A stretch of 64,000 nucleotides of DNA, taken from a phage. The stretch is taken from the sequence record PZ495249.1. One strand, given 5' to 3'. The notes beneath the pieces were generated by a model that saw nothing but the letters and a program-made list of their open reading frames with translations, was not told the origin of the DNA and did not search any database. The translations under genes were made by a program, and so were the position numbers. This document shows, in pieces, positions 1 to 64,000 of the stretch (positions within the stretch are counted from its first letter, which is position 1; each line of letters opens with the position of its first letter).

Positions 1-33
1 TGGGCGCAATGTCTAATAGTTATTTCCTATCAA

Positions 34-219
34 TTAAATATGATTGATAGCCACTACCTGATCAGGCTTAACACGGTTTTTTAGATTGTCAATCAAAATC
101 TCACCGTTATCAATCCCCAGGATCACGCCATTAACCATAAAGCCCCATTGATCACGATAACGCGCTTTTAAGCGCCCTCCGCGCTGTTCTATGGCCTTTT
201 CTATTTGTTCCAATGTCAT
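34..219 (-). CDS. hypothetical early protein (61 aa)
   Basis: track ORF; GGAGG upstream of ATG; part of leftward small-gene array. Confidence 0.55.
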   Translation of the reverse strand: MTLEQIEKAIEQRGGRLKARYRDQWGFMVNGVILGIDNGEILIDNLKNRVKPDQVVAINHI

Positions 220-284
220 TGGATAACCTCCGGTTAAAACTCGTTAGAAAGCGAAAGAGGCGCTATTCTGCGCCCCTTCTCTTA

Positions 285-422
285 TCACTCAATCCAGCCC
301 CGTTTCTCGGTGCGGTCGCGCTTTGTTTTGTTGCGCTTATCCCCTTTGCGGCTGGTATCTTCGTTCCATGCCTTGCGCGGTTTACCGTTACCCATTTTTT
401 CTACGTTGTTGGAACCATTCAT
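285..422 (-). CDS. small Lys/Arg-rich protein (45 aa)
   Basis: hand-called ORF below track cut-off; GAGGG RBS; leader hairpin upstream; frame checked against neighbouring track ORFs. Confidence 0.3.
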   Translation of the reverse strand: MNGSNNVEKMGNGKPRKAWNEDTSRKGDKRNKTKRDRTEKRGWIE

Positions 423-452
423 TTTTAAACCCTCGTTTTATTTTCAATGTTA

Positions 453-469
453 GCGGGAGAAGTTCCCGC
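453..469 (-). promoter_or_regulatory. leader/intercistronic stem-loop GCGGGA-N5-TCCCGC
   Basis: palindrome just upstream of RBS of ORF 285..422. Confidence 0.4.
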
Positions 470-484
470 CGTTGTTGTATCAGC

Positions 485-859
485 TTACGCTACGTTATGA
501 AACTTTGCAACCGCGATCAGTGACCCCGCCAGGTAAAGCCAGTAATTATCCCGCTCGCGGTCAATCGTTGCCTCGCGGCTGGTAGGCTTGAGATAACCCC
601 ACTCAATCAAAAGAGAATCAATCTCATTATAATAGTAAGCGTGGTTAATGTCTGACGGTAAACCCTGCAACCATGAGGCCATCGCTTTTAACACGTTGCC
701 ATTGTAGCGCTGCTGGTTTTCATAATACCAGTATTCAGAATTGAAACGGCGCATCAGTTCTGTAATCTTGCCCTCTTCACTGGTGATTAAGTCCTCTTTA
801 TGATCGTAAAACTCAATTGCTGCCAGGATGTAAGACTTGATTTTTTCTGCTGATTTCAT
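485..859 (-). CDS. hypothetical early protein (124 aa)
   Basis: track ORF; promoter and leader hairpin upstream. Confidence 0.6.
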   Translation of the reverse strand: MKSAEKIKSYILAAIEFYDHKEDLITSEEGKITELMRRFNSEYWYYENQQRYNGNVLKAMASWLQGLPSDINHAYYYNEIDSLLIEWGYLKPTSREATIDRERDNYWLYLAGSLIAVAKFHNVA

Positions 860-882
860 TTTGATAACCTTTTCATTGAGAG

Positions 883-899
883 GGGGAACCGCTCCCCCT
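883..899 (-). promoter_or_regulatory. leader stem-loop GGGGGA-N5-TCCCCC
   Basis: between promoter and start of gene 485..859. Confidence 0.4.
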
Positions 900-907
900 T
901 GAATACT

Positions 908-936
908 AATTTACTTTAAACCGTTTACCGTGTCAA
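908..936 (-). promoter_or_regulatory. sigma70-like promoter TTGACA-N17-TAAATT
   Basis: read on minus strand; upstream of gene 485..859; approximate coordinates. Confidence 0.5.
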
Positions 937-949
937 CCTGTTTTTAAAA

Positions 950-1312
950 TTATTCTTCGCTCTCTTCGGCTTCCAGGTCTGCGATCTCTTCCTCTAAGCT
1001 ATCGCGGCGCTCTTCCAGATCTTCCAGGTCGCTCGTTAACTCCTGATAGGCTGGCACTTCGTCAAGATCCATTGTCCCTTCATAGTCGCTTTTACCGCAA
1101 CGGTACGCCGCCGGATCAAGATTTTTCAGAGCATAGGACGGGCTAAACAATGATCCGCAAACGTCTATGTCTTCGTAGCAGTCATCGAGCATTGCATCAT
1201 ATTCCTCTTCGCTTGCTTCATAAGAGAAGTTGCGGATCTGACGCTCAGTTTCTGCAATATCACGGATCACACTTGCCAGTTCTGCGCGTTTCATTTCGAG
1301 GATAGTAGTCAT
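950..1312 (-). CDS. acidic early protein (120 aa, Glu/Asp-rich C-terminus)
   Basis: track ORF; consensus promoter at about 1380..1408. Confidence 0.6.
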   Translation of the reverse strand: MTTILEMKRAELASVIRDIAETERQIRNFSYEASEEEYDAMLDDCYEDIDVCGSLFSPSYALKNLDPAAYRCGKSDYEGTMDLDEVPAYQELTSDLEDLEERRDSLEEEIADLEAEESEE

Positions 1313-1379
1313 AATATTTTCTCTTCTGTTTAAGCGGGTGCATAATCCTATATTATGCTATTCCCGCCCCTTGATGAAT

Positions 1380-1408
1380 AATTTAATGCTTTTCGGTGAT
1401 GCTGTCAA
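1380..1408 (-). promoter_or_regulatory. sigma70-like promoter TTGACA-N17-TAAATT
   Basis: upstream of gene 950..1312; approximate coordinates. Confidence 0.5.
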
Positions 1409-1421
1409 CTGGTTATTGAAA

Positions 1422-1643
1422 TTATTTTTCTACTACCAATTGATACCAGGATTCAACATTGGTAAACACGATCCGTCCATCGTTACGCTCGGACATAAGC
1501 ATACAAGGCGATAACATACGCTCGGCGGCTTTACATTCAGCATAGACGGCGCTGATCTCACCTGGCTTGCTGTCATCAGCTTGGAAAGTGTCATTGATAA
1601 ACACGTTGCCAGCCACCAGGGAAATAATTGCAAATGTAACCAT
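1422..1643 (-). CDS. small secreted protein, signal-peptide-like N-terminus (73 aa)
   Basis: track ORF 1422..1655 trimmed to internal Met with GAGGT RBS; hydrophobic N-terminus. Confidence 0.5.
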   Translation of the reverse strand: MVTFAIISLVAGNVFINDTFQADDSKPGEISAVYAECKAAERMLSPCMLMSERNDGRIVFTNVESWYQLVVEK

Positions 1644-1644
1644 T

Positions 1645-1839
1645 TTAAACCTCACTATACCATGTTAAAAACTGCTGCTTTTCTGTTTCGGTAATATTGC
1701 GGTCTATACACAATTCACCATCATTGCAAGTGTAATCAAAAGCTAACGAAAGATTTTCAACACTGACAGATTTTTCATCCCACTCTAAAACCTCAGTTAG
1801 TTGGTTGAGTATACGTTGCATTTCGGATAGTGTCAACAT
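1645..1839 (-). CDS. hypothetical early protein (64 aa)
   Basis: track ORF 1645..1884 trimmed to internal Met with GAGGT RBS; longer form would run into the promoter. Confidence 0.5.
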   Translation of the reverse strand: MLTLSEMQRILNQLTEVLEWDEKSVSVENLSLAFDYTCNDGELCIDRNITETEKQQFLTWYSEV

Positions 1840-1883
1840 TTTAACCTCGTTAGATTGTTTGGTTTCTCTCTTCAATGGCTGCA

Positions 1884-1911
1884 TTATCTAACAGCCATTA
1901 CAGAAAGTCAA
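1884..1911 (-). promoter_or_regulatory. sigma70-like promoter TTGACT-N16-GATAAT
   Basis: upstream of gene 1645..1839; approximate coordinates. Confidence 0.45.
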
Positions 1912-2060
1912 CCGATCTCTTCTAATTTTTCTGTTCGCCAGGTATATTTGGTTAGCTTGCTTAACATCGCGCAACCTTCCGCATGAGTTAACGGCGAATC
2001 ATTCATGATCACTTTAACGCCTGTTTTATTGTTGACTACTACAACATTGTACTTTCTCAT
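1908..2060 (-). CDS. small hypothetical protein (50 aa)
   Basis: hand-called ORF; AGGAG 9 nt upstream of ATG; own promoter at about 2097..2124. Confidence 0.3.
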   Translation of the reverse strand: MRKYNVVVVNNKTGVKVIMNDSPLTHAEGCAMLSKLTKYTWRTEKLEEIG

Positions 2061-2096
2061 TGTTCCGGCTCCTGGTTTCTCTTCTCTATAGCGCCC

Positions 2097-2124
2097 ATTA
2101 TAAGGCGCTATAACGAAAAGTCAA
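2097..2124 (-). promoter_or_regulatory. sigma70-like promoter TTGACT-N16-TATAAT
   Basis: upstream of ORF 1908..2060; approximate coordinates. Confidence 0.5.
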
Positions 2125-2126
2125 CT

Positions 2127-2291
2127 TTATTTTTTCAGGCTCAAAGTGCCTTTGTTATCGGCATGAGACAAGCCAGGGAAGATCCAACCGTCTGCGCCTT
2201 TCACTGGTGCTTTAAGCTTCGCGCCTGTATTGGCGCTATTCACTTTACGGGCTACGTTGCGAGCGGCTTCACGGGTAGTCATTGCGATCAT
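2127..2291 (-). CDS. small hypothetical protein (54 aa)
   Basis: track ORF 2127..2348 trimmed to Met preceded by AGAGAGAG RBS; longer form would read through the leader hairpin. Confidence 0.45.
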   Translation of the reverse strand: MIAMTTREAARNVARKVNSANTGAKLKAPVKGADGWIFPGLSHADNKGTLSLKK

Positions 2292-2313
2292 GATGTTTCT
2301 CTCTCTTTGGTGT

Positions 2314-2335
2314 GGCGCGGGAACCATTCCCGCCC
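2314..2335 (-). promoter_or_regulatory. conserved leader stem-loop GGCGCGGGAACCATTCCCGCC
   Basis: between promoter and RBS; same sequence recurs at 3572 and 4492. Confidence 0.5.
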
Positions 2336-2346
2336 CTCTGATAAAC

Positions 2347-2375
2347 AATTTACGCTCTATTTAGTTCACTGTCAA
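2347..2375 (-). promoter_or_regulatory. sigma70-like promoter TTGACA-N17-TAAATT
   Basis: upstream of leader hairpin and gene 2127..2291; approximate coordinates. Confidence 0.5.
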
Positions 2376-2392
2376 GCTAATTTTGCGATAAT

Positions 2393-2506
2393 TTAAAAGC
2401 GGGTTACGATGAAATAGACAAGTGCTATCACCGCCCACGATGGAACCGCCAGGATCAGAGCATTAATAATGCCAGTGGTGAAGCAATTTGCTTTTTTGAT
2501 TAACAT
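2393..2506 (-). CDS. small hydrophobic protein (37 aa)
   Basis: hand-called ORF; single hydrophobic helix; promoter at about 2553..2582. Confidence 0.3.
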   Translation of the reverse strand: MLIKKANCFTTGIINALILAVPSWAVIALVYFIVTRF

Positions 2507-2552
2507 AGTGCATCCTCTTTGGTGTCGGCATCATTGCCGCCCTATGTGATGA

Positions 2553-2582
2553 ATTATGCGCCCCTCCTGGGCGCTTGTCAAT
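2553..2582 (-). promoter_or_regulatory. sigma70-like promoter TTGACA-N18-CATAAT
   Basis: upstream of ORF 2393..2506; approximate coordinates. Confidence 0.45.
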
Positions 2583-2585
2583 CCC

Positions 2586-3134
2586 TTATTTAAAATAATT
2601 TCGTAGGGCTTGCGCTGCCTCTTCCGGTGTCGGATGATACGGCGTGATCGCGTCCTCTTCCAGGACTACCGGATCAAGCTCCGGCTCTTCCTCCGGCGCG
2701 TTCTCTTCCTCCAGGAGTACAGATCCCGCCAGCTTATCGATCTTGCGCTGCGCCTTGTCTGCTTTCACGTCCAGGACTCGCAAGGCGCTACGATAAAGGC
2801 TCTCAGGCATCTTTCCCGCCTCATATGCTTTTGTAAGCGCTGCCACCTTGCCAGGGTACTCTAACAGCGTTTTAAACGCCGGATCTACCATCAGCAGGGG
2901 ATCGCCTTTCGCGTCATCTGCCGGATCTGCCGCCCCTGCAATGTCTGCCTGTCCATTTGGTAGCCAGCCTGGAACCGTGGCGCGGATCGCCGTGTTCCCG
3001 TTGTTACGCGCTACGCGCTGCCCCACTTGCTCGCCACTGTAGCCGCTTGCGTCATCCAGGAGATCAGGCGGGATCACCCTCCAATCATCCTCGTCATGCT
3101 TAACCCACGATTGAATAACATGCTCACGCCCCAT
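2586..3134 (-). CDS. hypothetical early protein (182 aa)
   Basis: track ORF; GAGGGG upstream of ATG. Confidence 0.6.
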   Translation of the reverse strand: MGREHVIQSWVKHDEDDWRVIPPDLLDDASGYSGEQVGQRVARNNGNTAIRATVPGWLPNGQADIAGAADPADDAKGDPLLMVDPAFKTLLEYPGKVAALTKAYEAGKMPESLYRSALRVLDVKADKAQRKIDKLAGSVLLEEENAPEEEPELDPVVLEEDAITPYHPTPEEAAQALRNYFK

Positions 3135-3137
3135 AGG

Positions 3138-3398
3138 TTAACCCCTCGTTACTAACTCACATACACGGTAAAGGCTCCCCGCATCTTTTGAAGGTAGCCA
3201 CCCGATCCGATACTTCCCGATCTCAACCTTCGTAACGTCCTTTACTTCGGCGTTACGGTGATTAAAGATAGTGTAACCGCCCCCACTCCGCTTGTAAACG
3301 TTTTCTTTAAACGTCATTGCATATCGTGCGAGATCATAGGCTGTTGAATCCATAAAGGCGATAACCTCGCCTTTACAGTTTAGAAACAATGGTTTCAT
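3138..3398 (-). CDS. hypothetical early protein (86 aa)
   Basis: track ORF; GGGGGAA upstream of ATG. Confidence 0.55.
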   Translation of the reverse strand: MKPLFLNCKGEVIAFMDSTAYDLARYAMTFKENVYKRSGGGYTIFNHRNAEVKDVTKVEIGKYRIGWLPSKDAGSLYRVCELVTRG

Positions 3399-3405
3399 TA
3401 CGTTA

Positions 3406-3552
3406 TTATTTCCCCCATCTGGTAAACCCCGCGCCCTGATTAGATTTTAACTCACGTTTCAAACGGGCGCAACGGCTCGCGATAGCGAAACGGGAGGGAG
3501 TTACAACGGTTGATCCGGTGTTGGTGTGGATTTTCATTACACGTTGTTTCAT
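3406..3552 (-). CDS. small basic protein (48 aa)
   Basis: hand-called ORF just downstream of promoter and leader hairpin; stop abuts start of next gene. Confidence 0.3.
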   Translation of the reverse strand: MKQRVMKIHTNTGSTVVTPSRFAIASRCARLKRELKSNQGAGFTRWGK

Positions 3553-3571
3553 AATCTTTCACCTTTGAGGA

Positions 3572-3593
3572 GGCGCGGGAACCATTCCCGCCC
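3572..3593 (-). promoter_or_regulatory. conserved leader stem-loop GGCGCGGGAACCATTCCCGCC
   Basis: between promoter 3603..3631 and ORF 3406..3552. Confidence 0.5.
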
Positions 3594-3602
3594 TTTGAGA
3601 TA

Positions 3603-3631
3603 ATATTAGCCCCATTCCTGGGACTTGGCAA
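3603..3631 (-). promoter_or_regulatory. sigma70-like promoter TTGCCA-N17-TAATAT
   Basis: upstream of leader hairpin 3572..3593; approximate coordinates. Confidence 0.45.
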
Positions 3632-3871
3632 CTATCTTACCGTAATTTTTTCACCTTTTACGATAATGTAAGTATGGCCTGAATTACTGTATTGATCGAC
3701 ATAGACACGGCGATCACGCCCCTGGAAATTAATTTTCCATTGAGTAGGTATTTTTGTACCATAGCCGGATCGTGTCTTAGAAAGTCCCGCCGTTTGCCAC
3801 CACAAAGGCGCTTCAATCGTCTCTACTTCCGCTAACAGTGAACCATCTTTTGCAATCAATAAAGTTTCCAT
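3632..3871 (-). CDS. hypothetical early protein (79 aa)
   Basis: track ORF 3632..3934 trimmed to internal Met with GAGAG..AAGAAG RBS; hairpin 3905..3924 lies upstream. Confidence 0.5.
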   Translation of the reverse strand: METLLIAKDGSLLAEVETIEAPLWWQTAGLSKTRSGYGTKIPTQWKINFQGRDRRVYVDQYSNSGHTYIIVKGEKITVR

Positions 3872-3904
3872 CTTCTTACTCTCTTCTGTTGGTGTAGGGG
3901 AATG

Positions 3905-3924
3905 ATAGCCCCTTTCGGGGCTAT
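3905..3924 (-). promoter_or_regulatory. intercistronic hairpin ATAGCCCC-TTTC-GGGGCTAT
   Basis: 8-bp GC-rich stem right after stop of gene 3938..4471; no clear U-run. Confidence 0.4.
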
Positions 3925-3937
3925 GGTCAAGCACTAT

Positions 3938-4471
3938 TTAGACGTTTTCAACAATACTTTTCAAGACGTCTACACCTTCCAGGAGATCACGCGCTGCACT
4001 GATCGCGGCTTCAATTGCATCCTCTTCGCCGCCGTGTTCTTTCCAGATCTCTTCTGCCGTGTCTAAGAGTGATCCTTCATCATCGTAGGAATAATCAAAA
4101 CCGCAACATACTACTTCACCGTCTAACAGGGTATGAGATCCGGCGGTAGCGTCAACCGTGAAATAGTAGTCATTGGCGGTAATGTCACGCGCTAATTGAC
4201 GCTGTAAACTTTCGTAAGCTTCACGGGACGGGTTAGCACGTCCTGCTTTCGCATAGTCTGCCGTGAGTTCTGCCAGCGTATACTGCTGAGGGATAGCATA
4301 TTTAAAGCTATTGCGATCTGCATCAGGGTTAGTAATAGTTACGCCGCCCTCGTGCGTGTCTGTCATTTTCCACTGATCCCCGAACTGGTCAAACGTGTAA
4401 GCACATACAACGTTAACAGTGAAATCAATGTTGTTACGGGAAAAGTTGAAAGTTTCAATGATATCAGACAT
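3938..4471 (-). CDS. hypothetical early protein (177 aa)
   Basis: track ORF; consensus promoter TTGACA-N16-TATAAT and leader hairpin upstream. Confidence 0.6.
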   Translation of the reverse strand: MSDIIETFNFSRNNIDFTVNVVCAYTFDQFGDQWKMTDTHEGGVTITNPDADRNSFKYAIPQQYTLAELTADYAKAGRANPSREAYESLQRQLARDITANDYYFTVDATAGSHTLLDGEVVCCGFDYSYDDEGSLLDTAEEIWKEHGGEEDAIEAAISAARDLLEGVDVLKSIVENV

Positions 4472-4491
4472 TTGGTTATCTCTCTTTAATT

Positions 4492-4512
4492 TGGCGCGGG
4501 AAACATTCCCGC
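4492..4512 (-). promoter_or_regulatory. conserved leader stem-loop GGCGCGGGAAACATTCCCGCC
   Basis: between consensus promoter and RBS of gene 3938..4471; no U-run, so not a terminator. Confidence 0.5.
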
Positions 4513-4525
4513 CGCCTATGAAGTG

Positions 4526-4553
4526 AATTATACGTTACTGGGTGAATCTGTCA
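4526..4553 (-). promoter_or_regulatory. sigma70 consensus promoter TTGACA-N16-TATAAT
   Basis: perfect -35 and -10 hexamers; upstream of leader hairpin and gene 3938..4471. Confidence 0.6.
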
Positions 4554-4562
4554 AGCGTTTAT

Positions 4563-4766
4563 TTACTCAATATCTAAAACTTTTTTCAGGCGGTTGATCT
4601 TCGCTTCGCGTTGCTCATGAGTGATCACGCACATTTCAACCAATGAATCAAGGAAAGCGGATACAATGCAATAGCCGTTAAAATCGTTTTCCTCTTCTTT
4701 CTCACAAAAGCCGTTCACGATCACTTTGATTGATTCAGTCGTCACTACTACATGTAATGTTGCCAT
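4563..4766 (-). CDS. hypothetical early protein (67 aa)
   Basis: track ORF; AGGAAG RBS; promoter at about 4818..4846. Confidence 0.5.
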   Translation of the reverse strand: MATLHVVVTTESIKVIVNGFCEKEEENDFNGYCIVSAFLDSLVEMCVITHEQREAKINRLKKVLDIE

Positions 4767-4817
4767 TTTCTTTTCTTCCTGTTATGCGGTGCGCCTCTCG
4801 CCTCGCCTTGTGTAGTA

Positions 4818-4846
4818 ATATTAGATCGCCGCCCCTATGCTGTCAA
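4818..4846 (-). promoter_or_regulatory. sigma70-like promoter TTGACA-N17-TAATAT
   Basis: upstream of gene 4563..4766; approximate coordinates. Confidence 0.5.
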
Positions 4847-4887
4847 CTACTACCATAAAATTTTTTATATATATTTCCCTGGTGCTT

Positions 4888-5067
4888 GAAAAATAAAAAA
4901 TTTTTTCACCTGGGAGTTCCCACAAAATTTTTTCGATTAGGTGGATCTCGTTTCGGAAATTTTCCTCTTACGTAAAACTCGTTACAAAAATTTTTCGACC
5001 TGGTAAAATCCGTTGGCGGAAAAAATTGAGATCCTAAAACTCAAATCAGCAAAAAATTTTCCTTGCG
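4888..5067. repeat. phased A-tract/T-tract array (AAAA(A)TTTT(T)C about every 30-35 bp, six copies)
   Basis: direct reading of the sequence; candidate intrinsically bent DNA. Confidence 0.5.
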
Positions 5068-5133
5068 CTTTCCTTGGTGTGGTGTATAGTGGTTATCAAG
5101 CCGCCACGGTGGAGGCACAAAGAGGAAATAACC

Positions 5134-5244
5134 ATGAAAGTTTACAGTGTATATGATGACGAAATTTGCAACCATTGCTATCACCCTAAGCGCTTAAAGT
5201 GGTGTTTTATCTGTAAGCAAGAGATGCAAAAACAGGGTAAATAG
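5134..5244 (+). CDS. micro-ORF with CxxC..CxxC zinc-ribbon pattern (36 aa)
   Basis: hand-called ORF; AGAGGA RBS; lone rightward ORF inside the non-coding control region. Confidence 0.3.
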   Translation: MKVYSVYDDEICNHCYHPKRLKWCFICKQEMQKQGK

Positions 5245-5246
5245 TG

Positions 5247-5276
5247 TTGACACGCCCCAGGGAACGGGGCTATAAT
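5247..5276 (+). promoter_or_regulatory. sigma70 consensus promoter TTGACA-N18-TATAAT (rightward)
   Basis: perfect hexamers; no obvious CDS downstream; fires into the repeat region. Confidence 0.5.
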
Positions 5277-5494
5277 CACCACATACAGAAGAGGACACGC
5301 CACCCCACGGCGTAAAGGCGGGGCTAACATACCAGGGCGCTGGTTGCAAGGTGGATCGCCGGTAGCTCGCCTCAAAAAAGTTTTGTAAAGATTGAATAAA
5401 GTGCTTGCGTCCTGGGTTGGTTGTGTTATTATGTATACATGGACAGGGGAACGGGGCTGGCGAGACAATCACCGGAGCTGCCCGTCATTCTGGA

Positions 5495-5595
5495 AATGCG
5501 AATGAGTCTCTTTTCGGTTTGTAGATGAGAATGATTCTCATTCAACTTTATAAACGAGAATGATTATCACTTGCAAATGAGAATGCTTATCATAC
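5495..5595. repeat. four operator-like near-palindromes GAGAATG(A/C)TT(C/A)TCA
   Basis: four spaced copies of an imperfect inverted repeat in about 100 bp. Confidence 0.5.
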
Positions 5596-5613
5596 TCATC
5601 CGGCAAATTTTCG

Positions 5614-5820
5614 AGAATTTTAAATTTTGCTTTTGGAAAAATGCAGATCGAAAAGTTAAAAAACTTTTAATAATTGGGGAATTTTTTGAAAATTTTAAAT
5701 TTTGGTTTTGGATTTTTCTGTGGTAAGATGCAGAAAAGTTTTAAATAATTCAGGGAAATTTTAAATTTTGCTTTTCAATATTTATTGAGCAACCTGGAGA
5801 AAAGTTTTAAATAGTTTGAG
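5614..5820. repeat. three tandem AT-rich direct repeats of about 70 bp
   Basis: GARAATTTTAAATTTTGSTTTTGG plus CAGAAAAGTTTTAAATA recur three times in the same order. Confidence 0.55.
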
Positions 5821-6049
5821 AGTGATTTTCAAAGTTTGTTTCCATATTGTTCGGACTGAGATGGAAATAGATTATCAAGTTATTACAACAACTTACAAGA
5901 TTGCTTAGAGTTTGATTTAAATATGGTGTTAAGAAGTTCAAACTGTGTCTATGAATTTACTGGTATGTTGGAGGTGAGGCTCCGAAATATTGAACCCCAC
6001 ACCCCTTATTCTAAAAACGAAAATTTTTAAAATATCAGATAATATCAGG

Positions 6050-6667
6050 TTAGCCTAACATCGGCAAGAAAAGTCGGTCGCCACTTAGAATTAGTTCTCT
6101 TTGAATTAATCCATAGATGACAAACCCGTGACCACACTTCTTATCCTCAGCATGAATCACATCGTAATAATCCATACCTAACTCCTGGTAGTGATAACCG
6201 TCGAAGTCTAACAGTGCAATTTTCTCACCATCATTAACCCGTTTCCATAAGTCTTTGAATGTATCTGTTTGCACCACTGCACGGGCGTACATTGGGAAGT
6301 ACAGGTTTCGACGGGCAGTGATGTAATCCAGTTTCTTGCCATCCCAGACACTATACAGAGGCTTTCTGCCTTTACCCATAGGGTAGCGTTCTGCTCTCCA
6401 GTTAGCCCAACCTGCTCGCGCCCATGTGTAATACGCTTCGGTTGGATCACCGTTCTCATCTACGTGCTCTTCGTACACTTTACTAAATTGCCAGGCGTTC
6501 TCCATATTCTTGGCTACAATGCCACCATACATAGGTATATCGCGCAGGTAGAACGGGCTAAGCTGCTGTCCGTATCCTTCTTTATCACGGCTGGTAGTGT
6601 TGACCACCTTAAACCCTTCCGGTACTTTGTCCCGCATACCAACCACGATTAGATTATCAAACTTCAT
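6050..6667 (-). CDS. hypothetical protein (205 aa)
   Basis: track ORF 6050..6739 trimmed to internal Met with GGAG-N6-ATG. Confidence 0.6.
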   Translation of the reverse strand: MKFDNLIVVGMRDKVPEGFKVVNTTSRDKEGYGQQLSPFYLRDIPMYGGIVAKNMENAWQFSKVYEEHVDENGDPTEAYYTWARAGWANWRAERYPMGKGRKPLYSVWDGKKLDYITARRNLYFPMYARAVVQTDTFKDLWKRVNDGEKIALLDFDGYHYQELGMDYYDVIHAEDKKCGHGFVIYGLIQRELILSGDRLFLPMLG

Positions 6668-6881
6668 TCTTATCTCCGTAGTTGTCGTGGTAGTATTGGA
6701 TGGCTTCTTCGAGATCCATTCCGCACATACCTGTTTCATTGATACTCACGGTGTATTTATTCTGATACCGTTGGATAACATTCCCTTCCTCGTCATGGCG
6801 AGTCCACCAACCTCCACCTGGGAGGATAGTAACCACATTGTTAAGGATAAAATCAAACATCTGTTCTTTAGTCAGTTTCAT
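6657..6881 (-). CDS. hypothetical protein (74 aa)
   Basis: track ORF 6657..6914 trimmed to Met with GGAGAAA RBS. Confidence 0.45.
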   Translation of the reverse strand: MKLTKEQMFDFILNNVVTILPGGGWWTRHDEEGNVIQRYQNKYTVSINETGMCGMDLEEAIQYYHDNYGDKNEV

Positions 6882-7098
6882 CAGGTTTCTCCGTAATCTC
6901 TTCGATAAAGGCAATCAGTGCTTGCCCTGCTTCATCAGCATTCTTGAGAGAGCGTTCGTAATTACTTGTCACTAAATCACGGCTTGCAGGATCAATCTGT
7001 GTGGGACGTAAATGATCCCACAGTGCCACCTGCCCTTCGTAGACACAGCAATTTTCAATCAGTGCTAATAGTTTCTGTTTTTCTGCTTGCGTAATCAT
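6868..7098 (-). CDS. hypothetical protein (76 aa)
   Basis: track ORF 6868..7143 trimmed to Met with GGAGGA RBS just after hairpin 7107..7134. Confidence 0.45.
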   Translation of the reverse strand: MITQAEKQKLLALIENCCVYEGQVALWDHLRPTQIDPASRDLVTSNYERSLKNADEAGQALIAFIEEITEKPDETD

Positions 7099-7106
7099 AA
7101 TTCCTC

Positions 7107-7134
7107 CACATGAAGAAAGCCCCTTTCGGGGCTT
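7107..7134 (-). terminator. rho-independent terminator
   Basis: AGCCCC-TTTC-GGGGCT stem followed by U-rich run on minus strand; after ATPase gene. Confidence 0.5.
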
Positions 7135-7139
7135 AGTTA

Positions 7140-8264
7140 TCACATAATCAGTGACAGGTTTGCACTTCGCGTTGTGCTTGGTTCCAGTACCACACGGAAG
7201 CTGTCGCCTGGTTCATCGCTGTACACCACCAGTTTACCACCTGCAATCAGGTCTGTCTTCCACTTCGTGGCGTTCAGGTGAATGCGTGGATCACCTTCAT
7301 CATCAATGATGACTGCGGAACATTCTTCGAATGCTTCCTGATTGTCCTGCGTTGCCGGACGCAGATAAACATCGAGGGTTTTGATGCCACTCAGGAATGA
7401 CATTGGATTGAATCCATGCCAGTTGCTAACCCAGTTCACTTCTGCCAGTTTACCGTTCACGGTGATATTGCTGATATCCCACTTGGCTTCGCCGCCCAGG
7501 GAAATACCCATCATATCCAGACACGCTTTGAAGGTCATGTCTTTGTAGAAGTTAAGCTCTTCCACGATGCCTTGAATCACATCGAAGGAGAGTTCCAAAC
7601 TCACATCCCACAGACGCTGGAAGCTTGCCTGATGCTCTTTATCATCGAGATTCTTATCCAGATAATCGAGCATTGTCTCCAGGGAGATCTTATCATAGTT
7701 GAAGCTGTAGAAGATACGGCTCGGACGGTTGATAAAGAACTCGGAGATGAAGCCGCTATTCTTGGTCAGAATAAACAGCTTGTTACCACTGCCTGTACCA
7801 TCCAAAAGCGTTAACAGCGCTTCCTGATCCTGTTTCTTCTCGTACACTTTGTCAAACTCATCGAAGATGACAATTGCTTTCTCTGCAATCTTGCTCATCA
7901 GTTCAATGAAATTGGCATCGCTATACGCTTGCGTTACCATAATAACTGGTAAACCCTCTGCTGCCAGTTTACGGCTAATCACCTTAGCCAGCATGGTTTT
8001 ACCGCTACCCTTTGTGCCGGATAAGAGAACACCTGTGTTCTTGCCCTGCTCCGCACGACGCTTGTAGGTAGAGATGATGTGCGATGCACGTTTCTCTGTT
8101 TCACCATACAGGACGCTTGGTACTCCTGTCAAATCCCCACGACTAAGGAAGTAGTTACCCAGTGGATCACGGCTCACTGTCCAGAAACCAGCAGGGAGAG
8201 TTTCGCTCTTGACACCTGCCTCTTTGTCCACTACTGCGATATCACCATAAATTGTGTATGACAC
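7140..8264 (-). CDS. P-loop ATPase (AAA-like), paralog of 24796..25956
   Basis: Walker A GTKGSGKT and Walker B IVIFDEFD; long blocks conserved with the 24796 gene product. Confidence 0.75.
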   Translation of the reverse strand: MSYTIYGDIAVVDKEAGVKSETLPAGFWTVSRDPLGNYFLSRGDLTGVPSVLYGETEKRASHIISTYKRRAEQGKNTGVLLSGTKGSGKTMLAKVISRKLAAEGLPVIMVTQAYSDANFIELMSKIAEKAIVIFDEFDKVYEKKQDQEALLTLLDGTGSGNKLFILTKNSGFISEFFINRPSRIFYSFNYDKISLETMLDYLDKNLDDKEHQASFQRLWDVSLELSFDVIQGIVEELNFYKDMTFKACLDMMGISLGGEAKWDISNITVNGKLAEVNWVSNWHGFNPMSFLSGIKTLDVYLRPATQDNQEAFEECSAVIIDDEGDPRIHLNATKWKTDLIAGGKLVVYSDEPGDSFRVVLEPSTTRSANLSLIM

Positions 8265-8278
8265 ATAACCCCCTTAAA

Positions 8279-8671
8279 TTATTTTTTAATCAACTGTGCT
8301 GCGTATTCAATCAGCCAAACTTTCGGTGCAATAGAGATGTAAGCCAACTGGAGAAGATTCGCGACAAGCATACTACCACCGACAGCTAAACCTACTACCC
8401 AGAAGATAAATTGTACGAAAGTACCCAACCCTTTTTCATACTGGTTCAGGTTTGGTTTGAATCTGTTACCCATTTTGCACAAGAACACCAGAATAACGAT
8501 ACCAACCACCATCCAAATCGAAACCTTCGCAATGTTCCACATGATAAGTTGATGGATAACTTCTGGAATTTGTTGTTTACCAAACTCCACAACATCGCTG
8601 ACGCTTTGTACTGTCACATCAATCATCTTGACCAGTAACTCACTTGCCTTTGCTTCGAGTGCCTCGTTCAT
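8279..8671 (-). CDS. membrane protein (130 aa)
   Basis: track ORF; AAGGAG RBS; hydrophobic segments. Confidence 0.55.
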   Translation of the reverse strand: MNEALEAKASELLVKMIDVTVQSVSDVVEFGKQQIPEVIHQLIMWNIAKVSIWMVVGIVILVFLCKMGNRFKPNLNQYEKGLGTFVQFIFWVVGLAVGGSMLVANLLQLAYISIAPKVWLIEYAAQLIKK

Positions 8672-8741
8672 GTTTTCTCCTTAGTGGATTAGTTTCTCTC
8701 AACAAGGAACACTTTACAGTGCTCCTCAGTGAAAGTCAACT

Positions 8742-9341
8742 TTATTTGAAGTTGCGCAGTACCAGGTTGGTATTCTGAATAGCGTTGATATCACGCTCAC
8801 TGTTACGAACCAGGAAAATACCGCCACCACTGGTGATCATGTCACGTTTAGCTACGAACACAGAGCGCAGGGACTGATCTTCGTTCAAAGCAACACAGAT
8901 ATCACCAGGTACGATGTTCAGGAATGTGAAGGTTTTATCGGTGTCCTTGCGGTACGTTGGCTGAGCCACACGAACACGCGCTGGTTTGCCGTTGAACAGC
9001 ACACGGATCGCATTACCTTTGATCTGGAACTTAGCTTTCGGTAGAACAGTTTCCAGAATGTTCGGGCGGGTAGAAGGGCTACGCGCTGTGCTAACCAGAC
9101 GGACATATTCACCTTGTTTTGGTTGCTCAACCATCACTTTCGCAGGTGCGGCAACAGGCGTTGCTTTTACGGTGGGTGCTTTCAGCTTAGCCATCTCACC
9201 TTCAACCTTCTCCAGCTTTTCCAGACGCGCATCAGCGAGAACAGACAAGCCGTATGATTTGGTTTCCAGATAATCAATACGTGCTTCCAGTTCAGCAACA
9301 ATCGCATCGTGAGTAGTTTTACGCATCAGACCAAAAATCAT
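8742..9341 (-). CDS. hypothetical protein (199 aa)
   Basis: track ORF; AGGAG RBS. Confidence 0.6.
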   Translation of the reverse strand: MIFGLMRKTTHDAIVAELEARIDYLETKSYGLSVLADARLEKLEKVEGEMAKLKAPTVKATPVAAPAKVMVEQPKQGEYVRLVSTARSPSTRPNILETVLPKAKFQIKGNAIRVLFNGKPARVRVAQPTYRKDTDKTFTFLNIVPGDICVALNEDQSLRSVFVAKRDMITSGGGIFLVRNSERDINAIQNTNLVLRNFK

Positions 9342-9355
9342 ATATTTCTCCTCTT

Positions 9356-9622
9356 TTAAAATTCAACACACTTGTCTAAGTGTTCCAGTTCAACTTCTGC
9401 CAAGGTTAGCATCTTAACTAAACCCTTGTCAATACCTAATTTGATTACTCCGTAATAATCACCAAACAAATCTGTGGGGCAGATCTCATGCTCAGTGACA
9501 ACCACTACCTCGTTACCAGCGACGTACTCACGCCACACCTTACCGCATTTCCACACATGATCTGCTGCATCATCAGAGATCATCTTCTGTTTAACTTTAA
9601 TCAAAACACCCTCGTTGTCCAC
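9356..9622 (-). CDS. hypothetical protein (88 aa), GTG start
   Basis: track ORF; first codon is GTG; overlaps stop of upstream gene. Confidence 0.5.
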   Translation of the reverse strand: MDNEGVLIKVKQKMISDDAADHVWKCGKVWREYVAGNEVVVVTEHEICPTDLFGDYYGVIKLGIDKGLVKMLTLAEVELEHLDKCVEF

Positions 9623-9846
9623 TCTTTACCAGAAGGATAATTACCTCGGCAAATCTTGCCGTCTGAATGCCAGTTTATGCTATCAGGGAACGTATGTCCA
9701 GCAATTTTTTCATGTGGGAGCCATTCTGTTGGCTTCTCATTCCCGTTGATCCACTTGAAACCAGCATCTTCAAGCAGTTCCAGTGCAAAGATCATATCAT
9801 CTTCACAATAAACCGTCATCTTCTGACCTTTAACGAAGTTCATCAC
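9601..9846 (-). CDS. hypothetical protein (81 aa)
   Basis: track ORF in tight array. Confidence 0.5.
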   Translation of the reverse strand: MMNFVKGQKMTVYCEDDMIFALELLEDAGFKWINGNEKPTEWLPHEKIAGHTFPDSINWHSDGKICRGNYPSGKEWTTRVF

Positions 9847-10178
9847 ATATCTCCGTAGCAGACGGTAATATCCATCTCTTTGCAGAGCTTATCCCAGGCT
9901 TGGCTACCGAAGCTGCGACCGCAAATGCAACTATATGCGAAGCAACATGCCGCATGGTACACTAAGGCTTCTGCATCTTCTTCGGCAGAAACTTCTTCTT
10001 GTTTGCCGTAACGCATATCGAACACCACTTTACCATCCTTTTCAAAAACATGCAAGTGGCTCTTAGCCTGGCTGTGGAGATCGGCATAATAAACACCGTT
10101 GGCACGTTTGTGCAACGAAACTTCAATATCGTTGTCAATCAGGTAGGACAGCATTTCTAATACGTTTGGGCTAAACAT
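9843..10178 (-). CDS. hypothetical protein (111 aa)
   Basis: track ORF; start overlaps neighbour stop. Confidence 0.5.
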   Translation of the reverse strand: MFSPNVLEMLSYLIDNDIEVSLHKRANGVYYADLHSQAKSHLHVFEKDGKVVFDMRYGKQEEVSAEEDAEALVYHAACCFAYSCICGRSFGSQAWDKLCKEMDITVCYGDM

Positions 10179-10187
10179 AATTTCTCC

Positions 10188-10595
10188 TTAGTTATACAGA
10201 TTGTTGAAGTATTTAGCAAAGAGTATACGCCCTTCGCGTTCAATGTCAAGACGTTCTGTACGTTTTGCAATATAATGTGGATCAGAGTGGTGGATGATAT
10301 CCTTACTTTGATCGAAAGCATCAATCATACGATCAACGACCCGCAGCCATTCCTTATCTGCCTGTTCAATCTGTTCTTCCGTATGCTCTCCCTGTGGGAC
10401 AGTTGGGAACATCTCACGCAGCAATAAACCAGGGACAGCGCGGAATGGATCATTCGCAATCACTACACGGAACTGGCACAACCCCTGAAAAATGATGGTG
10501 GCGAGAGTAGTATCCAGATCCAACACATCTTCTTTTTCCAGGATCACTTCGGTAATGGTGTCGCCTTTTTCATTCTTCATGTTCTTACTCCTCAT
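10188..10595 (-). CDS. hypothetical protein (135 aa)
   Basis: track ORF. Confidence 0.55.
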   Translation of the reverse strand: MRSKNMKNEKGDTITEVILEKEDVLDLDTTLATIIFQGLCQFRVVIANDPFRAVPGLLLREMFPTVPQGEHTEEQIEQADKEWLRVVDRMIDAFDQSKDIIHHSDPHYIAKRTERLDIEREGRILFAKYFNNLYN

Positions 10596-11055
10596 TTACA
10601 GCTTTCAATTTACGCAGGATGTTTTCCACTTCTGACATAGTTTTAGCTTCTTCAAGCTGGCTTGTCAAGCGAGTAATGATGCCTTTAATTACATCAGGAT
10701 TCGTCTTTGGCTCACGGCGGCGCAGAGCACTCATCTCTTCATAGTGCTTGTTCTCTACTTCCGTCACTTCGTTACGCCAATCCACTTCATCCATTGCGCC
10801 TTTACAGACGCAAGTGAAACCTGTCACATCGTAGTTGCCATAACGTGCAATGTTGGGTTGCAGAGGTAAGCCCTCGTTCCCGCAGTAGGCACACACTGGA
10901 CGACCATAAGTGCTGATCATTTTCGTGGGTTCAGCGTCACACTCACTATTCCAACTGATACGGTAGCTGGAACCATTATCACCATGTGAGGAACCAACAA
11001 AACCACGGCTAAAGCGGTCGTATGAACGTTCATCTGCGTAGTCAGGAATAGCCAT
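10585..11055 (-). CDS. hypothetical Cys-containing protein (156 aa)
   Basis: track ORF. Confidence 0.55.
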   Translation of the reverse strand: MAIPDYADERSYDRFSRGFVGSSHGDNGSSYRISWNSECDAEPTKMISTYGRPVCAYCGNEGLPLQPNIARYGNYDVTGFTCVCKGAMDEVDWRNEVTEVENKHYEEMSALRRREPKTNPDVIKGIITRLTSQLEEAKTMSEVENILRKLKAVNEE

Positions 11056-11068
11056 TTGAATTCTCCTC

Positions 11069-11362
11069 TTAGAATGCCAACACTTTCTTCGTTTCGGTAG
11101 GTGCAGTATCGAACAAGTCGATCACAAAGTCAAGCATTTTTATTAACTCGTTTGTGACATTAAACTCTTTATACGAACGGAGTTGAGTTTTCTCTTCTCC
11201 CACCTGGTGCAACACCTTAATCGGTGCATCCAGACGAATGTTACGATCTTCGTCCTCCTCGAAAGAAGCTAACCATTTCTCGTTAACACCGTGGATAGCA
11301 ATGATGATGCCATACCCTTCGGCTGTTTCTGAGATGTTCTTGGTAGATGCAATGATTTTCAT
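11069..11362 (-). CDS. hypothetical protein (97 aa), first gene of the leftward unit
   Basis: track ORF; AGAGGAG RBS; promoter at about 11392..11419. Confidence 0.55.
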   Translation of the reverse strand: MKIIASTKNISETAEGYGIIIAIHGVNEKWLASFEEDEDRNIRLDAPIKVLHQVGEEKTQLRSYKEFNVTNELIKMLDFVIDLFDTAPTETKKVLAF

Positions 11363-11391
11363 TTATTACTCCTCTTGTTTCAATACCGCCC

Positions 11392-11419
11392 ATCTTACTT
11401 GAAAAATATTTCATGTCAA
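11392..11419 (-). promoter_or_regulatory. leftward promoter TTGACA-N16-TAAGAT
   Basis: divergent pair with rightward promoter; -35 hexamers about 3 nt apart. Confidence 0.5.
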
Positions 11420-11422
11420 GTG

Positions 11423-11450
11423 TTGACTTTCATTTCTGGTTTGATAAGAT
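11423..11450 (+). promoter_or_regulatory. rightward promoter TTGACT-N16-TAAGAT
   Basis: 30 nt upstream of RBS of gene 11481..11969; strand-switch point. Confidence 0.5.
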
Positions 11451-11480
11451 TGTTGCATACAAAACGAGAGGAGACACCTA

Positions 11481-11969
11481 ATGTACAATCTGACCTGGAC
11501 TCAAGCCCAAGAAGCAATGCGTGAAGGTAAACGTGTTAAGAACAGCAACTTCACGGACGAAGAGTTCTTCTATATGGAAGATGGAAAGATCTGGGATGAG
11601 CAGGGCTACCCAATGGCTGGCTGGTATCGTGGCTACGATTGGCAGGAGGCAGGTTGGATGATCCTGGAAGACAACTTCAAACCTTTTGAAGAAGATATCT
11701 CAGAATCTGCCTGGAAAGAAGAAGAGATCCGTCTTACTGGTGCAGAACGCCAGAAGATGAAAGCTGTTATGCTTGGTGAAAACTATTCTGCACTGGAGGA
11801 GAAAGTTCTTGCACTTTACGCAGGGCAAGGTTATGATTTGGAAACTATGGATTGCTACGTTGGTATCACTCCACGATCTCCGACCTTACCTCGTGAAAAG
11901 GAGAACTACAACTTCCGTATCACGAAAGGTCGTGGTCATAACAAATTACAGAAGAGGAAAAAGAAATGA
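11481..11969 (+). CDS. hypothetical protein, N-terminus resembling DUF2829 (Tad2-like) fold
   Basis: track ORF; GAGAGGAG RBS; N-terminal W..A.EAMREGKRV...GW...DW pattern; first gene after rightward promoter. Confidence 0.6.
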   Translation: MYNLTWTQAQEAMREGKRVKNSNFTDEEFFYMEDGKIWDEQGYPMAGWYRGYDWQEAGWMILEDNFKPFEEDISESAWKEEEIRLTGAERQKMKAVMLGENYSALEEKVLALYAGQGYDLETMDCYVGITPRSPTLPREKENYNFRITKGRGHNKLQKRKKK

Positions 11970-12073
11970 TAACATTTCTGTTAGGGTTGGGTATCGGAAC
12001 ACTATTAGGATATATAGCTGTTGTTCTTATCGTTGGAGCAATAGCGGTTTTAATTTTAGATCTATTCAGTTAA
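11966..12073 (+). CDS. small hydrophobic protein (35 aa)
   Basis: hand-called ORF; ATGA start/stop overlap with upstream gene; one predicted helix. Confidence 0.3.
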   Translation: MITFLLGLGIGTLLGYIAVVLIVGAIAVLILDLFS

Positions 12074-12082
12074 GGAGCAGAG

Positions 12083-12256
12083 ATGACTAAATACTACCGG
12101 AACAAACATAACGATCTGATCTACTGGGTCCAGGATGATGTTGTGCTGTGTGACGATGATGATATGTGTGATACCATGCCATCAGCTTTCACTTTAGCCG
12201 AATTTGAGGAAGCACTGCTGGATACTTTTGCGTTTGAAGAAGTGATGGATGTATAA
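12083..12256 (+). CDS. small acidic protein (57 aa)
   Basis: hand-called ORF; AAGGAG RBS. Confidence 0.4.
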   Translation: MTKYYRNKHNDLIYWVQDDVVLCDDDDMCDTMPSAFTLAEFEEALLDTFAFEEVMDV

Positions 12257-12420
12257 TGACTATCTATCAAAATCAGTTTCGTGCTGTCATGCGTAAATAC
12301 GTTGGCAACAAGGGTTACGCCTCTACGGATGGTGGAGTCACTTGGTCTGAAAGCGGTACACCGGAAGAACTGATCAAGAAACTTCCATACTACAAAATTG
12401 TGAATAAAGGAGGAGAGTAA
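12256..12420 (+). CDS. small protein (54 aa)
   Basis: hand-called ORF; TAATG overlap with upstream ORF. Confidence 0.4.
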   Translation: MTIYQNQFRAVMRKYVGNKGYASTDGGVTWSESGTPEELIKKLPYYKIVNKGGE

Positions 12421-12421
12421 A

Positions 12422-12829
12422 ATGAAAAAACAATCTATCTTCAATACTGCTGTGGGTGTCCTCACTATCGCCTTAGCTACGGTTAGTCTTATTGGTTGTG
12501 AACAAGCTGCTGACGTTGCAAGCCGTAACATCGCCACCGCTGGCGATAACTTTGAAGTGTTGCGTTCTATTCACTTCATCAACACCCGTACAGATAAAGA
12601 ACTCATGCGTATCGAAGGTTACTGTGCGAAAGACAACAGTAGCACTGATCGTACACTGATCATCACCTGCCGAGATAAGGCCAACGGTTCCGTGAAGAAG
12701 CACTATATGGGGCTGTCTACCGACACCACCTACTTCATTGAACAAGTGGATGGTGCTCAGGTGAGCGTGGATCACACCCGTGTTATCTTTGCTCCACAAA
12801 CTCTGATCCCAAGTCTGGAAGTACGCTAA
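12422..12829 (+). CDS. lipoprotein (lipobox L-I-G-C)
   Basis: track ORF; signal peptide ending in LIGC; AAGGAGGAG RBS. Confidence 0.65.
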   Translation: MKKQSIFNTAVGVLTIALATVSLIGCEQAADVASRNIATAGDNFEVLRSIHFINTRTDKELMRIEGYCAKDNSSTDRTLIITCRDKANGSVKKHYMGLSTDTTYFIEQVDGAQVSVDHTRVIFAPQTLIPSLEVR

Positions 12830-13176
12830 TGGCTGAACTCACTGTACGTGAAAAGGTGATGAAAGCCGAACTGCAAAACATTGCCTGTGATCTGGGGTTA
12901 GACCACGAGACAGCGGGATTCTTGGACATTGTGAATGCAATCTTTGCATTACAACATCCGTGGATTGATGTTGATGGTATTGACAACATGCCATTTGGTA
13001 ACTGGATTGTCATTATGGCTGATGGTAAACATGGCGTTTGCCAGGTAGTACAAGGTGGTAGCGGTAAGTTTGCAGTGATCAATGGTCACTTCTACTTTGA
13101 CCTGGAACCAGTGGTAGCATACATGCCTATGCCTGAATATATCCCGAAAGGAGGTGTTGAATGTCCTTCTTCTTAG
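12829..13176 (+). CDS. hypothetical protein (115 aa)
   Basis: track ORF; TAATG overlap with upstream gene. Confidence 0.55.
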   Translation: MAELTVREKVMKAELQNIACDLGLDHETAGFLDIVNAIFALQHPWIDVDGIDNMPFGNWIVIMADGKHGVCQVVQGGSGKFAVINGHFYFDLEPVVAYMPMPEYIPKGGVECPSS

Positions 13177-13298
13177 GTATGAACTTGATGTTCATGGTGG
13201 CGTGTAACATTGCCGTTTGGTTGTTCAATAGTCCTGGCTTGGGGCTTGTTTTCTTAGGTTGTCAGGTTGTTTGCTTGTTCTTATCATTCTTGGAGTAG
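13161..13298 (+). CDS. small hydrophobic protein (45 aa)
   Basis: hand-called ORF; GGAGGT RBS; overlaps end of previous gene in another frame. Confidence 0.3.
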   Translation: MSFFLGMNLMFMVACNIAVWLFNSPGLGLVFLGCQVVCLFLSFLE

Positions 13299-13306
13299 GA
13301 GGTTTT

Positions 13307-13738
13307 ATGACAGATATCATTCGCGCTAAATTCGAGGAACTTCACCCGTACAAAGAGGGTAGCAACAAGAGCCTCTACGAATCGCTGTACGCGATCTTCA
13401 AGGAAGGATGGGAAAACGGTAAGTCTTCTCGTGAAAACACGCCAGAGAGCGATACAGGCCGTCGTTATGGCTTCTGCATCCCTGTTATGGAGTTTGAACG
13501 AGGTTGGGGTGCTAAACACGATGGCTACATGGTTGGTTTTACCATCGAAGATATTAAAGCCCGTCAGGAGATTTTTGAAAGAACCAATTCTGACGATTAC
13601 GGCTTGTACTATGCTCGCCCTAATGAATTTACTCCTGTGGAGTTGACAGAAGAGGCAATTGAAGCTTTAATGTTAGCTACCGACAGACACTGTACGATCT
13701 GGTTTGATTATGCAGAACAATTTGCAAAAGGAGAATAA
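13307..13738 (+). CDS. hypothetical protein (143 aa)
   Basis: track ORF 13259..13738 trimmed to Met with AGGAGG RBS. Confidence 0.6.
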   Translation: MTDIIRAKFEELHPYKEGSNKSLYESLYAIFKEGWENGKSSRENTPESDTGRRYGFCIPVMEFERGWGAKHDGYMVGFTIEDIKARQEIFERTNSDDYGLYYARPNEFTPVELTEEAIEALMLATDRHCTIWFDYAEQFAKGE

Positions 13739-13739
13739 C

Positions 13740-14015
13740 ATGCAGAACAACGTCACACCACGCGCTAATATTTCAGATCACATCATCGAAACTGCTGATG
13801 GCAGTTTGTTGTTACTGAAAGATCCTGTTGACTGGAAAGAGGGTGAAACTGTAAGAACAGCATCATCCTCCGTGAAAGGTGTTGACATTCGAGAGTTCTG
13901 TGCTGTATTCTGCAAGGACACAGGCATTCAACAAATTACCTTCGACCAAATGTATCAGATCTGTGAAGTGATGCTGCAAATGGAAGAAGCTGGAAAGGAG
14001 GTATTCCCTAAATGA
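13740..14015 (+). CDS. hypothetical protein (91 aa)
   Basis: track ORF 13704..14015 trimmed to Met with AAAGGAGAA RBS. Confidence 0.55.
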   Translation: MQNNVTPRANISDHIIETADGSLLLLKDPVDWKEGETVRTASSSVKGVDIREFCAVFCKDTGIQQITFDQMYQICEVMLQMEEAGKEVFPK

Positions 14016-14287
14016 GCAAACATCCATACTACCAACTGCTGGCGATGTTACGTAAACAGCGCAACAACATGATCGCAGACTTCCGTCACTTCAAACGGGA
14101 TCGTGTTAACCGTCATTGGATGCCACATAGTGCATTCTCTCATACGGTGACACGCTTCCGTCAGAAGATTAAGGAGATTGACAACCTGATCTTCTACAGT
14201 AAGCTGGCTATCCGTGTATCTCGTGAAACCGGAGTGCAATACCTATACGATCATGAGAACAACCGTATCTACTTTGAACTCCCGTAA
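14012..14287 (+). CDS. hypothetical basic protein (91 aa)
   Basis: track ORF; ATGA overlap. Confidence 0.55.
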   Translation: MSKHPYYQLLAMLRKQRNNMIADFRHFKRDRVNRHWMPHSAFSHTVTRFRQKIKEIDNLIFYSKLAIRVSRETGVQYLYDHENNRIYFELP

Positions 14288-14428
14288 ATAAATGTCACCA
14301 GGGTATTGACTTTCGTTAAAAAGTATGCTACCCTAACCCTGAAAGGTGACGAGCGAAGCGAGTGTGATTTATCTATTCGTTCCTGACACTCGTAGAGTGG
14401 AAGGGACGGATAGCTTAGAGGAGGAAAT

Positions 14429-14695
14429 ATGGATGTAATGACTATGAGATTCATAGTGATCTTCTTGATTATCCTGGTAGGTTTAGTTATTATACCTGCT
14501 GGTTTATGTCTTTGCTGGATGCGTAAGTATGGTGATAATGGTAGATGGTGGATGTTACCTGTATTGTTAGTTTACCTTTACCTATTCTTCAACTATTCTA
14601 ATCTTCTCATGCCTGAGAGATGGACATTGAAGCCAGTGGAAGTGTATCGCTGTGAATGGAAAACTGAATATATACCTAAATACCCTATTGACTAA
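14429..14695 (+). CDS. membrane protein (88 aa)
   Basis: track ORF; GAGGAGGA RBS; two hydrophobic segments. Confidence 0.55.
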   Translation: MDVMTMRFIVIFLIILVGLVIIPAGLCLCWMRKYGDNGRWWMLPVLLVYLYLFFNYSNLLMPERWTLKPVEVYRCEWKTEYIPKYPID

Positions 14696-14714
14696 CTGAT
14701 CAGAGAGGATTACT

Positions 14715-14924
14715 ATGACAATCAGCACAACAAAGTTACCAGCTAACAAGGACAGACCGGATGATCGTCCATACGAAGTTACTGCTTACGATGACATGAT
14801 TCTGATTGAACGTGACAGTAATTTCTTGTATGATTACGAATCTATGGCTCTAACCAAAGAACAAGCCCTGTGTCTCGCTCGATACATCATGGGTAAGTAT
14901 GGAATCAAAAACGAGGAGGTATAA
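14715..14924 (+). CDS. hypothetical protein (69 aa)
   Basis: track ORF; AGAGGA RBS. Confidence 0.5.
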   Translation: MTISTTKLPANKDRPDDRPYEVTAYDDMILIERDSNFLYDYESMALTKEQALCLARYIMGKYGIKNEEV

Positions 14925-14925
14925 C

Positions 14926-15153
14926 ATGCAAATCGAATATCCTGTGTTTCGTCGTAAAGGCGTGAAAGCCAAGTTCAACCTGGATCAGTATGCAGGCTAC
15001 AGTGTGGCTGAATGGGATACTTGTCGTATCCACCTGACGAACGGTAACACCGTTCACACGGCGTGGTCGCCGGAGCACCTGGAACGCGCTATCGAGCGTG
15101 CGGAGAAAGCCGAGATTGAGGCGGAGAACTGCCGTTGGGATCTTGAGGACTGA
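14926..15153 (+). CDS. hypothetical protein (75 aa)
   Basis: track ORF 14899..15153 trimmed to Met with GAGGAGG RBS; terminator follows. Confidence 0.5.
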   Translation: MQIEYPVFRRKGVKAKFNLDQYAGYSVAEWDTCRIHLTNGNTVHTAWSPEHLERAIERAEKAEIEAENCRWDLED

Positions 15154-15158
15154 TAACA

Positions 15159-15183
15159 AAGGGGCGTAAGCCCCTTATTTTAT
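15159..15183 (+). terminator. rho-independent terminator
   Basis: GGGGC-GTAA-GCCCC stem plus T-run. Confidence 0.55.
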
Positions 15184-15193
15184 AGGAGATGTT

Positions 15194-15634
15194 ATGAACC
15201 TGATTGAACTGTTAGGGGGAATTAAATTCCCATCAGATGTTAAATTTGTCAGCCAAGATGAAGATGGTGTGATAAATATGTACCACTCAGATCCTGAGCA
15301 ACGATCTGTCGAGCAATACTGGACATGTAAATTCTTCCTGCAATACTTAGAAGGTGAAGACGGTGAAGATCTCTATCTGCCATTGGCAGATGACTTCCGT
15401 ACTGCACTTCTGACTGTTGTTGATGGTAAAGTGGCAGGTCTTGCTTATGGTTGTGTGAATGCCCCTCCCAAACCAAAAGCTGAGTTCAAAATTCTCTTGT
15501 GTCAGGAAGATTTTGATTATATGATGGATGGCATGGAGGTTGCTGAACTCACGGTAGGCATTGTCAACCAGATCCTGAAAGAGCAGGGTGTAGATATTGT
15601 CTTTGCAGTAGAAGACAGTTCTGACGAAGAATAA
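15194..15634 (+). CDS. acidic hypothetical protein (146 aa)
   Basis: track ORF; TAGGAG RBS. Confidence 0.6.
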   Translation: MNLIELLGGIKFPSDVKFVSQDEDGVINMYHSDPEQRSVEQYWTCKFFLQYLEGEDGEDLYLPLADDFRTALLTVVDGKVAGLAYGCVNAPPKPKAEFKILLCQEDFDYMMDGMEVAELTVGIVNQILKEQGVDIVFAVEDSSDEE

Positions 15635-15651
15635 TTGATAAAGGAGATCCC

Positions 15652-16722
15652 ATGAAAGTAGGCTTAATTTTCGGTAAATTTGCACCACTGACAGCAGGAC
15701 ATGTCAACTTCATCCGTATGGCAGTAGAGTCGGGCATTGATCGTCTGTATTTGTTCCTGTCTTTCGACCAGAAGTTCAACGACACTCAAACTCCGTGGAT
15801 GCAGAAGCGCCTTGGCCTCACACAACGTTTGTGGGATCTCAAGTCTCTTATCGAAGACTCTGGACTCACTCGCAAAGTGATCGTAGACTACGTGGACGAG
15901 TCCAACATTCCTGGCTACCCAGAAGGTGGTAAGGCGTATGCTGAGTTGATTCGTGCTAAGATCCCCGAAGGAGAGGTGTTGACACACGCATTCTCTTCTG
16001 AGCCGGAGTATACTGCCTACTTCTCTGAGTATTTCCCAGAGGTGGAGCATGTTGTGCTGGATGCAGAGCGCAGCGGAGTAGATATTTCTGCTACACGCAT
16101 CCGTACCAACCTGCGGGACAACTTCGAGTATCTTTCCGAGCAAGCTAAACCTCGCTTTGTCAAGCGTGTGGCTATTATCGGTGTAGAAAGCACTGGTAAA
16201 TCCACGATGACCGAGCGTTTAGCTCACCACTACGCAACAACGTCTACGCCTGAGATCGGGCGGGACATTTGCGAAGAGTTATTCTGTGGTAGTGAATTCC
16301 TAATGGATCGTGAAGCGTATCTCAAAGTTGCTATGGCACACCGTATGGAAGAATATATGCACTCCAACGAGGCACACGTTGTCCACATCTCGGACACCAC
16401 CAACTTGATCACGCACTTCTCCGGTATTTGTTCAGGCAAACTGTATCTGAACGACCATATGTTCAGGGCTTTATCTCGTGAAGAAGCTAACACCTTCTAT
16501 GACCTGGTGTTGTTCCTGTCTCCAGAAGTCGAGTGGGTAGAAGATCCTCTGCGACTGCAAAATACGCCACGGAAACGACTTGACACACATAATTTCCTTG
16601 ATATGATGGTGACTGAACATTATGTCGGTCGTGTTCCTGTTGTTCACATCACGGGTACGGACTATGAAGATCGTATCAACCAGGCTATTAAAGCCATTGA
16701 TAAACTTTTAGCGGAGGGTTGA
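15652..16722 (+). CDS. nadR: NadR-like bifunctional NMN adenylyltransferase / ribosylnicotinamide kinase (no HTH domain)
   Basis: N-terminal nucleotidyltransferase motif GKFAPLTAGH; C-terminal P-loop GVESTGKST; AAAGGAG RBS. Confidence 0.8.
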   Translation: MKVGLIFGKFAPLTAGHVNFIRMAVESGIDRLYLFLSFDQKFNDTQTPWMQKRLGLTQRLWDLKSLIEDSGLTRKVIVDYVDESNIPGYPEGGKAYAELIRAKIPEGEVLTHAFSSEPEYTAYFSEYFPEVEHVVLDAERSGVDISATRIRTNLRDNFEYLSEQAKPRFVKRVAIIGVESTGKSTMTERLAHHYATTSTPEIGRDICEELFCGSEFLMDREAYLKVAMAHRMEEYMHSNEAHVVHISDTTNLITHFSGICSGKLYLNDHMFRALSREEANTFYDLVLFLSPEVEWVEDPLRLQNTPRKRLDTHNFLDMMVTEHYVGRVPVVHITGTDYEDRINQAIKAIDKLLAEG

Positions 16723-16724
16723 CA

Positions 16725-16898
16725 ATGTTTGGAAAACGTCTTAAAGTGTTGGCTACAGAACGAGCAGTACCAAAGCTGGAACTGCGTGAATATGAAATCG
16801 TGGTGCGCCACGGCAAAGAATGGATTGTTGACGGGTACGGCGGGTTTGTTCCGGTTAAAGAACTCCACCTTGCTAAGGTGACATTCGAAAGACTCTAA
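16725..16898 (+). CDS. small protein (57 aa)
   Basis: hand-called ORF filling the gap between nadR-like and the next gene. Confidence 0.4.
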   Translation: MFGKRLKVLATERAVPKLELREYEIVVRHGKEWIVDGYGGFVPVKELHLAKVTFERL

Positions 16899-16907
16899 GG
16901 AGGGTTT

Positions 16908-17093
16908 ATGAAAGTTGGAGATGTGTTGCGTTGTACTTACTCCGTGGACAGTGATTTCACGGTAGGAAATCTCTATGAGATCGTGTCTTTTGATAAGGAT
17001 GGTGATCCTATTTTGAGGGATAACGACGATTACACTGGCGGTATCGGTGTTGTCATGAATGGCACTCGTTGGCGTTTCGAGGAGGTTGAATGA
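16908..17093 (+). CDS. small protein (61 aa), tandem paralog A
   Basis: track ORF; shares MK.GD.(L/V)RCT..(S/D)D....G.LY pattern with next gene. Confidence 0.5.
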   Translation: MKVGDVLRCTYSVDSDFTVGNLYEIVSFDKDGDPILRDNDDYTGGIGVVMNGTRWRFEEVE

Positions 17094-17281
17094 AAATCGG
17101 TGATCGTGTAAGATGTACTCGCAGCGATGACTCTGAATTGTATTCGGTGGATACTCTCTATGTGATAGAAGGATTTGGATACGGTGGAATGTTGCTACGT
17201 GATGATAAGGGTGGTCTGGATCGCATTCCTATCCCGATGAAAGGTGCATTCTGGGATTTCGAACCAGTTTTAGAAAACTAA
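17090..17281 (+). CDS. small protein (63 aa), tandem paralog B
   Basis: track ORF; ATGA overlap with paralog A. Confidence 0.5.
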   Translation: MKIGDRVRCTRSDDSELYSVDTLYVIEGFGYGGMLLRDDKGGLDRIPIPMKGAFWDFEPVLEN

Positions 17282-17305
17282 TTTAATCCTAAAGAGGAGA
17301 TGAAC

Positions 17306-17998
17306 ATGAACTTATACGTTAAATCCACCTGGACTGACTTCTACGGCTGGAAACCTTTGGAATATCTTTGGTTGGTTATCTGTACTGCCAGTATCGGTGC
17401 GATCTCTATTGCGATGAACAGTACGCTGGTTGAGTTTATCTCCTCAGTAACAGGGATTGTAGGTGCAATCCTTGTGGCAAAGGGTAAAATTTCAAGCTAC
17501 TGGTGGGGTGTCATTGCTACGGCACTCTACGCATGGATCTCATACAAATACCAACTCTTCGGTGAAGCGATCATGTACACACTCGTGTTCCTCCCGATGC
17601 AGTTCTGGGGTGCAGTGGTGTGGAGTCGAAAGCTGAATGTAAGTGGAGATCGTGCAGATGTTATCAAGAACTACCTGACGACAAAGCAACGCATTTGGGT
17701 GAGCGTCGGTACGCTGGCAGCAATTGGGCTTTATGCCTTGTTCGTAGCCGAACTGAAAGGTAGTATGCCTGGTTTGGATTCTGCAACTGCAATCCTGTCC
17801 ATTCTGGCTACCACACTTATGATGTACCGTTATGCTGAGCAATGGTATGTTTGGGTGTTGGTTAACATCGTGGCAGTGGTCATGTGGATTCAGGCTACAC
17901 TACACCATGAAGGTGGTGGCGCAGCAGTGCTGGCAATGTGGGTAGCATTCCTGCTTAACTCTCTGTTTGGAGTGTACCAATGGCGCAAGCAAAGTTAG
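17306..17998 (+). CDS. pnuC: PnuC-family nicotinamide riboside transporter
   Basis: multi-helix membrane protein with PnuC-like W/Y-rich pattern; AGAGGAG RBS (alternative ATG at 17300). Confidence 0.8.
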   Translation: MNLYVKSTWTDFYGWKPLEYLWLVICTASIGAISIAMNSTLVEFISSVTGIVGAILVAKGKISSYWWGVIATALYAWISYKYQLFGEAIMYTLVFLPMQFWGAVVWSRKLNVSGDRADVIKNYLTTKQRIWVSVGTLAAIGLYALFVAELKGSMPGLDSATAILSILATTLMMYRYAEQWYVWVLVNIVAVVMWIQATLHHEGGGAAVLAMWVAFLLNSLFGVYQWRKQS

Positions 17999-18137
17999 TG
18001 AAATACTCCCTGTACGGGAGAATGGGTTGGGACAGTGAGCCAGTTTGTCTGCACACAAATCTTAGCGCGGTACAAGTGGCTCTTAAAATAGAACATTACC
18101 TCGCCACCTGGCGACATGTTGAAGTGAGGAGAGAATT

Positions 18138-18494
18138 ATGAGTTATCAAGAAGCATTAGAAGCAACAGGTGCGGAAGTGCTGGACTACCAGGAATTTGGT
18201 AGCTATCAGGGCGAATGGTTGGCTCTTGTACGAGTTAATGGTGTTCTCGGTGTAGCTGAGGGTTCCTACGGCTCCTGCTCTGGTTGTGACTCGTTTGAGG
18301 CAGAATTTGGTTGGGGTGATCGTGATGCTGACGACTACCAGGAGCGACTCGCTGATTTCGGCAATGGTTATCTTCCGGCTTGGTCGTTCAATGAATTAAT
18401 CTCTCGCCTGGAGTACCAGGTGGAGGAGTATTCATGGGGTGATTACGAAGAAATGTTGGAGAAAGTTAAGGCTTGGAAAGAAGCCTACGAGTAA
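18138..18494 (+). CDS. acidic hypothetical protein (118 aa)
   Basis: track ORF; GAGGAGAG RBS; strongly Asp/Glu-rich. Confidence 0.6.
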   Translation: MSYQEALEATGAEVLDYQEFGSYQGEWLALVRVNGVLGVAEGSYGSCSGCDSFEAEFGWGDRDADDYQERLADFGNGYLPAWSFNELISRLEYQVEEYSWGDYEEMLEKVKAWKEAYE

Positions 18495-18503
18495 GGAGGG
18501 ACA

Positions 18504-18881
18504 GTGAAAACAACGATTGAAGTTGATTTAAAATGGTATACAATGCGTCAGAATAACTCTGGTGGTTACTTCATCCGTAATGATGAAGTGAGAGACACGG
18601 TTATCATCCAAGCAACATCACCAGAGGATGCACAGAGTCGTGCTGATCGTATAACCTGTGGAAATGACTCATACTGTGAATGCTGCGGTGAACGTTGGTA
18701 CACTTGGTTTAGCTCAACAGATGGTGAAGAAGTACCAAGTTTGTACGGTACACCAATCGACGAATTAGATCGTGAATCTTTCCGTTATGATGCAGTGTTG
18801 TACTACTTTGACGGAACCAAGCGTTTCTATAAGTTTGGTACTGGGTTCGTACCTTACGAACAACTGGAGGATGATGAATGA
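18504..18881 (+). CDS. hypothetical Cys-containing protein (125 aa), GTG start
   Basis: track ORF; AAGGAGGG 4-5 nt before GTG. Confidence 0.55.
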   Translation: MKTTIEVDLKWYTMRQNNSGGYFIRNDEVRDTVIIQATSPEDAQSRADRITCGNDSYCECCGERWYTWFSSTDGEEVPSLYGTPIDELDRESFRYDAVLYYFDGTKRFYKFGTGFVPYEQLEDDE

Positions 18882-19240
18882 TTAAGTGGCTATTGGTGAT
18901 CGCGCTGTTTTTATCTGCTGGCGCGAATGCGCGGGAAGGATTCAAAGTGGTTGCCAATGGCACTAAATTCTTTACCTGGTATGGTGGTGTAGCTTTATAC
19001 CAAGATGAAGGTAAGGACATTCGTTGTAAGCTGGACAAGAGTACAAAATCAGTGGATCAGTGGGGCGATGCCTTTAAAGCCACTGGCTTTTATTGTGGGA
19101 AGGATCTCTTCATCCTTGTCAAAGAATACATGGACATAGACCGCCAACTCTTCATCACTCTCAATCCTGCGAAATTTGAAGAAAGGAAAACCTACAAAGT
19201 AGATTTGTTCCTGGAGTACAAAGAGGACGAGAAGAAATGA
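18878..19240 (+). CDS. secreted protein with signal peptide (120 aa)
   Basis: track ORF; N-terminus MIKWLLVIALFLSAGANA. Confidence 0.6.
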   Translation: MIKWLLVIALFLSAGANAREGFKVVANGTKFFTWYGGVALYQDEGKDIRCKLDKSTKSVDQWGDAFKATGFYCGKDLFILVKEYMDIDRQLFITLNPAKFEERKTYKVDLFLEYKEDEKK

Positions 19241-19614
19241 AAGTTTTAAATTTTTACCACCTTGGCAAGGTGATTCCAGAGGGAGCGACATACATTGGAC
19301 GTGCAATGCCCCACTTCGGGCTTAAAGCCTCCAAGTTTGCCAACCCTTTTAAGCTACAAGATGGAGAGCCAAGAGGCTCAACAATTCAGCGATACAAAGA
19401 ATGGTTGTGGGAACAGATACGTTCTGGTAAGATTACCCTTGAGGATTTACTGGAATTGGAAGGTCAAAACCTTGTTTGCTTCTGTGCTCCTCAAGCTTGT
19501 CACGGAGATGTGTTGGTTGCAGCCGTACAATGGGCGAGAAGAGAATGGGACAAACGTCACCCGCCATTTAAAGATGACTATTGGGTTTGGGAGGAAAATT
19601 ATGGTAACAGTTAA
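19237..19614 (+). CDS. hypothetical protein (125 aa) with CxC..CHGDVL motif
   Basis: track ORF; ATGA overlap. Confidence 0.6.
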   Translation: MKVLNFYHLGKVIPEGATYIGRAMPHFGLKASKFANPFKLQDGEPRGSTIQRYKEWLWEQIRSGKITLEDLLELEGQNLVCFCAPQACHGDVLVAAVQWARREWDKRHPPFKDDYWVWEENYGNS

Positions 19615-19831
19615 AGTGTTTGCCTATAAAGATGATTTGGGGATTGACTGCGAAGATTTCGTGGTTAATGATGGCATACTCTTTCCATTGGGAGAATCCA
19701 AGGATGAAGAAGATCGGAAAGCAACGGCTATCCGTTGTGTGAAAGGTCACTTTTACGGCTTAAATGCCGATCAGAACATGGACAAGAAAGCAGTCCTGAT
19801 TGCAACCTATACCTTCGAGGAGGAAGTATGA
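19601..19831 (+). CDS. hypothetical protein (76 aa)
   Basis: track ORF 19295..19831 trimmed to Met 103 with GGAGGAAAA RBS. Confidence 0.5.
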   Translation: MVTVKVFAYKDDLGIDCEDFVVNDGILFPLGESKDEEDRKATAIRCVKGHFYGLNADQNMDKKAVLIATYTFEEEV

Positions 19832-20202
19832 ATCAAACAACACAAGATATTGATATCTTCAAACTAACCATGCTGGCAGATCGTCCAGCCACCATTTACC
19901 ATGATCTGGATAAGAACGATACCTTCATCTACATCGGTGCAGAACGTTTCACAATTCCGCATGGTTCAATGGCACTCTCCCGACCAGGAGATCACCCACT
20001 GAAAGAAAAATTCAGAGGCTTCGGTTTCGCACAGGATGTTAAACTGGATGGTTGGATCAAAGTGTTCCAGATGGATGAACACTACCTGGTGATGTTCGCC
20101 ACAGAGAAGTTCACGGAGCAACCAGGGGAACCTGATGCAGTGAATGATATCATCCTGCTCAAAGCAGGTAACGCACTGGATGACGTTAAAGCCCTAAGCT
20201 AA
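19828..20202 (+). CDS. hypothetical protein (124 aa)
   Basis: track ORF 19735..20202 trimmed to Met with GGAGGAAG RBS. Confidence 0.55.
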   Translation: MNQTTQDIDIFKLTMLADRPATIYHDLDKNDTFIYIGAERFTIPHGSMALSRPGDHPLKEKFRGFGFAQDVKLDGWIKVFQMDEHYLVMFATEKFTEQPGEPDAVNDIILLKAGNALDDVKALS

Positions 20203-20211
20203 GGAGGCAAG

Positions 20212-20721
20212 ATGTTTTTTGATGTTTTCTCACCTTTGGTTGAATCTTCAAGCCAAGCGGTTATTTACCCTGAGTGGGATGAACGTGAAGAGTGGATTGA
20301 AAACCACGATTACGATCCGACAAATGTAAACTGGTGTAGCCTGGATGTTCATAACTTCAAACGTGATACAGGCATCTTAAAATATTACGCTTTCTACACG
20401 GTGGATAACATCTACGAATACTTTGTGTTCCGTAGTTTGATTATCCATCTGAACAAACTTGGTGGTCTGGAGGGTAAAGGTAGTTTCACTTTAGGCCACT
20501 ACATCCCCTTTAAGAAAGGGGGCGTTCACTTCCCCAGTAATTGGATCATTCAAACTCAACGTGAGAACTCTCACGCTGGAGATAAATTGCCGGAGAAAAA
20601 AGAAAAATGGACATGGGAAGAGCAGAAAGATTATATCTTCAAGCACTTACCAGAAGATTTGAACGGTGAGTATGCAGAAATCACTATAAAACGTATGTTG
20701 CAAGTGATGGACTTTTACTGA
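20212..20721 (+). CDS. hypothetical protein with possible HNH-like (His-Me finger) motif
   Basis: track ORF; AAGGAGG RBS; GHYIPFKKGG...N....REN pattern. Confidence 0.55.
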   Translation: MFFDVFSPLVESSSQAVIYPEWDEREEWIENHDYDPTNVNWCSLDVHNFKRDTGILKYYAFYTVDNIYEYFVFRSLIIHLNKLGGLEGKGSFTLGHYIPFKKGGVHFPSNWIIQTQRENSHAGDKLPEKKEKWTWEEQKDYIFKHLPEDLNGEYAEITIKRMLQVMDFY

Positions 20722-20730
20722 GGAGGAACA

Positions 20731-21192
20731 ATGAGTAAACGTTTTGGACGAAACCAAAAACGCAAAATGCGTGAAGCTCTGGCTGCACAGCAAGAACAAT
20801 TAAATAAATTGCAGAGAGATCTTGACAACAGTCGTAATGAGAATAGAATGGAGCGCGAATGTCTTGAAATGACATGCGAACTCCTGGGAGAATATTTCCC
20901 AACCCTCATGCCTAAAACCAAAGATGTAAATTACCTTCCAGTACAATTAGCTCGTACATCTGGTGAAGATATCTACAATATGATGGCGACTATTCACACC
21001 TTACGAGGTATTGAGTATCGTGCTGACCTCGACAGATTACGAGATACTATGTATATCCGTGTCTCTACACCGGAAGGTGGTACTGTGGCATATAACTGGC
21101 AGTTTAGAAATCTGCCCTCACACATCATGGAGCGAGTATTGGAACGAGATCTGATTCCCATGTTAGTGAATGAAATTAAGAGAGGAATGTAA
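20731..21192 (+). CDS. coiled-coil protein (153 aa)
   Basis: track ORF; GAGGAGG RBS. Confidence 0.6.
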   Translation: MSKRFGRNQKRKMREALAAQQEQLNKLQRDLDNSRNENRMERECLEMTCELLGEYFPTLMPKTKDVNYLPVQLARTSGEDIYNMMATIHTLRGIEYRADLDRLRDTMYIRVSTPEGGTVAYNWQFRNLPSHIMERVLERDLIPMLVNEIKRGM

Positions 21193-23006
21193 TGGCTAAA
21201 AGCGAACTAAGTTTTACACCGACTGACGAACAATTTGCAATTGAAGGTGCGTTCAAAGAGAACCGATTCACCACCATTCAAGCTAAATCTGGATCTGGTA
21301 AAACTTCCACATTGTATATGCTGGCAAATGGTACGGATGATAAGATCCTGTATCTGGCATTTAACAAAAGCATGGCAGAAGAAGCCCGTCGCAAGATGCC
21401 GGATAATGTAGAATGCAGAACATTGCATTCCATATGCTACCAGCAACTGGATCAGTCTCTGCGTCACAAGCTGACACGTCCAGAAGGTGCATACGTTAAC
21501 GTGGCAGGAACGGGTAACGAGATTGCCAAGAAGTTCAAAATCAATAACTTGATTGATAAAAATGGGAAAACTCTGCTCACTCGTGCAATGATTGGTTTGA
21601 TGATCAAGCAAACTGTGGGTAAGTTTGAATTCTCCGACGATGCTCACCTGGGGCGTAAACACTTCCCTACTGTGCATCTGGCAGATATTAAACGCAAAAA
21701 CATCAATGAAAACAAACTGATTTCAGAGGTGGTTACGTATGCTAAACAGCTTTGGCGTGAACGTATTGATCCTAAGTCAGAAACAATCATGACTCACGAC
21801 ACCTATGTGAAACTGTTTGAATTGTCGGGTAAAGACTTGGGATACGATATCATCTTTGGTGATGAGTTCCAGGACGTTAACCCTGCGTTCCTGTCCATCC
21901 TGCGTAATGCCAAGGCAGCTAAACGCATTGTGGTGGTAGGGGATGAATTCCAGAGTATCTATCAGTTCCGTGGTAGTCAGAACATGATGAAAGAAACCTC
22001 CACCTACGGTGTAGAACTTCCTCTGACAGCATGTTTTCGATTCGGTCCGAAAGTGGCAACTATCGCCAACATGATCCTGGAAGATAAAGAACCGCTGGCT
22101 CACCCGCTGGTAGGTAAAGGTTATGATACAACGGTAGGCAGTTATGTCTCTGATATGGTGGATTACACCAAGCCGTATACAATCATCTTCCGTAAAAACC
22201 TGACACTGCTGATGGAAGCAATGGATCGTATCGCTGATGGTGAGGAGATTATCATCAACGTTGACACCAAAGACTTTATCTCAATGGTGGATAGCGTGAA
22301 CGCTCTGCGTCGTGGTGATATTGAGAAGGTGAAACACGAAACAGTGTTACCATATGCAAACTGGGATGAGTTTGTAGAGTGCGCTGAGAGCGATCCTGAC
22401 GCGAAACGACTGCTTAACGTAGTTGTGAGTGGGAAAGCGAATACAATCGCTCACACCCTGCGTACACATCGAAATTCACCTACTGCGAAGGTGACGCTCA
22501 CTACGGCTCACAAGTCAAAAGGTCTGGAGTGGGATCAGGTAGTTGTTGCTAACGACTTCCCTTCCAACTATGATAAGAAAACAGGGGAATGGGTGGGTTT
22601 GGAAGAAGCAGAGCGTAACCTGTTGTACGTAGCCCACACTCGTTGTATCAAATGCTTACAGTGGAACAGCACTGTTCAAGAGATTATTGATATCAGGGGT
22701 GTAGCGCAGGAGAAAACTGCGCCCCCAAAGGAGAAGCCGCTTAAAGGCGGCATCCCCATCGAAAATGTTCGCTTAGGCGTGTTTGGTGCTGGCTGTACGA
22801 CAGCCAGTGATATCAAGTGCTTCGTAGCAGATAGCTTCGATGGTAACGATAACCACCTCCAGGCTTACGAAAGTTGGCTTGAAGATGGTGACGGTGAATT
22901 CCTGGGAGAGATTGATTTGATGCCGGACTTGTCCCGTAGCAATGACCTCTTAGGACGCATCGAAAGAAAGATAGCAATGGAAAACTATGACGGAGATACC
23001 TGTTAA
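21192..23006 (+). CDS. UvrD/PcrA-like superfamily 1 DNA helicase
   Basis: Walker A AKSGSGKT; Walker B FGDEFQD; helicase C-terminal motifs; 604 aa. Confidence 0.8.
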   Translation: MAKSELSFTPTDEQFAIEGAFKENRFTTIQAKSGSGKTSTLYMLANGTDDKILYLAFNKSMAEEARRKMPDNVECRTLHSICYQQLDQSLRHKLTRPEGAYVNVAGTGNEIAKKFKINNLIDKNGKTLLTRAMIGLMIKQTVGKFEFSDDAHLGRKHFPTVHLADIKRKNINENKLISEVVTYAKQLWRERIDPKSETIMTHDTYVKLFELSGKDLGYDIIFGDEFQDVNPAFLSILRNAKAAKRIVVVGDEFQSIYQFRGSQNMMKETSTYGVELPLTACFRFGPKVATIANMILEDKEPLAHPLVGKGYDTTVGSYVSDMVDYTKPYTIIFRKNLTLLMEAMDRIADGEEIIINVDTKDFISMVDSVNALRRGDIEKVKHETVLPYANWDEFVECAESDPDAKRLLNVVVSGKANTIAHTLRTHRNSPTAKVTLTTAHKSKGLEWDQVVVANDFPSNYDKKTGEWVGLEEAERNLLYVAHTRCIKCLQWNSTVQEIIDIRGVAQEKTAPPKEKPLKGGIPIENVRLGVFGAGCTTASDIKCFVADSFDGNDNHLQAYESWLEDGDGEFLGEIDLMPDLSRSNDLLGRIERKIAMENYDGDTC

Positions 23007-23194
23007 TGGACGGAAGTTCAATTCTGCACAAAGTATTAACCTGGCTTGAACAAGAAGTAGAAAAAGGCTTGCATGATCCCTCAGTGGATGCTAAAGTAGA
23101 GTCACTTTTGAAACTTGGCTGGACAAAGACCAAAGAACAACTCATCGAACTCGTTGAGAAGTGGGATGGCACTGAGGACAGTTTGAAGAAATAA
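23006..23194 (+). CDS. hypothetical protein (62 aa)
   Basis: track ORF; terminator immediately downstream. Confidence 0.5.
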   Translation: MDGSSILHKVLTWLEQEVEKGLHDPSVDAKVESLLKLGWTKTKEQLIELVEKWDGTEDSLKK

Positions 23195-23197
23195 TAC

Positions 23198-23219
23198 ATG
23201 CCCCTTCGGGGGCATTTTA
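23198..23219 (+). terminator. rho-independent terminator
   Basis: ATGCCCC-TTCG-GGGGCAT stem plus TTTT. Confidence 0.55.
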
Positions 23220-23232
23220 CAGGAGATAACTT

Positions 23233-23445
23233 ATGTGTGAGAATGACACTATTGCTTTTGGAATGAATGCAGCAGAAATCGTGTTGACAATTTTTGCATT
23301 TGGTTCTATCATTGCCTTAGCTGTTGTGATGATTGCCTATCTTAACGGACATATTTTTGCCGATGCTGAAACTAAAGCAACCAGAGGTACTCTCACAAGA
23401 GAACAGATCTCAGAACTGCATAGCCACATGATACGCAAAGAATAA
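23233..23445 (+). CDS. small membrane protein (70 aa)
   Basis: track ORF; AGGAGA RBS; one hydrophobic helix. Confidence 0.5.
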   Translation: MCENDTIAFGMNAAEIVLTIFAFGSIIALAVVMIAYLNGHIFADAETKATRGTLTREQISELHSHMIRKE

Positions 23446-23460
23446 TTAAAGGAGAAAAGA

Positions 23461-23895
23461 ATGAGCATTGTAACTCAAATGAAAGCAGATCGTATTCTGG
23501 CACGTACCACAGATAAAGGTGCGTTCGCCCTGTTAACCAATATCATCGGTGAGTTTGATCTCGCTCGTACTCAGAAAGCGAATCTGGGTAAATCCGAAGA
23601 CGATATCATGATCAATATCGTAAAAGTCGGGATTGCTCACACCAAAGAAGAGATTGCTTCTCTGAAAGCTGTATCTGCTTCCCAGGCACGTATCGAACGT
23701 GCAGAGCGCGATGTTATCGTACTGGAGCGCTATCTGCCGGAAATGCTGTCTGAGGAAGACCTGCGTTTCATTGCAGAAGAATTTGCTCTATCTGGTAAGA
23801 AAATGCCCGATATGATGAAACACCTGCGTACTGATTTCCCTAACCAGTACGATGGTAAACTGGCTTCCACTATCGCTAAGGAGATCTTGGGATGA
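23461..23895 (+). CDS. GatB/YqeY-domain protein
   Basis: track ORF; AAAGGAGAAAAG RBS; YqeY-like helical pattern (..LERYLPEMLSEEDL..). Confidence 0.65.
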   Translation: MSIVTQMKADRILARTTDKGAFALLTNIIGEFDLARTQKANLGKSEDDIMINIVKVGIAHTKEEIASLKAVSASQARIERAERDVIVLERYLPEMLSEEDLRFIAEEFALSGKKMPDMMKHLRTDFPNQYDGKLASTIAKEILG

Positions 23896-24728
23896 ATATT
23901 TTAAAAATTGCTTTTGATGACAAGCAGCTTGATAAAGAAAAACTGCAAAACGTCTTAGATGCTATTCAAACTGATCACATTTTCTGGGAGAATGCTGATG
24001 AATTTATTCTCTTTTCAAGAGACGGGGAATTCACATGGCTTGAAAAAAGCGGAGATACCATTTCTCTTGGTGGTGGTGCAAATCTACCTGGTGGAGTTGA
24101 GGTGGTTGATTTTGATGTGTGGTACAAAGAGGCTATGAAAACACTTGGAGAAGAAACAATTACCGATAAGAAAGAAGATAAAATTATCGGTATTCCAGAA
24201 GGGTTTATCTATCACGATGGTAAATCTGTCGTAGGTGACAAAGATCGCAAAGTGAAGATCGTAGTTCGCGAGGGGGATGTATTAGATGGTAGGGTGGGAG
24301 AATTCCGTTGGAATCATTACGGCAATGACCGAGATATTGTAGGTTATAGATTCTTGGATGACAAGCCAACACCTGTACGTAACCCTCGTCCACGCTATCG
24401 TAAACGTACTCGTCAGAAGCCAACCGTGGCTAAAACTATCGTCCGTGTACTTTACACCACGCAGCAAGTGTACACGTTTAAAAACGTGCGCAGTGTGCAG
24501 GTGATCGATGGTACGGTGTACATCCAACATGAGCGGGAAGTCACCGAAGGTATTAAAGAGAGCATCGAAACTGAGATCGATGAAAAACTGCTGATGGCTG
24601 TAGTGATCCACGATGTGGGTAATCGCTCAAGCTTCCTGCGTAACATTGACGGCTCCTGGGATTACCAGGCAGAAGATGGTACGGTGATCAATGGCGGTAA
24701 ACAACTCGGTCGAATTTTTAAAAAATAA
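23892..24728 (+). CDS. hypothetical protein (278 aa)
   Basis: track ORF; ATGA overlap. Confidence 0.6.
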   Translation: MNILKIAFDDKQLDKEKLQNVLDAIQTDHIFWENADEFILFSRDGEFTWLEKSGDTISLGGGANLPGGVEVVDFDVWYKEAMKTLGEETITDKKEDKIIGIPEGFIYHDGKSVVGDKDRKVKIVVREGDVLDGRVGEFRWNHYGNDRDIVGYRFLDDKPTPVRNPRPRYRKRTRQKPTVAKTIVRVLYTTQQVYTFKNVRSVQVIDGTVYIQHEREVTEGIKESIETEIDEKLLMAVVIHDVGNRSSFLRNIDGSWDYQAEDGTVINGGKQLGRIFKK

Positions 24729-24795
24729 GAGTTGATTTTCACAGGGGAGGTTGATATACTTCCCCTACACTTTAAAGAGAAAGAAGGAGAAATAC

Positions 24796-25956
24796 ATGTT
24801 CACACAATTCGGTAGCCAAATCTTCCTGCGTCAGAAATCCGGTGTTGATATCGACGTAATTCCAGCGGGTACTTATGGTATCGGCGTTACAATGGAAGGT
24901 GCGTTTTATCTGTACCCTAAAAACGATATGGAAGTGCCAGCCGTAACCTACGGCGACACAGATGACAAGTCCGAACGTATCATCAAGACGTTCCTGAGCC
25001 GTGATGGTAAGAACACTGGTGTTCTCCTGGAAGGTACTAAAGGCAGTGGTAAAACCCTGCAAGCGAAAATGCTGTCAGTGGCACTGCGTAAACAGGGCAT
25101 CCCTACCATCTCCATCGGTAGCCCGTTCAACGGTGAAGCGTTCATCAACTTCATGTCGAAAATCAAACAGCCGATCATGGTGATGGTGGATGAATTCGAT
25201 AAGCTTTATGCTGAGAAAGAACACCAGGACGGTCTGCTTACTCTGCTGGATGGTGTCGGTGGTTACAACAAACTGTTCGTTCTGACCAAAAACGATGGTT
25301 ATGTTTCTGAATTCCTGCGCAACCGACCAAGCCGTATCTTCTATAGCTTTAGCTATAAGAAACTGCCTAAGTCTACGCTGGATGATTACCTGGATAAAAA
25401 CCTGGTAAACAAAGCGTTCGTTGCAGACTTCGAAACTCTGTACAACCTGTCAGCAGATCTGAACTTCGACGTAATTCAGTCGCTGGTAGAAGAACTGAAC
25501 CGTTACCCTGACGATAAGTTCTCTGATGCGCTGAACCTGATGGGTATTTCGATCAACGAAGGTAGCCGTTCTGCCAAAGAGATTAAAACTCTGAAAGTGA
25601 ATGGTGTAGATCGTCTGCAAGATGTCCGTGGATTCGATCTGTCTGGAATGTCAGCACAGTCCCTGTTCCAGGGCGCTAAGTTCCAGATCAACGTAGACCA
25701 CAAAGAAGGTACTGAACGTCTGCCTAACATGAAAGGTGTTGTTACCCTTGACCAGCAGGACGCTGACGGCGATTGGTACTATGATTGCGACAAGATCTTC
25801 ATCAGCTACGATGAGAAGAGCATTAAGAGCATGGGCGGAGATGGTTATCACTTCGTGTTCGCTCAGGGCGATAACGTCATTGAGATTGAGGTGAAACAGA
25901 AAGAAACCCTCAACTACATGGATTACGCCTTCTCAGGCGCAGGTTACAACTACTAA
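24796..25956 (+). CDS. P-loop ATPase (AAA-like), paralog of 7140..8264
   Basis: track ORF 24751..25956 trimmed to Met with AAGGAGAAA RBS; Walker A GTKGSGKT; Walker B VMVDEFD. Confidence 0.75.
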   Translation: MFTQFGSQIFLRQKSGVDIDVIPAGTYGIGVTMEGAFYLYPKNDMEVPAVTYGDTDDKSERIIKTFLSRDGKNTGVLLEGTKGSGKTLQAKMLSVALRKQGIPTISIGSPFNGEAFINFMSKIKQPIMVMVDEFDKLYAEKEHQDGLLTLLDGVGGYNKLFVLTKNDGYVSEFLRNRPSRIFYSFSYKKLPKSTLDDYLDKNLVNKAFVADFETLYNLSADLNFDVIQSLVEELNRYPDDKFSDALNLMGISINEGSRSAKEIKTLKVNGVDRLQDVRGFDLSGMSAQSLFQGAKFQINVDHKEGTERLPNMKGVVTLDQQDADGDWYYDCDKIFISYDEKSIKSMGGDGYHFVFAQGDNVIEIEVKQKETLNYMDYAFSGAGYNY

Positions 25957-25960
25957 TTGA

Positions 25961-25986
25961 AAGGGGCGAAAGCCCCTTTCTTGTTT
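25961..25986 (+). terminator. rho-independent terminator
   Basis: GGGGC-GAAA-GCCCC stem plus TTTCTTGTTT; after ATPase gene. Confidence 0.6.
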
Positions 25987-25995
25987 GGAGGATTT

Positions 25996-26187
25996 ATGGC
26001 TCAGTTTTATTTCTATAAAGATCAGATCGATAGTGCAAAGGGGTTCGTAGAAAAGAGTGATCGAGATACTCGTGAAATGCTCGGTACTCTGGTGGAAATC
26101 CTACAAAGAAAAGAGTTGCTTTCTGATAGAGACATTGCTAATATTGTTGGCATTGAACCGTATGAGTTAGAACGCGCACCTTTCTAA
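25996..26187 (+). CDS. hypothetical protein (63 aa)
   Basis: track ORF 25957..26187 trimmed to Met with GGAGGA RBS; longer form would include the terminator hairpin. Confidence 0.5.
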   Translation: MAQFYFYKDQIDSAKGFVEKSDRDTREMLGTLVEILQRKELLSDRDIANIVGIEPYELERAPF

Positions 26188-26197
26188 GGAGGAAACA

Positions 26198-26803
26198 ATG
26201 AAACATAAGCTGATCGTCAACCTGCCACGCACCAACGGTGAACCTCTTGGTGTTCCAGTGGAGAAGGTGTGGAAAGCGCACTTTCATCTCACCCTGGCAG
26301 ATGTAAATAGTGAACAACTCATGGAGGCAGCAAAATTGATTGGTGCAAAATGTACCACAATCGATCTGCACCGTGATACTCAGTCACAGCGTGACCGTAT
26401 GCTCACTAAATACCAGGCGGGTATTGAGACAGATCTTATGTTGGATTGTGTAGCAAAACTCGAAGACGCTGGATTCAAGGTGGTACGCTATAAACTGGAA
26501 CGGATGTTCCGACATATTGCGTGTGTGATGTTTATGGATCTCAGTAAAGAGCATTACGGGGAAGTTCATATCAAAACTCCCGCCAGTACGCCGGAAATTG
26601 ACACTGGCTTCTTCCGTATCTCTTCCAATGCCGAAGAGGTTGATTATCGCTTCTATAATGCCCGTTTGTATTCCGCAGAAGATAAGTTGCGTTTCAATGA
26701 GGCGTATGGTATGCTTCTGTTAAATGGAATCGAAATGAAGAGCTATCACGTAGAACAAGTGATAGTAGATAGTAACTTAAACCTTGACGCATGGTGGGCT
26801 TAA
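26198..26803 (+). CDS. hypothetical protein (201 aa), possible 2H-phosphoesterase-like H-x-T-x motif
   Basis: track ORF; AAGGAGGAAA RBS; single HLTL motif only. Confidence 0.6.
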   Translation: MKHKLIVNLPRTNGEPLGVPVEKVWKAHFHLTLADVNSEQLMEAAKLIGAKCTTIDLHRDTQSQRDRMLTKYQAGIETDLMLDCVAKLEDAGFKVVRYKLERMFRHIACVMFMDLSKEHYGEVHIKTPASTPEIDTGFFRISSNAEEVDYRFYNARLYSAEDKLRFNEAYGMLLLNGIEMKSYHVEQVIVDSNLNLDAWWA

Positions 26804-26804
26804 T

Positions 26805-27464
26805 ATGACAATCAAACACATCTCTTTTGACGTATGGAATACCCTGATCACTGCTAATCCTCGTTATGCTTACGAGCGTACAGAAATTATTTCTTACTTT
26901 GGCGGAGTAGCTCCAGAAGAGGCAGATGCTGCCTATGCACACGTCAAACGTGTGTTGGATATGAATGCTGAACACATGTTGTGTGGTGATCAATATCACG
27001 CATGGTGGGCGTTGGGTAGACACTTGGGTGTAGATCGAAAATCAGCAGAGCAGATGAAAAAGTATTCTGAGATGGCTTTCCTGGTGAATCCACCACACCT
27101 GAGTATGGATTTGGTTGACCAACTGATTAATCTGGCGATGGATTATGAGTTGAGCATTAAGAGCAATACCAACTTCATTCCTGGATATATTCTGGCACAG
27201 GCTGTCGGTTTTGATCGTATGCCCTTCTGGGCTTTCATGCACTTTTCTGATAACTGGGAAATGTGTAAACCTGATAAACGCTTCTTTGACCAGACAGTTC
27301 TTCGATCTTACAATCGCCAGCTTCAACCTGACGAAGTGTTGCACATCGGAGATAGTGAAATTTTTGATGGGAAATGTGTTGACGCAGGATTTAATTTCTG
27401 TCACATTAAGAACCCACAAGACCTGTTAGAGAAACTGCAAAAAGGAGAAATCATCAATGCGTAA
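26805..27464 (+). CDS. HAD-superfamily hydrolase-like protein
   Basis: track ORF 26784..27464 trimmed to ATG; motif I ISFDVWNTLI (atypical second position), motif III KPDKR, motif IV GDSEIFDG. Confidence 0.65.
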   Translation: MTIKHISFDVWNTLITANPRYAYERTEIISYFGGVAPEEADAAYAHVKRVLDMNAEHMLCGDQYHAWWALGRHLGVDRKSAEQMKKYSEMAFLVNPPHLSMDLVDQLINLAMDYELSIKSNTNFIPGYILAQAVGFDRMPFWAFMHFSDNWEMCKPDKRFFDQTVLRSYNRQLQPDEVLHIGDSEIFDGKCVDAGFNFCHIKNPQDLLEKLQKGEIINA

Positions 27465-28290
27465 CCAGAAACAACACTTCGCCCATGTCTTTAGCGACCT
27501 GACTGTTGCTTGTTTTAATACTGCCGACTACTCACGTCTGAAATTCGGTAGTAATCAAGCTGCGAAGCGTATGGGACGTAAACTGGCAGAGAGCTTCTAT
27601 GAAGCCCACAAACTGCGTCTGTTGAACGAACAGTTCGTGGTGATACCTTCGCCTTACAACTACGTTAAAAACGCAGCTACGGTGTTGTCAGAGCATTTTG
27701 TAGACCATCTCAACTATCTGATGAACCGTATGGGTGGTGCTTACCCAATTGAGTGGGATATCATCCATCGTAAGGTAAGTTACATTAATGATTACGGCTT
27801 CCTGAGTAAGGAAGATCGTAAGGCTCTGATCGATGGCGACACGTTCTCCATCAATAAAGACTTTTGGGGCAACAAGAATCTGATCTTCATTGATGACGTG
27901 AATATCACAGGAACCCATGAGGATAAGCTGATTGAGATCCTGGATGCAGAGAATGTAACTAACGACACATTTTTCCTGTACTTTGCCAAGTATAACGGCA
28001 ATGAGGCAAACACCGAAGCGGCGCTGAATTTCAGCGACATTAACAGTGTCTCTGCATTTGTGCAGATGATCAAGGATGAACCAGATGCCAAGTGTTTGGT
28101 ACGTCCAATCAAATATCTGATGAGCCAGAGTGAGATCACATTTAAGGTGGCACTCAGCCAGCTTCCGCTATCTTATGTTGAAGCACTCTACTTCGGCTGC
28201 CTGGCGGAAGGTTACAACAGCATTGAGAAATATGAAGAGAACTTTGAGTTCTTGGAACACTTCTTTGAAAGTAACATCTTGAACAAGTAA
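27457..28290 (+). CDS. type I phosphoribosyltransferase-fold protein
   Basis: PRPP-binding-loop-like LIFIDDVNITGTHEDKL; AAGGAGAAA RBS. Confidence 0.65.
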   Translation: MRNQKQHFAHVFSDLTVACFNTADYSRLKFGSNQAAKRMGRKLAESFYEAHKLRLLNEQFVVIPSPYNYVKNAATVLSEHFVDHLNYLMNRMGGAYPIEWDIIHRKVSYINDYGFLSKEDRKALIDGDTFSINKDFWGNKNLIFIDDVNITGTHEDKLIEILDAENVTNDTFFLYFAKYNGNEANTEAALNFSDINSVSAFVQMIKDEPDAKCLVRPIKYLMSQSEITFKVALSQLPLSYVEALYFGCLAEGYNSIEKYEENFEFLEHFFESNILNK

Positions 28291-28299
28291 GGAGAGAGA

Positions 28300-28857
28300 A
28301 TGCTAAGAGAGATTAAAGAAATATGGGCTTCTGATGCAGGACGTATTGCAGTATCTGCTGATGGTACATACGAAGTGATATTTAAACACATCACCAGGGT
28401 AGATGATGAGGGAGGGGTGTTTGCTCTGGTTGAAAGCAACATGCGTGATGGTGGTATCTTCAGTGATTTTGCTATTATTGGTGGGCGTCAGAAAATGTTT
28501 TGGAAATGCGAATATGCCAAGGAGTTAGACTATCCCGAAATGACACTGGATATATCCGCAGCAGTACATGCCAGTCGTTATGTTAATCAACCTCGTGGTG
28601 TATTTGAGGTAATGGCTTATCTCACTTCCGAAACCGGAGAATGTGCAGATTGGCTGGTAAACCCTGATCGTCAGAAAGAAGATCTCTTGGGAGAGTGTGC
28701 TGACGTTATTATCTGCGCATTGGACCTTGCACTGATGCACAAGAAGTCAACCAGTGGTCTTGATGGTCAGGAACTGGCAGACGAAGTGATCAGTCATCTC
28801 AATGATCTGCTGAAAGTTAAAGCTGAGAAATGGTTGGATAAACATGCAGCAGATTGA
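28300..28857 (+). CDS. hypothetical protein, possibly MazG-like helical NTP pyrophosphohydrolase
   Basis: track ORF; AAGGAGAGAGA RBS; ECADVIICALDLALMH helix. Confidence 0.55.
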   Translation: MLREIKEIWASDAGRIAVSADGTYEVIFKHITRVDDEGGVFALVESNMRDGGIFSDFAIIGGRQKMFWKCEYAKELDYPEMTLDISAAVHASRYVNQPRGVFEVMAYLTSETGECADWLVNPDRQKEDLLGECADVIICALDLALMHKKSTSGLDGQELADEVISHLNDLLKVKAEKWLDKHAAD

Positions 28858-29332
28858 ACCTATTCAATACCGAGAAGGAGATCTTCTTGTCGCAGCTTCG
28901 GAAGGTGAAGTAGATGCGATTGCGCACTGCTGCAACTGCTGGAACACAATGAGGAGCGGCATTGCTCCCAAGATTAAGGCTAAATGGCCTGATGTGTACG
29001 CCGCAGATTGTGCAACTATTAAAGGCGACAAGTACAAACTTGGTGGCTACAGTAAAGCTGTAGTTGAGGATGGTTTCCTGACTGTCTACAACCTGTACGG
29101 ACAGTACGGGGATAGTAAACGAGATCAAGGCATTCGTGACCTGAATTACAATGCCATCTACGATGCACTGGATGCGATGGGAGCAGACCTGGTAGCCAAT
29201 GGTGCAAGACGTGTGGGTTTACCCCTGATCGGTTGTGGCTTGGCTGGAGGTAAGTGGTCTGTCGTTGAGGCCATGATCAAAGAAACTCTGACGCTGAGAG
29301 GCTTAGAGGTAATTGTTTATCAATTGAAGTAA
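28844..29332 (+). CDS. macro-domain (ADP-ribose-binding/processing) protein
   Basis: GDLL...VDAIAHCCNC and GLPLIGCGLAGG motifs typical of macro domains. Confidence 0.7.
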   Translation: MQQIEPIQYREGDLLVAASEGEVDAIAHCCNCWNTMRSGIAPKIKAKWPDVYAADCATIKGDKYKLGGYSKAVVEDGFLTVYNLYGQYGDSKRDQGIRDLNYNAIYDALDAMGADLVANGARRVGLPLIGCGLAGGKWSVVEAMIKETLTLRGLEVIVYQLK

Positions 29333-29342
29333 GGAGAAAATT

Positions 29343-29546
29343 ATGGAGTTTATTGTAGGATTGTTATTTCTGGTGGTCATATTCCTGATTTGCCTGATCC
29401 CAACGTGGTTGCTGATGTTGGCATATAACTACATTGTTGTGCTCGTTGGTCATCCTAACTGGGAAATCCCTGTCACGCTGTTGAGTGTGGTATGTGTCGC
29501 ATTCATTCTGACAGTGATCCGTGGAATATTCCGAGGTCGAAAATGA
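29343..29546 (+). CDS. small membrane protein (67 aa)
   Basis: track ORF; AAGGAGAAAA RBS; two hydrophobic helices. Confidence 0.5.
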   Translation: MEFIVGLLFLVVIFLICLIPTWLLMLAYNYIVVLVGHPNWEIPVTLLSVVCVAFILTVIRGIFRGRK

Positions 29547-29758
29547 AAAGAATTTTGTTGACTCTGGCTCTCGTCCTCGGTACTATGGGGACAGCTAACG
29601 CCGATGAGGTGAGAGTGAATCAGGTTTACGATGGTTGGGATGCTGTGAATAAGATCTTCATCATGCAGGATGATCAGAACCACAAGTTCTGTTACATCGT
29701 AAGCAATTCGAGCGGTTCAGTTGGTATGTACTGTTTCGATAAAGAAAGTTCAAAATAA
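29543..29758 (+). CDS. small secreted protein with signal peptide (71 aa)
   Basis: track ORF 29492..29758 trimmed to Met with GAGGT RBS; MKRILLTLALVLGTMGTANA. Confidence 0.5.
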   Translation: MKRILLTLALVLGTMGTANADEVRVNQVYDGWDAVNKIFIMQDDQNHKFCYIVSNSSGSVGMYCFDKESSK

Positions 29759-29839
29759 CGCTTGACTCTGTGCGAAAAGAGAGTAAAGTATAAGTTATCA
29801 AGAGGGAGATAGGCTCCCTCTTCAAAAGAGGAGAAAAAC

Positions 29840-30820
29840 ATGACTCATTTCGGATTCCCACTGCTGGATATCGCAGTGCTGGTTGGTGTACTGGTACTGT
29901 CAATCGTAGTGGACTTCTTCGGTCATAAGGAGAATAAAGAGATTGGTATTAAAAGTGCGCTGGCATGGTCAGCATTCTGGATTGCCCTGGCGTTTGCGTA
30001 CTACGGTTTTATTTGGGTAGAGTACGGTAAAGAATTTGCTTCCCTCTTCCTAAGCGGGTATGTATTAGAGAAGTCCTTGTCGGTGGATAACCTGATGGTG
30101 TTCATGGCAATCTTTGCAAGTTTCGGTATCAAATCGACACACTTGCAGCATAAGATTCTGCTTTGGGGTATCGCAGGTGCAATCGTCTTCCGTGGTATCT
30201 TTGTAGCAGCAGGTACTGCACTGTTCAACCTTCACTGGTCTGTACAAGTGTTGTTCGGTTTGATTGTCGCATGGTCTGCAATGGCTATCATCAAAGGCGG
30301 TGAGGATGAAGAAGATGTGGATTACTCCAAACACTGGGCTACCCGTTTGGTTGGTAAGATCCTTCCGGTTCATCCGGCTCTTGATGGCGAGAAGTTCATC
30401 ACGATCAAAAACAATATCAAATACGCAACTCCAGCCCTGCTGTGTGTGTTCGTGGTAGAGTTTACTGACGTAATCTTCTCCTTCGACTCTGTACCTGCGG
30501 TGATCGGTGTGACACAAGAACCTCTGCTGGTTTACTCTGCGATGCTGTTCGCAATCCTGGGTTTACGTGCTTTGTTCTTCGTGCTGAGTGTTGCAGTTAA
30601 GTATCTGGTTCACCTGGAGAAAGCAGTGGCGGTGGTCCTGGTGTTTGTTGGTGCTAAACTGATTTACCACCCGTTCGGTGAAACGTTACATGCTAAGTGG
30701 GCGTTCCTGCCACACGATATCTCAGCCAACGTTAGTCTGTATATCGTACTGGGTACTTTGGCACTGGGTGTTCTGGCAAGCCTGGTCTTCCCTGAAAAAG
30801 AAGACGAAGCAACAGCTTAA
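29840..30820 (+). CDS. terC: TerC-family integral membrane protein
   Basis: LEKSLSVDNLMVF and FSFDSVPAVIGVT...AILGLRALFF motifs; about 9 helices; terminator downstream. Confidence 0.85.
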   Translation: MTHFGFPLLDIAVLVGVLVLSIVVDFFGHKENKEIGIKSALAWSAFWIALAFAYYGFIWVEYGKEFASLFLSGYVLEKSLSVDNLMVFMAIFASFGIKSTHLQHKILLWGIAGAIVFRGIFVAAGTALFNLHWSVQVLFGLIVAWSAMAIIKGGEDEEDVDYSKHWATRLVGKILPVHPALDGEKFITIKNNIKYATPALLCVFVVEFTDVIFSFDSVPAVIGVTQEPLLVYSAMLFAILGLRALFFVLSVAVKYLVHLEKAVAVVLVFVGAKLIYHPFGETLHAKWAFLPHDISANVSLYIVLGTLALGVLASLVFPEKEDEATA

Positions 30821-30825
30821 TCAAA

Positions 30826-30850
30826 AGAGCCTCCTTCGGGAGGCTTTTGT
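30826..30850 (+). terminator. rho-independent terminator
   Basis: GCCTCC-TTCG-GGAGGC stem plus TTTT; after terC. Confidence 0.6.
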
Positions 30851-30864
30851 ATAAGGAGAGAGAA

Positions 30865-31062
30865 GTGAAAATCTTAAAAGTGATCTGGATCGTGTTTGAA
30901 AATATTTGTTACGCAATCGGATTTTTATTTTTGTTCACGGTGTTGACAATGGTACTTAACGGAGGTACTATTGAAATCATGAAAGACGGGAAGCAAACAT
31001 ATTGCTACTCGACCGATAAAACTAAATGTGAAATTTCAAGCGAGGAGAACAAACATGACTAA
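30865..31062 (+). CDS. small membrane protein (65 aa), GTG start
   Basis: track ORF 30847..31062 trimmed to GTG preceded by AAGGAGAGAGAA. Confidence 0.45.
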   Translation: MKILKVIWIVFENICYAIGFLFLFTVLTMVLNGGTIEIMKDGKQTYCYSTDKTKCEISSEENKHD

Positions 31063-31618
31063 TATGAAACTGGTACTGGGTGCTGTGATCGTTCTGGGTG
31101 CAAGTATGCTGGCAGGTTGTGATGACGATGTTCCAAAACAAACTCAATACGTCCCTGCTCCTCAGCAGCAGATGGTGGATGAGCAATACGTTAACCAACC
31201 AGCGCCTCAAGTTGTTCAGGCGGCTCCTGCTCCGGTTATCGTTCAAAGCGGCGGTCATGATTCGGGTGTTGGTGATTTTGCCACTGGTATGATCCTGGGT
31301 CACATGATGAGCGGTGGTGGTAACGGTGGTGGTTATAGCAATAACTCCAGCCGTACCACGATCATCAATAACAACACCGTAGCACAGCCTCGTAGTGGTA
31401 GTAGCTATTCCAGCAAGACCACTCGTTATTATAACAACAGCGGTAAGCAGGTGTATCAAACGCAGTCCCGTCCGACTATGAGCACTAACAGCGCATACTC
31501 GGCTAAGAAATCCTACTCCAGCCCAATGAGTAGCTATAGTAAACCATCTCGTAGTTATAGCAGCAGCAAGAGCTTCTCCTCAAGTCGTAGCAGCTTTAGC
31601 TCAAGTCGTCGTCGCTAA
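31055..31618 (+). CDS. lipoprotein with Ser/Tyr-rich C-terminal tail
   Basis: track ORF 31028..31618 trimmed to Met with GAGGAGA RBS; lipobox LAGC. Confidence 0.65.
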   Translation: MTNMKLVLGAVIVLGASMLAGCDDDVPKQTQYVPAPQQQMVDEQYVNQPAPQVVQAAPAPVIVQSGGHDSGVGDFATGMILGHMMSGGGNGGGYSNNSSRTTIINNNTVAQPRSGSSYSSKTTRYYNNSGKQVYQTQSRPTMSTNSAYSAKKSYSSPMSSYSKPSRSYSSSKSFSSSRSSFSSSRRR

Positions 31619-31630
31619 TAAGGAGGCAAT

Positions 31631-31870
31631 ATGTTTAAGAATGCAAAGAAAGGTGATATCGCAGTAATGGTTGACACAGACTTCTCGGCACACGGGGATA
31701 AAGATCAACTGGAAATCGTCCTGGTTGACGAAGACGGTATCTACGTCTACGATCCGAATGACCGACTGCTGTTTCAGCACGAAAGTGGCGTTGAATTCAG
31801 CTTCCTTATTGATTTTGATGGCACATTAGCAGGACGTGAGCCAGCAATTAAAGAAATCATTCCGCAGTAA
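31631..31870 (+). CDS. hypothetical protein (79 aa)
   Basis: track ORF; AAGGAGG RBS. Confidence 0.55.
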   Translation: MFKNAKKGDIAVMVDTDFSAHGDKDQLEIVLVDEDGIYVYDPNDRLLFQHESGVEFSFLIDFDGTLAGREPAIKEIIPQ

Positions 31871-31939
31871 GGTTGACTTTTGCTTAGAGGGATAATAAAG
31901 TCCCTCTCGTCAAGAGAAACCAATAACAAAGGAGAGAAC

Positions 31940-32503
31940 ATGCAACTTATCGTAAATAATGTGTACCACCTGACCGGAGAAGGTTTCGCGGAGAGTGTTC
32001 TGGAAGATAACAGCAATCTTTTCAGACTTGTTCGCATTGAAAACAACGGTGATTGGGTGTTTAAGGGTGTAACAACAGGAACTACTCAATTCTCTGGTGC
32101 TGATATGGTGAAAACTGGTGAAGCCGTTATTACGCCAATGTACCCAGTTCTTCAAACAGAAAAACCAAAACGTGCCAAACGTAAAAAGGGTGAACGAAAC
32201 AAAGCCCCAACTGTAAATAAAGCGACAATTACTTTCACAAGTGGAGAGCAGTATACAGTGAAAGACTTTATTTCCATCGAAGTAACTGCTGAGAAGGTTG
32301 TCTTTATCATGGAAGATAACTGGAAAGATACTGTAAACTACCGTCAAGCAATCACCGTACCTAATGATGATGTTGCGCGTGTCAAAGTCCGTGGTGTTAA
32401 CCATCAATTTGAACTGGATATGTCACTCACCAACTTGGGGACTGTGATCCTCGAAGCTGAGGGTGCAGAAATGTACACATCCTCCATTAACATGACTGTA
32501 TAA
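31940..32503 (+). CDS. hypothetical protein (187 aa)
   Basis: track ORF 31880..32503 trimmed to Met with AAAGGAGAGAA RBS. Confidence 0.6.
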   Translation: MQLIVNNVYHLTGEGFAESVLEDNSNLFRLVRIENNGDWVFKGVTTGTTQFSGADMVKTGEAVITPMYPVLQTEKPKRAKRKKGERNKAPTVNKATITFTSGEQYTVKDFISIEVTAEKVVFIMEDNWKDTVNYRQAITVPNDDVARVKVRGVNHQFELDMSLTNLGTVILEAEGAEMYTSSINMTV

Positions 32504-32513
32504 GGAGAAAGAA

Positions 32514-33617
32514 ATGTCTAAGAGTCCATTCCTGAATGCCGTGAAAGGCAATAAGCATGGTGCAAGTGTTCTGACCACTGTTGATGACAAACGCTCTGCA
32601 CTGGCTCCAAGTGTGCTGGAAGCAAGCCCTGTGTTTGCTCCGGCAGTTGTTAAACCTGTACCTGCTCTTCCTGCAATGAGCCGCAAGGAGATTGATGGAG
32701 TGGGCGCTGAGGCAGGACTAACTCTGCGTAGCCTCAACAGCGAAGTGCTGAAACACCAACGTGGTAATCAAGGCGGGGAGATGAATGAACGCCTCACTGC
32801 CCTGATTAAACAGGCTAAACAGCTTGATCCTTCTTCAATCAAGCAGTCAAAAGGCGTTGGTAAATTCATCAAGAAGATCATGGGGCTGAAAGAAGATCTG
32901 TTTGCTGAGTACGACAACGTTAACAACCGTATTGATGTTCTGGTGAAAGAACTGGAAGGTGATGTACGTAAAGAGGAAGATTCACTTGTCTATCTGGAAA
33001 AACTGAAATCCGCTATTGCTCAGTACGCCATGAGCCTTAACCGTGATGTGGAACTCCTGACGGACACCTACGCAAAAGAGGAAGCACGTTTCTTGAATAC
33101 ACCAGAGGAACAAGTGGAAACTCGTACCGAGATCCGTGATACCCTGGATATTCTGGAGATTCGTATTGCTGACCTTAAAGCACTGCGTCTGCTGTGTGTT
33201 CAGATGGGACCACGAGTGAACAGTATGATCAAGGTTAGCGAGATGCTTATGCGATCTGCTCGTAACATAGTGAACAACGTTATTCCGGCTTACTCTGCAA
33301 ACTTCTCAATGTATATTGAGAGCTTACGCCAGGCAGAAGCTGGTAAAACTCAGGCTAATGTGTTGGATGAATTCAACACTGCAATTCAAATGGGGAGCGA
33401 TTTGGCTGCACAAAACATTATCAATGCTACGGCTCTGTCTAACCGTCAGATTCTGGACATTGAAACCCTGCGTAAAGATCAGGAAAACCTGGTTAAAATG
33501 CTGGAAGAAACCAACCGCATCAATACCGAGGCTCGCGCCGCTCGTATTGATTACATCAACGAGGTTCAATCCCTGGAAGATGGGATGATCCAAAAAGTCA
33601 AATCTGGCTTAGTGTAA
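32514..33617 (+). CDS. TelA-like (toxic anion resistance family) helical protein
   Basis: track ORF; AAGGAGAAAGA RBS; all-helical 367 aa; C-terminal ILDIETLRKDQENL..EETNRIN pattern recalled from TelA/YaaN proteins. Confidence 0.6.
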   Translation: MSKSPFLNAVKGNKHGASVLTTVDDKRSALAPSVLEASPVFAPAVVKPVPALPAMSRKEIDGVGAEAGLTLRSLNSEVLKHQRGNQGGEMNERLTALIKQAKQLDPSSIKQSKGVGKFIKKIMGLKEDLFAEYDNVNNRIDVLVKELEGDVRKEEDSLVYLEKLKSAIAQYAMSLNRDVELLTDTYAKEEARFLNTPEEQVETRTEIRDTLDILEIRIADLKALRLLCVQMGPRVNSMIKVSEMLMRSARNIVNNVIPAYSANFSMYIESLRQAEAGKTQANVLDEFNTAIQMGSDLAAQNIINATALSNRQILDIETLRKDQENLVKMLEETNRINTEARAARIDYINEVQSLEDGMIQKVKSGLV

Positions 33618-33626
33618 GGAGAAAAC

Positions 33627-33833
33627 ATGCGAATTCGTATTTATAAACTGGAAGATGGGTATGTAGCTGTTCGTTATGATGATGAAGAGCAGTTTGCAGG
33701 GAACAGTGATCATATTTTATCTTTCCCTAATCTGGAGCCTGTGTTGGCTGTTGGTCGTGAACTCTATGGTTATGACCAGTGTTCAGCAGAACGCTTTGAT
33801 GAACTTGAGTTGGTCAAGGAGTTTGAGGTATGA
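33627..33833 (+). CDS. hypothetical protein (68 aa)
   Basis: track ORF; AAGGAGAAAAC RBS. Confidence 0.5.
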   Translation: MRIRIYKLEDGYVAVRYDDEEQFAGNSDHILSFPNLEPVLAVGRELYGYDQCSAERFDELELVKEFEV

Positions 33834-34069
33834 AGATTGCTCTCGTAATTGCCGATTGCGGTGATGGTAGCGCCACTATTCGTTTCTTCAAAGATGTTGA
33901 CTTTGCGGAGAAGATCGCTTACCATGATTACTTCTGTGAAGAGTTAGCAATGAGCGAAGGTGGAACAATCATCGAAGTGCCTGATGACTTCAAACCACCC
34001 GCTGGTTGGTCAGATCAAGACTATCGTGAAGAAGTAGAACGTGCAGGGTTGGATTTAGACGATGAGTGA
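33830..34069 (+). CDS. acidic hypothetical protein (79 aa)
   Basis: track ORF; ATGA overlap. Confidence 0.5.
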   Translation: MKIALVIADCGDGSATIRFFKDVDFAEKIAYHDYFCEELAMSEGGTIIEVPDDFKPPAGWSDQDYREEVERAGLDLDDE

Positions 34070-34268
34070 TAAAATTGTCTTGACACGCGAAGAGTTGAAG
34101 ACTATCATTGAAGACGCATTCATAGATGGTTGGAAGCAAGGGCAAGAATCGGATTGGTACGATGCAGAAGACTTTTTGCACTACCACGCCAATCCAGATG
34201 GTTCTGAGGAAGAAACTCAGTCTGAAACAACCATCGCAATCAAAAACTTAATGGAGGAAAAATTATGA
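34062..34268 (+). CDS. hypothetical protein (68 aa)
   Basis: track ORF; overlaps neighbours. Confidence 0.5.
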   Translation: MSDKIVLTREELKTIIEDAFIDGWKQGQESDWYDAEDFLHYHANPDGSEEETQSETTIAIKNLMEEKL

Positions 34269-35059
34269 GCGAGAAAATTAGTCTGGTGAAACGTCAGGAA
34301 CAACTGGTAATCAGCCTGAAAAAGAAAAAGATTGCACAGATCGTACTGCGCGTTGCATCTGCACTGGATATCTCCGGTAGTATGCACAGCCTATATCGTA
34401 ACGGGACTGTTAGCGATTTCGTTGGTAAACTCCTGCCGTTCGGTATGCAGTTTGACGATAACCAGCAGATCGATATGTGGGCGTTCAACAACTACTCTTC
34501 TGAACTGCCGCCAGCTACCGCTGACGTGTACGATGACTATGTAGGTAAATGTATGCGTAACGTATCCATCAATGGTGGCACGAGCTACGCACCAGTTATC
34601 CAGGCGATCTACGACGAATACTTTGGCTCTACGCCAATGAAAACTGTATCTCGTGAAGTTGAGGTACAAGAGCAGCGTCCGGTGAGCGGTTTCTTTGCCA
34701 AACTGACAGGTAAAACTGAAACCGTTACTGTCAAGAAAACGATCACAGAACAAGTACCAGATACCTCTGCGCCTGTGGATACCACACCTGCAATGGTGTT
34801 CTTCCAGACTGATGGTGAGAACAATGACGAATCCGCAGTACGCGCTGTACTGAACCGTAACAAAGGTAAACCTATCTACTGGTTCATGGTTGGTGTTGGT
34901 AATGCTCGCTTTAGCTTCCTGAAAGCTCTGGCAAATGAATACGATAACGTAGCTTTCATCGGCATTGATGACCTGGATCTGTCTGACGAGCAACTCTATG
35001 ACAAACTGCTGTCTGATGAGTTTGGTCAGTGGGTTGAGAAAGTAGGTGCAAAAAACTAA
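34265..35059 (+). CDS. von Willebrand factor A domain protein (TerY-like)
   Basis: MIDAS motif LDISGSM; vWA fold pattern; directly upstream of TerD. Confidence 0.75.
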   Translation: MSEKISLVKRQEQLVISLKKKKIAQIVLRVASALDISGSMHSLYRNGTVSDFVGKLLPFGMQFDDNQQIDMWAFNNYSSELPPATADVYDDYVGKCMRNVSINGGTSYAPVIQAIYDEYFGSTPMKTVSREVEVQEQRPVSGFFAKLTGKTETVTVKKTITEQVPDTSAPVDTTPAMVFFQTDGENNDESAVRAVLNRNKGKPIYWFMVGVGNARFSFLKALANEYDNVAFIGIDDLDLSDEQLYDKLLSDEFGQWVEKVGAKN

Positions 35060-35164
35060 AAATAGTTGTTGACTTACCCGAAGAAATACGTAGAATAGAT
35101 TACATCAAAGGGGAAGAGCGGTTCTTCCCCCCAGTAAATGAAAACAGAAAGAAGGAGAACATAC

Positions 35165-35767
35165 ATGTCTGAGAAAATTTCCCTGAAAAAAGGTTCCACC
35201 GAAAAGATCTCCCTGAAAAAGATCGCACCTCTGCTGAAAGAGATTCGTCTGGAATTCTCCTGGAAATCATCCACTAAACTGGATCTGGACGTAAGCGCAC
35301 TGGTGTGCCGTCATAATGCCTCTGGTAATCCAGAAATGCTGTCTGCCCGTCACCTGGTTTGCTATGCAAACAAAGTTGATCCAGAGCGTTCAACCTTCGC
35401 TGGCGAAGATGTTCGTGATGGTACTGGCAACCTGGAGCAGATCGATGTTACTCTGAGTAAAATCTCCCAGAATGCAGATGAAATTGCATTCGTGATCACC
35501 ATCGACGATGAAACTGGTCAGAAGCGCCTCGGTCATGCCTCCGAAGGTATGCTGAAAATCTTCGACGCAGAACGTAACGTCGAGATCCTGGACTTTGACT
35601 TCCTTGCACCGGAAGTTGCTGGTAACACCATCTGTCACGTAGCTTCGCTGGTTCGCGAAGATGGCGAATGGAAACTGAAAGCCTACGGTGTTGGTAAAGC
35701 AGGTATGGATATCTGTGATGTGGTGGTAGCATTCGGTGGTGACGTCAACTGGTTTGACTGCCCGTAA
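35165..35767 (+). CDS. terD: TerD-domain protein
   Basis: track ORF 35138..35767 trimmed to Met with AGAAGGAGAA RBS; TerD pattern ISLKKG..LDLDVSAL..GEDVRDGTG..EWKLKAYGVG. Confidence 0.8.
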   Translation: MSEKISLKKGSTEKISLKKIAPLLKEIRLEFSWKSSTKLDLDVSALVCRHNASGNPEMLSARHLVCYANKVDPERSTFAGEDVRDGTGNLEQIDVTLSKISQNADEIAFVITIDDETGQKRLGHASEGMLKIFDAERNVEILDFDFLAPEVAGNTICHVASLVREDGEWKLKAYGVGKAGMDICDVVVAFGGDVNWFDCP

Positions 35768-35782
35768 GGATTAATCTGCCAC

Positions 35783-35800
35783 GGAGGGCGCAAGCCCTCC
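35783..35800 (+). terminator. GC-rich hairpin (weak terminator or RNA-processing site)
   Basis: GGAGGGC-GCAA-GCCCTCC stem without T-run; after terD. Confidence 0.35.
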
Positions 35801-35828
35801 CCACTGAAACTTAAAGAAGGAGAATAAA

Positions 35829-36482
35829 ATGAGTGCATTAGAGAAACTGCGTAGCCTGTTCGAAGAAGATTTTGTTATTGATGTGGACTACAACGCAGCT
35901 AAGAGCCGCAAAGCTACAGCTTTATTTCAAGATGTAAGGGATATGGGTATTCATTTCACCGTCTGCGAGAATTTTGAAGATACTTGGATGGGTAAAACTG
36001 GTTTCACAATTGATAACTGGAACTATATGGGTATCAAAGACGGTGACACCGAGATCGATGACTGCGACTGGAGTGATCGTGATCCTCTCGAAGTAGAAGA
36101 GTTTGAAGAGATGGTTAGTGCAGCAATATCGGAATTCCAGTATCTGCAAAGTTTACCATCTTCAACCACTCTTGCAGTAGGTGTAAATACTGCTCCAGTG
36201 GCAATCGTGTTGGGTGATAATCTGGTAGTTAGCGGTGGTGTAGTTGTCGTCAACTATAAAAACGGTAGTTCTTACCACCTGGAACATGACGGTAAAGCTA
36301 CTCTGATCGTCGCAGACAAGGTGGTAGTCACAGAGCGTACTTTCCTGAAAGATGGTCAACCAGCCTACGAGCGTGTGACTGTCAAACTGGAATCTCTGGA
36401 TAATATTCAGAGCGACACCCTCAAGCTCACCGTCCTTGAAGATGGCGCTAAAGTGGACTTCACCACCACTTTCACACTGTAA
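35829..36482 (+). CDS. hypothetical protein (217 aa)
   Basis: track ORF; AGAAGGAGAA RBS; terminator downstream. Confidence 0.6.
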   Translation: MSALEKLRSLFEEDFVIDVDYNAAKSRKATALFQDVRDMGIHFTVCENFEDTWMGKTGFTIDNWNYMGIKDGDTEIDDCDWSDRDPLEVEEFEEMVSAAISEFQYLQSLPSSTTLAVGVNTAPVAIVLGDNLVVSGGVVVVNYKNGSSYHLEHDGKATLIVADKVVVTERTFLKDGQPAYERVTVKLESLDNIQSDTLKLTVLEDGAKVDFTTTFTL

Positions 36483-36488
36483 CATGAG

Positions 36489-36512
36489 AGGGGCGAAAGC
36501 CCCTTTCTCTTG
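36489..36512 (+). terminator. rho-independent terminator
   Basis: AGGGGC-GAAA-GCCCCT stem plus T-rich tail. Confidence 0.55.
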
Positions 36513-36569
36513 CAAAATCCTCCCTCCTGTGATAGAATAATAGTTCGTAAAACAAAAAGGAGGCAAAAT

Positions 36570-37094
36570 TTGCTGATACGAAACTTTGTAACAATTGCGT
36601 TACTATCATTAACTGCTTTTACATTTACACCTGTAATCGGCGTTGCCGAAGCTGCAAACGTAAAGACCGCTAAAGTAGTCCACAAGTGTACAAAGCGAGA
36701 TACGAAAGAAAATCTTTTAGCTTGTGCAATGTACGCAGAGAGCCGTAACCAAGGAAAGAAAGGAATGGCTGCTGTCGGTAATGTTGTTCTGAATCGTGTT
36801 AACGATCCTCAGTTCCCTAAGACCGTCAAAGGTGTTCTCTTCCAACCAGGACAATTCTCATACACGTATAAAGGCGCATTTAATGTCGTCGAAAAGGACA
36901 GATGGCAGGAGGCAAAGCATATTGCTGATCGCTTAATCTACCTTGATAAGAACTTCCCCGAAGCTCGTGATGCAACAGATGTAACGAAAGGGGCTAAGTA
37001 TTTCAAAAAGAAGAATATCCGTACCCATTGGGAGAAGGATATGATCTTGGTGTACCGTTACAAGGAACATCAATTCTATATACCTAAGAGCTAA
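36570..37094 (+). CDS. SleB/CwlJ-family cell-wall hydrolase with N-terminal signal anchor (endolysin candidate), TTG start
   Basis: track ORF 36510..37094 trimmed to TTG 6 nt after AAGGAGG; CAMYAESRNQG...GNVVLNRV...FQPGQFS hydrolase motifs. Confidence 0.7.
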   Translation: MLIRNFVTIALLSLTAFTFTPVIGVAEAANVKTAKVVHKCTKRDTKENLLACAMYAESRNQGKKGMAAVGNVVLNRVNDPQFPKTVKGVLFQPGQFSYTYKGAFNVVEKDRWQEAKHIADRLIYLDKNFPEARDATDVTKGAKYFKKKNIRTHWEKDMILVYRYKEHQFYIPKS

Positions 37095-37103
37095 GGAGAA
37101 AAT

Positions 37104-37385
37104 ATGCAGGATAGACATGTAGTGGTGGCGAGTTATTTGATGATTGGACTCACTGAGGAGGATGCTCTGTACATCCGTAAACACCTCGAAAGTTATGGTC
37201 AGATGTTCGTGGAGGAAGATGAGAACCCAAACGTGTTTCACGTAGAGGTTATTCACGACTCTATCTATCCTTGCATAGCTCTCAAGGTTGATGCAGAGGT
37301 GTGGGAACGTTTTTCACGATCTCACGACATGGTAGAACTCAGTGCTACGATGGCACAGAATAACATCTTGGGAGCAGTACATTGA
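37104..37385 (+). CDS. hypothetical protein (93 aa)
   Basis: track ORF; AAGGAGAAAA RBS. Confidence 0.55.
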   Translation: MQDRHVVVASYLMIGLTEEDALYIRKHLESYGQMFVEEDENPNVFHVEVIHDSIYPCIALKVDAEVWERFSRSHDMVELSATMAQNNILGAVH

Positions 37386-37609
37386 TGGCAGATATCATCG
37401 AAGTTAATTTTCGTACTAAGAAACGTATTGAGAAGTACACAATCCTGAAAAATGTTTGCGTTGTGTGTTTCAACAGTGTAATCTATGACTCTCGTCGGGA
37501 AGATAACTCCCCGTATATTGAACTTGAAAAGAACAAAGGCAATTGTATCTGTAAAGATTGTGCCGTAGCCATTAAGGAGGTTGTTGATGCAAACGAATGG
37601 GACAAATGA
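37382..37609 (+). CDS. Cys-rich small protein (75 aa)
   Basis: track ORF; CVVC...CICKDC pattern. Confidence 0.5.
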   Translation: MMADIIEVNFRTKKRIEKYTILKNVCVVCFNSVIYDSRREDNSPYIELEKNKGNCICKDCAVAIKEVVDANEWDK

Positions 37610-37784
37610 TGTAGAGGTGTTTGATGACCTGACTCAGGTGACAGACGAGAAGCTCTTGAAGCTGCGCGATGTGGCTGGTGATCATCTCCAGGAGACTTTC
37701 ACAGAGTACATGGCTGCACGAGATCGCTCTATTGCCATTCAGTTGGAGCTACAGAATCGTGGCATTGTGAAGCCTAAAGATTAA
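37587..37784 (+). CDS. hypothetical protein (65 aa)
   Basis: track ORF 37581..37784 trimmed to Met after AAGGAGG. Confidence 0.45.
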   Translation: MQTNGTNDVEVFDDLTQVTDEKLLKLRDVAGDHLQETFTEYMAARDRSIAIQLELQNRGIVKPKD

Positions 37785-37846
37785 TAGGCAATACCGATTG
37801 GACATTTCCACTGATCGGTGCTAAATTAACATTACAGGAGGGAGAA

Positions 37847-38410
37847 ATGATCTTCCACATTACTCCCTATCTTTCTGGTGATATCGGCAAAGGCATCAAC
37901 GATACCATCCGTGAACTGCCGGAAGATAGTTGGATTTGCTTGAGGGATATCGACACGATGTTCCTACTACCAGAACAACCGATGTGGCTTGAAACCCTCG
38001 TCCGTTCTAACCCAGAGTATGATGTTATTGGTGCATCATGCAACCGCTTGGGATCTACTTACCAATTGTTCGGTAACGAAATAAGTGACGATTCAGACAT
38101 ACGCAATCACATAGAAATTGCGAAAGCAGCCCGAACAGCCTGGGGCAATAGCATTGAAGATGTTCCTCTGGGAGTACCACTTGCAGGATTCTTCTTATTA
38201 TTCAGGAAGAGTTTGTGGCAAGAAATTCCATTCGAAGAAAGATCTATTCAATTCGATTTAATCTTCTCTAATACTCTACACGCAGCAGGAAAGCGATTAG
38301 GAATCATGCGAGGAATGTATCTGTTCCATACTTATCGTCTTGGAGCAATCGATCCACGTAGAGCCATTTCGCATCTCATTCACTGCCAGGATATGGAGAA
38401 GGTAATATGA
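37847..38410 (+). CDS. hypothetical protein (187 aa), possible sugar-nucleotide transferase
   Basis: track ORF; CAGGAGGGAGAA RBS; heads a three-gene block with two glycosyltransferase-like paralogs. Confidence 0.55.
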   Translation: MIFHITPYLSGDIGKGINDTIRELPEDSWICLRDIDTMFLLPEQPMWLETLVRSNPEYDVIGASCNRLGSTYQLFGNEISDDSDIRNHIEIAKAARTAWGNSIEDVPLGVPLAGFFLLFRKSLWQEIPFEERSIQFDLIFSNTLHAAGKRLGIMRGMYLFHTYRLGAIDPRRAISHLIHCQDMEKVI

Positions 38411-38436
38411 TTGATAATTTAAGGAGGATGTTAAAC

Positions 38437-39405
38437 ATGCTTGTTCATAAGCCCCGCTTATATTGTGATAACAAGTTAGGGAGTGGGTGCGACTATCACC
38501 GAGTGGTGATGCCTTTTGCTGATAATAAATTCAAACCAAAAGAGAATGTATTGGTGTTCAACCGTATTTATTCTCGTGGTGCAGAAGAGGTTCGCCGTCT
38601 GAAAGAGCGTGGTGTTAAAGTGGTAGTAGATTTAGATGACTTCTATGAACTTAACCCTGAGCATTACCTGGCAAGCGTGTTCACAAGTCACACACAGAAC
38701 ATCATTGACATGGTGAAATTAGCAGATATTGTTATCGTCACCACTGAATATCTGGCTTACAAGGTAAGGCCACTGAATAGAAATGTGGTGGTTATCCGTA
38801 ACGCACTGCCTTTCGACACTGGTCAGTTTACCCTGAGTGAAGATAAAGAGTCAGACACTCCGCTGATATGGGCGGGTGGTGCAAGTCACTATCCTGATCT
38901 ATCTCTTGTCTCGAACAGTTTTGATGATGATTTGTTAACAATTGCCGGATATGAAGAGCACAAGTCTGCTCCTGCTGGTAGTCATCAGCAATTGACAACT
39001 GCCGAGTGGAGAAAAGTCAGACGTAAGCTACCAAATGCACAATACAAACCAGCAGTACATCATTTAGGCGAGTATATGTCGGTGTACGATGGTCATGCCG
39101 TAGCTATTGCTCCCTTGGTTGATAACGACTTCAATGCTTGTAAAAGCAACTTGAAGATCCTGGAGGCAGGAGCTAAGGGACTACCTATCATTTGTTCTAA
39201 GGTGTTACCATATTATAATCCGGTGGATGCTAACGTGGTGTTTTATGCTGAATCCCGCGCAGAATGGCACTACGAGGTGGTGAAACTTCTTCGTAATCCA
39301 AACTACGCAGAGGATCGTGGTTTAATGCTTGCAGAACACGTCAGAACACATTACAATCTTGATGATGCAAATGAATTGCGCCGACAAGTGATCGAAAGTT
39401 TATAA
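38437..39405 (+). CDS. putative GT-B-type glycosyltransferase, paralog 1
   Basis: track ORF 38407..39405 trimmed to Met after AAGGAGG; C-terminal KSNLKILEAGAKGLPIICS motif. Confidence 0.6.
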   Translation: MLVHKPRLYCDNKLGSGCDYHRVVMPFADNKFKPKENVLVFNRIYSRGAEEVRRLKERGVKVVVDLDDFYELNPEHYLASVFTSHTQNIIDMVKLADIVIVTTEYLAYKVRPLNRNVVVIRNALPFDTGQFTLSEDKESDTPLIWAGGASHYPDLSLVSNSFDDDLLTIAGYEEHKSAPAGSHQQLTTAEWRKVRRKLPNAQYKPAVHHLGEYMSVYDGHAVAIAPLVDNDFNACKSNLKILEAGAKGLPIICSKVLPYYNPVDANVVFYAESRAEWHYEVVKLLRNPNYAEDRGLMLAEHVRTHYNLDDANELRRQVIESL

Positions 39406-39413
39406 GGAGTTCT

Positions 39414-40358
39414 ATGCCTAACATTGTGCTTGACACACGCGACGGACATAATTATAGTGTCTGTGATTTCCATAGAATTATCCTTCCATACAAACGAGCG
39501 CTCACCATTAACCCACAACACAATATCTTCGTGTTCAATGGTGTGCCTACTCGTGGGAAGTCAGGATTCCTGGCTCTCAAACAACTTGGTTTCAAAATGG
39601 TTATGGATCTTGATGACTCTCTACATATTCCAGAAGGACATATGCTTGAGGACTTGTTTGATACCCGTATCCGTGATGACCTCAAGTGGTTTTTGGAACG
39701 GAGTGATTTGGTAACAACAACTACTCCTGCTCTCCAGAAAGAACTCTCAGAATATAATGACAACGTGCATATTGTGCCGAATGGTTTGCCTTTCGATGAA
39801 TGGCAATTCACCATAACAAAGGATCGTTATTCTAAGAGTCCACTGGTGTGGGCTGGCAGTGAAACCCATAAACATGACTTGGCAATCCTACCGCCCCTCG
39901 GTAAGATGCTAACACTCTGCGGATTCCGTAGAGACAAAGAAGAGCTAAGTAGCTTGCAATGGATATTGATACGAGAAGATATTCAACCTGATTGTATCTA
40001 TGAAGGTGTCCGACCATACGCCACTTACATGGAATCGTATGACGGTCATCAGGTGAGCATTGCTCCACTTGTGGATAATCCTTTTAATAATGCAAAAAGC
40101 AATCTCAAGATTCTTGAGGCTGGAGCCAAAGGCTTACCGCTGATTTGTTCTCCTCGTGAGAATTATTTCACCGAAGAGTTTAAGGATCTGGTTTACTTTG
40201 CCGATTCATTATCCGAATGGAAAGATCTGGTAGAATACTTAGTAGAGTCTCCAGATATTTGTGTTGAAAAGGGAATGGCCTTAGCCAAATATGTACGTGC
40301 TCAATACAGTATTGACGCATTAAACGAGACTCGTAGATTACTTATTGAGAGGTTGTAA
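39414..40358 (+). CDS. putative GT-B-type glycosyltransferase, paralog 2
   Basis: track ORF; AAGGAG RBS; same C-terminal motif (KSNLKILEAGAKGLPLICS) and overall colinearity with paralog 1. Confidence 0.6.
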   Translation: MPNIVLDTRDGHNYSVCDFHRIILPYKRALTINPQHNIFVFNGVPTRGKSGFLALKQLGFKMVMDLDDSLHIPEGHMLEDLFDTRIRDDLKWFLERSDLVTTTTPALQKELSEYNDNVHIVPNGLPFDEWQFTITKDRYSKSPLVWAGSETHKHDLAILPPLGKMLTLCGFRRDKEELSSLQWILIREDIQPDCIYEGVRPYATYMESYDGHQVSIAPLVDNPFNNAKSNLKILEAGAKGLPLICSPRENYFTEEFKDLVYFADSLSEWKDLVEYLVESPDICVEKGMALAKYVRAQYSIDALNETRRLLIERL

Positions 40359-40627
40359 TGAACACATTCGATTTTGAATATAACTTGCCGTCCGGCACTC
40401 CTGTAATTGTCGAAGTAGATTTCTTCTACGAAGAACCAAATCCATTGTCTCGTGAAAGTGATTGGGACTTCTACGGTGGACTCATCATTGATGATGTTCG
40501 TGTCTATGATGGAATGGAAGAAATATCCAACGTAAGTATTACAGGTGCAGAAATAGCTTTCCAATTTAAGAAATACAAGGAAGACTTGGAACTTAATTAT
40601 GTAATGGAGAGCAACGAATATTTTTAA
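40358..40627 (+). CDS. hypothetical protein (89 aa)
   Basis: track ORF; overlaps stop of upstream gene. Confidence 0.55.
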   Translation: MNTFDFEYNLPSGTPVIVEVDFFYEEPNPLSRESDWDFYGGLIIDDVRVYDGMEEISNVSITGAEIAFQFKKYKEDLELNYVMESNEYF

Positions 40628-40639
40628 CAGGAGAAACCA

Positions 40640-42409
40640 GTGACACATGTTGTAAATAAGTACGGCTTTAATATTGATTTGAGTCGAGAAGGTCACACTG
40701 GTTGTCCACGTTGTATGAAGAATGGTAGAGATCGTTCACAGAATAACTTGATGGTATATGGGTTAGATAGTGGCGGTGAGCACAAAGGAGCACACTGCTT
40801 CTCATGCGAATTTACCATTCCGAGTCAAGAATGGTTGGATGAACACGGTGAAGAAATTGAAGAGGAGGATATCTTGGGAAGCGAGTTCAACCCACAAATT
40901 CATGATAAACTGAAAGAACAAACCGGAACAAACCCACGAGGCTATCGTGGAATCCGAGAAGATATTTCAAAACCCCTGGGTGTACGTTATGGTTATGATG
41001 CTGAAACAGGCAATGTGACAGACACATATTATCCAACCACTAAGAGCTATCAGATCGCAGGTTATAAACACCGCATTGATCCGAAAGACTTTACGCAACC
41101 CGTAGGGGAAACAGGTAAAGAATGTGACCTGTTCGGTGAGTTTAAATATCGAAACCACAGTGGTACAATCGTCATCGTAGGTGGTGAGCATGACATGCTT
41201 GCAGCTACACAGATGCTGATGGATCATAACAAAGGTGGTAAATACCCTGTGCCAGCCGTTGTCTCTGGTACATGCGGTGAGAGTTCCCTGCACAAGCAAC
41301 TGCAATCACGCTACAAGTTCCTTGATCAGTTCAAGAAAATCATTCTCTGCATGGACAATGATGATGCTGGTAGAGCAGCAGTAGAGAAGTGTGTTAAGAT
41401 TCTACCTCGCAACAAAGTGTACGTGATGGACTTAACTGAGGTTAAAGATCCTAATCAGGCACTTGAAGAAGGGAAGGTTGATCACTTCATTGACCGATTC
41501 TTTAAAGCGAAGATGTACACCCCTGCTGGTGTATACGCATCAAACGTCCTGTACGAGGCTGCATTGGAATGTTTGGAGGCTAAGGTCATAACCCTACCGC
41601 CATTCATGCGACAGGCTGCTAACATGCTTGGAGGCGGTTTGGTGGAGGAAGAGATTACTGTTATTCTGGCTAAAACCAGTATCGGTAAAACTCTCCTGGT
41701 GAATGAGATCACCAAACACATTATCATGGCGCACCCAGAGCATACTCTTGGCGTTCTTTCCTTGGAGGCAACGTACAAGAAGTATTCTCGTAACTTGCTG
41801 TCATCTTTCCTGCACATTCCTCTGCACCGTAAAACGGCAGAAGAGAAACAGGAGATCCTGAAAGCGAATGAGGAGAGAATTCGTAACTTCTACGAGCACG
41901 AAGACGGCACTCCACGTTTCTACGTGTGTGATGACCGAGGAGCTAACGTAGACGTTATCAAGGAAAAGGTTCTGGAGATGATCATCTACTTCGGAGTGAC
42001 AATCCTTGTTATCGACCCTTATTCTGACTTGCTTTCTGGTATGGATGTTTCCGCGCAGGAAGAACTCGCAACTTGGCTGAAACGTATTATGAAAGAGTAC
42101 GGTATCACTATTATCGTAATCTCTCACGTTAAGAAGTCTTCCAATAACAGCAATGAACACATTGTGGAAGATGATGCAATGGGTAGTAGCTTCCTGGCTA
42201 AAGGTGCTGGTATCACCATCGCACTGGAACGTGACAAACAAGCAGAAGATCCAATGGAACGAAACCGTACATATTGCTACATCCTCAAGAACCGTGAGTT
42301 CTCTGAGACAGGTGCAGCAGGTAGTTTCTTCTATGAAATCAAGACTGCTACCCTTCATGATTACGATCAGTACATGAACAAACTGCCTGTACCCGAAGGT
42401 AGTTATTAA
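40640..42409 (+). CDS. bifunctional DNA primase/helicase (T7 gp4-like), GTG start
   Basis: N-terminal Cys4 zinc ribbon; TOPRIM-like acidic motifs (MDNDDAG); C-terminal P-loop KTSIGKT. Confidence 0.85.
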   Translation: MTHVVNKYGFNIDLSREGHTGCPRCMKNGRDRSQNNLMVYGLDSGGEHKGAHCFSCEFTIPSQEWLDEHGEEIEEEDILGSEFNPQIHDKLKEQTGTNPRGYRGIREDISKPLGVRYGYDAETGNVTDTYYPTTKSYQIAGYKHRIDPKDFTQPVGETGKECDLFGEFKYRNHSGTIVIVGGEHDMLAATQMLMDHNKGGKYPVPAVVSGTCGESSLHKQLQSRYKFLDQFKKIILCMDNDDAGRAAVEKCVKILPRNKVYVMDLTEVKDPNQALEEGKVDHFIDRFFKAKMYTPAGVYASNVLYEAALECLEAKVITLPPFMRQAANMLGGGLVEEEITVILAKTSIGKTLLVNEITKHIIMAHPEHTLGVLSLEATYKKYSRNLLSSFLHIPLHRKTAEEKQEILKANEERIRNFYEHEDGTPRFYVCDDRGANVDVIKEKVLEMIIYFGVTILVIDPYSDLLSGMDVSAQEELATWLKRIMKEYGITIIVISHVKKSSNNSNEHIVEDDAMGSSFLAKGAGITIALERDKQAEDPMERNRTYCYILKNREFSETGAAGSFFYEIKTATLHDYDQYMNKLPVPEGSY

Positions 42410-42412
42410 TAA

Positions 42413-42432
42413 AAGGGGCGCAAGCCCCTTGA
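42413..42432 (+). terminator. hairpin, weak terminator
   Basis: GGGGC-GCAA-GCCCC stem with short T-run; after primase-helicase. Confidence 0.4.
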
Positions 42433-42448
42433 CTTAGAGGAGAGAATT

Positions 42449-42766
42449 ATGATACAGTTAAAAGGTTCCGTAACGACAGTCGAGAGAATGGATGTAGAAG
42501 TTACCCCGCAGGAACTATCCAAACACACAATAAAGAACTTCACCCCTTACGAAATAACCCGCATGGCTTATGCAAGTTGGCTTGCTGGCAAGGGTATGGG
42601 GACAGATGTTCAACTCAAACAAAATTCCCTTGGTGCATATTATTTTCAAGAGTATGAAAATAATGGGAGCCATTATTCAGGTTATTACGAAGTGAGTAAT
42701 GCATACAAGGAAGGTGACGAAGTTATTTGGGAGCAATTCCATCAGCTACTTAATACATTAAAATAA
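42449..42766 (+). CDS. hypothetical protein (105 aa)
   Basis: track ORF between primase-helicase and polymerase. Confidence 0.55.
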   Translation: MIQLKGSVTTVERMDVEVTPQELSKHTIKNFTPYEITRMAYASWLAGKGMGTDVQLKQNSLGAYYFQEYENNGSHYSGYYEVSNAYKEGDEVIWEQFHQLLNTLK

Positions 42767-42778
42767 TTAGGAGGGAAA

Positions 42779-45364
42779 ATGGGAGCATTTACTTTCGACA
42801 TTGAAAGTAACAACTTGCTTAATGATGAGAGTGTGGATTACCTGTCAAGTCCTTATCGACTGAAAGACAGTTTCGAGATGCACTGTATTGTATGCGAGAG
42901 TCATGACACCGGAGAGATTATTGCTTTCCACGATGGAGACAAGTATCACTTCGATGGTCGTCCTTACGTAGAGACTGACGGGAAATACACTTACAGCCTG
43001 TTAGAATACGAACATCAGGATTACACCCATTTTCCAATGAGCGCATTCCGAGACTTCGTTAAAGGCACTGGTGTATTTGCCAACAAACCTCAGTACAAGA
43101 TTACGAAAGTAGTTGGTCATAACATTATCAACTTTGACTTGTTAGCCATTAAACTCTACTTTAAAATGAATTACAGCGTGAAATACAATACTTGGGATAA
43201 TCAGGATGTAGAAATCTGTGATACCATGATCCTGAGTAAAGTGCTGAACCCTGACCGTTTCGGTGGTCATAGCCTGGCGGAATTATCCAGCAAGGCAGGT
43301 GGTGATGTTAAGCTTGACTTCCGTAAAGATATTCCGGTTGAAGATCGATTCAAAACGTTTGCAGCAGACATGCTCTATTACTGTATTTACGATAACAAAT
43401 CGAACACCGCCGTATATAAATATCTGATGGAAGAATGGGGAGACTACGATAAATGGGCGGAACCATTTATTCTTGAACAACGTATTGCTGATATTATCAC
43501 TCGTCAGGAACACCGTGGCTTCGCTTTCAATATGAAACAAGCCGAAGAGAATATAAAAGATCTTGATTCTAAGATGGAAGCGTGTAGACTTGAGGCTGAA
43601 CCTATTCTTCCTCCGAAACCTGCAACGAAAGGTTATCTGAAAGACTTCATTCCGCCTAAACTCCAGTTTAAGAAGAATGGTGATCCAACGAGTAACATTA
43701 CGAAGTTTGCAGCTAAGCATGGTGGTGAACTGGTTGAACGTGAAGATGGATGGTGGTTGATCGCCTTGGATAAGGAAATGAAACTTCCTATCTCCAGTGA
43801 AGAGCCAATCTGTGAACCTACTGTTCCGGCTACACTGAACGACACGACACACATCAAGAACTGGCTGGTAGGATTAGGCTGGAGTCCTTCTGAGTACAAA
43901 GATAAAGACATTACGTTGAAGTCTGGTACTAAGATTAAAAAGGACGAGGCGCAGATGGAGAAAGCGATTCGCGATTACGTGGATCAAACTTTAGCATCAA
44001 ACTTCTGTCAAGATCGTTGTGACCACCTTGAATGTACGCCTGAAACTCTTGAGTGGAAGCTGCGTGACCGTATTGCTAAGGCAAAAGGTAAAGGTGTGAA
44101 GGTATTGACTAACCCATCATTCACCAAGGGGCAGGAGAAAGAGATTTGTCCTAACTTGGCTGAACTGGGTGAGAAGTTCCCGTATGCTACCCAGATCGTG
44201 GAATACCTGACGTACAAACACCGTCGAAACTCTATTCTCGGTGGTGGTGCAGATTGGGAAGATGATGAAGAGGATCAGGAATACAACAAAGGTTATCTTG
44301 CAGCAGTAAGGGCAGACGGGCGTATTCCAACGCCAGCGGCAACGTGTGACGCTGCTACTTCTCGTATGAAACACCGTCTTGTTGCTAACATTCCTCGTGT
44401 AACCTCTCTATACGGTTTCCAGATGCGTAACATGTTTGGTGTAGAGGTTCCGGCATACTTCCAGATTGGTTATGACTTTGACTCACTTGAGGCGAAGATT
44501 GAATCACATTACTGCTGGAGATATGAAGCAGAGCCGCATGAATATTGTAACGCTCTTCTGTTAGAAAAGCCGCACGATGTTCACTCAATGATGGCACGAC
44601 GCATTACAGAAACTATCGGACGTAAGTTTGAACGTGCTCCGGCTAAATCTGTTAAGTATGGTATCACATACGGCGCTCAGGCTGCGAAGGTGGCTAAGAC
44701 AATCGGTAGTGATATGCACACAGGCCAGATGGTTTATGATGCATTCTGGGAAGCTGCAAAGCCTCTCGCATTACTGAAAGAACGTCTGCATGACTTCTGG
44801 GTTAAAACAGGTAAGAAATACATTCTCGGTATCGACGGACGTAAAGTGCCTACCCGTTCTGCTCACGCTATCCTGAACTCACTTTTCCAGAGTGGCGGGG
44901 TAATCTGTGCGAAACGTGCAATGGTGATTTACGACGACCTGATCGAAGAAGAAGGGCTGGCAGTTGACTTCTTTGTTGACGATTGGAAAAACAAATCCTT
45001 CGTGCAGCAAATGATCGCTTACCACGATGAAGCACAACTTGAGGTTACTCGTGACCTGGTTGAGTTCAAATGGTTCTCCAAAGAATCTCTGGGCTGGATT
45101 CAAGTTGAGGATGAGAAAGAGCAGGAACGAATCGACAAAGAATGTATGGCTAAAGTAAATGCGTGGAAAGCTGAGGAAGAAACTCGTACTGGTAAGATCT
45201 GGGCTAACGTACACGAATCTCCGAAAGGTGGTTGGTTTACTGGCTACAGTCGTGCAGGTGAACTGGCATCCATCGCAGTTAAGAAAGCAGGTGAATTCTA
45301 TGGCCTGAACGTAGAACTGACAGCAGGTTATGACTTAGGTAATTCCTGGGCGTCCTGTCACTGA
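42779..45364 (+). CDS. family A DNA polymerase with 3-prime to 5-prime exonuclease domain
   Basis: Exo motif FDIESNNL; polymerase motif B-like KSVKYGITYGAQ; HDEAQ motif C; 861 aa. Confidence 0.85.
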   Translation: MGAFTFDIESNNLLNDESVDYLSSPYRLKDSFEMHCIVCESHDTGEIIAFHDGDKYHFDGRPYVETDGKYTYSLLEYEHQDYTHFPMSAFRDFVKGTGVFANKPQYKITKVVGHNIINFDLLAIKLYFKMNYSVKYNTWDNQDVEICDTMILSKVLNPDRFGGHSLAELSSKAGGDVKLDFRKDIPVEDRFKTFAADMLYYCIYDNKSNTAVYKYLMEEWGDYDKWAEPFILEQRIADIITRQEHRGFAFNMKQAEENIKDLDSKMEACRLEAEPILPPKPATKGYLKDFIPPKLQFKKNGDPTSNITKFAAKHGGELVEREDGWWLIALDKEMKLPISSEEPICEPTVPATLNDTTHIKNWLVGLGWSPSEYKDKDITLKSGTKIKKDEAQMEKAIRDYVDQTLASNFCQDRCDHLECTPETLEWKLRDRIAKAKGKGVKVLTNPSFTKGQEKEICPNLAELGEKFPYATQIVEYLTYKHRRNSILGGGADWEDDEEDQEYNKGYLAAVRADGRIPTPAATCDAATSRMKHRLVANIPRVTSLYGFQMRNMFGVEVPAYFQIGYDFDSLEAKIESHYCWRYEAEPHEYCNALLLEKPHDVHSMMARRITETIGRKFERAPAKSVKYGITYGAQAAKVAKTIGSDMHTGQMVYDAFWEAAKPLALLKERLHDFWVKTGKKYILGIDGRKVPTRSAHAILNSLFQSGGVICAKRAMVIYDDLIEEEGLAVDFFVDDWKNKSFVQQMIAYHDEAQLEVTRDLVEFKWFSKESLGWIQVEDEKEQERIDKECMAKVNAWKAEEETRTGKIWANVHESPKGGWFTGYSRAGELASIAVKKAGEFYGLNVELTAGYDLGNSWASCH

Positions 45365-45368
45365 TAAA

Positions 45369-45390
45369 CAGGGGCGAAAGCCCCTTATTA
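45369..45390 (+). terminator. rho-independent terminator
   Basis: GGGGC-GAAA-GCCCC stem plus TTATTA; after DNA polymerase. Confidence 0.5.
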
Positions 45391-45402
45391 GAGGAGAAAA
45401 CA

Positions 45403-45633
45403 ATGAAATTAGTATTCCAAACAGACGACATTTTCATGTTCACAAAGGATATGGGAACATATACAGGTGGACAGATTATCATCCTGGGAGATAAAAACGG
45501 ATCATCATTTAATATCTTAGGTGACATTCGTAAGGATGGGGAAGAAAAACCTGTGACTGTAACAGGTTCAGAGAGTTGGTTAGAAACTTTATACCAAACT
45601 GGTGTTATCAAATTTATTGGGGAGAAAAAATGA
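45403..45633 (+). CDS. small protein (76 aa), tandem paralog A
   Basis: track ORF; GAGGAGAAAA RBS; C-terminal G.(I/V)K(F/L)(I/L)GE.K shared with next gene. Confidence 0.5.
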   Translation: MKLVFQTDDIFMFTKDMGTYTGGQIIILGDKNGSSFNILGDIRKDGEEKPVTVTGSESWLETLYQTGVIKFIGEKK

Positions 45634-45872
45634 AACTTGTAGAAACAGTAATCACTACCGTAGAATTTGAAGTAGGGGATGTAGTTATGTTCCTGGATGA
45701 AGTTGGCTTTTATAAATTGGGAGATGTAATTGTTCTCCGTAAAGATTCCGAGCCAGAGAGATTCAAAGCTGAGGGTGCAGGGTTTATTGCTGGAGAAGCT
45801 AATGTAACACAGAAATGGCTGCATGATCTTCTGAAAGAAGGTCGAGTGAAACTGTTAGGGGAGTTAAAATAA
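45630..45872 (+). CDS. small protein (80 aa), tandem paralog B
   Basis: track ORF 45576..45872 trimmed to Met after GGGGAGAAAAA. Confidence 0.5.
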   Translation: MKLVETVITTVEFEVGDVVMFLDEVGFYKLGDVIVLRKDSEPERFKAEGAGFIAGEANVTQKWLHDLLKEGRVKLLGELK

Positions 45873-46510
45873 TGGCATTATTCATGACCGTAGATAATCA
45901 AAAGCAAGCAGCATCAGAACTTCTTTCTAAATTGAAGATGGTAGATCCGTTTGCTATGATCGCAGGTGGTGCTCCTCGTGACTGGTACTTTAACACCGTT
46001 GCCAAGGACTTGGACGTATATCTCCGTCTTCCTAACCACAATACCATTGGATTGGTAACTTCCTTGGCTGCAATGGTGGGGATTAAAGATTTCTACCCTA
46101 TCGACAAGATTAAGGAATCAACCTACGCAGAATTACCTAACCTGAAATGGGTGTTTGAAGGTCGTTACAACGGTGTTCAAGTTAATCTGATGGTTATGGA
46201 GAAGGGTGTACGCGAAGAAATTATCAAAGATTTCGACGTGGCTATCTGTCGGGCATGGTTTGATGGGATCGAGTGTCATTACAATGAAGAATTTCAATTC
46301 TGTGTGAAGACTCGTGTTTGCCTGGTTCATGAGAACTACACTGGTAAAGAAGCCCACCTGCGTAAGATGGCTAAACGTTTCCCACAATTCATGTTCTATA
46401 AGAAAGTGGAGATCCCAGAAGAACCGGACGTGAGCTTTGACGCACCTCCAAGCCACGCTAAGGCTGCACCGCTTCCTCGTAAGCTGCCTGATTTCTGTGA
46501 TGAAATTTAA
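45872..46510 (+). CDS. Pol-beta-superfamily nucleotidyltransferase (CCA-adding-enzyme head-domain-like)
   Basis: IAGGAPRDWYF...DLDVYL matches the GG..RD...DxD nucleotidyltransferase signature. Confidence 0.6.
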   Translation: MALFMTVDNQKQAASELLSKLKMVDPFAMIAGGAPRDWYFNTVAKDLDVYLRLPNHNTIGLVTSLAAMVGIKDFYPIDKIKESTYAELPNLKWVFEGRYNGVQVNLMVMEKGVREEIIKDFDVAICRAWFDGIECHYNEEFQFCVKTRVCLVHENYTGKEAHLRKMAKRFPQFMFYKKVEIPEEPDVSFDAPPSHAKAAPLPRKLPDFCDEI

Positions 46511-46561
46511 TAAATAAGGGGTTGACAAGCCCCTCCATTTTATGTTAAGATGAGGACTTGA

Positions 46562-46960
46562 ATGACAGATTCACGCGCTAAAATAACAGTCGAGACTTCT
46601 TACAGTCGTGAGATGAACAGTCTCGTTCTCGTTGAGAAAGAAGCACTTCCGCAAGACAATTCGTTCTTCATACAACTCCTGAGTATCACTGGCGGTGCAG
46701 TACGTTTAAGTGTACGTATCGACGATTCTCAGTTCTCAGAACAAACTGTCACCCGTAAAGAATTTACCCTGTTGCAAGACACACTCCGAAATATCTTAGA
46801 TACTCCAGGCAAAGCCGGAATCATTAATCTTGGTGGAAACAAGATTCAACTTCTGCATTTTGAAAATGGTGAAATCGGTGTGGGTATTGGGAAAGGTAAA
46901 TATCTGTTAGAACCAACAGATGCAATTCTATTAAGAGAATTCTGTGTCAAAGTAATGTAA
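46562..46960 (+). CDS. hypothetical protein (132 aa)
   Basis: track ORF. Confidence 0.55.
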   Translation: MTDSRAKITVETSYSREMNSLVLVEKEALPQDNSFFIQLLSITGGAVRLSVRIDDSQFSEQTVTRKEFTLLQDTLRNILDTPGKAGIINLGGNKIQLLHFENGEIGVGIGKGKYLLEPTDAILLREFCVKVM

Positions 46961-46977
46961 TCCAAAGAGGAGAATAT

Positions 46978-47886
46978 ATGCCAGTAATTAATTCCGAAAT
47001 CGACCGCAAGACTAAACAAGAAGCATTCTGGGCTGAGGGTATTGTAGAATACGTTAAGCTGGATAAGTTTGCAGAGATGAAAGTCTCTTACATTAAAGTC
47101 GCTGGTCAGCCGGATAAGAAAATTGAGTCCACTCACAAAGCTTCCATTCTTCTGAAAGAGAAAGGTGCTGGTAAGGATGATCCAGGTGTTTGGATCGGTC
47201 TGGGTGATGTTAAGCTGCATCCAGAGCATGAAAATCTGCAAGTCAAGAAAGACGACCAGTGGGTGACTATCGAACGTGGTGTTGAAATTACACTGGACGT
47301 TAAGCCTAATGAATGGCAGGGTAAAACTTATTACCAATCATCCAAAGGTAAGATCTTCGTTGTATCTACCGAAGGTGTTCAAGCTGCTGCTCCGAAAGCA
47401 GGAAAAGGTGGTGATAGCACTCCAGCTAAACAACCGTTCAAGAAACGCGATACCGTAGGTATTGAAACTGGTCACGCTGTTAACGGTGCTCTTGAGCTAA
47501 TCCGTGGTGGTGTGAAAGGTGATGCCTTTGAACTCGCAGGTGTAGTACAGTCTGCCACTGTAACGCTGAAAGCAGAAGTTGCTAAGGCTCGTGGTGTGGA
47601 TATCACTGATTACGATCTGGGTGCTTCTGTCGGTCATGCTATCCTGAATGCTTGCCGTGATCACTCTCGCGATGATGTGACCATTGACGAACTGATTGAA
47701 GCTGCTCGCGATGTGCTGGCGCTATCTGATAAGGTGGCTGCTGCAATCCGTGGTGATGCTCCTGTTGCTGAATCCAAACCAGCCGCAGAGAAGCCAAAGA
47801 CAACTCGTAAGCCAAAAGAGGCGGTAAAAGCTCCTGAGCCAGAGCCAGAACCTCCAATGGACTTCGACGACGATATTCCTTTCTAA
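46978..47886 (+). CDS. ssDNA-binding-protein-like replisome protein with E. coli SSB-type C-terminal tip
   Basis: C-terminus ...PEPEPEPPMDFDDDIPF identical to the E. coli SSB tail tip; adjacent to polymerase and primase-helicase. Confidence 0.65.
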   Translation: MPVINSEIDRKTKQEAFWAEGIVEYVKLDKFAEMKVSYIKVAGQPDKKIESTHKASILLKEKGAGKDDPGVWIGLGDVKLHPEHENLQVKKDDQWVTIERGVEITLDVKPNEWQGKTYYQSSKGKIFVVSTEGVQAAAPKAGKGGDSTPAKQPFKKRDTVGIETGHAVNGALELIRGGVKGDAFELAGVVQSATVTLKAEVAKARGVDITDYDLGASVGHAILNACRDHSRDDVTIDELIEAARDVLALSDKVAAAIRGDAPVAESKPAAEKPKTTRKPKEAVKAPEPEPEPPMDFDDDIPF

Positions 47887-47890
47887 GGAT

Positions 47891-47928
47891 AAAAATAAAG
47901 GGAGCCTCTTTCGAGGTTCCCTTTTTTA
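47891..47928. terminator. bidirectional terminator at convergence of middle and late blocks
   Basis: 9-bp stem flanked by A-run on one side and T6 on the other; between convergent genes ending at 47886 and 47929. Confidence 0.6.
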
Positions 47929-49080
47929 TTACACAGCATTTACGGATAAGTAGGAGCTATCAGAAGCAACCACCGTACCTTGATATGTGGCAGTACATCC
48001 TATCCTGCACCCGCCATCGCCTACTCCAGTAATAAGACCATTACTATCAACCGTAGCCACTGTAGGATCTGTTGTGGTATAAGTGATAACCATATCTGAT
48101 AACGACGCTGCACCATCTGGTGTTATCGTTGCCACAAGTTGTTGTGTAGTCCCTACACTCATTGCACTCAAGCTTTCAGTGTACACGCTTAATGTAGATG
48201 CATAGCCTCCAGAACTATCAGAGAGCGTTGTTCCAACATTGTTTTTAGCTGTTAAACTTGCATCGAAACCACCTTCACTAACAAACGACATTAGCCCATT
48301 AGTATCAATGGTCATAATAGAAGTATTACTTGAAGCATAAACTTTATCTGTTATTGGTGCTCCGGTTGGAGTAACAGAGTATGTTAATTGTTTCGTGCCT
48401 CCCACTATTGCAATACCGATGGAATCTGTGGTAATGCTTGTGGCTGTCGGTACTATACTGGTCATGATAGTTAGATCGTCTATTTTACCACGCAGCATTA
48501 GCGCGTTATCTGTAGTCCCAGCAATACAGAAGGGATTAGCAGTATTTCCCCCGAAACCCTTAGAAATAGTTAAAACAGATCCGAGAAAGACATTATCTTT
48601 CTTCACATACAAGCTACTCCCTGACTTCGTTATTGTCAGTCGAAACCAAGTATTAACTGGTAGTGCAGCAGTCCCAAAACGAAATCTTTGGACTTCCCCT
48701 GTCGTGCTGTAGCCATCTATACTAACGGATGCGAATACTTGATACGTATTGTTTAAGGTTATCCACCAACTACCAGAACCAGCATTGTTATTCAAGTTAC
48801 CGCATAGAATAGCTTGAGAGGTGTTATCTAAATATAACCATGTGTCTATAAGTAGGTCGGTAGTAGTCCCAACCACAAGACCAGTAGGTAGGCCACCAGA
48901 CGGGTTTGTAACGGTTATTTTACTATTAGATGTTCCACTAAATATGAGCGAACCTTTCCCTGATGCCGAATCTGTAGACTCGGCAACACCTGCACCCAAG
49001 GTAACTACACCGAATTCTTGCAAGCGTTTAACGATGTAGTTTACGTAAGGCTTTCCTCCGGCGAGTAACACTTCAAGCAT
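47929..49080 (-). CDS. tail fibre/adhesin-like protein with Ig-like (Big_2-type) C-terminal domain
   Basis: TTDPTVATVDSNGLITGVGDGG Ig-like motif; Thr/Ser/Gly-rich; first gene of late leftward block. Confidence 0.65.
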   Translation of the reverse strand: MLEVLLAGGKPYVNYIVKRLQEFGVVTLGAGVAESTDSASGKGSLIFSGTSNSKITVTNPSGGLPTGLVVGTTTDLLIDTWLYLDNTSQAILCGNLNNNAGSGSWWITLNNTYQVFASVSIDGYSTTGEVQRFRFGTAALPVNTWFRLTITKSGSSLYVKKDNVFLGSVLTISKGFGGNTANPFCIAGTTDNALMLRGKIDDLTIMTSIVPTATSITTDSIGIAIVGGTKQLTYSVTPTGAPITDKVYASSNTSIMTIDTNGLMSFVSEGGFDASLTAKNNVGTTLSDSSGGYASTLSVYTESLSAMSVGTTQQLVATITPDGAASLSDMVITYTTTDPTVATVDSNGLITGVGDGGCRIGCTATYQGTVVASDSSYLSVNAV

Positions 49081-49089
49081 AAGTTCACC

Positions 49090-49758
49090 TTAACTAATAA
49101 ATGTATTAGGTACAGCAGGTAGATTCTGCTTACTTGTCGCCTCGTATGTTGCTTTCAAGACAGTCAGATAATTTTGTACCACAACACCCCATTGCTTCAT
49201 AGCTTCATCAATTAGGCCAAGGGTATCTGTTTTATTTAGTGGATTTGACACACCTTCTTTCAGATTGATCAGATAAGTATCGGTGGCAGTTCCGCTGGTA
49301 GCAGACGTTTTGATAATATTTAATAGTGCCATACCATCTGCTGTCATTTGCAGGGTGTAATTTTGACCTGCGTATGTAACAGTGATACCTGTGAAACCAT
49401 CTTGAATAAAGATGTTATACAAGTTAGCTGCTTGACCTTGTTTTCTTTGTGCAAGATCTGCTGCGGCTTCTTGTTCATCAAAATCACGTACAACATAAGT
49501 ACGGTAGAATTTACCATCTGCCCCTTGCACTGGAGTGACTTCTGTAATAACATCACCATCAGGAATAGGTGAATCGAAAATCACAGCATAACCAAACTCT
49601 TCAAGAATGTAATCTCGGCAAGGGTATGGATAACTGATGTTAGTGTTAGAAGCACGAATAGCAGGGAAATAAATAGGCCAAGAAAGATCAGCCATATTAA
49701 TTAACGGGGTGTAATCATAAACCAAAGTAAAATCTTCGATTGAAGTAGTTTCTTCCAT
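49090..49758 (-). CDS. hypothetical structural-module protein (222 aa)
   Basis: track ORF; GGAGGA RBS; between two fibre genes. Confidence 0.55.
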   Translation of the reverse strand: MEETTSIEDFTLVYDYTPLINMADLSWPIYFPAIRASNTNISYPYPCRDYILEEFGYAVIFDSPIPDGDVITEVTPVQGADGKFYRTYVVRDFDEQEAAADLAQRKQGQAANLYNIFIQDGFTGITVTYAGQNYTLQMTADGMALLNIIKTSATSGTATDTYLINLKEGVSNPLNKTDTLGLIDEAMKQWGVVVQNYLTVLKATYEATSKQNLPAVPNTFIS

Positions 49759-49770
49759 CGTATTCCTCCG

Positions 49771-49799
49771 AATAAAAGAAGAGGGGATTTCTCCCCTCT
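49771..49799 (-). terminator. rho-independent terminator
   Basis: AGAGGGGA-TTTC-TCCCCTCT hairpin plus U-run on minus strand; after collagen-like fibre gene. Confidence 0.55.
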
Positions 49800-49803
49800 G
49801 TTA

Positions 49804-52296
49804 TTAAGCGTAACCACCTGGTTTGAAACCAAGTAGGCTCGTTCCGTCCCATAACAGACTAACTGTGCAACGTCCAGTGGTGTAGGTTGGAGCCGTTCCA
49901 TCTGTCCAGTTGATTGTGTTAGTCCATGACACTGAACCTGTATTACCAGTGAAGATAACAACAATGGTCATCGCTCTACCCGCTGGTAGGTTAGTAATCG
50001 TTAGGGTTTTGCTTGATGCCAGAGAGACAGTAAACACTTGTCCCTGACTTGCGTCAAGTGTAGCAGTTGCAGTAGATACAGCCAAATCGTAACGATTTAG
50101 ACGAGTCCACACACCACCGCTTTGCATGTAATATCCATCTGTGGTAGGGGCTTTCGCCAGTGTTTCTACCCAAGCTGTATCTTTACGTGCATAAACTTTC
50201 CCATCAGCAGGAGCATCTGAGATTCCTGGAGAAGGAATCGTAAACGCTGTCCAACCACCGTCTTTACGAGCGTACATAGAGCCATCGCTTGGTGCGTCAT
50301 AGACGTTACCACCACCCATGTAACCCATAGAAGCCCAGTTAAGGCTGCTGGTTTTCTGGAAGAACTGTAGTGTTAAGGAGTTTAGGAAGTAGTCGCCTAC
50401 ACGTCCGTCAGCAGGTCCAGGGTTACGCTGCAATACGATCCACAGTGTACCTTGATCACCCTTATCACCTTTCACACCCTGCGCACCTTGCGGTCCCGCT
50501 GGTCCCTGGATATTACCTGCGTTCTGGTATGATCCATTTCCTGAGCTATCTACGTTCCAAACCCAGAAGTTGCCATCAATCAGATAACCTTCACCGATGG
50601 TTCCAGTTGCAGGAAGATCTGCGGTTGAATCAAGTTCACCAAGGATCTTAACCCCTGGTCCCATAGGACCTGGAATACCCTGAATACCTTGTTCCCCTTG
50701 AATACCCTGCTCACCCTGGATACCTTGTGGACCGCTGTTCACGCCCATATCGATCCAAGCTGTACCGCTCCAGATGTATGAACGCTGGTGAATGTAGTAC
50801 ATGTCACCTTGAATGTTACCAGTGGTAGGTAGGTCTGAGGTGTTACTTAGTTCACCCTTCGCATGAATAGAATTACCAGTGGCTCCTGTTGCACCTTGTT
50901 CCCCTTGGATGCCACGAAGAACACCCATATCCACCCAACCTTCACTCTTGTCAAAGTTTAGCGTATAGATGTAAAGATTGCCAGTGTCTTCTAAGCTATA
51001 TGCGCTACCGTATGGAGGCTTAACTGGAAGATCGCTTGCAGATGGTACTTGACCTTTAGCGGTGATTGAGATACCTTGTAGAACACCAGCGTTGAGCCAT
51101 TCACCAGTTCCTGCAACAGGATCTATTGCTACCCAAATATAGATGTATTTATCAGGACCGACTAAGTAAGCTGTACCATAATTAACATCTTCCGGCGGAG
51201 GTAATTGACTTTCGTTATCTACTTCACCTACGATGTTAAGACCTGTACCAGGAACACCTTGGATACCAGGTACACCTTGCTCGCCTTGGATACCTTGTTC
51301 ACCTCTATCTCCTTTATCTCCCTTCAGAGATGCAAGGAAATCGGCTTCGGAACCAAAGTTACCAGCATTAATCCAGATTTGGTAAGCGGAGTCCCCGTCT
51401 TTACCATCTGCACCGTTTGTACCAGCATTACCTTTGTCTCCCTTATCCCCTTTGTCGCCTTTCGGACCGACAATAGCTCCCATGTCCACCCACGCAGTAC
51501 CGTTAGATACGTAGAGGTAGGTTCCATAGCTCCATGCCTGAGATACGTTAGCTGGAGATGGTAGTGGCAGTAGTCCAGGATCAGAGATAGCACCCTGATA
51601 ATCAAATCCGTTAGCGTTTACACCAGGATCACCTTTCTGTCCTTGTGGACTTGGATCACCTTTATCGCCCTTGATGGATTGAACGAAGTCAAGCTCTGTA
51701 CCTGTGTTACCAACGTCTAACCAACTTTGATACGCAGATTTACCTTCCGGTCCCACTTGACCAACAGGCGACCATTGGATACTATCCCATACCCACATTT
51801 GCTCTTGAACAATATATGCATCACCAGGAGAGTTTCCTGTCATAGGTAGGTCGGATACAGAATCAAAGCTTCCTTTGATTACAAGACCACTACCTGTATC
51901 TCCTTTCAGAGAATCAAGCCATTCTTGTTCAGTACCGACGAAGCCATTATCTACCGCAATATCATATGCAGATTTACCAGCTTCTGGAATTTGTGTAGCG
52001 AGGTCGTCGATCTCTTGTTGAATAGTTGTGAACTTGGCATTGATAATAGCAATATCGTCAGCTTTACCAACGTTAACCCAAGTGTTAACACCGATGCCAC
52101 CTGTAGAACCAGGGGTAGAGTTTGCTGGAACGACTTTCGGTAAAGCGCCCTTCCATTGATAGTAGTTACCGTCTGTATCGTACAGTAATACTTCTCTTGC
52201 ATTTGTTAATGTAAAGCCAGCTACAAAGCTTCTACGCTTTCTGTAGGTAGCTTCGACCATATCAGCAATAGCGCTATTAGGTCTTGTTAGAATCAT
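49804..52296 (-). CDS. tail fibre protein with collagen-like Gly-X-Y repeats
   Basis: several Gly-X-Y runs (e.g. GPQGIQGEQGIQGEQGIQGIPGPMGPG, GPKGDKGDKGDKGNAGTNGADGKDG); 830 aa; GAGGAG RBS. Confidence 0.8.
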   Translation of the reverse strand: MILTRPNSAIADMVEATYRKRRSFVAGFTLTNAREVLLYDTDGNYYQWKGALPKVVPANSTPGSTGGIGVNTWVNVGKADDIAIINAKFTTIQQEIDDLATQIPEAGKSAYDIAVDNGFVGTEQEWLDSLKGDTGSGLVIKGSFDSVSDLPMTGNSPGDAYIVQEQMWVWDSIQWSPVGQVGPEGKSAYQSWLDVGNTGTELDFVQSIKGDKGDPSPQGQKGDPGVNANGFDYQGAISDPGLLPLPSPANVSQAWSYGTYLYVSNGTAWVDMGAIVGPKGDKGDKGDKGNAGTNGADGKDGDSAYQIWINAGNFGSEADFLASLKGDKGDRGEQGIQGEQGVPGIQGVPGTGLNIVGEVDNESQLPPPEDVNYGTAYLVGPDKYIYIWVAIDPVAGTGEWLNAGVLQGISITAKGQVPSASDLPVKPPYGSAYSLEDTGNLYIYTLNFDKSEGWVDMGVLRGIQGEQGATGATGNSIHAKGELSNTSDLPTTGNIQGDMYYIHQRSYIWSGTAWIDMGVNSGPQGIQGEQGIQGEQGIQGIPGPMGPGVKILGELDSTADLPATGTIGEGYLIDGNFWVWNVDSSGNGSYQNAGNIQGPAGPQGAQGVKGDKGDQGTLWIVLQRNPGPADGRVGDYFLNSLTLQFFQKTSSLNWASMGYMGGGNVYDAPSDGSMYARKDGGWTAFTIPSPGISDAPADGKVYARKDTAWVETLAKAPTTDGYYMQSGGVWTRLNRYDLAVSTATATLDASQGQVFTVSLASSKTLTITNLPAGRAMTIVVIFTGNTGSVSWTNTINWTDGTAPTYTTGRCTVSLLWDGTSLLGFKPGGYA

Positions 52297-52329
52297 TTAT
52301 TACTCCTCGTTCGATTATTAAACGGTAGC

Positions 52330-52360
52330 ATAGAAATTAAAGAGGGGATTTCTCCCCTCT
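52330..52360 (-). terminator. rho-independent terminator (same hairpin as 49780..49799)
   Basis: identical AGAGGGGATTTCTCCCCTCT hairpin; after tailspike gene. Confidence 0.55.
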
Positions 52361-52362
52361 AT

Positions 52363-55300
52363 TTACGTCGTTGGTACATCGTTTGGAGTTGGACGAATTA
52401 CCGCAGTGTTACCCACTGAAACATTACTTGCGTCGTTAGGAACAGTTTTAATTCTAATTCCAGCCGCAGTAGCTGTTTGAATAGGATCGGCAATATCAAT
52501 CTTGACAGGGTTTGTCCACAGGTCATTATCTTGATATGGTGCGCGGGTAATTACAGTATCGAGATCTGCACCACCTGCACCTGCCCCAGGAATACGGATA
52601 CGTGTTCCGGCTGATAATGGGTAATGGTATAACCAAGAAGCGTTTGTCGCCGTTCCATTTGGTACTAAGTTCTGAGCCAGTGATTTATCGCCAACAGTTG
52701 TTGCACGAATTCCGAATGCTGCAATATCTGGGATATATGCACCACTTGTCGTAACAAGGAAGAACGTGTTATCTGCTTTAACGATCATGTCACCTTTATC
52801 AAACTCTTTCCCAGTTGGGAAGTGCAGACCATCAATGTTTCTGCTTGGGTTAGCTTCCAGGTAATAAACCTTTCCGGTAGAACCAAGAAGAGCACCAATT
52901 CCGCCAGCGATGTTGGTATACATGTTGGCTTCAACGTTACAGTTGACACGGTGAATGTCAGAGTAACGGCAACGGCTCCATGCTGGACGACCACTAACCA
53001 TTGTGTTACCATTTGGGTAGCAGTTTACGTTAACCATTTCAAGAACAGATTTCTCGCGACGGAAGAATCCATCGTAGAATGTACCTGGTCCTGACTCTGG
53101 TTGACCAACACACTCGAAGCTGTTACAAGTGATGTTTGACATTGACAGCCAAGAAGCAATACCGAATAGCTGTAGTGCAGCACAACGGATGTTCTCGAAG
53201 CTCACACGGTTTTCAAATCCTGGTCCTGCTGAAACACCTGCGAACACACGCCCTGTGCGGGTATGAACGTTCTTAACAGAGTAGTTGAAGCAAGGGTTTG
53301 AAGGTCTACCTTGTGGTGGCTGAACTGGTTGTCCATCCGGTCCCAATACTGGGTTAGTACCCCACTCCAAGTAAATCAGACGGATATTACTTGCTGGAGT
53401 GTTAGCATCAGTTTTAGGTTCACCGTAAACACCGTCAATCGTGAAGTCTTTGCTTCCGTACATTACCACTGCACCTGTTGCTAAACCAGTACCTGTCGAA
53501 ACAGTCTGATCAGGATCACCGTGGATGTTCTCAATAGTAATGTTACGTCCAACTTCTACGTGAACAATTTGACGACAACGTTTTGCAAACACGTTGCGGA
53601 TTGTGATATTCTTACAGTATTGACTGTCTGGGATATCGTAACCATATGGTCCCTGTCCTGCCACACCGATACCGATACCCCAGTTGGAGTTAGCGATAGG
53701 AGCGTTTGTACCGTCAATGTTAGACAGATAGATGTTCTCGATCACACAACCATCATCATAGTGTTTACTGATAACGTTAAGTTCGATAGCATCACCTTGC
53801 ATATCCATGAAGGTAAGGTTGCGGAATACACCACGAGTTACAGGCTCACCAGTACCTTGTTGAAGAATACCGTATAAACCGTTTTTGAAGGTACAGTTGT
53901 CAATCTCGAATGTACCCGTGATTGGGTTGCCCTGGAATACCAGGCTACCAACTTGTCCTGCGCGTGGCGCACCGTCCCACAGGCAGTCGTAGATACGAAC
54001 TGCACCACCCCAATACATAACGCGAGCGTTACGGAAGGTTACACCTTCTAAGGTAGCATTTTGTAAACGATAGTCACGTTGACCACGGAATACACCACCT
54101 TTCAGCGTGATACCAGTGATATCAAAGCTGCTTGTAGTGAAAGTCATGTCACACCCGTAGGCGTTCAACACTTTCCCTTTGCTGTTAGCAGTTGCTGTCA
54201 GAGCCGCCTGGAAAGCTGCTTCTGGTGTGGTGTATTTTGAATTGTTCGCAAACTCAGACAAGTAAACAACGTCGAACAGATCGTTGAATACACCACCGTG
54301 TGGTGTTAGAAGCGCTTCTGTGTTCGTCAGAACCCAAGTGGTAGGGCTAACCCCTCCGCTGCTTTCTAAAGTGTCTGTAGCTGAAATTGTCTTAGGTAGA
54401 GTACCAGCCCAACGATAACGACCTGAACCCATACCGATAGTTTGGTTCTTGATAGTTAAAGTAGCTGCGTTACCGAAGCTCGTTGGCAGGTGAACAAATT
54501 GTCCACGTTCAACAGCCAGTGCAGCAAGGTCAACTGTACCACCTGAGTAAGTTAACACACCTGTTGCAGAAAGGCTACCGAAGTTACCGCTAATACCTAC
54601 TGGTAGAGTGTACGCTGCTTGGGTTGTAGGATCGTAAAGAGCCTTAATCCCTGTTAGAGACTGCCCTGTTTGTGCTAAACCAACTTCTGCATCTTTCAGA
54701 CCGAACTTACGTGCCACAATCTGTGTTGGAACTTTACTCATCTGAGTCGTCAGATCAGAAGTAGTAGTTTCCAGTGCAGTAACACGGTTTGCCAGGTTAG
54801 GATCGTTATCTGCGGCAGCTACAATTTTACCAATGTACGCAAACAGTTTGTTAGGTAGTCCAGTAGCAGGATCTAAACCAAGAGGTTCAGAAAGAATGAT
54901 CTTGCTGTCCTGAATAGTATACGCATCACCAACAATCTGCACAACCCCGTTGATAGTTACGATAGCACTATCAAACACGTATGGAGGGCTGATAACTTTC
55001 TCATAACCTGTTGCGCCAGTGTACAACCAAGGGTATACTTCGTTAGCAAGCTGTTCAGTTTTCATAGCCCAGAGAACCCAGTTATTATCTCCTACTGGAG
55101 TCCCTTGCATAGGGATTGGGTTAGCGGTTGTCGCTGTTGGAGCGTAGTAATACCCACTCAGAATCCCATTCTGGAAGAAACGGAGTTGGTTAAATACTGT
55201 TTCATTAGTACCTGCCGCCCAAGCGACAGGGCTTTTGAAATAGAAGTTATCAAGCAACGCTTTACGCAGCGTAGGAATTAAACCTGTTTCAGTTTCAACC

Positions 55301-55407
55301 GTAGCTGTCGCAGCACCGTTAATAACATCGTGCAACTGGTTAGAAGAGAAAATAACCAGGTCAACACCCTGATCGAGTGTTGTAGCAGGATATGTTGGAA
55401 ATGCCAT
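52363..55407 (-). CDS. tailspike / receptor-binding protein with parallel beta-helix-like repeats (candidate depolymerase)
   Basis: 1014 aa; repeated N.T..N pattern (NCTFKNG, NITIRNV, NITIENI) typical of pectate-lyase-like beta-helices. Confidence 0.7.
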   Translation of the reverse strand: MAFPTYPATTLDQGVDLVIFSSNQLHDVINGAATATVETETGLIPTLRKALLDNFYFKSPVAWAAGTNETVFNQLRFFQNGILSGYYYAPTATTANPIPMQGTPVGDNNWVLWAMKTEQLANEVYPWLYTGATGYEKVISPPYVFDSAIVTINGVVQIVGDAYTIQDSKIILSEPLGLDPATGLPNKLFAYIGKIVAAADNDPNLANRVTALETTTSDLTTQMSKVPTQIVARKFGLKDAEVGLAQTGQSLTGIKALYDPTTQAAYTLPVGISGNFGSLSATGVLTYSGGTVDLAALAVERGQFVHLPTSFGNAATLTIKNQTIGMGSGRYRWAGTLPKTISATDTLESSGGVSPTTWVLTNTEALLTPHGGVFNDLFDVVYLSEFANNSKYTTPEAAFQAALTATANSKGKVLNAYGCDMTFTTSSFDITGITLKGGVFRGQRDYRLQNATLEGVTFRNARVMYWGGAVRIYDCLWDGAPRAGQVGSLVFQGNPITGTFEIDNCTFKNGLYGILQQGTGEPVTRGVFRNLTFMDMQGDAIELNVISKHYDDGCVIENIYLSNIDGTNAPIANSNWGIGIGVAGQGPYGYDIPDSQYCKNITIRNVFAKRCRQIVHVEVGRNITIENIHGDPDQTVSTGTGLATGAVVMYGSKDFTIDGVYGEPKTDANTPASNIRLIYLEWGTNPVLGPDGQPVQPPQGRPSNPCFNYSVKNVHTRTGRVFAGVSAGPGFENRVSFENIRCAALQLFGIASWLSMSNITCNSFECVGQPESGPGTFYDGFFRREKSVLEMVNVNCYPNGNTMVSGRPAWSRCRYSDIHRVNCNVEANMYTNIAGGIGALLGSTGKVYYLEANPSRNIDGLHFPTGKEFDKGDMIVKADNTFFLVTTSGAYIPDIAAFGIRATTVGDKSLAQNLVPNGTATNASWLYHYPLSAGTRIRIPGAGAGGADLDTVITRAPYQDNDLWTNPVKIDIADPIQTATAAGIRIKTVPNDASNVSVGNTAVIRPTPNDVPTT

Positions 55408-55748
55408 TAATTTTTGTCCTTACTTTGTGTGCGTTTAGTTATTTCCTCTAACATCATCTGGATAGTCGCATTCTTGAGATCCATAATCTTTTCGATTTTC
55501 TGTTCAAGAGCGGTATTGTTTGCCATCAGAGTAGAGTTTATCTGGTTCAGCATCTGAGCAAGTTCGGCTTTCGTTGCGTAAGTTGATTCGACAAAGACGA
55601 GTTTCTTTTCTAATTCTCGATACTTGTCTTCAACTTCTTCTAAATCCGATGACATGTCATCAACTTTCTGTTTGAAGAAGAACCAGATAACACCAATTAA
55701 AGGGAGTATCGTTTCCTTTGCGATATCCCATAGTTCGGTAATTTGCAT
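55407..55748 (-). CDS. hypothetical protein with N-terminal hydrophobic helix (113 aa)
   Basis: track ORF; AAGGAG RBS; ATGA-type overlap with tailspike start. Confidence 0.5.
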   Translation of the reverse strand: MQITELWDIAKETILPLIGVIWFFFKQKVDDMSSDLEEVEDKYRELEKKLVFVESTYATKAELAQMLNQINSTLMANNTALEQKIEKIMDLKNATIQMMLEEITKRTQSKDKN

Positions 55749-55757
55749 GTGATCTCC

Positions 55758-56303
55758 TTATTTGGTTGGCAGGATAGGCCATTCAATATTAGTTGGATAG
55801 CCCTCTTGCGAAGTCACACGGCTTAGATATACCAAGTAACGTTGCAATTCTTTTAAGTAGGCAGCTTCTTCGTCAGTCATCATATCCAACTCTTTAGCCG
55901 CCTGTAACGGAGCCATAAGTTGAGAGACTTCGTTTTGTAATGTATCTGCTTTACTTTTTGCATTTGCAATCAGTTCTTCACGAGTTGGTATACGATCTTT
56001 TATTTTCCCTGTTCGAAGATCAAACACCTTGTTTTTGAAATCATCAATGACACCATCTAAATCAATATCGGCAATGCAAGCATTGATAGGCCACAAGCCA
56101 GATACATCCTTGGAGACGGATGTAATTACCCCAGACTGTTTATCGAAAACAATTTTCAGCTTATCATTATCAAACAAACGCTGGCATTCGTACCAATCTA
56201 CACCTTCTTGACTTTTCAGAAAAATGACGTTTAAAGTTTTCTGTAACTCCAGCTTGTCTTTATCTTCTGGGTTGTAAATTTTAAAATTTGTTAAAATAGT
56301 CAT
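55758..56303 (-). CDS. tail fibre assembly chaperone-like protein
   Basis: track ORF 55758..56327 trimmed to Met overlapping fibre stop (TAATG); Tfa-like C-terminus; sits immediately downstream of a fibre gene. Confidence 0.6.
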   Translation of the reverse strand: MTILTNFKIYNPEDKDKLELQKTLNVIFLKSQEGVDWYECQRLFDNDKLKIVFDKQSGVITSVSKDVSGLWPINACIADIDLDGVIDDFKNKVFDLRTGKIKDRIPTREELIANAKSKADTLQNEVSQLMAPLQAAKELDMMTDEEAAYLKELQRYLVYLSRVTSQEGYPTNIEWPILPTK

Positions 56304-57358
56304 TATAATTGTCCCACCGTGTACCAATTTCCGTTAACATTCTTCTGGACAGGTTTGAAATATAATGTATCCCCGCCAGGGTTTTCACCCTCGAAGTAAT
56401 AACCCATTACAAAACCGCCACCATCTGCTAAGACAGCCTGATTGTGTTTAATAATCTTCGTGTACGTCGCGCCTAAGCGGATATCTATAACACAGTTAGC
56501 AAGAGTCCAGTTCCAGTTGTTAGAGATCTGCCCTTGCAGGTAGTCCTGTACGTTAGTAATACGGTTGTTAACTGCACCAATCTGAGAGTTGATGTAGTTA
56601 GTTAGGTTGGTATTAACGTTGTTGATGTTGTTTTGCAACGTCGTCTGTAACGTGTTTAAACGTGAGTTTAAATAGTCTAAACGAACAAGCGCATTCTGGT
56701 TCACTGTATCCTGTGCATCGTTTGTACGAGGACTTGTCAGGGTAACATAACCACCATCCCACATAGTAACAACAGCAGTTTGAGCACCGTTTGCAGGGTT
56801 AATACGTGCCATTGATAAATAACCACCACCCGCATAAGTGGATGAGAAGTTACCATTAGTCTGACCAGCGAAATTCTGAAAGAAGATCGTTGCAGCATCT
56901 GTTGTGCTTGTACCACAGACATAAATATCACCGCCCCAAATACCACCATTACCATCTCGCTTAACTAATACGTTAGGAGTGACAACATTACTTGTAGCAT
57001 CTGAGATATTCGCTGATAAGTGGTTGTGACTGTTATCTACCACCTGAATTGAAAGAGTAACCTCTTTGTTACCATTCCAAGTTACAGAACCCGTGGCATC
57101 ACCAGCCATTGTAATCTTAGTACCAACAAGCGGAAGATAGGTGTTTGGTAACGTTGGCATGAAGTCATCTACGATGTAGTGAATCCATAATCCAAGGTTA
57201 TTCAGCAGCCAGTTTAATTCTTCGCAAGTCATAATTTGACCGAAGTCCATACCCACTGTGCGGATAGTTTCTTTCGGTCTAATCTTGTTTGTGTTCCCTG
57301 TCCCTGGAAGCGTTACTGTTTGTGTCGCCCAATCAGGGTAGTATGTTGGCTTAGCCAT
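56303..57358 (-). CDS. tail fibre protein (351 aa)
   Basis: Asn-rich coiled segment NNINNVNTNLTNYINSQIGAVNNRITNVQ; AAGGAG RBS; followed by chaperone gene. Confidence 0.6.
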   Translation of the reverse strand: MAKPTYYPDWATQTVTLPGTGNTNKIRPKETIRTVGMDFGQIMTCEELNWLLNNLGLWIHYIVDDFMPTLPNTYLPLVGTKITMAGDATGSVTWNGNKEVTLSIQVVDNSHNHLSANISDATSNVVTPNVLVKRDGNGGIWGGDIYVCGTSTTDAATIFFQNFAGQTNGNFSSTYAGGGYLSMARINPANGAQTAVVTMWDGGYVTLTSPRTNDAQDTVNQNALVRLDYLNSRLNTLQTTLQNNINNVNTNLTNYINSQIGAVNNRITNVQDYLQGQISNNWNWTLANCVIDIRLGATYTKIIKHNQAVLADGGGFVMGYYFEGENPGGDTLYFKPVQKNVNGNWYTVGQL

Positions 57359-57367
57359 TTAAACTCC

Positions 57368-57997
57368 TTACTCTATTTGCGCTATTAGCATACACATGCG
57401 TCCAGTTTCTTCTCCGGTAGATTCCATGTATAGGGAACCCAGGCCACCAATCCCATGAGGGGGCTTAGTCGCGTAATAGGAAGTGAAACCGAAAGCCGAT
57501 CCAGACTTCGCTCCTAAACGGTAGCTACTTAAAATTGGGAAAACGTTAAGCAGTTGCGCAATAGCCTGATCAGATTGCAGACACAAGTTATAAAAGAATA
57601 CGTCGAAGGTTTTGTTTAACCCAACGTATGTGTTAATCGTAGATCTATCTGTACCTGTGAAACGAGCGAAAATATCAATAATGTCGCCTCGTGTACCAGA
57701 GGATGCAACACGATATGCCCTGATTTTTAAAATCGTTCTATACTCTTCATCGTCAGAACCATTTCGTTCGATCCCCATTTCTTCACCGATGATATCGAGA
57801 TATTCACCTGTAGCAGTGGAGATCAAACGGTGTTTAGCAAGATAGATCATTGCCTGATCTATCTTTTGCTTTTCACTTGAAATGACGTAAAGGAGCTTGA
57901 CAATGTTTTCAGAAGATTTAAAATCTTCAATCAGGAGGTTTTTAACATCTTCATTGATATTATCCCAAGTCGTTACATGGTCAACACTCACTGCCAT
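57368..57997 (-). CDS. baseplate protein (P2 gpI-like position)
   Basis: track ORF; called from position next to the gpJ-like gene, in P2-like J-I-H-G order. Confidence 0.5.
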   Translation of the reverse strand: MAVSVDHVTTWDNINEDVKNLLIEDFKSSENIVKLLYVISSEKQKIDQAMIYLAKHRLISTATGEYLDIIGEEMGIERNGSDDEEYRTILKIRAYRVASSGTRGDIIDIFARFTGTDRSTINTYVGLNKTFDVFFYNLCLQSDQAIAQLLNVFPILSSYRLGAKSGSAFGFTSYYATKPPHGIGGLGSLYMESTGEETGRMCMLIAQIE

Positions 57998-57999
57998 TT

Positions 58000-59487
58000 T
58001 TAGACTCCGTATTCGTATGAAATGTTTTCAAGGTCGAATGATGGTACAACGTTGTACGCAGGAACGATATCGCTCTCAGTGTATTTACTGTCATCCTCAG
58101 TATTAAGTTTAACATAAACACGCAGAGAAGTCAAGCGTCCAAACGCCAGAGCGGAATAAATTACCCCTTTAATCTGGTCGTTAGTAACAGTTGAACCTAA
58201 TTCGAAGTAAGCTTGCAGGTCAGAGAGAGCCTTGACAATGTTTTCTCTTTCTGTCGTACTTAGAGTAGAACCGTTAGCACTCTGATAAACCAGTTTCAGA
58301 GAGTAAACTTGGCTATCACCTGGAGAGAAACGAATAATCTCTTGACCACCGTCTTCCGTTGTGATAGTAATAGCTGTAGTCCCATAAGTCAGGGTGTTGA
58401 TTGGCTTAGTGTCATAAATAACTTTAGCCACTTCCTCAGCGTTACCACCGAATACGATAGTTTGGAAAGTAAAGGCTGGTGCATATGTCTGATCGTGCAG
58501 TGTCGGGTTATCATAAATCTTAACCTTAGTTACACCGTCAGTTAACAGCAGAGCTTTGACAATCGCAGCACGAGTAGCAGCATTTGCTTCATCAAGGTTG
58601 TCATTGAAACGTGAACGGAATTCCGCATCGGTTTCAACATCACGACCTGGGGAGAATGCATAGAAGTTACCAGTGTCTAAGTAACCCGCAAATGTTGAAG
58701 AGATACCAGTGATACTCTCCACGCCAACAGGGTTATATCCAGCCTCTGCACCAACGACAGGAATTTCACTCCACTTAATTCCGATAGGAATGGAAGCGTA
58801 GAATTTCATTGGAGTAACAAGCCCAACGGGATTAACGTTATCTGAGGTATTAAAACCTACGTATACGTTGCTTGAATCGTTCCATACAAGGTTTCTATCC
58901 GTGATAGATACGTTTGCCTTAATGAAATTCATTAAGTCTGTAATGAACGTTGTAGAGTTCGGATTTAGCGTTTTACTGTTCAGACCACCATCACTTGCGT
59001 TCTGCATGTAGAATGTAATAGCGTTTACACCAGATCCTGTTGCGTTAGCCTTGGAAATAGTGTATGCTCCAATCTTAGCATTAAGCATGGTAGGAGTGCT
59101 GACGTAATATGTCAAGTCGTTATCTGCATTGAAATAGGTTTCTGTGCCTAATTCATAAGTCCAAGCAGCTTTGTTGTTTGTCTTAACGTAAGCATAACCA
59201 CTACCAGCAGATGCACCTTGGCGGTAGAAACCACGTTTAGAGAAAATCTCGTCGAGGTAAATACCTTCTGCGCCATCTAAGGTTTGCGTGTTATAGACAC
59301 CCTGCATACCTTCCCACAATGTGTAGTCGGTGTATGCAACAATGCGGAACAACTGCCCGAAAACCGTATCTTCGGAAGTTGCAGTGTCTGCCCCGAAAGT
59401 GTTTTTCAGGGAAGTCATGTAGTTATTCAGAATGTCATCGAATGTCGGGATTACAAATCCCGCATCTGTTAGGCCATAATCTGCCAT
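58000..59487 (-). CDS. baseplate wedge protein (gpJ-like)
   Basis: 495 aa; AAGGAGGA RBS; position between spike/wedge genes and fibre genes. Confidence 0.55.
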   Translation of the reverse strand: MADYGLTDAGFVIPTFDDILNNYMTSLKNTFGADTATSEDTVFGQLFRIVAYTDYTLWEGMQGVYNTQTLDGAEGIYLDEIFSKRGFYRQGASAGSGYAYVKTNNKAAWTYELGTETYFNADNDLTYYVSTPTMLNAKIGAYTISKANATGSGVNAITFYMQNASDGGLNSKTLNPNSTTFITDLMNFIKANVSITDRNLVWNDSSNVYVGFNTSDNVNPVGLVTPMKFYASIPIGIKWSEIPVVGAEAGYNPVGVESITGISSTFAGYLDTGNFYAFSPGRDVETDAEFRSRFNDNLDEANAATRAAIVKALLLTDGVTKVKIYDNPTLHDQTYAPAFTFQTIVFGGNAEEVAKVIYDTKPINTLTYGTTAITITTEDGGQEIIRFSPGDSQVYSLKLVYQSANGSTLSTTERENIVKALSDLQAYFELGSTVTNDQIKGVIYSALAFGRLTSLRVYVKLNTEDDSKYTESDIVPAYNVVPSFDLENISYEYGV

Positions 59488-59735
59488 TAATCTTCCTCCT
59501 TCTTATCAGGGGCAGGTGTTCTGCCCCAACGTAGATCGATCAGATTCTTCATTAAGCGTGAAGGTGTGATCATGAAAACGAAAGCCCAACCCATCCACTC
59601 AGGGATCTCTTTTTCGATCCCTAAGAAGATGAACATTCCTGTCATGGTAAGCATTCCGACTGCGTTCCACACTTTGGTAGAACTAACTTTGCTGTTTGGA
59701 TAAGTACAAAACATTCCGATTAAAAATTTCTTCAT
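59487..59735 (-). CDS. small membrane-like protein (82 aa)
   Basis: track ORF; ATGA overlap; hydrophobic segments. Confidence 0.45.
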   Translation of the reverse strand: MKKFLIGMFCTYPNSKVSSTKVWNAVGMLTMTGMFIFLGIEKEIPEWMGWAFVFMITPSRLMKNLIDLRWGRTPAPDKKEED

Positions 59736-62566
59736 TGGTTTTTTCTCAAGTCAATGCCAATATCTGGTAGGCTTGACTGCGGATTCAGTTCACGGTAAAG
59801 TGCATACAGACCGAAGCCACGTAGCAATTCACCTGCGTGGAAACCGAAGAACATGCCGTTGTCCGTATTGGCGCGAGGTGCAACACTCCAGCTTCCGTTC
59901 ATTGGATGATTAGGAGTCAGAATGATGTAATTTTCTTGGATCAGTTCGAAGCAACGATCAGCCACAATACCGATGTTAGGAATTTGATTTTCCAGACCAG
60001 CAAGACCAACATAAGAACATCCAGCCATCCACAACGCTGACATGTGACTTGTGAAGTCATCAATAGGTGCAAGCACTGTTCCATCTGGGTTAAAGATGGT
60101 TGGTGTACGTCCATCATTATGATCCTGGAACCATTTCAGGTAATCAACCCAGTTCTTAACAACTGTCAGTAGTTTAGGTGGAATAGGCTCGTTACGAGCT
60201 TTTAGTTCGTGCAGACAACGTGCAGCACAATAGAATGCGCGAGCTTCGTATCCATCCCAAGCTTTCTCGTTCCAGTGTTTCATTGTGAACTCATTGGTGT
60301 CACCGTATTTCTTAGCATCCCAACGATCCCATACGAATGCTTGAGCCATAGGACCAGGCATTACAGGATTGAATGTTGTGTAGAACCATTGTTGAGCGTC
60401 ATAAAGGAAGTTGATACTTTCATTCAGACGTGTATAATCAATGTTCTGACCTTTGAAGCAATACAGAGTAGGGTACTGGTATCCTGGGTATGGAAGTCCA
60501 CGCCATCCATCAAACAAAGCCGTATTAGGGTCACTGATGTTGGAGAACGGGATAATACCAGGTGTGTAGTACAAACTGTTTAGCTTATAGTCGATGATTA
60601 CACAATCACCAAGTTTGGCATTGTACGGATTGCTTCCCTGTACCGTGATACGGAAATACATGGTATAATCATCACCACTCGTAGAGGAGTAGGTGGTAGG
60701 TACGTCATTAACGCAATACCAATCAATTTTACCATTTACACCGTTCACTGGATCTGTATCCAGCACCAGGTTGATTTGATCTACATGGCTTAAATCAATA
60801 ACAGATGGTTTAGGATCTGTCTCTGGGTGGTTAGGCTGATAAGCACTTAATTTGAAGCTTGCTGGAGTTAGGTTTAATGTAGACCATGCACCACCAGTTT
60901 TCGGAACCATAGCCCACCATCTCCATCCGGCAGCATCTGTAATCGTGATATTAAAATCATCGTTGTAAGATCTGTACGATAGAGACTTTAAGTTTGTTGT
61001 CTCAGCATCAAGTAACCAGAAACCGATAGTGATACCACCATCGCCATCCATTGTTGCACTGCAAATCTGATCACTAATTCCTGATAGAATGTTAGTAGTA
61101 TACTGGAATTGTACCACAGTATTATCACCCCAGTCAACAACAATTCGTGGATCTGCAATAATATATTGACCACCACCAGGAGGAGTTGAACGGACGAAGT
61201 TATATAGCGGAATATCCATTGACTGAATCGCTGTTGTACCTAATGGCAAACCACAACGATACTCAACTAAATCATTCTCAGTTTTTGATTTACTCAGTGA
61301 TAATTCAGGGCGGAACAGCAGACCATTACCTGCATCATCTACACCGGAGAATTGAACACGGAGTTTAGAATTCTGATCTACACGGAACCAGATTGCTTGT
61401 TGTTCCAGTGTAGTTTGTGCAGCCACATTCTGACGAATTGTGATATAACCCTTTGAGTCACGTCCATATACCGGAGTAGCATCTGAGGGGTATGTGTAAT
61501 CATAACTGATACCGTCAGTAAATGGAATAGCTGCCATTGTTGATTTACGGAAGAATTTATCAAAACGGTCAATATCTGAATAGTCGATACATACCATTAA
61601 TGAAGACTGCCAGCAAAGCCAGTATTTTCTTTCTCCAGTAATTTTATACATGATGTAGTTAACATCGCACCACCATGTCTCAGCATCCGAGGCATTGTCT
61701 GCGAAGTCAAGAGAAATAGGAACGTTCACAGGACGGTTATGCCACATTTCATTACGTCCCATTAAATATCCACCTTTATCCACCGGATTGCAAGTTGCGT
61801 AATTGAACTTGTGGTTTCCATTTAATGTTGTGTTCTTTAACTGAACTGTTCCATATTCGGCAACAGAATACCCTTCTTGGATAATATTTCCGTCCCAATC
61901 CACTTTACGTCCCAGGCGGTCGATAATCCAATCCACATCATATTGCTGTCCCTTAGCATCCCAGTTTGTTGATCCGTCAGCGTTAGCAGCATATACTGTT
62001 GCGTTAACAGAATTCCAACCTAAGTTACCGTCGAAAGCGAACCATGCTTTGTCCAGATATTCACCCCAATGCGGAGCACCGTGAGGAATAACAGTACGCC
62101 CGTTTGTCCATGTCATCATGCTTCCTTTGAAGCCACCATGAGTAGGATATCCGTCATCGGTTAACGGGTAGTGTGCCAGGCGCGGTTCTTTCCCGTTAAT
62201 GATCCAGTTAGGACGATATTTAGCCGGAGGATCAGGAATAGGTTGACCACCGAAGAAGTGATCAATATAGGCTTGCCAGTATTTCTTAGCAGAGTCTAAA
62301 TATTTCTTATCCCCCGTAGCAAGATATGCATAGGCACATCCAAGAATCAGCACTGATTGACCTTCGGTAGTAGCGTCACCATTTGGCTGACCTTCTTGAC
62401 CTGTCCAGTTAATAAAGTGTCTGTTGTTCGCTAATACGAATTGTGGGTTGAATACGTAGTGTTGAACTGTAGGATCAATAGTCAAACCCGTATTACGATC
62501 AAGGAACTGAATATGTCCCTCAATCAATTGAAAAGCATTGTCAATATTGTGCTGTGTTCTTGACAT
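59732..62566 (-). CDS. large baseplate-associated structural protein (944 aa)
   Basis: track ORF; AGGAG RBS; Trp/Tyr/Asn-rich; embedded in baseplate cluster. Confidence 0.65.
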   Translation of the reverse strand: MSRTQHNIDNAFQLIEGHIQFLDRNTGLTIDPTVQHYVFNPQFVLANNRHFINWTGQEGQPNGDATTEGQSVLILGCAYAYLATGDKKYLDSAKKYWQAYIDHFFGGQPIPDPPAKYRPNWIINGKEPRLAHYPLTDDGYPTHGGFKGSMMTWTNGRTVIPHGAPHWGEYLDKAWFAFDGNLGWNSVNATVYAANADGSTNWDAKGQQYDVDWIIDRLGRKVDWDGNIIQEGYSVAEYGTVQLKNTTLNGNHKFNYATCNPVDKGGYLMGRNEMWHNRPVNVPISLDFADNASDAETWWCDVNYIMYKITGERKYWLCWQSSLMVCIDYSDIDRFDKFFRKSTMAAIPFTDGISYDYTYPSDATPVYGRDSKGYITIRQNVAAQTTLEQQAIWFRVDQNSKLRVQFSGVDDAGNGLLFRPELSLSKSKTENDLVEYRCGLPLGTTAIQSMDIPLYNFVRSTPPGGGQYIIADPRIVVDWGDNTVVQFQYTTNILSGISDQICSATMDGDGGITIGFWLLDAETTNLKSLSYRSYNDDFNITITDAAGWRWWAMVPKTGGAWSTLNLTPASFKLSAYQPNHPETDPKPSVIDLSHVDQINLVLDTDPVNGVNGKIDWYCVNDVPTTYSSTSGDDYTMYFRITVQGSNPYNAKLGDCVIIDYKLNSLYYTPGIIPFSNISDPNTALFDGWRGLPYPGYQYPTLYCFKGQNIDYTRLNESINFLYDAQQWFYTTFNPVMPGPMAQAFVWDRWDAKKYGDTNEFTMKHWNEKAWDGYEARAFYCAARCLHELKARNEPIPPKLLTVVKNWVDYLKWFQDHNDGRTPTIFNPDGTVLAPIDDFTSHMSALWMAGCSYVGLAGLENQIPNIGIVADRCFELIQENYIILTPNHPMNGSWSVAPRANTDNGMFFGFHAGELLRGFGLYALYRELNPQSSLPDIGIDLRKNQ

Positions 62567-63039
62567 TAAATAACTCCTGCTGTCGCTAACTTACCTGTCC
62601 AGGTAGCGCCGTTGTCATAGCTGGTGAACTCGAAAGTGTCAACAGCCCCTTGTGCATAACTCAACACCGGATCACGTCCATAGCTCCACTTGACAGAAGG
62701 AGGCCATGATACTAAATTAGCACCACTGCCTTGTTTCAATGCCAATACAAACGTCTGAACCACGTTCGTAGTTACAGGAATGTTTGTGAAGCTGATTGTA
62801 CATGTTGAGGATGATAGTGTGGCAGTGAAATAGTCTGCCGTGTTTAAGTCTAAAGATAAAGCACTACCTACTGTTCCTCTTACAGAGAGGCGGTTACGCA
62901 CCACCCCTCCTCCGGCAAGAAGAACTTTCAAGGCAGTTTTCTTAGTGATACCCGCTTGGTCAGTAATGAAGAAATCATTATCTCCTACTGACGTTGTTTG
63001 GGAAAGATCACTAACCTTGATTGTTGTTAGATCTGCCAT
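62566..63039 (-). CDS. virion structural protein (157 aa)
   Basis: track ORF; ATGA overlap with downstream gene. Confidence 0.55.
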   Translation of the reverse strand: MADLTTIKVSDLSQTTSVGDNDFFITDQAGITKKTALKVLLAGGGVVRNRLSVRGTVGSALSLDLNTADYFTATLSSSTCTISFTNIPVTTNVVQTFVLALKQGSGANLVSWPPSVKWSYGRDPVLSYAQGAVDTFEFTSYDNGATWTGKLATAGVI

Positions 63040-63667
63040 TTATACTGTTAACTCCCATAGTTGCAGTAATACCGAAGCCATTATCATTCGCCAATGCTTT
63101 ACCACCCTCGTTGACCATGATTTTCTCAACGAGTCCTTCTTCAACCCATTCATTCCACCAGGTAGAATATGTTCCTCTTGGTAGCCCAACAAAGTTGATG
63201 AAGCGGTATAGACGGTTAGAAGAATCGACAATTTCGAATGCTTCACAAGTGATCGAAGCGTTATCATCCCCAGATTCAGGATAAATAAATTCTTCGGAAG
63301 GTTGTGTGTTAAATACTGAGGTAACAGTATCTGCACCAACTGTAACAGTGACATTCATAGAGTAATATCTTTCATCACGATCAAAGTAGGACGTGTATGA
63401 ATTGATATTGTCTACGTAAATGTTGTTAGCAATTTCAGCCAGGAAGATTCTGTCCACAACTTCTTTCTTCTTAGCCACACCTACAATTTCTTGGAGATAT
63501 GGTACACCGAATTGAGAATTTAGGAACCACTCTCCACGATATGTTTTAAGAGTGATACCTAAAGTTTGAGCAGCAATTTCCGTCTTCGTTGTCGTTAGTG
63601 TAAGATCCCCGTTCGCAAGAACGAGGTCATTATTACTACCTAACTTTAGATCAAATGGAATACCCAT
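63011..63667 (-). CDS. putative baseplate protein (218 aa)
   Basis: track ORF; GGAG RBS; N-terminal DL.L..NGDL.L....EI.AQTL.I.L.T..GEWF pattern. Confidence 0.55.
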   Translation of the reverse strand: MGIPFDLKLGSNNDLVLANGDLTLTTTKTEIAAQTLGITLKTYRGEWFLNSQFGVPYLQEIVGVAKKKEVVDRIFLAEIANNIYVDNINSYTSYFDRDERYYSMNVTVTVGADTVTSVFNTQPSEEFIYPESGDDNASITCEAFEIVDSSNRLYRFINFVGLPRGTYSTWWNEWVEEGLVEKIMVNEGGKALANDNGFGITATMGVNSINGRSNNNQG

Positions 63668-63669
63668 TA

Positions 63670-64000
63670 TTATTCTCCAGTAGGTGGATCAGATTCACGA
63701 GAACTATTACCGCTCTGAACGTTACGGACTGTGTGGGTGTGGTTATGGAATCCAATACCGTTACCATCAGTCATCTTACCGCTTTCGTCGATAATTAAGC
63801 CGTTAATGTTTACTACGCCACCTTTCCATGTTAACTTACCGCCAGAGATGGTTAATGTTCCTGTACCATCCGTGATAGTTATTCCAGAAGGTGTCATATC
63901 CATTTTCATGCCTTGGCTATTGTAAATGGAAATAGTACCTGTCGGGTCGAATGAGGCGTATGTATTTTTATTGTTTGAGATAACCACTTTATCGGAGTCA
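63670..64000 (-). CDS. baseplate central spike-like protein, 5-prime end outside window
   Basis: reading frame open to window edge (track start is GTG at 63987); C-terminal GIGFHNHTHTV His-rich motif as in gpV-type spike tips. Confidence 0.5.
   Translation of the reverse strand, partial: DSDKVVISNNKNTYASFDPTGTISIYNSQGMKMDMTPSGITITDGTGTLTISGGKLTWKGGVVNINGLIIDESGKMTDGNGIGFHNHTHTVRNVQSGNSSRESDPPTGE

Follow-up and report, generated by a model that had tools for sequence, protein, structure and literature searches.

The window analysed here is a 64,000-nucleotide stretch of phage DNA (sequence record PZ495249.1). Every gene between positions 1 and 4860 lies on the minus strand, and nearly each of the small genes of unknown function in this cluster is preceded by its own sigma70-type promoter and a stem-loop. 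One promoter follows another every 150–600 bp, and canonical terminators in between are almost absent. None of the cluster proteins matched a Pfam family above the curated cut-off (there were two weak sub-threshold hits), and their PHROGs are of unknown function only. The cluster is a variable early-gene region of a myovirus of the Stephanstirmvirinae (phAPEC8/phi92-like; rV5-like).

The repeat GGCGCGGGAAnCATTCCCGCC has three matches with at most 3 mismatches, at 2314-2334, 3572-3592, and 4493-4513. The chance expectation is 0.01 (mean of shuffles), and 0 of 100 shuffles reached three. A covariance model built from the hairpin family and used to rescan the window recovered the same three copies on the minus strand with 32–36 bits and E-values of ~1e-5 to 1e-6. 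The hairpin at 4493..4516 (GGCGGCGGGAAuguUUCCCGCGCC; dG −16.6 kcal/mol, z −3.8) precedes a 177-aa gene (ATG 4471) and begins 10 nt past the −10 box of a sigma70 consensus promoter (TTGACA-16-TATAAT, 12/12; 4527..4554); this and the following features are on the minus strand unless stated otherwise. The hairpin at 3571..3594 (AGGGCGGGAAuggUUCCCGCGCCU) stands before a 48-aa gene (ATG 3552) and downstream of TTGCCA-17-TAATAT (3603..3631), whose spacer holds a second GC hairpin (3608-3625) flagged as terminator-like. The hairpin at 2314..2336 (GGGGCGGGAAuggUUCCCGCGCC; dG −16.8, z −3.2) lies between TTGACA-17-TAAATT (2347..2375) and a 54-aa gene (ATG 2291).

The first-pass annotation had listed five close variants, at about 453, 883, 2314, 3572, and 4492. 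The last three are indeed related, whereas 453 and 883 are separate GC-rich hairpins, GCGGGAacuucUCCCGC and GGGGGAgcgguUCCCCC, that occupy the corresponding place in the leader. The former scores weakly with the covariance model (14 bits, site 449-473) and the latter does not match it. The hairpin at 452..470 (GGCGGGAacuucUCCCGCU; z −2.8) precedes a 45-aa gene (ATG 422) and follows a weak promoter-like site (TTGCAA-17-TAAGCT, 482..510; TAAGAT in relatives) that overlaps the end of the upstream gene; its KP2025 ortholog, GCGGCAgcaaUGCCGC, carries a compensatory change. The hairpin at 881..899 (AGGGGGAgcgguUCCCCCU), between TTGACA-17-TAAATT (908..936) and a 124-aa gene (ATG 859), has a stem sequence unlike the main family, and the orthologous slots of relatives hold a different type (GGCGGCGGGA...).

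Further copies had gone unlisted. A diverged leader hairpin, GGGCGGCAaugaUGCCGACACC, at 2521..2542 (the copy CGGCAaugaUGCCG) is kept in KP2025, KP13-26, and FKP3; it precedes a 37-aa gene (ATG 2506) and follows TTGACA-17-CATAAT (2553..2581), which has a spacer hairpin, GCGCCCaggaGGGGCGC, at 2558-2574. A degenerate copy at 1332..1369 (GGGCGGG...CCCGC; dG −16.5, z −4.8), with an AT-rich hairpin nested in its loop, lies between TTGACA-17-TAAATT (1380..1408) and a 120-aa gene (ATG 1312). A weak diverged hairpin at 4786..4806 (dG −9.6, z −3.3) follows a promoter at 4818-4846 and precedes a 67-aa gene. On the plus strand, a cassette at 35069..35130 consists of TTGACT-16-TAGAAT and the leader hairpin GGGGAAGAgcgguUCUUCCCC (35110-35130), followed by an ATG at 35166. 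On the coding strand (minus in the cluster), every copy has a sigma70-like promoter before it and the next RBS/ATG after it, in agreement with the original description of hairpins between a promoter or upstream stop and the next RBS, and with a structure shared by the 5′ leaders of host-RNA-polymerase (early-type) transcripts. No Rfam family matches the hairpin.

The cluster also contains sister cassettes, overlooked in the first pass, with the hairpin in the −35/−10 spacer or around the −10 box. The cassette at 3902..3930 (TTGACC-17-TATCAT) has a spacer hairpin, AGCCCCgaaaGGGGCT (3907-3922). At 2087..2124 (TTGACT-16-TATAAT) and 1874..1911 (TTGACT-17-GATAAT), the −10 box forms the loop of a hairpin, TATAGCGCC/GGCGCTATA (2087-2112) and AATGGCTG/CAGCCATT (1874-1899), respectively; relatives have the architecture of the former with other stems. 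These three cassettes lack the leader hairpin, which is therefore not universally required for early expression, while the cassettes at 3631 and 2581 each carry both a spacer and a leader hairpin. A hairpin in the spacer or at the −10 box is necessarily absent from the RNA that its own promoter makes; it would more likely work on read-through RNA from upstream, as an attenuator or 3′ protector.

Geometry and U-tract statistics were collected from 37 cassettes of 7 phages. The distance from the −10 box to the 5′ edge of the leader hairpin is 9.7 ± 1.1 nt, and, counting from the box, position 7 is C and position 8 is A in 30/37 cassettes each. The conserved A8 is the likely start site; the hairpin, just past this predicted start, would begin at around +2 to +4. 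Such rigid coupling of hairpin and promoter into one cassette had escaped the first pass. The consensus of the leader-hairpin subclass is (A/G)UAGGGCGG(G/C)AAUGGU.... Conservation is fair in the loop and in the bases that close it (A-A-U-G/A-G-U in most copies), with divergent loops (GCGGU, ACUUC, UUG) in several. The leader RNAs are predicted to fold as hairpins, with dG values of −9.6 to −16.8 kcal/mol. Single-site z-scores against shuffled sequence range from −1.2 to −4.8, and the hairpins at 3571, 2521, and 881 (z −1.2 to −1.6) have no stability beyond that of the shuffles, so that the evidence lies in recurrence and fixed position.

Three mechanisms had been offered originally, and transcript stabilisation is the only one that fits this anatomy, because a stem starting ~2–4 nt past the predicted start has the geometry of a 5′-terminal stabiliser. 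RNase III requires about two turns of helix in its substrates; the stems here measure only 5–11 bp (the nested copy at 1332-1369 has 14 pairs), which makes processing by this enzyme unlikely. A translational operator that sequesters the RBS is unsupported because the RBS (AAAGAGAG/AAAGG) is single-stranded in every leader fold.

Compact cassettes of a similar kind have been described as promoter-early stem-loops (PeSL) in RB49/phi1, PST/T4, and nt-1/KVP40, with the stem-loop in the spacer, over the −10 box, or downstream of it (Arbiol et al., 2010, PMC2839356; Comeau et al., 2014, PMC4122927). As here, a near-consensus sigma70 promoter, an adjoining GC-rich stem-loop, and an RBS precede a small gene of unknown function within a short spacer, and many copies are grouped in a variable region. 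The stem-loop positions also correspond (in EdH4 it lies over the −35 box), and both kinds of cassette are associated with indels and replacements among close relatives, the crossovers falling within or beside the stem-loop. Unlike the PeSL carriers, the present phage is a Stephanstirmvirinae/rV5-like myovirus and not T4-like, and in its dominant subclass the stem-loop is predicted to be part of the transcript, sits at a fixed predicted position, and has a consensus of its own. This arrangement suggests a function at the 5′ end rather than the termination proposed for PeSL. The best reading is that PeSL-like promoter/stem-loop cassettes, already known from T4-like phages, occur outside that group.

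Intrinsic (Rho-independent) terminators likewise have a GC-rich stem of 7–11 bp and a loop of 3–5 nt, but the element here lies after the promoter and directly before the RBS, and the U-tract is absent: the stem is followed by a mean of 1 T per 8 nt (37 cassettes) in a purine-rich tail. The earlier statement that the hairpins lack a U-run and are not canonical terminators thus holds. With an attenuator or insulator at the hairpin, RNA polymerase coming from the promoter upstream would be paused or terminated; each cassette would then depend solely on its own promoter, and occlusion between tandem strong promoters would be avoided. Read-through attenuation is the function proposed for PeSL stem-loops, and one from RB49 placed before lacZ reduced expression to a degree similar to the rrnB T1 terminator (PMC2839356). 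The EdH4 GenBank record annotates the hairpin as a putative terminator, the dense promoters with few terminators between them would suit such a role, and spacer hairpins followed by an A/U-rich −10 box resemble weak terminators (site 3625-3608). We nevertheless consider it unlikely for the leader hairpins, given their tails and the absence of any of them among the terminator-like calls on the coding strand. Their position is also fixed to ~1 nt relative to the −10 box and start site across unrelated promoter spacers, which a terminator of upstream RNA does not need, and the paired hairpins of cassettes 3631 and 2581 would be redundant if both only terminated.

The same element is found across rV5-like phages, and its conservation spans genera. 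The covariance check proposed in the first-pass annotation gave conserved pairing with compensatory stem changes: GCGGGAA/UUCCCGC, GCGGCA/UGCCGC, GCGGUAA/UUAUCGC, GGGGGA/UCCCCC, and GGGGAAGA/UCUUCCCC. G.U pairs number 8 on the sense strand versus 2 on the antisense strand, and in 16 cases the sense strand gives the more stable fold, against 4 for the antisense strand; many of the compared cassettes are paralogs or orthologs, and these conservation and strand-bias counts are not independent events. In phAPEC8, the orientation of the motif on the coding strand is the same in plus- and minus-strand clusters.

Orientation with transcription, fairly conserved loop and closing bases, and occurrence in many early transcripts across genera could also mark a recognition site for a phage or host RNA-binding factor: an endoribonuclease for early-mRNA shut-off like RegB of T4, RNase III, a nut/boxB-type antitermination factor, or a translational repressor coordinating all early transcripts. 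This is improbable, as compensated stem variation and several differing loops argue for structure and not a specific sequence; besides, the stems are too short for RNase III, the RBS is left unoccluded, and an Rfam match is absent. Lambda nut boxB is a small hairpin in the early-transcript leader bound by a phage regulator. The present element resembles it in size and location and differs in having no boxA-like sequence beside it, no GNRA-like pentaloops, one copy per promoter instead of per operon, and a variable stem.

GenBank labels for the element vary ("PHIRE promoter" in phAPEC8, "terminator" in EdH4, none elsewhere). The phAPEC8 record (JX561091) gives it as a "putative promoter determined with PHIRE", the program having chosen the 20-mers GTAGGGCGGCAATGGTGCCG and GTAGGGCGGGAATAGTTCCC as the most conserved repeat, 20–40 nt upstream of start codons. 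That it is a phage-specific promoter is extremely improbable: nearly all copies lie 7–13 nt downstream of a sigma70 −35/−10 pair (the one at 510 is weak, 7/12) and overlap the predicted start, base-pairing rather than sequence is conserved, and a study of rV5 found host-type and T4-late-like promoters only (PMC3606486). Its compensatory pairing and its location after a complete sigma70 promoter show that the element is a transcribed hairpin and not a promoter.

The T7 gene 10 leader is a known 5′-terminal stabilising stem-loop. Others are the ompA and papA leaders and synthetic 5′ hairpins (Emory, Bouvet and Belasco, 1992; Bricker and Belasco, 1999; both as cited in PMC3997798, which reviews the 5′-end dependence of RNase E and stabilising 5′ stem-loops). 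There, as in the present leaders with their promoter-predicted 5′ end, a stable hairpin a few nucleotides from the triphosphate end is followed by an unstructured leader and RBS, a geometry expected to block RppH and the 5′ sensor of RNase E; those are one-off leaders, unlike the multi-copy, sequence-related family described here. We favour, with a probability of about 0.6, the repeated hairpin as the stem-loop part of compact "promoter + stem-loop + RBS" cassettes, a PeSL counterpart serving as 5′ mRNA stabiliser and recombination foothold. Host RNA polymerase would start at the conserved A, 8 nt past the −10 box, and the RNA would begin with 1–3 free nucleotides followed by the GC-rich stem-loop of 7–11 bp. 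The leader hairpin probably acts as a 5′-terminal stabiliser of early messages, hindering RppH/RNase E 5′-end-dependent decay and thereby prolonging their life, and may also keep the RBS free.

Near-identical repeats of 17–24 nt every few hundred bases would offer a foothold for homologous recombination, by which whole gene cassettes could be deleted, inserted, or swapped with their expression signals left intact. Genome comparison shows the leader hairpin as such a recombination module, a crossover point at which genes are deleted or swapped. In FKP3, the promoter half of one cassette is joined to the leader half of another and 2 genes are missing; FBKp34 has a second chimeric cassette and lacks 4 genes, and in both the crossover falls inside or at the hairpin. 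Homology to KP2025, KP13-26, and FKP3 breaks off at 3591-3598, and a homology block also ends at 4493. Break-points at the repeats, a hallmark of T4-like PeSL cassettes, had also been missed in the first pass. The element could be mainly a recombination or selfish repeat, kept by promoting cassette exchange or spreading by gene conversion, and having no RNA role; the chimeric junctions, the different hairpin types in orthologous slots (881), and within-genome copies that are more alike than orthologs in some slots (2314 and 3571 share an identical stretch of 22 nt, whereas orthologs differ) point that way. We regard this as very improbable, since a pure DNA repeat needs neither the fixed −10 distance, the constant orientation, and the sense-strand G.U pairs nor pairing kept after divergence. 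Break-points at gene boundaries are also expected if genes are simply exchanged as units.

About 15 small genes of 37–182 aa occupy the region 1–4860, and all plausible genes of this region are on the minus strand. Twelve sigma70-like promoter sites with scores of 9–12 of 12 were found on the same strand. Eleven of them are placed in short intergenic spacers before small genes, and the remaining one (3298) falls within a coding sequence; promoter matches in the region numbered 25 against 11.1 expected. Twelve cassettes, designated here by the upstream ends of their promoters and composed of a sigma70-type promoter, a stem-loop and a ribosome-binding site (RBS), precede 15 small genes within 4.9 kb. 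By eye, most of the −35 boxes follow A/T-rich decamers that contain TAA (for example aaataaacgc, aaaaaataaag, ttttaaaaacagg), but that of cassette 1911 does not. A Pfam search with ten cluster proteins gave no match above the curated cut-offs and two weak sub-threshold hits, and the cluster proteins matched only PHROGs of unknown function. No tRNA was found by a tRNA scan across the window. A GC hairpin with T-rich flanks (GGGGCGCagaataGCGCC, 255–290) follows the 45-aa gene and is kept in Klebsiella phage KP2025; it was called terminator-like on the plus strand only and is the sole near-canonical terminator candidate seen within the cluster. Another cassette, located outside the dense cluster at 31873–31930 (+) before a plus-strand gene, has its −10 box as the loop of a hairpin (GAGGGataataaagtCCCTC).

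The first-pass annotation had described close variants of one GC-rich hairpin at five or more early leader sites. A search with GGCGCGGGAAnCATTCCCGCC (up to three mismatches) gave three matches, at 2314, 3572 and 4493, against an average of 0.01 in shuffled sequences, none of which (0/100) reached three. Since the genes of 1–4860 are on the minus strand, the motif is to be read as its reverse complement, exemplified on the coding strand by ...TATAATtcacttcataGGCGGCGGGAATGTTTCCCGCGCCaaattaaagagagataaccaaATG. The sites at 453 and 883 do not qualify as close variants in sequence: when the hairpin family was turned into a covariance model, the model gave 449–473 a weak score (14 bits) and missed 883. 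They have GC-rich hairpins at the equivalent place in the leader (GCGGGAacuucUCCCGC and GGGGGAgcgguUCCCCC, respectively). Copies that had been overlooked are a diverged one at 2521–2542 (−), one with an AT-rich hairpin nested in its loop at 1332–1369 (−), a weak one at 4786–4806 (−) and one at 35110–35130 (+). The leader hairpins of the cluster, i.e. the stem-loops following the −10 box, are at 4493, 3571, 2521, 2314, 1332, 881 and 452, all on the minus strand. The nested hairpin (GCATAATataggATTATGC) belongs to the leader of cassette 1408; as the relatives carry in its place roughly 500 bp that hold two additional genes, the copy may be a recombination scar. Other hairpins are in the spacer that separates the −35 box from the −10 box (3608–3625, 2558–2574 and 3907–3922 in the minus-strand cluster, and at the plus-strand promoter 5247) or have the −10 box as their loop (2087–2112 and 1874–1899, minus strand). 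In cassettes 3631 and 2581, a spacer hairpin and a leader hairpin occur together. The predicted folds of the leaders contain stable hairpins, with dG values of −9.6 to −16.8 kcal/mol. The z-scores of single sites were −1.2 to −4.8, and it is therefore the recurrence and the position of the hairpins, and no single fold, that carry the case.

To describe the geometry, 37 cassettes containing a promoter and a leader hairpin were collected from the window and six related phages with a strict filter; a loose promoter and fold filter had given about 200 sites, most of them spurious. On its 5′ side, the stem begins 9.7 ± 1.1 nt past the −10 hexamer (range 7–13, with 27 of the 37 at 9 or 10). Position 7 after the hexamer is C in 30 cassettes and position 8 is A in 30. 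At such a distance, E. coli RNA polymerase usually has C-A at −1/+1, and for this reason the first base of the hairpin probably lies at +2 to +4, as counted from the predicted start. The stems have 5–11 pairs (14 in the nested 1332–1369 copy) and the loops are UGG, AUGG, UAG or GCGGU. In every fold, minimum free energy as well as centroid, the RBS (AAAGAGAG or AAAGG) is left unpaired.

These features bear on several possible functions. Termination had already been dismissed from the sequence, and the larger set bears this out for a canonical intrinsic terminator, as the U-tract is missing: the first 8 nt 3′ of the stem contain 0–4 T (mean 1) and on average 5.6 purines in the 37 cassettes, and a terminator scan called no leader hairpin terminator-like on the coding strand. 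A terminator acting on the opposite strand was also rejected, because a T-run on the plus strand is missing except weakly at 453–469, where no converging plus-strand gene is present. RNase III sites comprise about two helical turns, or around 20 bp of double-stranded RNA; the stems here are too short, even the nested copy with its 14 pairs, which makes the earlier suggestion of RNase III processing unlikely. A translational operator, another early suggestion, is unlikely to act by masking the RBS, which the folds leave free. In a nut-type antitermination site, boxA lies by a boxB hairpin with a GNRA-like pentaloop. Matches to the boxA-like sequence CGCTCTTA with at most one mismatch occurred at chance level and none adjoined a hairpin; together with the different loops, this argues against such a site. 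Finally, the hairpin is unlikely to be a phage promoter in itself, since nearly every copy follows a sigma70 −35/−10 pair (weak at 510).

We consider, with a probability of about one half, that the leader hairpin is a 5′-terminal mRNA stabiliser. As a stem-loop at the predicted 5′ end of early messages, it would slow the decay that depends on the 5′ end (RppH/RNase E). This function is preferred over termination because the hairpin is tightly coupled to the start site, keeps one orientation and leaves the RBS free. The pyrophosphohydrolase step requires unpaired 5′ nucleotides, a requirement that we extend to the E. coli enzyme. For the B. subtilis enzyme two or more are needed, and RNase E attacks RNA with an accessible 5′ monophosphate much more rapidly than RNA whose 5′ end is triphosphorylated or base-paired (PMC3997798). 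The 5′ stem-loops of ompA and papA are known to stabilise their mRNAs (reviewed in PMC3997798 and references therein). Known 5′ stabilisers have a stem about 0–4 nt from the 5′ end, which the geometry here fits by the predicted start, and combine a stable hairpin with an accessible RBS, as do the predicted folds. The fixed placement at +2 to +4 predicts a standard 5′ mRNA stabiliser on early accessory genes; if this is true, Enterobacteria could be given strong expression with the 80-nt cassette as a ready-made module. The claim of a shared leader structure in the first-pass annotation holds, and stabilisation, which it listed among the possible roles, is plausible from the anatomy; the cassette and recombination context had been missed. 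It is improbable that the hairpin serves as a specific handle for a dedicated factor, for instance an RNA-binding protein or an endonuclease encoded by the phage, by which the whole early regulon would be shut off or protected at a set time, and also as a recombination site that moves accessory genes between phages with their control signal. Such a role was considered because the loop (A-A-U-G/A-G-U) is fairly conserved and oriented with transcription, and because the hairpin is at the predicted 5′ end of most early messages across rV5-like genera. The stabiliser function is proposed for the leader hairpins; hairpins in the spacer or around the −10 box cannot be present in the RNA made from their own promoter and more likely would act on read-through RNA. 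Action on read-through RNA was the proposal of the authors who described the promoter-early stem-loop (PeSL) cassettes of T4-like phages, and it was shown for one RB49 stem-loop (PMC2839356).

Patches of the window are approximately 80–84% identical to sequences of five Klebsiella phages (KP2025, KP13-26, FKP3, phi1_175008 and FBKp34), and E. coli phage phAPEC8 is more distant. The subfamily, where records give one, is Stephanstirmvirinae; the KP2025 record stops at Caudoviricetes. The comparison covered about 58 kb of phAPEC8 and 5–9 kb of each of the others. The promoter–hairpin–RBS design is present in all six relatives, and the gene content of the cluster varies among them. Within the 58 kb of phAPEC8, the motif is confined to ORFan clusters at both genome ends and has a constant orientation on the coding strand in both plus-strand and minus-strand clusters. 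Pairing is kept while the stems differ: most copies have GCGGGAA/UUCCCGC, phAPEC8 and the KP2025 ortholog of window 452–470 have GCGGCA/UGCCGC, FBKp34 has GCGGUAA/UUAUCGC, and the window copies at 881 and 35110 have GGGGGA/UCCCCC and GGGGAAGA/UCUUCCCC, respectively. This compensation was read from individual folds because the alignments were unsuitable for formal covariation statistics. A covariance-model alignment of all hits caught the near-palindromic sites on both strands with mixed orientations and was left out of pair counting, and a MAFFT alignment placed the 3-nt-loop and 4-nt-loop classes out of register. G·U pairs numbered 8 on the sense strand versus 2 on the antisense strand, and the sense fold was the more stable in 16 cases and the less stable in 4; this bias is suggestive only, because the copies are related, and the conservation counts include paralogs and orthologs that are not independent.

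A 56-nt query of hairpin plus leader matched 133 phage records, including Vequintavirus (rV5 group), PVP-SE1, Cronobacter phage GAP31, Serratia phages and one 348-kb E. coli phage. The last is the jumbo Escherichia phage SHEFM2K (84% over 44 nt), a match which hints that the cassette type or its leader may be shared outside the rV5-like group. The 17-mer core GCGGGAATNNTTCCCGC was rejected as a diagnostic of the family, since an IMG/VR scan with it returned at least 120 mostly unrelated contigs, almost all single-copy. An Rfam scan of 1–8000 (E up to 1) matched no family.

Natural chimeras were observed at the hairpins. In FKP3, one cassette corresponds from its promoter half to the hairpin to the cassette before the MSDII... 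gene and, past the hairpin, to that before the MKQRV... gene; the crossover is within GCGGGAATGGTTCCCGCGCC, a stretch common to both, and the two intervening genes are missing. In FBKp34, an MKQRV-type promoter spacer is joined to the leader of an MIAMNTR-type gene, and four genes are missing. Homology of the window with KP2025, KP13-26 and FKP3 breaks off at 3591–3598, which is a hairpin edge, and an FKP3 block stops at 4493. Further blocks stop at −35 boxes (1912, 2132 and 2375). Unrelated genes in different phages are preceded by similar cassettes. These are concrete natural recombinants with junctions in the hairpin. The reading of the elements as PeSL-like cassettes that mediate cassette exchange is much better supported than the stabiliser role because the architecture and the chimeras were observed directly.

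Like PeSLs, the elements combine a consensus early promoter with a GC-rich stem-loop whose position varies, cluster in plastic regions among small genes without known function, have crossovers within or close to the stem-loop, and form chimeras at indels or replacements between close relatives. In contrast, the transcribed, position-fixed hairpin subclass dominates here, and it is known here from sequence; the description of PeSLs also includes a stem-loop acting as terminator or attenuator in vivo and mini-circles from recombination of neighbouring cassettes. A further difference is one of taxonomic scope and not of mechanism: the nearest phages here are Stephanstirmvirinae, with the motif also in Vequintavirinae, whereas the PeSL range is T4-like myoviruses. 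The PeSL papers found by literature search deal with T4-like phages only (Arbiol 2010, PMC2839356; Comeau 2014, PMC4122927), and a search on PHIRE/PVP-SE1 and Stephanstirmvirinae stem-loops, which did not cover the phAPEC8 and PVP-SE1 genome papers, gave nothing relevant. The cassette idea is widened to the large rV5/phAPEC8/phi92 group, a frequent choice in phage therapy studies, and if the stabiliser prediction holds, the cassette would be a marker for exchangeable accessory (host-takeover or anti-defence) genes in this group. Public records contain three contradictory annotations of this one element: "putative promoter determined with PHIRE" in phAPEC8 (JX561091), "putative transcriptional terminator" at 2503–2521 of Vequintavirus EdH4 (MK327930), and nothing in the others. 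The phAPEC8 and EdH4 labels look wrong or incomplete. EdH4 also has hairpins over the −35 box (TGGCCttgacaccaGGGCCA) at about 2950–2975, 3570–3595 and 3905–3930, a PeSL subclass not seen in the window.

A stretch of about 1.2 kb (4860–6050), which separates the small-gene cluster from the minus-strand genes that follow, contains no convincing ORF and gave no match in Rfam. It includes AAAAATTTTT-type AT blocks (4853–5060), four 23-nt iterons with a spacing of 23–29 nt and the core GAGAATGATTCTCAT (5490–5593), and three 61-nt repeats with a spacing of 66–75 nt (5615–5816). We take the iteron core to resemble a Fur box (13–14 of 19 positions). The part at 5239–5635 has about 75% identity in more than 100 Phapecoctavirus/Justusliebigvirus genomes, and the map in the rV5 paper shows a "non-coding" box. 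The stretch may be an origin or a regulatory region. The segment 5134–5276 (+) holds a 36-aa ORF with two CxxC pairs (MKVYSVYDDEICNHCYHPKRLKWCFICKQEMQKQGK) and a good RBS. The ORF is directly followed by a perfect TTGACA-18-TATAAT promoter, which has a GC hairpin (CGCCCCAGGGAACGGGGC) as its spacer and faces the conserved non-coding stretch, and a diverged promoter/hairpin copy is present at 5432–5458.

Follow-up and report, generated by a model that had tools for sequence, protein, structure and literature searches.

PeSL-type promoter-hairpin cassettes probably serve the small genes of an ORFan-rich region in a phAPEC8/rV5-related Klebsiella phage

Composite cassettes termed promoter-early stem-loops (PeSLs) have been described in the T4-like phages RB49/phi1, PST/T4 and nt-1/KVP40 (Arbiol et al. 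2010, PMC2839356; Comeau et al. 2014, PMC4122927). In RB49/phi1 the stem-loops include G-T pairs and are found in the -35/-10 spacer, across the -10 or beyond it; in lacZ fusions these PeSLs were strongly active as promoters and terminators, and they gave rise to mini-circles by recombination (PMC2839356, PMC4122927). The window analysed here, a whole stretch of 64,000 nt (PZ495249.1), contains a region best explained as the early arm, hyperplastic and rich in ORFans, of a Klebsiella myovirus of Stephanstirmvirinae type (~150 kb), kin of phAPEC8/rV5. We consider it probable that the small genes of this region are mostly set in PeSL-type promoter-hairpin cassettes serving as recombination linkers, and that the divergent promoters at 11.39-11.45 kb form an element of their own.

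The cassettes (~60-95 bp) share the order of parts of PeSLs: the stop codon of the preceding gene in an AT-rich stretch, near-consensus sigma70 -35 and -10 boxes, a GC stem-loop, a purine-rich SD and the ATG. As in PeSLs, the stem-loop includes G.T pairs and has one of three placements: within the spacer, around the -10 or past it. Like PeSLs, too, the cassettes gather in hyperplastic regions rich in ORFans, at indel or replacement junctions between close relatives, and one crossover in the present cassettes maps within a stem-loop. They differ in that the lineage is that of phAPEC8/rV5-type myoviruses rather than T4-like phages and in a stem core, GGGAA..TTCCC, that is kept from one subfamily to another. 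PeSL stem-loops reach 'just before' initiation, whereas the commonest class here begins after the predicted start site and would therefore be part of the cassette's own mRNA. Promoter and terminator activity and mini-circles were demonstrated for RB49, whereas the present cassettes are known from sequence alone, from which we infer timing, promoter use and hairpin role in this phage and its relatives; the searchable literature holds no transcript data for this phage group.

Bidirectional promoters have been predicted between genes 10 and 11 of rV5 (Kropinski et al. 2013, PMC3606486), resembling the divergent pair at the strand switch here, both being in-silico calls. The rV5 paper (PMC3606486) and the records of FBKp34 and phAPEC8 carry the same promoter annotation, with consensus-like host promoters called, only in silico, over the early and replication regions. 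Those annotations differ from ours in itemising promoters and terminators separately, leaving composite cassettes undescribed, and in the phAPEC8 record the hairpin stands apart under the label 'PHIRE promoter'.

In T7, strong host-RNAP promoters cluster at one end of the class I early region, and a single polycistronic transcript follows, whose intercistronic hairpins are processed by RNase III. The present array would share with it host-polymerase early transcription of small takeover genes, as well as long intercistronic stems, and a homolog of one array gene (1908-2060) lies beside ocr in the class I early genes of a T7-like phage; here, in contrast, nearly every gene has its own promoter. 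Emory, Bouvet and Belasco reportedly described in 1992 that 5'-terminal stem-loops, such as that of the ompA leader, stabilise mRNA in E. coli. The present leaders recall that of ompA in having a stable stem a few nt from the predicted 5' end and, after it, an SD region free of structure, although the sequence conservation of the present hairpin, a putative stabiliser, exceeds the needs of a generic one.

Between 0.86 and 4.9 kb the minus strand holds 10 promoter-like sites with at least 10 of 12 consensus matches, against 0.51 +/- 0.71 expected from 200 dinucleotide shuffles (shuffle maximum, 3 sites), and the plus strand of the same region holds none, an enrichment of ~20-fold confined to the coding strand. 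The -35 boxes of the leftward array start at 4846, 4554, 3930, 3631, 2581, 2375, 2124, 1911, 1408 and 936, with an additional one at 1836; of the 13 leftward genes that lie between 485 and 4766, all of them small and of unknown function, 10 have such a promoter. The sequence-only reading had counted at least ten TTGACA/TTGACT-N16-18-TAnnnT elements at 0.9-4.9 kb; the dense leftward array is there, but the literal pattern gives 7 matches, and ten or eleven are reached only if TTGACC or TTGCCA and CATAAT or GATAAT are also accepted. Across the entire window this pattern occurs 43 times (5.6 +/- 2.2 expected). The claim of two perfect-hexamer leftward sites applies to one only, 4554..4527, the other perfect site (5247..5276) being on the plus strand outside the 4.9 kb, and that of a promoter before almost every small gene applies to 0.9-4.9 kb but not to 6.05-11.45 kb, where 3 sites stand against 0.73 expected and closely packed genes form an operon.

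Several features suggest that these promoters would be recognised by sigma70 and the host RNA polymerase, a reading that is well supported because the hexamers are near consensus with 16-18 nt spacing, the upstream sequence is AT-rich (77% AT over 22 nt vs 54% background, P<0.0002), the sites are conserved and the enrichment is strand-specific. The -35 and -10 hexamers are kept while the spacers diverge among the five relatives compared; the sites are retained in relatives and stand at fixed distances from the start codons. Of the host-RNAP-dependent early expression proposed earlier, the host RNAP part is well supported by the sequence, and the early timing of the array genes is plausible by analogy.

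The hairpins fall into three classes: (a) inside the 17-nt spacer; (b) a ~20-bp stem whose loop is the -10 hexamer; and (c) beginning 2-7 nt past the predicted start site. Class (a) hairpins fold better than shuffled sequence (z -3.2 to -3.8; z values throughout compare folding with shuffles, cassette by cassette) and show compensatory changes among relatives. In the class (b) hairpin of cassette 2061..2127, 96.9% of cells are paired (47-61% in slid controls), 9 of 20 pairs show compensatory changes, and the invariant U.G wobbles pair on the sense strand only. A covariance model of class (c), run over the 64 kb window, has all its matches within 447-4518 of the minus strand and scores about twice as high on the sense as on the antisense strand; pairing holds in 99.3% of cells, with compensatory changes in 3 of 7 pairs, in an alignment that was fitted to the model and so biases these counts towards structure. 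Class (c) loops range from 3 to 25 nt, and the stem is conserved in sequence beyond the needs of structure alone, which could reflect a specific binding factor instead of a generic stabiliser. All three designs also occur in phAPEC8, whose record gives the hairpin as a 'PHIRE promoter', and in GAP31 and Hena1, both of the Vequintavirinae. The GC hairpins joined to each ORFan-region promoter were absent from the sequence-only account. The features of the array are as follows.

4767..4846, minus strand: cassette of gene 4563-4766; TTGACA-17-TAATAT, AT-rich upstream, purine-rich SD; -35 and -10 kept and spacer wholly divergent in five relatives; weak leader GC stem no better than shuffles (z -0.1).
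4472..4554, minus strand: cassette of gene 3938-4471; TTGACA-16-TATAAT, the sole perfect leftward promoter, then TSS-proximal hairpin GGCGGCGGGAATGTTTCCCGCGCC; model match 4490-4518 (32 bits); ~90% identity in 7 Klebsiella phages.
3872..3930, minus strand: cassette of gene 3632-3871; TTGACC-17-TATCAT, hairpin AGCCCCGAAAGGGGCT within the spacer (z -3.8); compensatory change of AGCCCC/GGGGCT to CGCCC/GGGCG in FBKp34 and KP13-26.
3553..3631, minus strand: cassette of operon 3406-3552 / 3138-3398 / 2586-3134; TTGCCA-17-TAATAT, spacer hairpin (3608-3625, terminator-like, the only one passing a terminator scan) and TSS-proximal hairpin GGGCGGGAATGGTTCCCGCGCC; model match 3569-3597 (35 bits); z -2.4.
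2507..2581, minus strand: cassette of the 37-aa gene 2393-2506; TTGACA-17-CATAAT, spacer hairpin GCGCCCAGGAGGGGCGC and leader hairpin GGGCGGCAATGATGCCGAC; z -3.2.
2292..2375, minus strand: cassette of gene 2127-2291; TTGACA-17-TAAATT, then TSS-proximal hairpin GGGGCGGGAATGGTTCCCGCGCC; model match 2311-2339 (35.6 bits); z -2.2.
2061..2127, minus strand: cassette of gene 1908-2060; TTGACT-16-TATAAT, the -10 hexamer being exactly the loop of a 20-bp hairpin that spans the 3' end of the -35 to ~+24; z -6.3.
1840..1914, minus strand: cassette upstream of gene 1645-1839; TTGACT-17-GATAAT, -10 in the loop of a long hairpin (z -6.3); stem GGCTG/CAGCC becomes GCCCC/GGGGC and GCCTC/GAGGC in relatives.
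1808..1836, minus strand: promoter-like site (11/12) overlapping the start codon of ORFan 1645-1839 (ATG-TTGACA...), of uncertain status.
1313..1408, minus strand: cassette of gene 950-1312; TTGACA-17-TAAATT, leader hairpin whose outer stem (GCGGG/CCCGC) encloses an inserted inner stem-loop (z -2.2); none of the five relatives compared gave a close counterpart.
860..936, minus strand: cassette of gene 485-859; TTGACA-17-TAAATT, then leader hairpin GGGGGAGCGGTTCCCCC, whose stem is GGCGGG/CCCGCC in relatives; weak model match 876-904 (E 0.05), z only -0.7, no better than shuffles.
447..475, minus strand: lone hairpin of the same family (GGCGGGAACTTCTCCCGC; repeat family D2) in an intergenic spacer with no recognisable promoter; weak model match (E 0.23); may be a degraded cassette.

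Two further promoter-like sites lie outside this array, and the block at the strand switch is of a different kind.

5247..5276, plus strand: second perfect promoter, TTGACA-18-TATAAT, pointing rightward, with spacer hairpin GCCCCAGGGAACGGGGC, in the noncoding region 4.86-6.05 kb.
10222..10249, minus strand: internal promoter-like site (11/12) at the 3' end of ORF 10188-10595, 44 nt upstream of gene 9843-10178; kept in relatives, without a hairpin.
11363..11480, unstranded: bidirectional promoter block of P-left and P-right, with short leaders and GAGGAG SDs.

P-left (TTGACA-16-TAAGAT, 11419..11392, minus strand) and P-right (TTGACT-16-TAAGAT with a TG before the -10, 11423..11450, plus strand) are back to back exactly as first read, with 3 nt between their -35 hexamers. 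KP2025, phi1_175008 and FKP3 show no change in any of the four hexamers or in the 3-nt gap, though the first gene on either side differs, and folding of the block found no hairpins or structure in its leaders. The strand switch had also been taken to mark the early/middle boundary. The sequence does not bear this out, because sigma70-like sites run on through the rightward module of nucleotide metabolism and replication: from 11.45 to 48 kb the literal pattern matches 20 times on the plus strand and 0 times on the minus strand, and 13 sites reach at least 10/12 (4.6 expected). Since promoters continue rightward, the switch is better described as a conserved bidirectional block starting two divergent units, and the sequence gives no reason to place these in separate temporal classes. 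A clearer shift in promoter content occurs at ~48 kb, at the start of the tail genes.

Comparison with relatives places 12 of 18 homology-breakpoint clusters in cassettes, which make up 23% of the region (P ~8e-5). Cassette-only islands of homology at 1831-1912 and 2072-2135 flank replaced genes, the latter (64 nt) being retained in relatives whose flanking gene differs. One two-gene module is missing from a relative.

3592..4492, minus strand: two-gene module (3938-4471 and 3632-3871, with cassette 3930) that has direct hairpin copies at both ends and is absent from FKP3.

The module is flanked by copies of repeat D3 that are 921 nt apart. FKP3 has a 0.9 kb deletion with the crossover within the shared hairpin, leaving a chimeric cassette (FKP3 5880-5899 aligns to both 3572-3591 and 4493-4512 of this phage); this is the only case with a crossover inside cassette sequence. 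That such composite cassettes bound mobile gene modules had also been missed in the earlier interpretation.

We propose that host RNA polymerase with sigma70 would read the near-consensus -35 and -10 of each cassette, with the stop codon of the upstream gene sitting in the AT-rich, UP-like stretch. Class (c) would provide a 5'-terminal stem-loop on each mRNA, guarding against 5'-end-dependent decay and standardising the leader irrespective of the ORF downstream. Classes (a) and (b) would fold only in read-through transcripts arriving from upstream and may attenuate them, terminate them or mark them for processing, which would insulate each cassette from its neighbours; cleavage of the 20-bp class (b) stem by RNase III is our conjecture. 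Classical intrinsic termination is doubtful because the hairpins lack following U-tracts. As the cassettes have identical patches of 20-45 nt in common, they may double as recombination linkers between which genes are gained, lost and replaced. The hairpin-free pair at 11.39-11.45 kb would separately start a conserved leftward operon and the rightward replication module.

The array could instead consist of plain sigma70 early promoters, with hairpins that are unrelated intergenic terminators or incidental GC palindromes and with swapping that reflects selection for intact genes. The promoter enrichment does hold independently of the hairpins, two cassettes (4846 and 936) lack a significant hairpin, and intergenic breakpoints are expected under any mechanism because gene-cutting recombinants get lost. 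This simpler view nevertheless seems unlikely: the hairpins recur at set positions relative to the hexamers and covary, they recur in three subfamily-level lineages, their lack of U-tracts means that they are not ordinary terminators, and the FKP3 crossover falls within one. Rather improbable, too, is that the palindromes act as DNA, either as operators of a phage repressor silencing early promoters or as integron-like targets of a dedicated recombinase. The PeSL authors raised the same possibility (PMC2839356), conservation of the core GGGAA-N3-4-TTCCC in both Stephanstirmvirinae and Vequintavirinae goes beyond pairing needs, and one deletion crossover lies within the palindrome; yet the U.G wobbles and one G.U variant (GCGGTAA/TTATCGC) pair in sense-strand RNA only, the sense strand scores about twice as high as the antisense, the wide range of loop lengths ill suits a fixed-spacing dimer site, and 20 nt of identity suffices for ordinary phage homologous recombination.

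We give little credence to the proposal, implied by the phAPEC8 annotation 'putative promoter determined with PHIRE', that the RTAGGGCGG...(hairpin) motif is a phage-specific promoter for a phage-modified or phage-encoded polymerase or sigma, with the sigma70-like boxes secondary. The 20-mer is strongly conserved upstream of many genes, and in the literature searched transcription-class switching in relatives is discussed only speculatively (PMC3606486). However, in the cases examined a near-consensus -10, with a proper -35, always precedes the motif by 7-14 nt, its covarying pairs and loops of variable length behave as a transcribed, folded hairpin rather than a linear promoter, class (a) and (b) cassettes keep the sigma70 boxes without it, and the rV5 authors found no homologs of T4 gp33, gp45 or gp55 (PMC3606486). 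Least credible of all is a compositional or chance artefact of an AT-rich genome. Loose consensus scans yield many matches in any genome (23.7 expected here at 9/12), but the strand-specific excess at 10/12 or better, the excess of the literal pattern, and the retention of sites in relatives at constant distance from start codons speak against it, and the shuffle tests rule it out.

The PeSL-type reading thus remains the one we favour. The cassette type is already known from T4-like phages, and, its anatomy matching that of PeSLs, the array is an ordinary though well-formed example in which the phage lineage is what is new. For these phages, the cassettes mark places where related phages swap genes.

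Bases 1-12000 match best to KP2025, a Klebsiella myovirus of the subfamily Stephanstirmvirinae (84% identity over 69% of the query), followed in order by the Klebsiella phages phi1_175008, FKP3, KP13-26 and FBKp34, with shorter and weaker matches to phAPEC8-like coliphages. These matches identify the source as a virulent phage of the phAPEC8/rV5 type, roughly 150 kb in size. We derived the gene layout from ORF lists and the Pharokka-type annotation of phi1_175008; no tRNAs were found in the window.

Gene layout of the window
4766 to before base 1, minus strand: small leftward genes (ORF lists, phi1_175008 annotation)
4.86-6.05 kb: noncoding stretch of 1.2 kb (ORF lists)
11362 to 6050, minus strand: tightly packed operon including an ATPase (ORF lists, phi1_175008 annotation)
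11363-11480: strand switch (ORF lists)
11481-47886, plus strand: nucleotide-metabolism and replication module with NadR, PnuC, RIIA, RNR, helicases, primase, DNA polymerase and SSB
from 47929, minus strand: tail genes (ORF lists, phi1_175008 annotation)

A consensus scan of 1-13 kb returned 45 promoter-like sites where 23.7 were expected, and nearly all of the strongest lie on the minus strand. Between 0.86 and 4.90 kb, ten minus-strand sites and no plus-strand site reached at least 10 of 12 matches, where 0.51 +/- 0.71 would be expected from 200 dinucleotide shuffles (maximum 3). The ten leftward promoters around which the cassettes described here are built, each named by the window start of its -35, have 9-12 of 12 matches and 16-18 nt spacing, lie in intergenic spacers and serve 10 of the 13 genes between 485 and 4766, with the start codon 31-67 nt past the -10; the remaining three genes are translationally coupled to a promoter-bearing gene. 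An eleventh site (1808-1836, 11/12) overlaps the start codon of ORF 1645-1839. Across the relatives the hexamers are kept while spacer and flanks have diverged, as in cassette 4846 and likewise at the divergent pair of the strand switch, and a conserved CA lies 6-8 nt past the -10, the expected start position in the cassettes.

The sequence-only reading had described at least ten TTGAC[AT]-N16-18-TAnnnT sites, two of them perfect and leftward, and a promoter before almost every small gene. It is partly confirmed, right at its core and wrong in several specifics. The dense array is real, but the literal pattern yields 7 matches, the cassettes outside it using TTGACC, TTGCCA, CATAAT or GATAAT; one perfect leftward site is present at 4527-4554, whereas the second, at 5247-5276, points rightward from the noncoding stretch; and a promoter before almost every gene holds for 0.9-4.9 kb but not for 6.05-11.45 kb, which has only 3 strong sites against 0.73 expected. 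Dependence on host polymerase, as judged from near-consensus sigma70 hexamers and their enrichment over shuffles, is well supported, and an early timing plausible. That host-type promoters precede small early genes, and that a divergent pair sits at a strand switch, is already annotated or published for relatives and as such unremarkable.

The noncoding stretch that divides the leftward genes, at 4853-6050, contains the following features.

Features of the noncoding stretch
4853-5064: phased AAAAATTTTTT-type tracts
5135-5244, plus strand: small ORF of 36 aa with two CxxC pairs
5247-5276, plus strand: perfect promoter with a spacer hairpin
5490-5593: palindrome ATGAGAATGATTCTCAT in four copies
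5615-5816: three AT-rich repeats of about 61 nt each

This layout suggests a replication origin or a regulatory hub. A small structured RNA driven by the perfect plus-strand promoter at 5247 was not supported, as the 118 nt downstream gave z -0.03 against shuffles and no Rfam match.

The divergent pair at the strand switch is exactly as had been claimed, with a leftward promoter at 11392-11419 (minus strand) and a rightward one at 11423-11450 (plus strand), and KP2025, phi1_175008 and FKP3 have it unchanged down to the 3-nt gap and the TG that precedes the rightward -10. What adjoins the promoter block is variable, each side having a different first gene from phage to phage, whereas the block itself is conserved: in those three relatives an extra 231-nt leftward gene (14454-14684 in the relative sequence L001) adjoins the bidirectional promoter, and it is absent from the window at about 11358-11372. 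The pair had also been taken to mark the early/middle boundary, which is not shown, since coding-strand matches continue through the rightward replication module, with 20 occurrences of the literal pattern on the plus strand and 0 on the minus strand. Sites with at least 10 of 12 matches number 13 there against 4.6 expected, and the coding-strand enrichment persists until the tail module, beyond 48 kb, where it disappears. A more fitting description of the pair at 11.4 kb is a conserved bidirectional promoter from which two divergent units start. Neither its promoters nor the internal site at 10249 showed significant structure relative to shuffles. We also considered the first rightward gene (11481-11969) as an Srd-like anti-sigma factor, a role proposed for rV5 gp11; its PHROGs matches were to families of unknown function only, and the assignment was not supported. 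In the tail module, five exact TTGACW-N16-18-TAnnnT matches on the plus strand (51205, 56208, 57897, 59773 and 62690) are antisense to leftward tail genes; their number is above chance for the span, and they could be antisense promoters or coincidence.

Each promoter of the ORFan region sits in a composite element of roughly 60-95 bp, which has the order stop codon in an AT-rich stretch, -35, -10, CA, purine-rich Shine-Dalgarno (SD) tract and ATG, and which also carries a GC-rich stem-loop. AT content over the 22 nt preceding the -35 is 77%, the background being 54% (P<0.0002), and 9/10 cassettes have a TAA or TAG at a distance of 3-20 nt before the -35; no gene precedes cassette 4846, which borders on the noncoding region. 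The ATG is preceded by a purine-rich tract in all ten. The stem-loop, in or beside the promoter, reaches z -2.2 to -6.3 against shuffles in seven of the ten cassettes and is found at three positions.

Hairpin positions in the cassettes
Class (a), cassettes 3930, 3631 and 2581 (minus strand) and the rightward 5247 site (plus strand): hairpin inside the spacer
Class (b), cassettes 2124 and 1911 (minus strand): stem of about 20 bp from the 3' end of the -35 to about +24, with the -10 hexamer as its 6-nt loop
Class (c), cassettes 4554, 3631, 2375, 2581, 1408 and 936 (minus strand): hairpin a few nt after the predicted start site, typically GCGGGAA-NNN-TTCCCGC

Relative to shuffles, z is -6.3 for class (b), -3.2 to -3.8 for class (a) and -0.7 to -2.4 for class (c), which is weak in cassettes 936 (z -0.7) and 4554 (z -1.4); in cassette 4846 a stem is not supported (z = -0.1). 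The ORFan cassettes (860-4846) mostly have AAAGAGAGA or AAAGGT-type purine tracts before the ATG, whereas the conserved operon genes and both divergent leaders (6050-11480) have canonical GGAG or GAGGAG, so that translation signals also set the two promoter classes apart. To the left of the array, two intergenic minus-strand hairpins stand without a promoter: that at 259-274, GGGGCGCAGAATAGCGCCTC and then TTTCGCTTTCT, has the appearance of a true intrinsic terminator, and that at 447-475, GGCGGGAACTTCTCCCGC, is a member of the cassette hairpin family, perhaps from a cassette that has degraded.

Patterns of base change argue that the hairpins are selected as such. Eight distinct class (b) sequences from five phages align nearly gap-free, with 96.9% of cells pairing and changes on both sides in 9 of the 20 pairs, as compared with 47-61% pairing and at most 3 such pairs in controls with slid partners. 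One U.G wobble is invariant and another occurs in five of the eight sequences; as pairing of these wobbles is confined to the sense (leftward) strand, a structure formed in read-through RNA is favoured over a cruciform in the DNA or an antisense transcript. For class (c) we built a covariance model from ten ungapped seeds and then counted pairs explicitly. Within the 64-kb window the model matched only at 447-4518 on the minus strand, plus one marginal match at 63691 (E 0.2), and the antisense reading of each palindrome scored about half the bits of the sense reading. Among 21 distinct sense-strand matches from six phages (the window and 5 of the 8 relatives searched), 99.3% of cells pair, where slid controls reach 37-67%, and 3/7 pairs are compensatory; the alignment was fitted to the model, which biases these counts toward structure. 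Divergent versions that the model missed occupy the same position with an altered stem or loop; their stems include GGGGGA/TCCCCC, GCGGCA/TGCCGC, GGCGG..CCGCC and a nested stem at 1408, and their loops range from 3 to 25 nt, a variability that argues against an operator for a protein requiring fixed spacing.

Intrinsic (Rho-independent) termination was rejected as the general role of the hairpins, because the U-tract is absent. The terminator scan was passed only by the hairpin at 3608-3625. After class (b) and (c) hairpins the sequence is A/G-rich or mixed, and after the spacer hairpins comes the -10 region, with only 4-5 U in 8-9 nt; as class (a) and (b) stems have no U-tract, classical intrinsic termination is doubtful for them. 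A search of 1-12500 with the Rfam 15 covariance models gave no match at E<=1.

The same elements can be recognized in more distant phages. The coliphage phAPEC8 (JX561091) is annotated with 20-nt features labelled 'putative promoter determined with PHIRE', each of which begins right after a TTGACA-N17-TAnnnT and consists of the predicted start site and the 5' arm of the same start-site-proximal hairpin as in the window. Given this position, the features probably represent hairpins that are transcribed from upstream sigma70-type promoters, and not phage-specific promoters, which corrects the database annotation. Cronobacter phage GAP31 and Erwinia phage Hena1, both Vequintavirinae, have all three designs in the spacers around their homolog of gene 1908-2060, and the cassette design is therefore common to rV5-type phages of two subfamilies. 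Their start-site-proximal hairpin is GGGAA..TTCCC with covarying outer pairs, GCGGG/CCCGC becoming CCGGG/CCCGG.

PHIRE features and cassettes in other phages
phAPEC8 (L007), positions for the PHIRE features: 170-197, 601-629, 1456-1483, 2472-2499, 3360-3388, 4000-4027
GAP31 (L008), cassettes: 44-104, 303-382, 677-755, 1722-1819
Hena1 (L010), cassettes: 27-118, 858-960, 1300-1386, 1816-1904

The design therefore either predates the split between Stephanstirmvirinae and Vequintavirinae or has been exchanged between them. We found no transcriptomics, transcript mapping or cassette description in the literature on either subfamily or on FBKp34.

The cassettes are concentrated in a region of small variable ORFs, whose genes have PHROGs of unknown function or no PHROG match. 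Per-locus blastn against five relatives placed 18 homology-breakpoint clusters in 0.9-4.9 kb, 12 of them inside cassettes, which make up 23% of the sequence (binomial P about 8e-5), an enrichment that, with the exception of an event in FKP3, is confounded by selection for intact genes; another three lie at most 12 nt from a cassette edge. Recombinants in which a gene has been cut are lost, so that spacers should collect breakpoints under any mechanism. The FKP3 event is a chimeric cassette, 4554-type up to the hairpin and 3631-type after it, with the crossover in the hairpin. FKP3 is without the 0.9-kb two-gene module at 3592-4492, which is flanked by direct hairpin copies (3552-3592 and 4473-4513) 921 nt apart; the circle predicted between these copies is 921 bp. 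Cassettes also survive as isolated homology islands (1831-1912 and 2072-2135) whose adjoining genes have been replaced. Gene 1645-1839 (64 aa, minus strand), for which neither PHROGs nor a tblastn search of 50,697 phage genomes gave a match, lies as an insertion between cassette 1911 and gene 1422-1643; the latter is conserved, and the two genes are coupled via TAAAATG. Gene 1908-2060 (50 aa, minus strand), also without a PHROG match, is matched over aa 18-50 by partial homologs in the T7-like coliphage pO91, where they lie in the class I early region, two genes past ocr; scattered homologs also occur in Vequintavirinae including GAP31 and Hena1 (homologs at L009 1150-1302, GAP31 1156-1299 and Hena1 961-1299). 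Such a patchy spread fits an early accessory gene that is shuffled horizontally.

A precedent for such elements is the promoter-early stem-loop (PeSL) cassette of the T4-like phages RB49 and phi1. PeSLs have the same part order, and their stem-loops, which contain G-T pairs, occupy the space between the boxes, overlap a box, or are placed either upstream of the -35 or beyond the -10; they are concentrated in hyperplastic ORFan regions, had strong promoter and terminator activity in lacZ fusions (RB49) and recombine into mini-circles (PMC2839356; PMC4122927). Every sequence-level feature that defines a PeSL is present in the window cassettes. Unlike PeSLs, they occur in a lineage that is not T4-like, hairpins after the predicted start site predominate, and the stem core is conserved across subfamilies. 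Hairpins in this predominant position start after the predicted start site and therefore belong to the cassette's own mRNA. The promoter feature is real and was in outline already known for this phage family; at full resolution the cassette is of the PeSL kind.

Given the anatomy of the cassettes, their conservation and covariation, their strand and position specificity and their association with mosaic junctions, we propose the following mechanism. Host Esigma70 would start at each cassette soon after infection. In the resulting transcript the class (c) stem would be a 5'-terminal hairpin that slows 5'-end-dependent decay, stabilizers of this type being established in E. coli, and it may also keep the leader independent of the downstream ORF. 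Class (a) and (b) stems would form only in transcripts that arrive from upstream, which they may attenuate, terminate or mark for processing, so that neighbouring cassettes would be insulated; conceivably, the 20-bp stem would suit RNase III. The shared patches of 20-45 nt may serve as linkers for ordinary phage recombination. A different and, we think, improbable explanation is that the core GGGAA-N3-4-TTCCC, conserved at the first nucleotides of early transcripts in both subfamilies, is the specific target of a dedicated factor, for which the hairpin GGGAAUGGUUCCC would be the candidate target. One candidate would be an RNA-binding regulator or a nuclease of the phage that shuts down all early genes at once; another would be a recombinase by which promoter-gene cassettes are both excised and inserted, and if the latter were true, virulent phages would have an integron-like gene-cassette system.

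Two covarying structured elements are now defined, one with the -10 hexamer exactly in its loop, through which mRNA stability and the insulation of transcription can be tested in a simple way; the compact promoter/hairpin/SD units are also candidate standardized expression parts for Enterobacteriaceae. Finally, PeSL-type cassettes, before described only in T4-like phages, are now seen in a second, unrelated group of large myoviruses comprising two subfamilies, which supports cassette-bounded shuffling as a general form of accessory-gene trade among virulent phages.

Follow-up and report, generated by a model that had tools for sequence, protein, structure and literature searches.

The only ORF-free gap in the window

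The DNA analysed here (the window: 64 kb of sequence record PZ495249.1) belongs to a new, virulent phAPEC8-like myophage (Stephanstirmvirinae) and contains a single gap of at least 250 nt that is devoid of ORFs of ≥ 60 aa with ATG or GTG starts. This gap, at 4767–6049 and hereafter called the hub, sits among early genes, ~6 kb from the replication module (helicase, primase and polymerase). The initial annotation had described an ORF-free interruption at this place; it is indeed unique in the window, and every element listed for it was recovered where it had been placed and above chance expectation (Table 1). Minus-strand ORFs with TTG or GTG starts at 5181–5472 had no match in Pfam or PHROG, and homologues of this stretch show indels of 1, 5 and 6 nt, which rule out coding; on these two grounds minus-strand coding was rejected.

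Table 1. Features of the hub, with positions in the window
Feature	Position	Strand	Basis or remark
Leftward σ70-like promoter, TTGACA-17-TAATAT	4818–4846	−	serves gene 4766–4563; left edge of the hub
Array of seven AAAATTTTTT(C) A/T-tract motifs	4853–5062		motif search, comparison with relatives
Micro-ORF, 36 aa, CxxC-N8-CxxC, RBS AGAGGA	5134–5244	+	ORF translation
Promoter P1, TTGACA (5247–5252)-18-TATAAT (5271–5276)	5247–5276	+	12/12 consensus score; kept in relatives
RNA1, conserved core 5298–5365	5283–5373	+	alignment, covariation, covariance model
Promoter P2, TTGCGT-16-TATTAT, extended −10 TG at 5424–5425	5405–5432	+	sequence; kept in relatives
RNA2, 52-nt hairpin beginning at the predicted transcription start	5437–5488	+	per-sequence folding, covariance model
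7-1-7 palindromes TGAGAATnATTCTCA at 5497 (weak), 5526, 5555, 5578	5497–5592		motif, PWM, relatives
Three tandem AT-rich units, 66–75 bp (AAATTTTAAATTTTGSTTTTGG...GAAAAGTTTTAAATA)	5615–5816		repeat search, TRF, relatives
Least stable duplex of the 64 kb; candidate unwinding element	5650–5850		nearest-neighbour dG
Leftward promoter-like site, TTGCCG-17-TATTAT with TG, aimed into the hub	6039–6067	−	promoter search

The hub is the orthologue of a non-coding gap of 0.9–1.3 kb present throughout the Stephanstirmvirinae and Vequintavirinae, and its segment 5240–5600 is matched by 397 phage records at 72–85 % nucleotide identity. The left-flank gene is syntenic in relatives with only 44–56 % amino-acid identity, and other neighbours reach 37–73 %. 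The core order is P1–RNA1, P2–RNA2, three to four palindromes and the three tandem units, the most constrained content being the two structured RNAs with their own promoters. We found no literature on origins or non-coding RNAs in rV5-like or phAPEC8-like phages, and the rV5 paper merely shows the region as a 'non-coding' box on its genome map; the hub is previously undescribed. Tentatively, the locus may be a vertically inherited non-coding control locus of both groups.

At the left edge, A/T tracts of the AAAATTTTTT(C) type start at 4857, 4897, 4924, 4957, 4987, 5020 and 5052 (spacing 27–40 bp, mean ~32), one more than the six that had been claimed at roughly three-helical-turn spacing. All four window matches to the exact motif AAAATTTTTYS lie within 4897–5060; 0.5 were expected, and none of 100 shuffles did as well. 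The array is lineage-specific, being shared by the window and one metagenome contig (L035) with no counterpart in other relatives, and is probably curved upstream DNA belonging to a cassette with the adjacent micro-ORF. The latter, noted before as a zinc-ribbon-type ORF and present as such with a good RBS, is an orphan for which no homologues were found; it fills a variable slot for small rightward ORFs that in relatives holds a family of 88–100 aa, a DUF7170 family of 56–63 aa, or nothing. These two elements, which the initial annotation had listed first, are the only parts of the hub not conserved outside the lineage. An Rfam match to ArcZ at 4837–4921 (E = 1) rests on a 12-nt identity and was rejected as chance-level.

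Two promoters precede conserved, structured RNAs

P1 was already recognized as a perfect rightward promoter with no obvious CDS; its consensus score agrees with this, and to the lack of a CDS can be added that P1 is predicted to drive a conserved structured RNA. Within its spacer lies a GC-rich hairpin (5254–5270) whose pairing is kept in relatives through compensatory and G-U changes; it overlaps P1 and probably terminates transcription of the upstream ORF. Sequence conservation in relatives starts at the predicted transcription starts of both P1 and P2, and no terminator-like site was found after P1/RNA1 or P2/RNA2.

RNA1 is predicted to fold into a ~70-nt pseudoknot plus hairpin. Helices S1 (5298–5301 with 5309–5312) and S2 (5303–5306 with 5320–5323) together form an H-type pseudoknot, followed by a hairpin with a variable apex (5324–5350) and an invariant 3′ segment, GGUGGAUCGCCGGUAG (5350–5365). 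The helices are 96.7 % paired in the alignment, compared with 27–54 % for slid controls, and four pairs show double changes, a count reached by none of 500 shuffles, low sequence variation among homologues limiting the covariation support for RNA1 and RNA2 alike. In an Erwinia phage CCCC/GGGG is replaced by the compensatory CCAA/UUGG. The covariance model matched the window once, at 5277–5380 (110 bits), whilst the thermodynamic z-score (+0.3) is unremarkable. Two further pairings were rejected: a long-range helix, GGCGG/UCGCC, suggested by RNAalifold but broken in the Erwinia phage, which compensates CCCC/GGGG instead; and a closing stem between the 5′ leader and the 3′ tail, which shows no consistent covariation and whose tail diverges between clades.

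Across two subfamilies infecting many enterobacterial genera RNA1 is nearly invariant, and it carries several GGA/SD-like motifs. It is missing from rV5 and FV3, and phage Ro1 has a gene between RNA1 and RNA2, an insertion whose ORF lies directly after RNA1 in the same orientation, placed for transcription from P1. This absence and this insertion indicate that RNA1 is separable from the rest of the core and probably also acts in its own right, in trans or as a leader. When 185,579 genomes were searched with a pattern of the RNA1 core, two contigs of metagenome-assembled genomes were returned, one unmatched by the RNA1 model (L026) and the other a small, hub-bearing phage-like fragment (L025).

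The two ends of RNA2, 5′ AUGG(A)C and 3′ GUCAU, pair with each other, and its apical loop, GAGACAAUCAC (5462–5472; consensus GAGACAAnCAC), is invariant. Its covariance model scores 24.7 bits on the window (E = 4e-4), and most hub-bearing loci match at E < 0.01, a few being weaker or unmatched. The stem is 85.6 % paired versus 37–51 % for slid controls, with pair variants GC11/AU8/GU2 and CG18/GC3/UA3, in an alignment that was fitted to the model and whose covariation score was equalled by two slid controls. The G-U pairs are compatible with the plus strand only. RNAalifold missed the long hairpin in a sequence-only alignment, and finding it took folding of the individual sequences and a covariance model; thermodynamic z-scores (−4.0 to +1.0) are again unremarkable. 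For RNA1 and RNA2 together, helices are maintained by compensatory changes, G-U pairs are specific to one strand, and indels fall only in loops. In KB57-like phages, a promoter, an RNA2-like hairpin and Fur-type boxes (see below) form a module in an ordinary intergenic region, without the 70-bp units. Upstream of P2 relatives carry a direct repeat, GTAAA-N5-GTAAA; as a CpxR-like site it was rejected, being exact in relatives yet degenerate in the window (5384–5398) and not enriched.

Neither RNA resembled a known species in the searches made. Rfam 15 gave no match in the 64 kb at gathering score, and the four window matches at E ≤ 10 were chance-level and lay on neither RNA1 nor RNA2; ARAGORN found no tRNA or tmRNA in the 64 kb. 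No E. coli sequence resembling 5283–5500 was found, and a host homologue or mimic was rejected on this basis. Additionally, we rejected a counterpart of the phiTE pseudo-ToxI, a mimic of a type III antitoxin, because escape of phiTE maps to a locus at 106.7 kb, and its homologue of the hub lies at 39.6 kb. No complementary target for the RNA2 loop was found within the window beyond chance. Two promoters of the host σ70 type each directly precede a predicted transcript that is conserved, folded and non-coding.

Palindromes resembling Fur boxes

The four near-palindromes of the initial annotation hold up as copies of a 23-nt unit at 5490, 5519, 5548 and 5571. The palindromes within them are spaced by 29, 29 and 23 bp, and a fifth, degenerate copy lies at 5817–5831. 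That at 5526–5540 is a perfect TGAGAATGATTCTCA, the copies at 5555 and 5578 having two mismatches and that at 5497 three; the same 15-mer has been reported as the Fur box of the EF3082-85 operon, which Fur represses in E. faecalis (PMC6056675). Their 7-1-7 geometry is identical to that of known Fur boxes (19-bp iron box, GATAATGATAATCATTATC; 7-1-7 model, TGATAATnATTATCA), and 5526–5540, 5555–5569 and 5578–5592 each agree with the TGATAATnATTATCA consensus at 12 of 14 defined positions. With a Fur position weight matrix (PWM), a crude one built on 11 sites listed in PMC10665472 that themselves score 14.3–28.2 bits, the palindromes are the top three sites of the window (17.0, 16.0 and 15.7 bits; maximum of 20 shuffles, 15.4); palindrome scores range over 13–25 bits, and relatives reach 24.6. 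The pattern recurs in every relative examined as well as in one T5-like phage. Moreover, Fur-type sites overlap at an offset of 6 bp (5521/5527, 5550/5556 and 5573/5579), likewise in relatives, an arrangement described for E. coli Fur clusters (PMC2189734).

In silico, the palindromes are indistinguishable from Fur boxes. Unlike known Fur boxes, however, the copies in the hub lie in the DNA of a virulent phage, downstream of promoters and every 29 bp, and their left half-site favours GAGAAT over GATAAT. None overlaps the −35 or −10 of a conserved promoter, the boxes being ~60 to 155 nt downstream of the predicted P2 start. A role as RNA hairpins was rejected, since the half-sites mismatch without compensation, as in DNA sites bound by proteins.

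Tandem units and the least stable DNA

The three tandem units had also been seen correctly; they occupy 5615–5675, 5690–5750 and 5756–5816 (spacing 75 and 66 bp), and TRF reports a period of 66 with 1.9 copies. All five Vequintavirinae relatives examined have exactly three units of similar period after the palindromes, and phage tuntematon has two to three at irregular spacing; the unit sequence itself differs by lineage. Duplex stability at 5650–5850 is −1.12 to −1.17 kcal/mol per bp (window mean −1.34), at 77–79 % AT. Around the leftward promoter-like site, 5991–6048 is 81–86 % conserved in phAPEC8-like phages.

Comparison with known systems

The nearest counterpart is found in T5. Its Repeat Region 3, untranslated and located in the left terminal repeat, holds the palindromes palE–palJ with DRC repeats and then nine DRD repeats, beside a presumed injection stop signal (Davison, bioRxiv 10.1101/866236), in a preprint that makes no mention of Fur. 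The T5-like phage shares with the hub AAATGAGAATGATTCTCATT-type palindromes, an array spacing of ~29–35 bp, a long untranslated stretch and a second, lineage-specific array of direct repeats after the palindromes. In T5 this second array is TGTGCAAATCCGACA, eight to nine times over, as opposed to three 70-bp units; DnaA boxes lie upstream, whereas the hub contains none; the region is within the 10 kb terminal repeat of a siphovirus that injects in two steps; and the RNA1 and RNA2 models found no match on T5. What is common is the palindrome array alone, as the paired DnaA boxes (IRD′-spacer-IRC′), the DRD repeats and the terminal-repeat location are not shared.

Transcription-primed origins, such as T4 oriF/oriG, the T7 origin and ColE1 RNA II, offer a different likeness, as the hub too has promoters directed into an AT-rich, easily unwound segment, would rely on the RNA polymerase of the host and has early and replication genes nearby. 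The T7 primary origin has tandem promoters (1.1A/1.1B) and an AT-rich region, comparable with the tandem P1/P2, and in ColE1 RNA II a folded 5′ RNA domain precedes the origin region, as in the hub; T4 origins use MotA-dependent middle promoters. Unlike the hub, none of these origins is known to have Fur-type boxes or an array of three 70-bp units. With iteron origins (lambda ori, plasmids, P1) the hub shares direct repeats adjoining an AT-rich stretch, with three such repeats in the window and likewise in each of the five Vequintavirinae relatives, and the lineage-specific repeat sequence suggests a co-evolving initiator protein. Iteron repeats measure ~20 bp; those of the hub are 66–75 bp, number only three, and come without DnaA boxes or an overlapping initiator gene. 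No clear cognate initiator gene adjoins the repeats, the nearest candidate being an AAA ATPase (7140–8264) that is syntenic only within the Stephanstirmvirinae.

RNA1 itself, with a 4-bp S1, 1-nt L1, 4-bp S2 and A-rich L3, and with an early promoter immediately upstream, is similar to the H-type pseudoknots of preQ1-I, SAM-II and fluoride riboswitch aptamers and to the put RNAs that act in cis in phage HK022. Unlike these, it has no Rfam match at E ≤ 10 and no regulated gene downstream.

A candidate transcription-activated origin and its alternatives

From these features we infer, tentatively and at somewhat less than even likelihood, that the hub serves as an origin of replication, or as a control locus, that is activated by transcription and takes input from a host factor. 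Once the DNA has been injected, the RNA polymerase of the host would fire from P1 and P2; as no terminator follows either promoter, the transcripts, their 5′ ends protected by structure, would run on across the Fur-type boxes into the AT-rich iterated region, where the stability minimum lies ~200 bp downstream. There they may melt the DNA, or stay hybridized to it as an R-loop primer, in the manner of T4 oriF/oriG, the T7 primary origin and ColE1 RNA II. The lineage-specific units would bind a co-evolving phage protein and the shared palindromes host Fur, which could pause or gate the polymerase or shape the DNA. GC skew was rejected as an origin marker because it follows gene orientation only, as the rV5 authors likewise concluded (PMC3606486). 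Several points argue against an origin: the conserved leftward promoter (6067–6039) would direct convergent transcription onto the AT-rich units and oppose unwinding; the KB57-like module without 70-bp units implies that promoter, RNA2 and Fur-type boxes need not be part of an origin; the T5 counterpart is not thought to be one (10.1101/866236); and priming leaves the extreme conservation of RNA1 unexplained.

That conservation fits a conserved host partner, and is the starting point of the main alternative, a credible but rather unlikely one, in which RNA1 and RNA2 are stable, trans-acting RNAs, made early from strong promoters of the host type and directed at conserved host machinery or mRNAs, comparable with the small stable RNAs of T4 and with phage sRNAs and decoys, and the palindromes and units are unrelated neighbours (operators, a Fur decoy, transcription stops). 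In keeping with this the two RNAs are separable modules, an RNA2-like module exists elsewhere without the repeats, RNA1 bears its GGA/SD-like motifs, and RNA2 has a 5′-terminal stem with an exposed, invariant 11-nt loop in the manner of antisense and kissing-loop RNAs. Neither RNA, however, has a terminator or defined 3′ end, the RNA2 loop finds no target and the RNAs no E. coli likeness in the searches above, and the conserved order from RNA2 through palindromes to three units, like the stability minimum, is left unexplained. Less likely still is that the palindromes are the point of the locus: a replicated Fur-box array that titrates or recruits Fur, or renders early rightward transcription iron-dependent, and that also separates two leftward early operons. 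The strong, conserved matches, which extend to unrelated T5-like phages of the same hosts, the protein-site-like degeneracy of the half-sites and the promoters facing both ways at the hub edges would suit such a role, and titration of Fur by multicopy Fur boxes is a principle cited in PMC2189734. Against it, the boxes overlap no clear promoter, and RNA1, RNA2 and the three units are again left over; furthermore, according to one report (10.64898/2026.04.02.716235) T5 degrades host DNA within minutes, and derepressing host genes would be pointless there.

A packaging site, in which the small terminase would recognize the three units and bent A/T DNA as at lambda cosB R1–R3 or SPP1 pacL/pacR, is quite improbable. 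Being circularly permuted headful packagers (PMC3475682), rV5-like phages must have a pac site. The hub is a unique locus with many repeats and bent DNA, and the palindromes and repeats of the T5-like counterpart come within ~600 bp of the terminal-repeat end. Known pac and cos sites, however, usually adjoin or sit within terminase genes, whilst the hub lies among early genes and neither terminase nor head genes occur in the 64 kb. Termini of the genome at this place were rejected: the one public record with its ends in the hub, PP357458.1, shows there a 98-bp circularization or assembly overlap. Least probable of all, to the point of being almost negligible, are hidden protein genes, either on the minus strand at 5181–5472 or as small rightward ORFs; some public records do annotate 'hypothetical proteins' across the homologous stretch, but the frames are broken by indels, no family matches, and substitutions track base pairing rather than codon positions. 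Of the functions that the initial annotation had proposed for the hub (replication origin, packaging site or operator cluster), a functional non-coding role gains from four observations: the locus is conserved, it is the only ORF-free gap in the window, and it holds both iterated units and the stability minimum; packaging is unlikely, and the palindromes match a host Fur box and not a phage-specific operator.

More speculatively, and improbably on present evidence, the hub and the T5 region could be versions of one Fur-gated, RNA-primed replication or DNA-handling switch, common to rV5/phAPEC8-like myoviruses and T5-like siphoviruses (unrelated groups), in which an array of Fur sites stands between early promoters and lineage-specific repeats; RNA1 would then represent a new class of phage RNA, pseudoknotted and with either a conserved host factor or a small molecule as its binding partner.

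Significance

Phages of the rV5-like and phAPEC8-like groups are common therapeutic and biocontrol candidates for which no origin, pac site or non-coding RNA had previously been defined. The present analysis supplies exact coordinates and models for two new conserved RNA motifs, a candidate origin and unwinding element, and, in Fur, a concrete candidate host factor that can be tested in these phages as well as in T5, whose repeat region is unexplained. If the locus is an origin, engineering and phage-dependent replicons could make use of it; if RNA1 and RNA2 work in trans, they would rank with the best-conserved regulatory RNAs that phages are known to encode in Enterobacterales. Should the Fur-gated switch prove true, the decades-old puzzle of the T5 untranslated region would become directly testable, through Fur binding and the use of fur-deleted hosts.

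Conservation and layout of the hub

By megablast, the phage was placed in the Stephanstirmvirinae, among the phAPEC8-like myoviruses, with ∼82 % identity to Klebsiella phages KP2025, phi1_175008 and FKP3, and it therefore represents a new species. Its closest relative found was a metagenome contig (L035; ERZ1034928 NODE-117, 48 kb), ∼98–99 % identical across the hub, A-tract array and micro-ORF included. The initial annotation noted no convincing long ORF in the hub, which lies within the leftward early array and is the sole stretch of ≥ 250 nt without an ORF of ≥ 60 aa in the 64 kb. All five elements listed there (micro-ORF, phased A-tracts, consensus promoter, palindromes and tandem AT-rich repeats) were recovered and are non-random, although the coordinates of the 36-aa micro-ORF had to be corrected to those in the table.

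Features of the window and their place in the order conserved among relatives
Feature	Position	Orientation	Conserved order
Small early genes	1 to ∼11.5 kb	leftward	
Isolated Fur-like site	612–626		
Non-coding hub	4767–6049		
Sub-threshold ArcZ match	4837–4921		
A-tract array	4853–5062		
Variable slot with small rightward ORF (here 36-aa micro-ORF)	5134–5244	rightward	1
P1	5247–5276	+	2
RNA1	5283–5373	+	2
Degenerate direct repeat	5384–5398		
P2	5405–5432	+	3
RNA2	5437–5488	+	3
Palindromes, two to four, 29 bp spacing	5497–5592		4
Tandem units, three, 63–78 bp	5615–5816		5
Least stable duplex	5650–5850		
More short repeats, ∼200–300 bp			6
Next leftward gene		leftward	7
Leftward promoter	6067–6039	leftward	
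AAA ATPase (phrog_2376)	7140–8264	−	
Nucleotide-metabolism and replication module (NadR, helicase, primase/helicase, DNA polymerase)	12–46 kb	rightward	
AAA ATPase (phrog_2376)	24751–25956	+	
Isolated Fur-like site	41329–41347		
Tail genes	48–64 kb	leftward	

The core segment (5240–5600) matched 397 phage records at 72–85 % identity, covering the Stephanstirmvirinae and most Vequintavirinae genera (Certrevirus CR3/phiTE, Seunavirus SSE121, Mydovirus KB57, Henunavirus, Serratia phage Kashira and the rV5-like FV3), and in each relative the match falls within a 0.9–1.3 kb unannotated gap inside a leftward array. The left-flank gene (phrog_4190) is syntenic, with an amino-acid identity of only 44–56 %, and the other neighbouring genes are 37–73 % identical; the non-coding core is thus under more constraint than the genes around it. 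The rV5 genome paper marks an uncommented 'non-coding' box (PMC3606486), and we found no paper that explains it.

Across relatives the ORF slot holds an 88–100 aa family, a DUF7170 family or nothing; the CxxC micro-ORF, for which a search found no homologue, and the A-tract array occur only in the window and contig L035. Hence, the two features to which the initial annotation gave first place are the least conserved. A sub-threshold Rfam match to ArcZ (17 bits, E = 1) is owed to 12 nt, AUUUCCCUGGUG, that are identical in the conserved 3′ region of ArcZ, and is probably due to chance. In SSE121 and FBKp34, the hub is bordered by HNH endonuclease genes. In the 'circular' record PP357458.1 (phi1_175008), comparison with PQ360875.1 revealed a 98-bp duplicated overlap at the junction, an untrimmed assembly artefact that falls in the AT-rich part of the hub. 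The two paralogous AAA ATPases weakly resemble clamp-loader and DnaC-like loader families; the one 1.1 kb to the right of the hub is syntenic with it only within the Stephanstirmvirinae.

Two conserved structured RNAs

Conservation of RNA1 begins at the predicted P1 start (∼5283) and is near-absolute across GCCACCCCACGGCGnAAAGGCGGGGCUAAC and GGUGRAUCGCCGGUAG, with frame-breaking indels restricted to one hairpin apex and a 3′ tail that diverges between clades. The hairpin at 5324–5350 is supported by pair 5329:5345 (A-U in 22 sequences, G-C in 15), by variants at two further positions and by phi1_175008, which has U-A where others carry A-U. A CCCC/GGGG stem (5303–5306 with 5320–5323) is likewise supported, by CCAA/UUGG in an Erwinia phage, and together with an invariant CGCC/GGCG stem gives an H-type pseudoknot. 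In the alignment 96.7 % of cells are paired, against 27–54 % in slid controls, and four pairs carry double changes, against 1.1 in shuffles (0/500). No terminator was found after RNA1, nor any match to Rfam, tRNA or E. coli sequence, and its core pattern is essentially confined to phage contigs of 145–152 kb.

In FV3, RNA1 is missing and an RNA2-like hairpin and Fur box take its place: at ∼1290–1430 of that locus (L008) lie a second promoter, the hairpin (loop GAGACAACCAC) and the strongest Fur-like site seen, GATAATGATAATCGTTCTC (24.6 bits). In Raoultella phage Ro1, a 197-aa ORF (6420–7013) is inserted between RNA1 and RNA2; being in the same orientation and directly after RNA1, it is positioned for transcription from P1. 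It has its own RBS, follows right behind the RNA1 core (...GATCGCTGGTA|C), matched nothing in Pfam and may be a mobile, homing-type gene using P1.

RNA2 begins at the predicted P2 start and in most relatives folds as a single extended hairpin, in which the extreme 5′ end AURGCG pairs with CGYYAU, the inner stem differs by clade (GCG/CGC, UCG/CGA or CCCGG/CCGGG) and the apical loop GAGACAAnCAC is invariant. When two Vequintavirinae clades were used to build a covariance model of the element, most hub-bearing loci gave a hit at E < 0.01 (24.7 bits in the window), a few loci giving a weaker hit or none. The model-fitted alignment, which is biased toward the model, has 85.6 % of cells paired against 37–51 % when slid, and two slid controls reached the same covariation score. 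Two pairs covary (GC11/AU8/GU2 and CG18/GC3/UA3), and G-U pairs are frequent and compatible with the + strand only. Support for the modelled structure is moderate.

Just upstream of the P2 −35, nearly all relatives (e.g. L004, L006 and L007) carry a direct repeat, TGTAAAGA-N3-TGTAAAGA (GTAAA-N5-GTAAA), with a spacing that matches the CpxR box; the window's copy is degenerate, and the motif is not enriched window-wide. A 12-mer, GGGAACGGGGCT, common to the P1 spacer hairpin (5254–5270) and the RNA2 5′ arm (5444–5458) only in the window's lineage, suggests local duplication or gene conversion.

Fur-like palindromes and tandem units

The palindrome half-sites degenerate independently and without compensation, and therefore behave like protein-binding sites in DNA rather than RNA hairpins. 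The perfect copy, TGAGAATGATTCTCA, has been reported as the Fur box of an E. faecalis operon repressed by Fur, and TGAGAACGATTCTCA, variants present in relatives, are reported for feoAB (PMC6056675); GATAATGAGAATCATTATT is a listed Gram-negative iron box (PMC10665472). A matrix made from the 11 iron boxes listed in the latter paper gave the three palindromes the three highest scores anywhere in the 64 kb (17.0, 16.0 and 15.7 bits), against a maximum of 15.4 bits in 20 shuffles. Overlapping sites in the hub are offset by 6 bp, as described for Fur clusters (PMC2189734), and the pattern, scoring as high as 24.6 bits, recurs in every examined relative and one T5-like phage. These sequence matches point to the palindromes as predicted Fur boxes. 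The isolated sites outside the hub score 14.2 and 14.4 bits respectively, a range that shuffled sequence also reaches.

The array of the T5-like phage is the counterpart of palE–palJ/DRC in T5 'repeat region 3', adjoining DnaA boxes and preceding the DRD repeats; the preprint on that region does not mention Fur (Davison, bioRxiv 10.1101/866236). KB57-like phages have a second module (L020:4800–5120, −; L010:4334–4379, −), ∼7 kb from their own hubs, in an unremarkable intergenic region whose neighbouring genes run leftward. It combines a terminator-like hairpin and a promoter with an RNA2-like hairpin (loop AGGAAAGUCA) and a single Fur-like palindrome (TGAGAATTACTCTCA), which suggests that hairpin and Fur box form a reusable cassette. 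A second non-coding motif of ∼35 nt, AGAAYGCGATYYAGGACGTTTTARSGCTATAT, is shared by L009:1180–1235 (T5-like) and L020:4845–4900 (−, KB57-like); these unrelated groups appear to exchange regulatory DNA modules.

Exactly three tandem units with a period of ∼70 bp are kept across the Vequintavirinae relatives examined, with a looser array in the phAPEC8-like tuntematon. Their sequence depends on lineage (AAAAATTTTTTCG...TCGATCGAGAMCC in Vequintavirinae, AAATTTTAAATTTTGSTTTTGG...GAAAAGTTTTAAATA in the window), as would be expected if a co-evolving phage protein binds them. With windows of 100, 200 or 400 bp alike, duplex stability in the 64 kb was lowest at 5650–5850. Within the hub we found one IHF consensus match and no DnaA box.

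Possible function of the locus

The anatomy set out above is shown, whereas the function is inferred. Tentatively, we read the locus as a transcription-activated origin or control locus because it is unique, its units are iterated and lineage-specific, the stability minimum lies inside it, the promoters face into it with no terminator between, and it sits in the early region near the replication module. Against this reading stand the conserved leftward promoter that converges on the units, the KB57-like phages, where an RNA2-like hairpin and a single Fur box sit in an ordinary intergenic region, and the extreme conservation of RNA1, which points to an extra function of RNA1 itself. The main rival, a locus for trans-acting small RNAs, is somewhat less likely.

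A Fur-centred trap or regulatory boundary, in which the predicted Fur boxes would be the central element, ranks after it and seems improbable; a pac site, also among the architectures raised by the initial annotation, is decidedly so, and hidden genes are scarcely to be expected. These readings and the favoured origin or control locus are partly compatible with one another.

The kinds of element found here, namely structured RNAs, Fur boxes and iterons beside AT-rich DNA, are all known already. The RNA1 and RNA2 motifs have no place in any known family. No earlier description appears to exist of the Fur-type array in virulent phages, of its occurrence in T5 as well, or of the conserved composite architecture.
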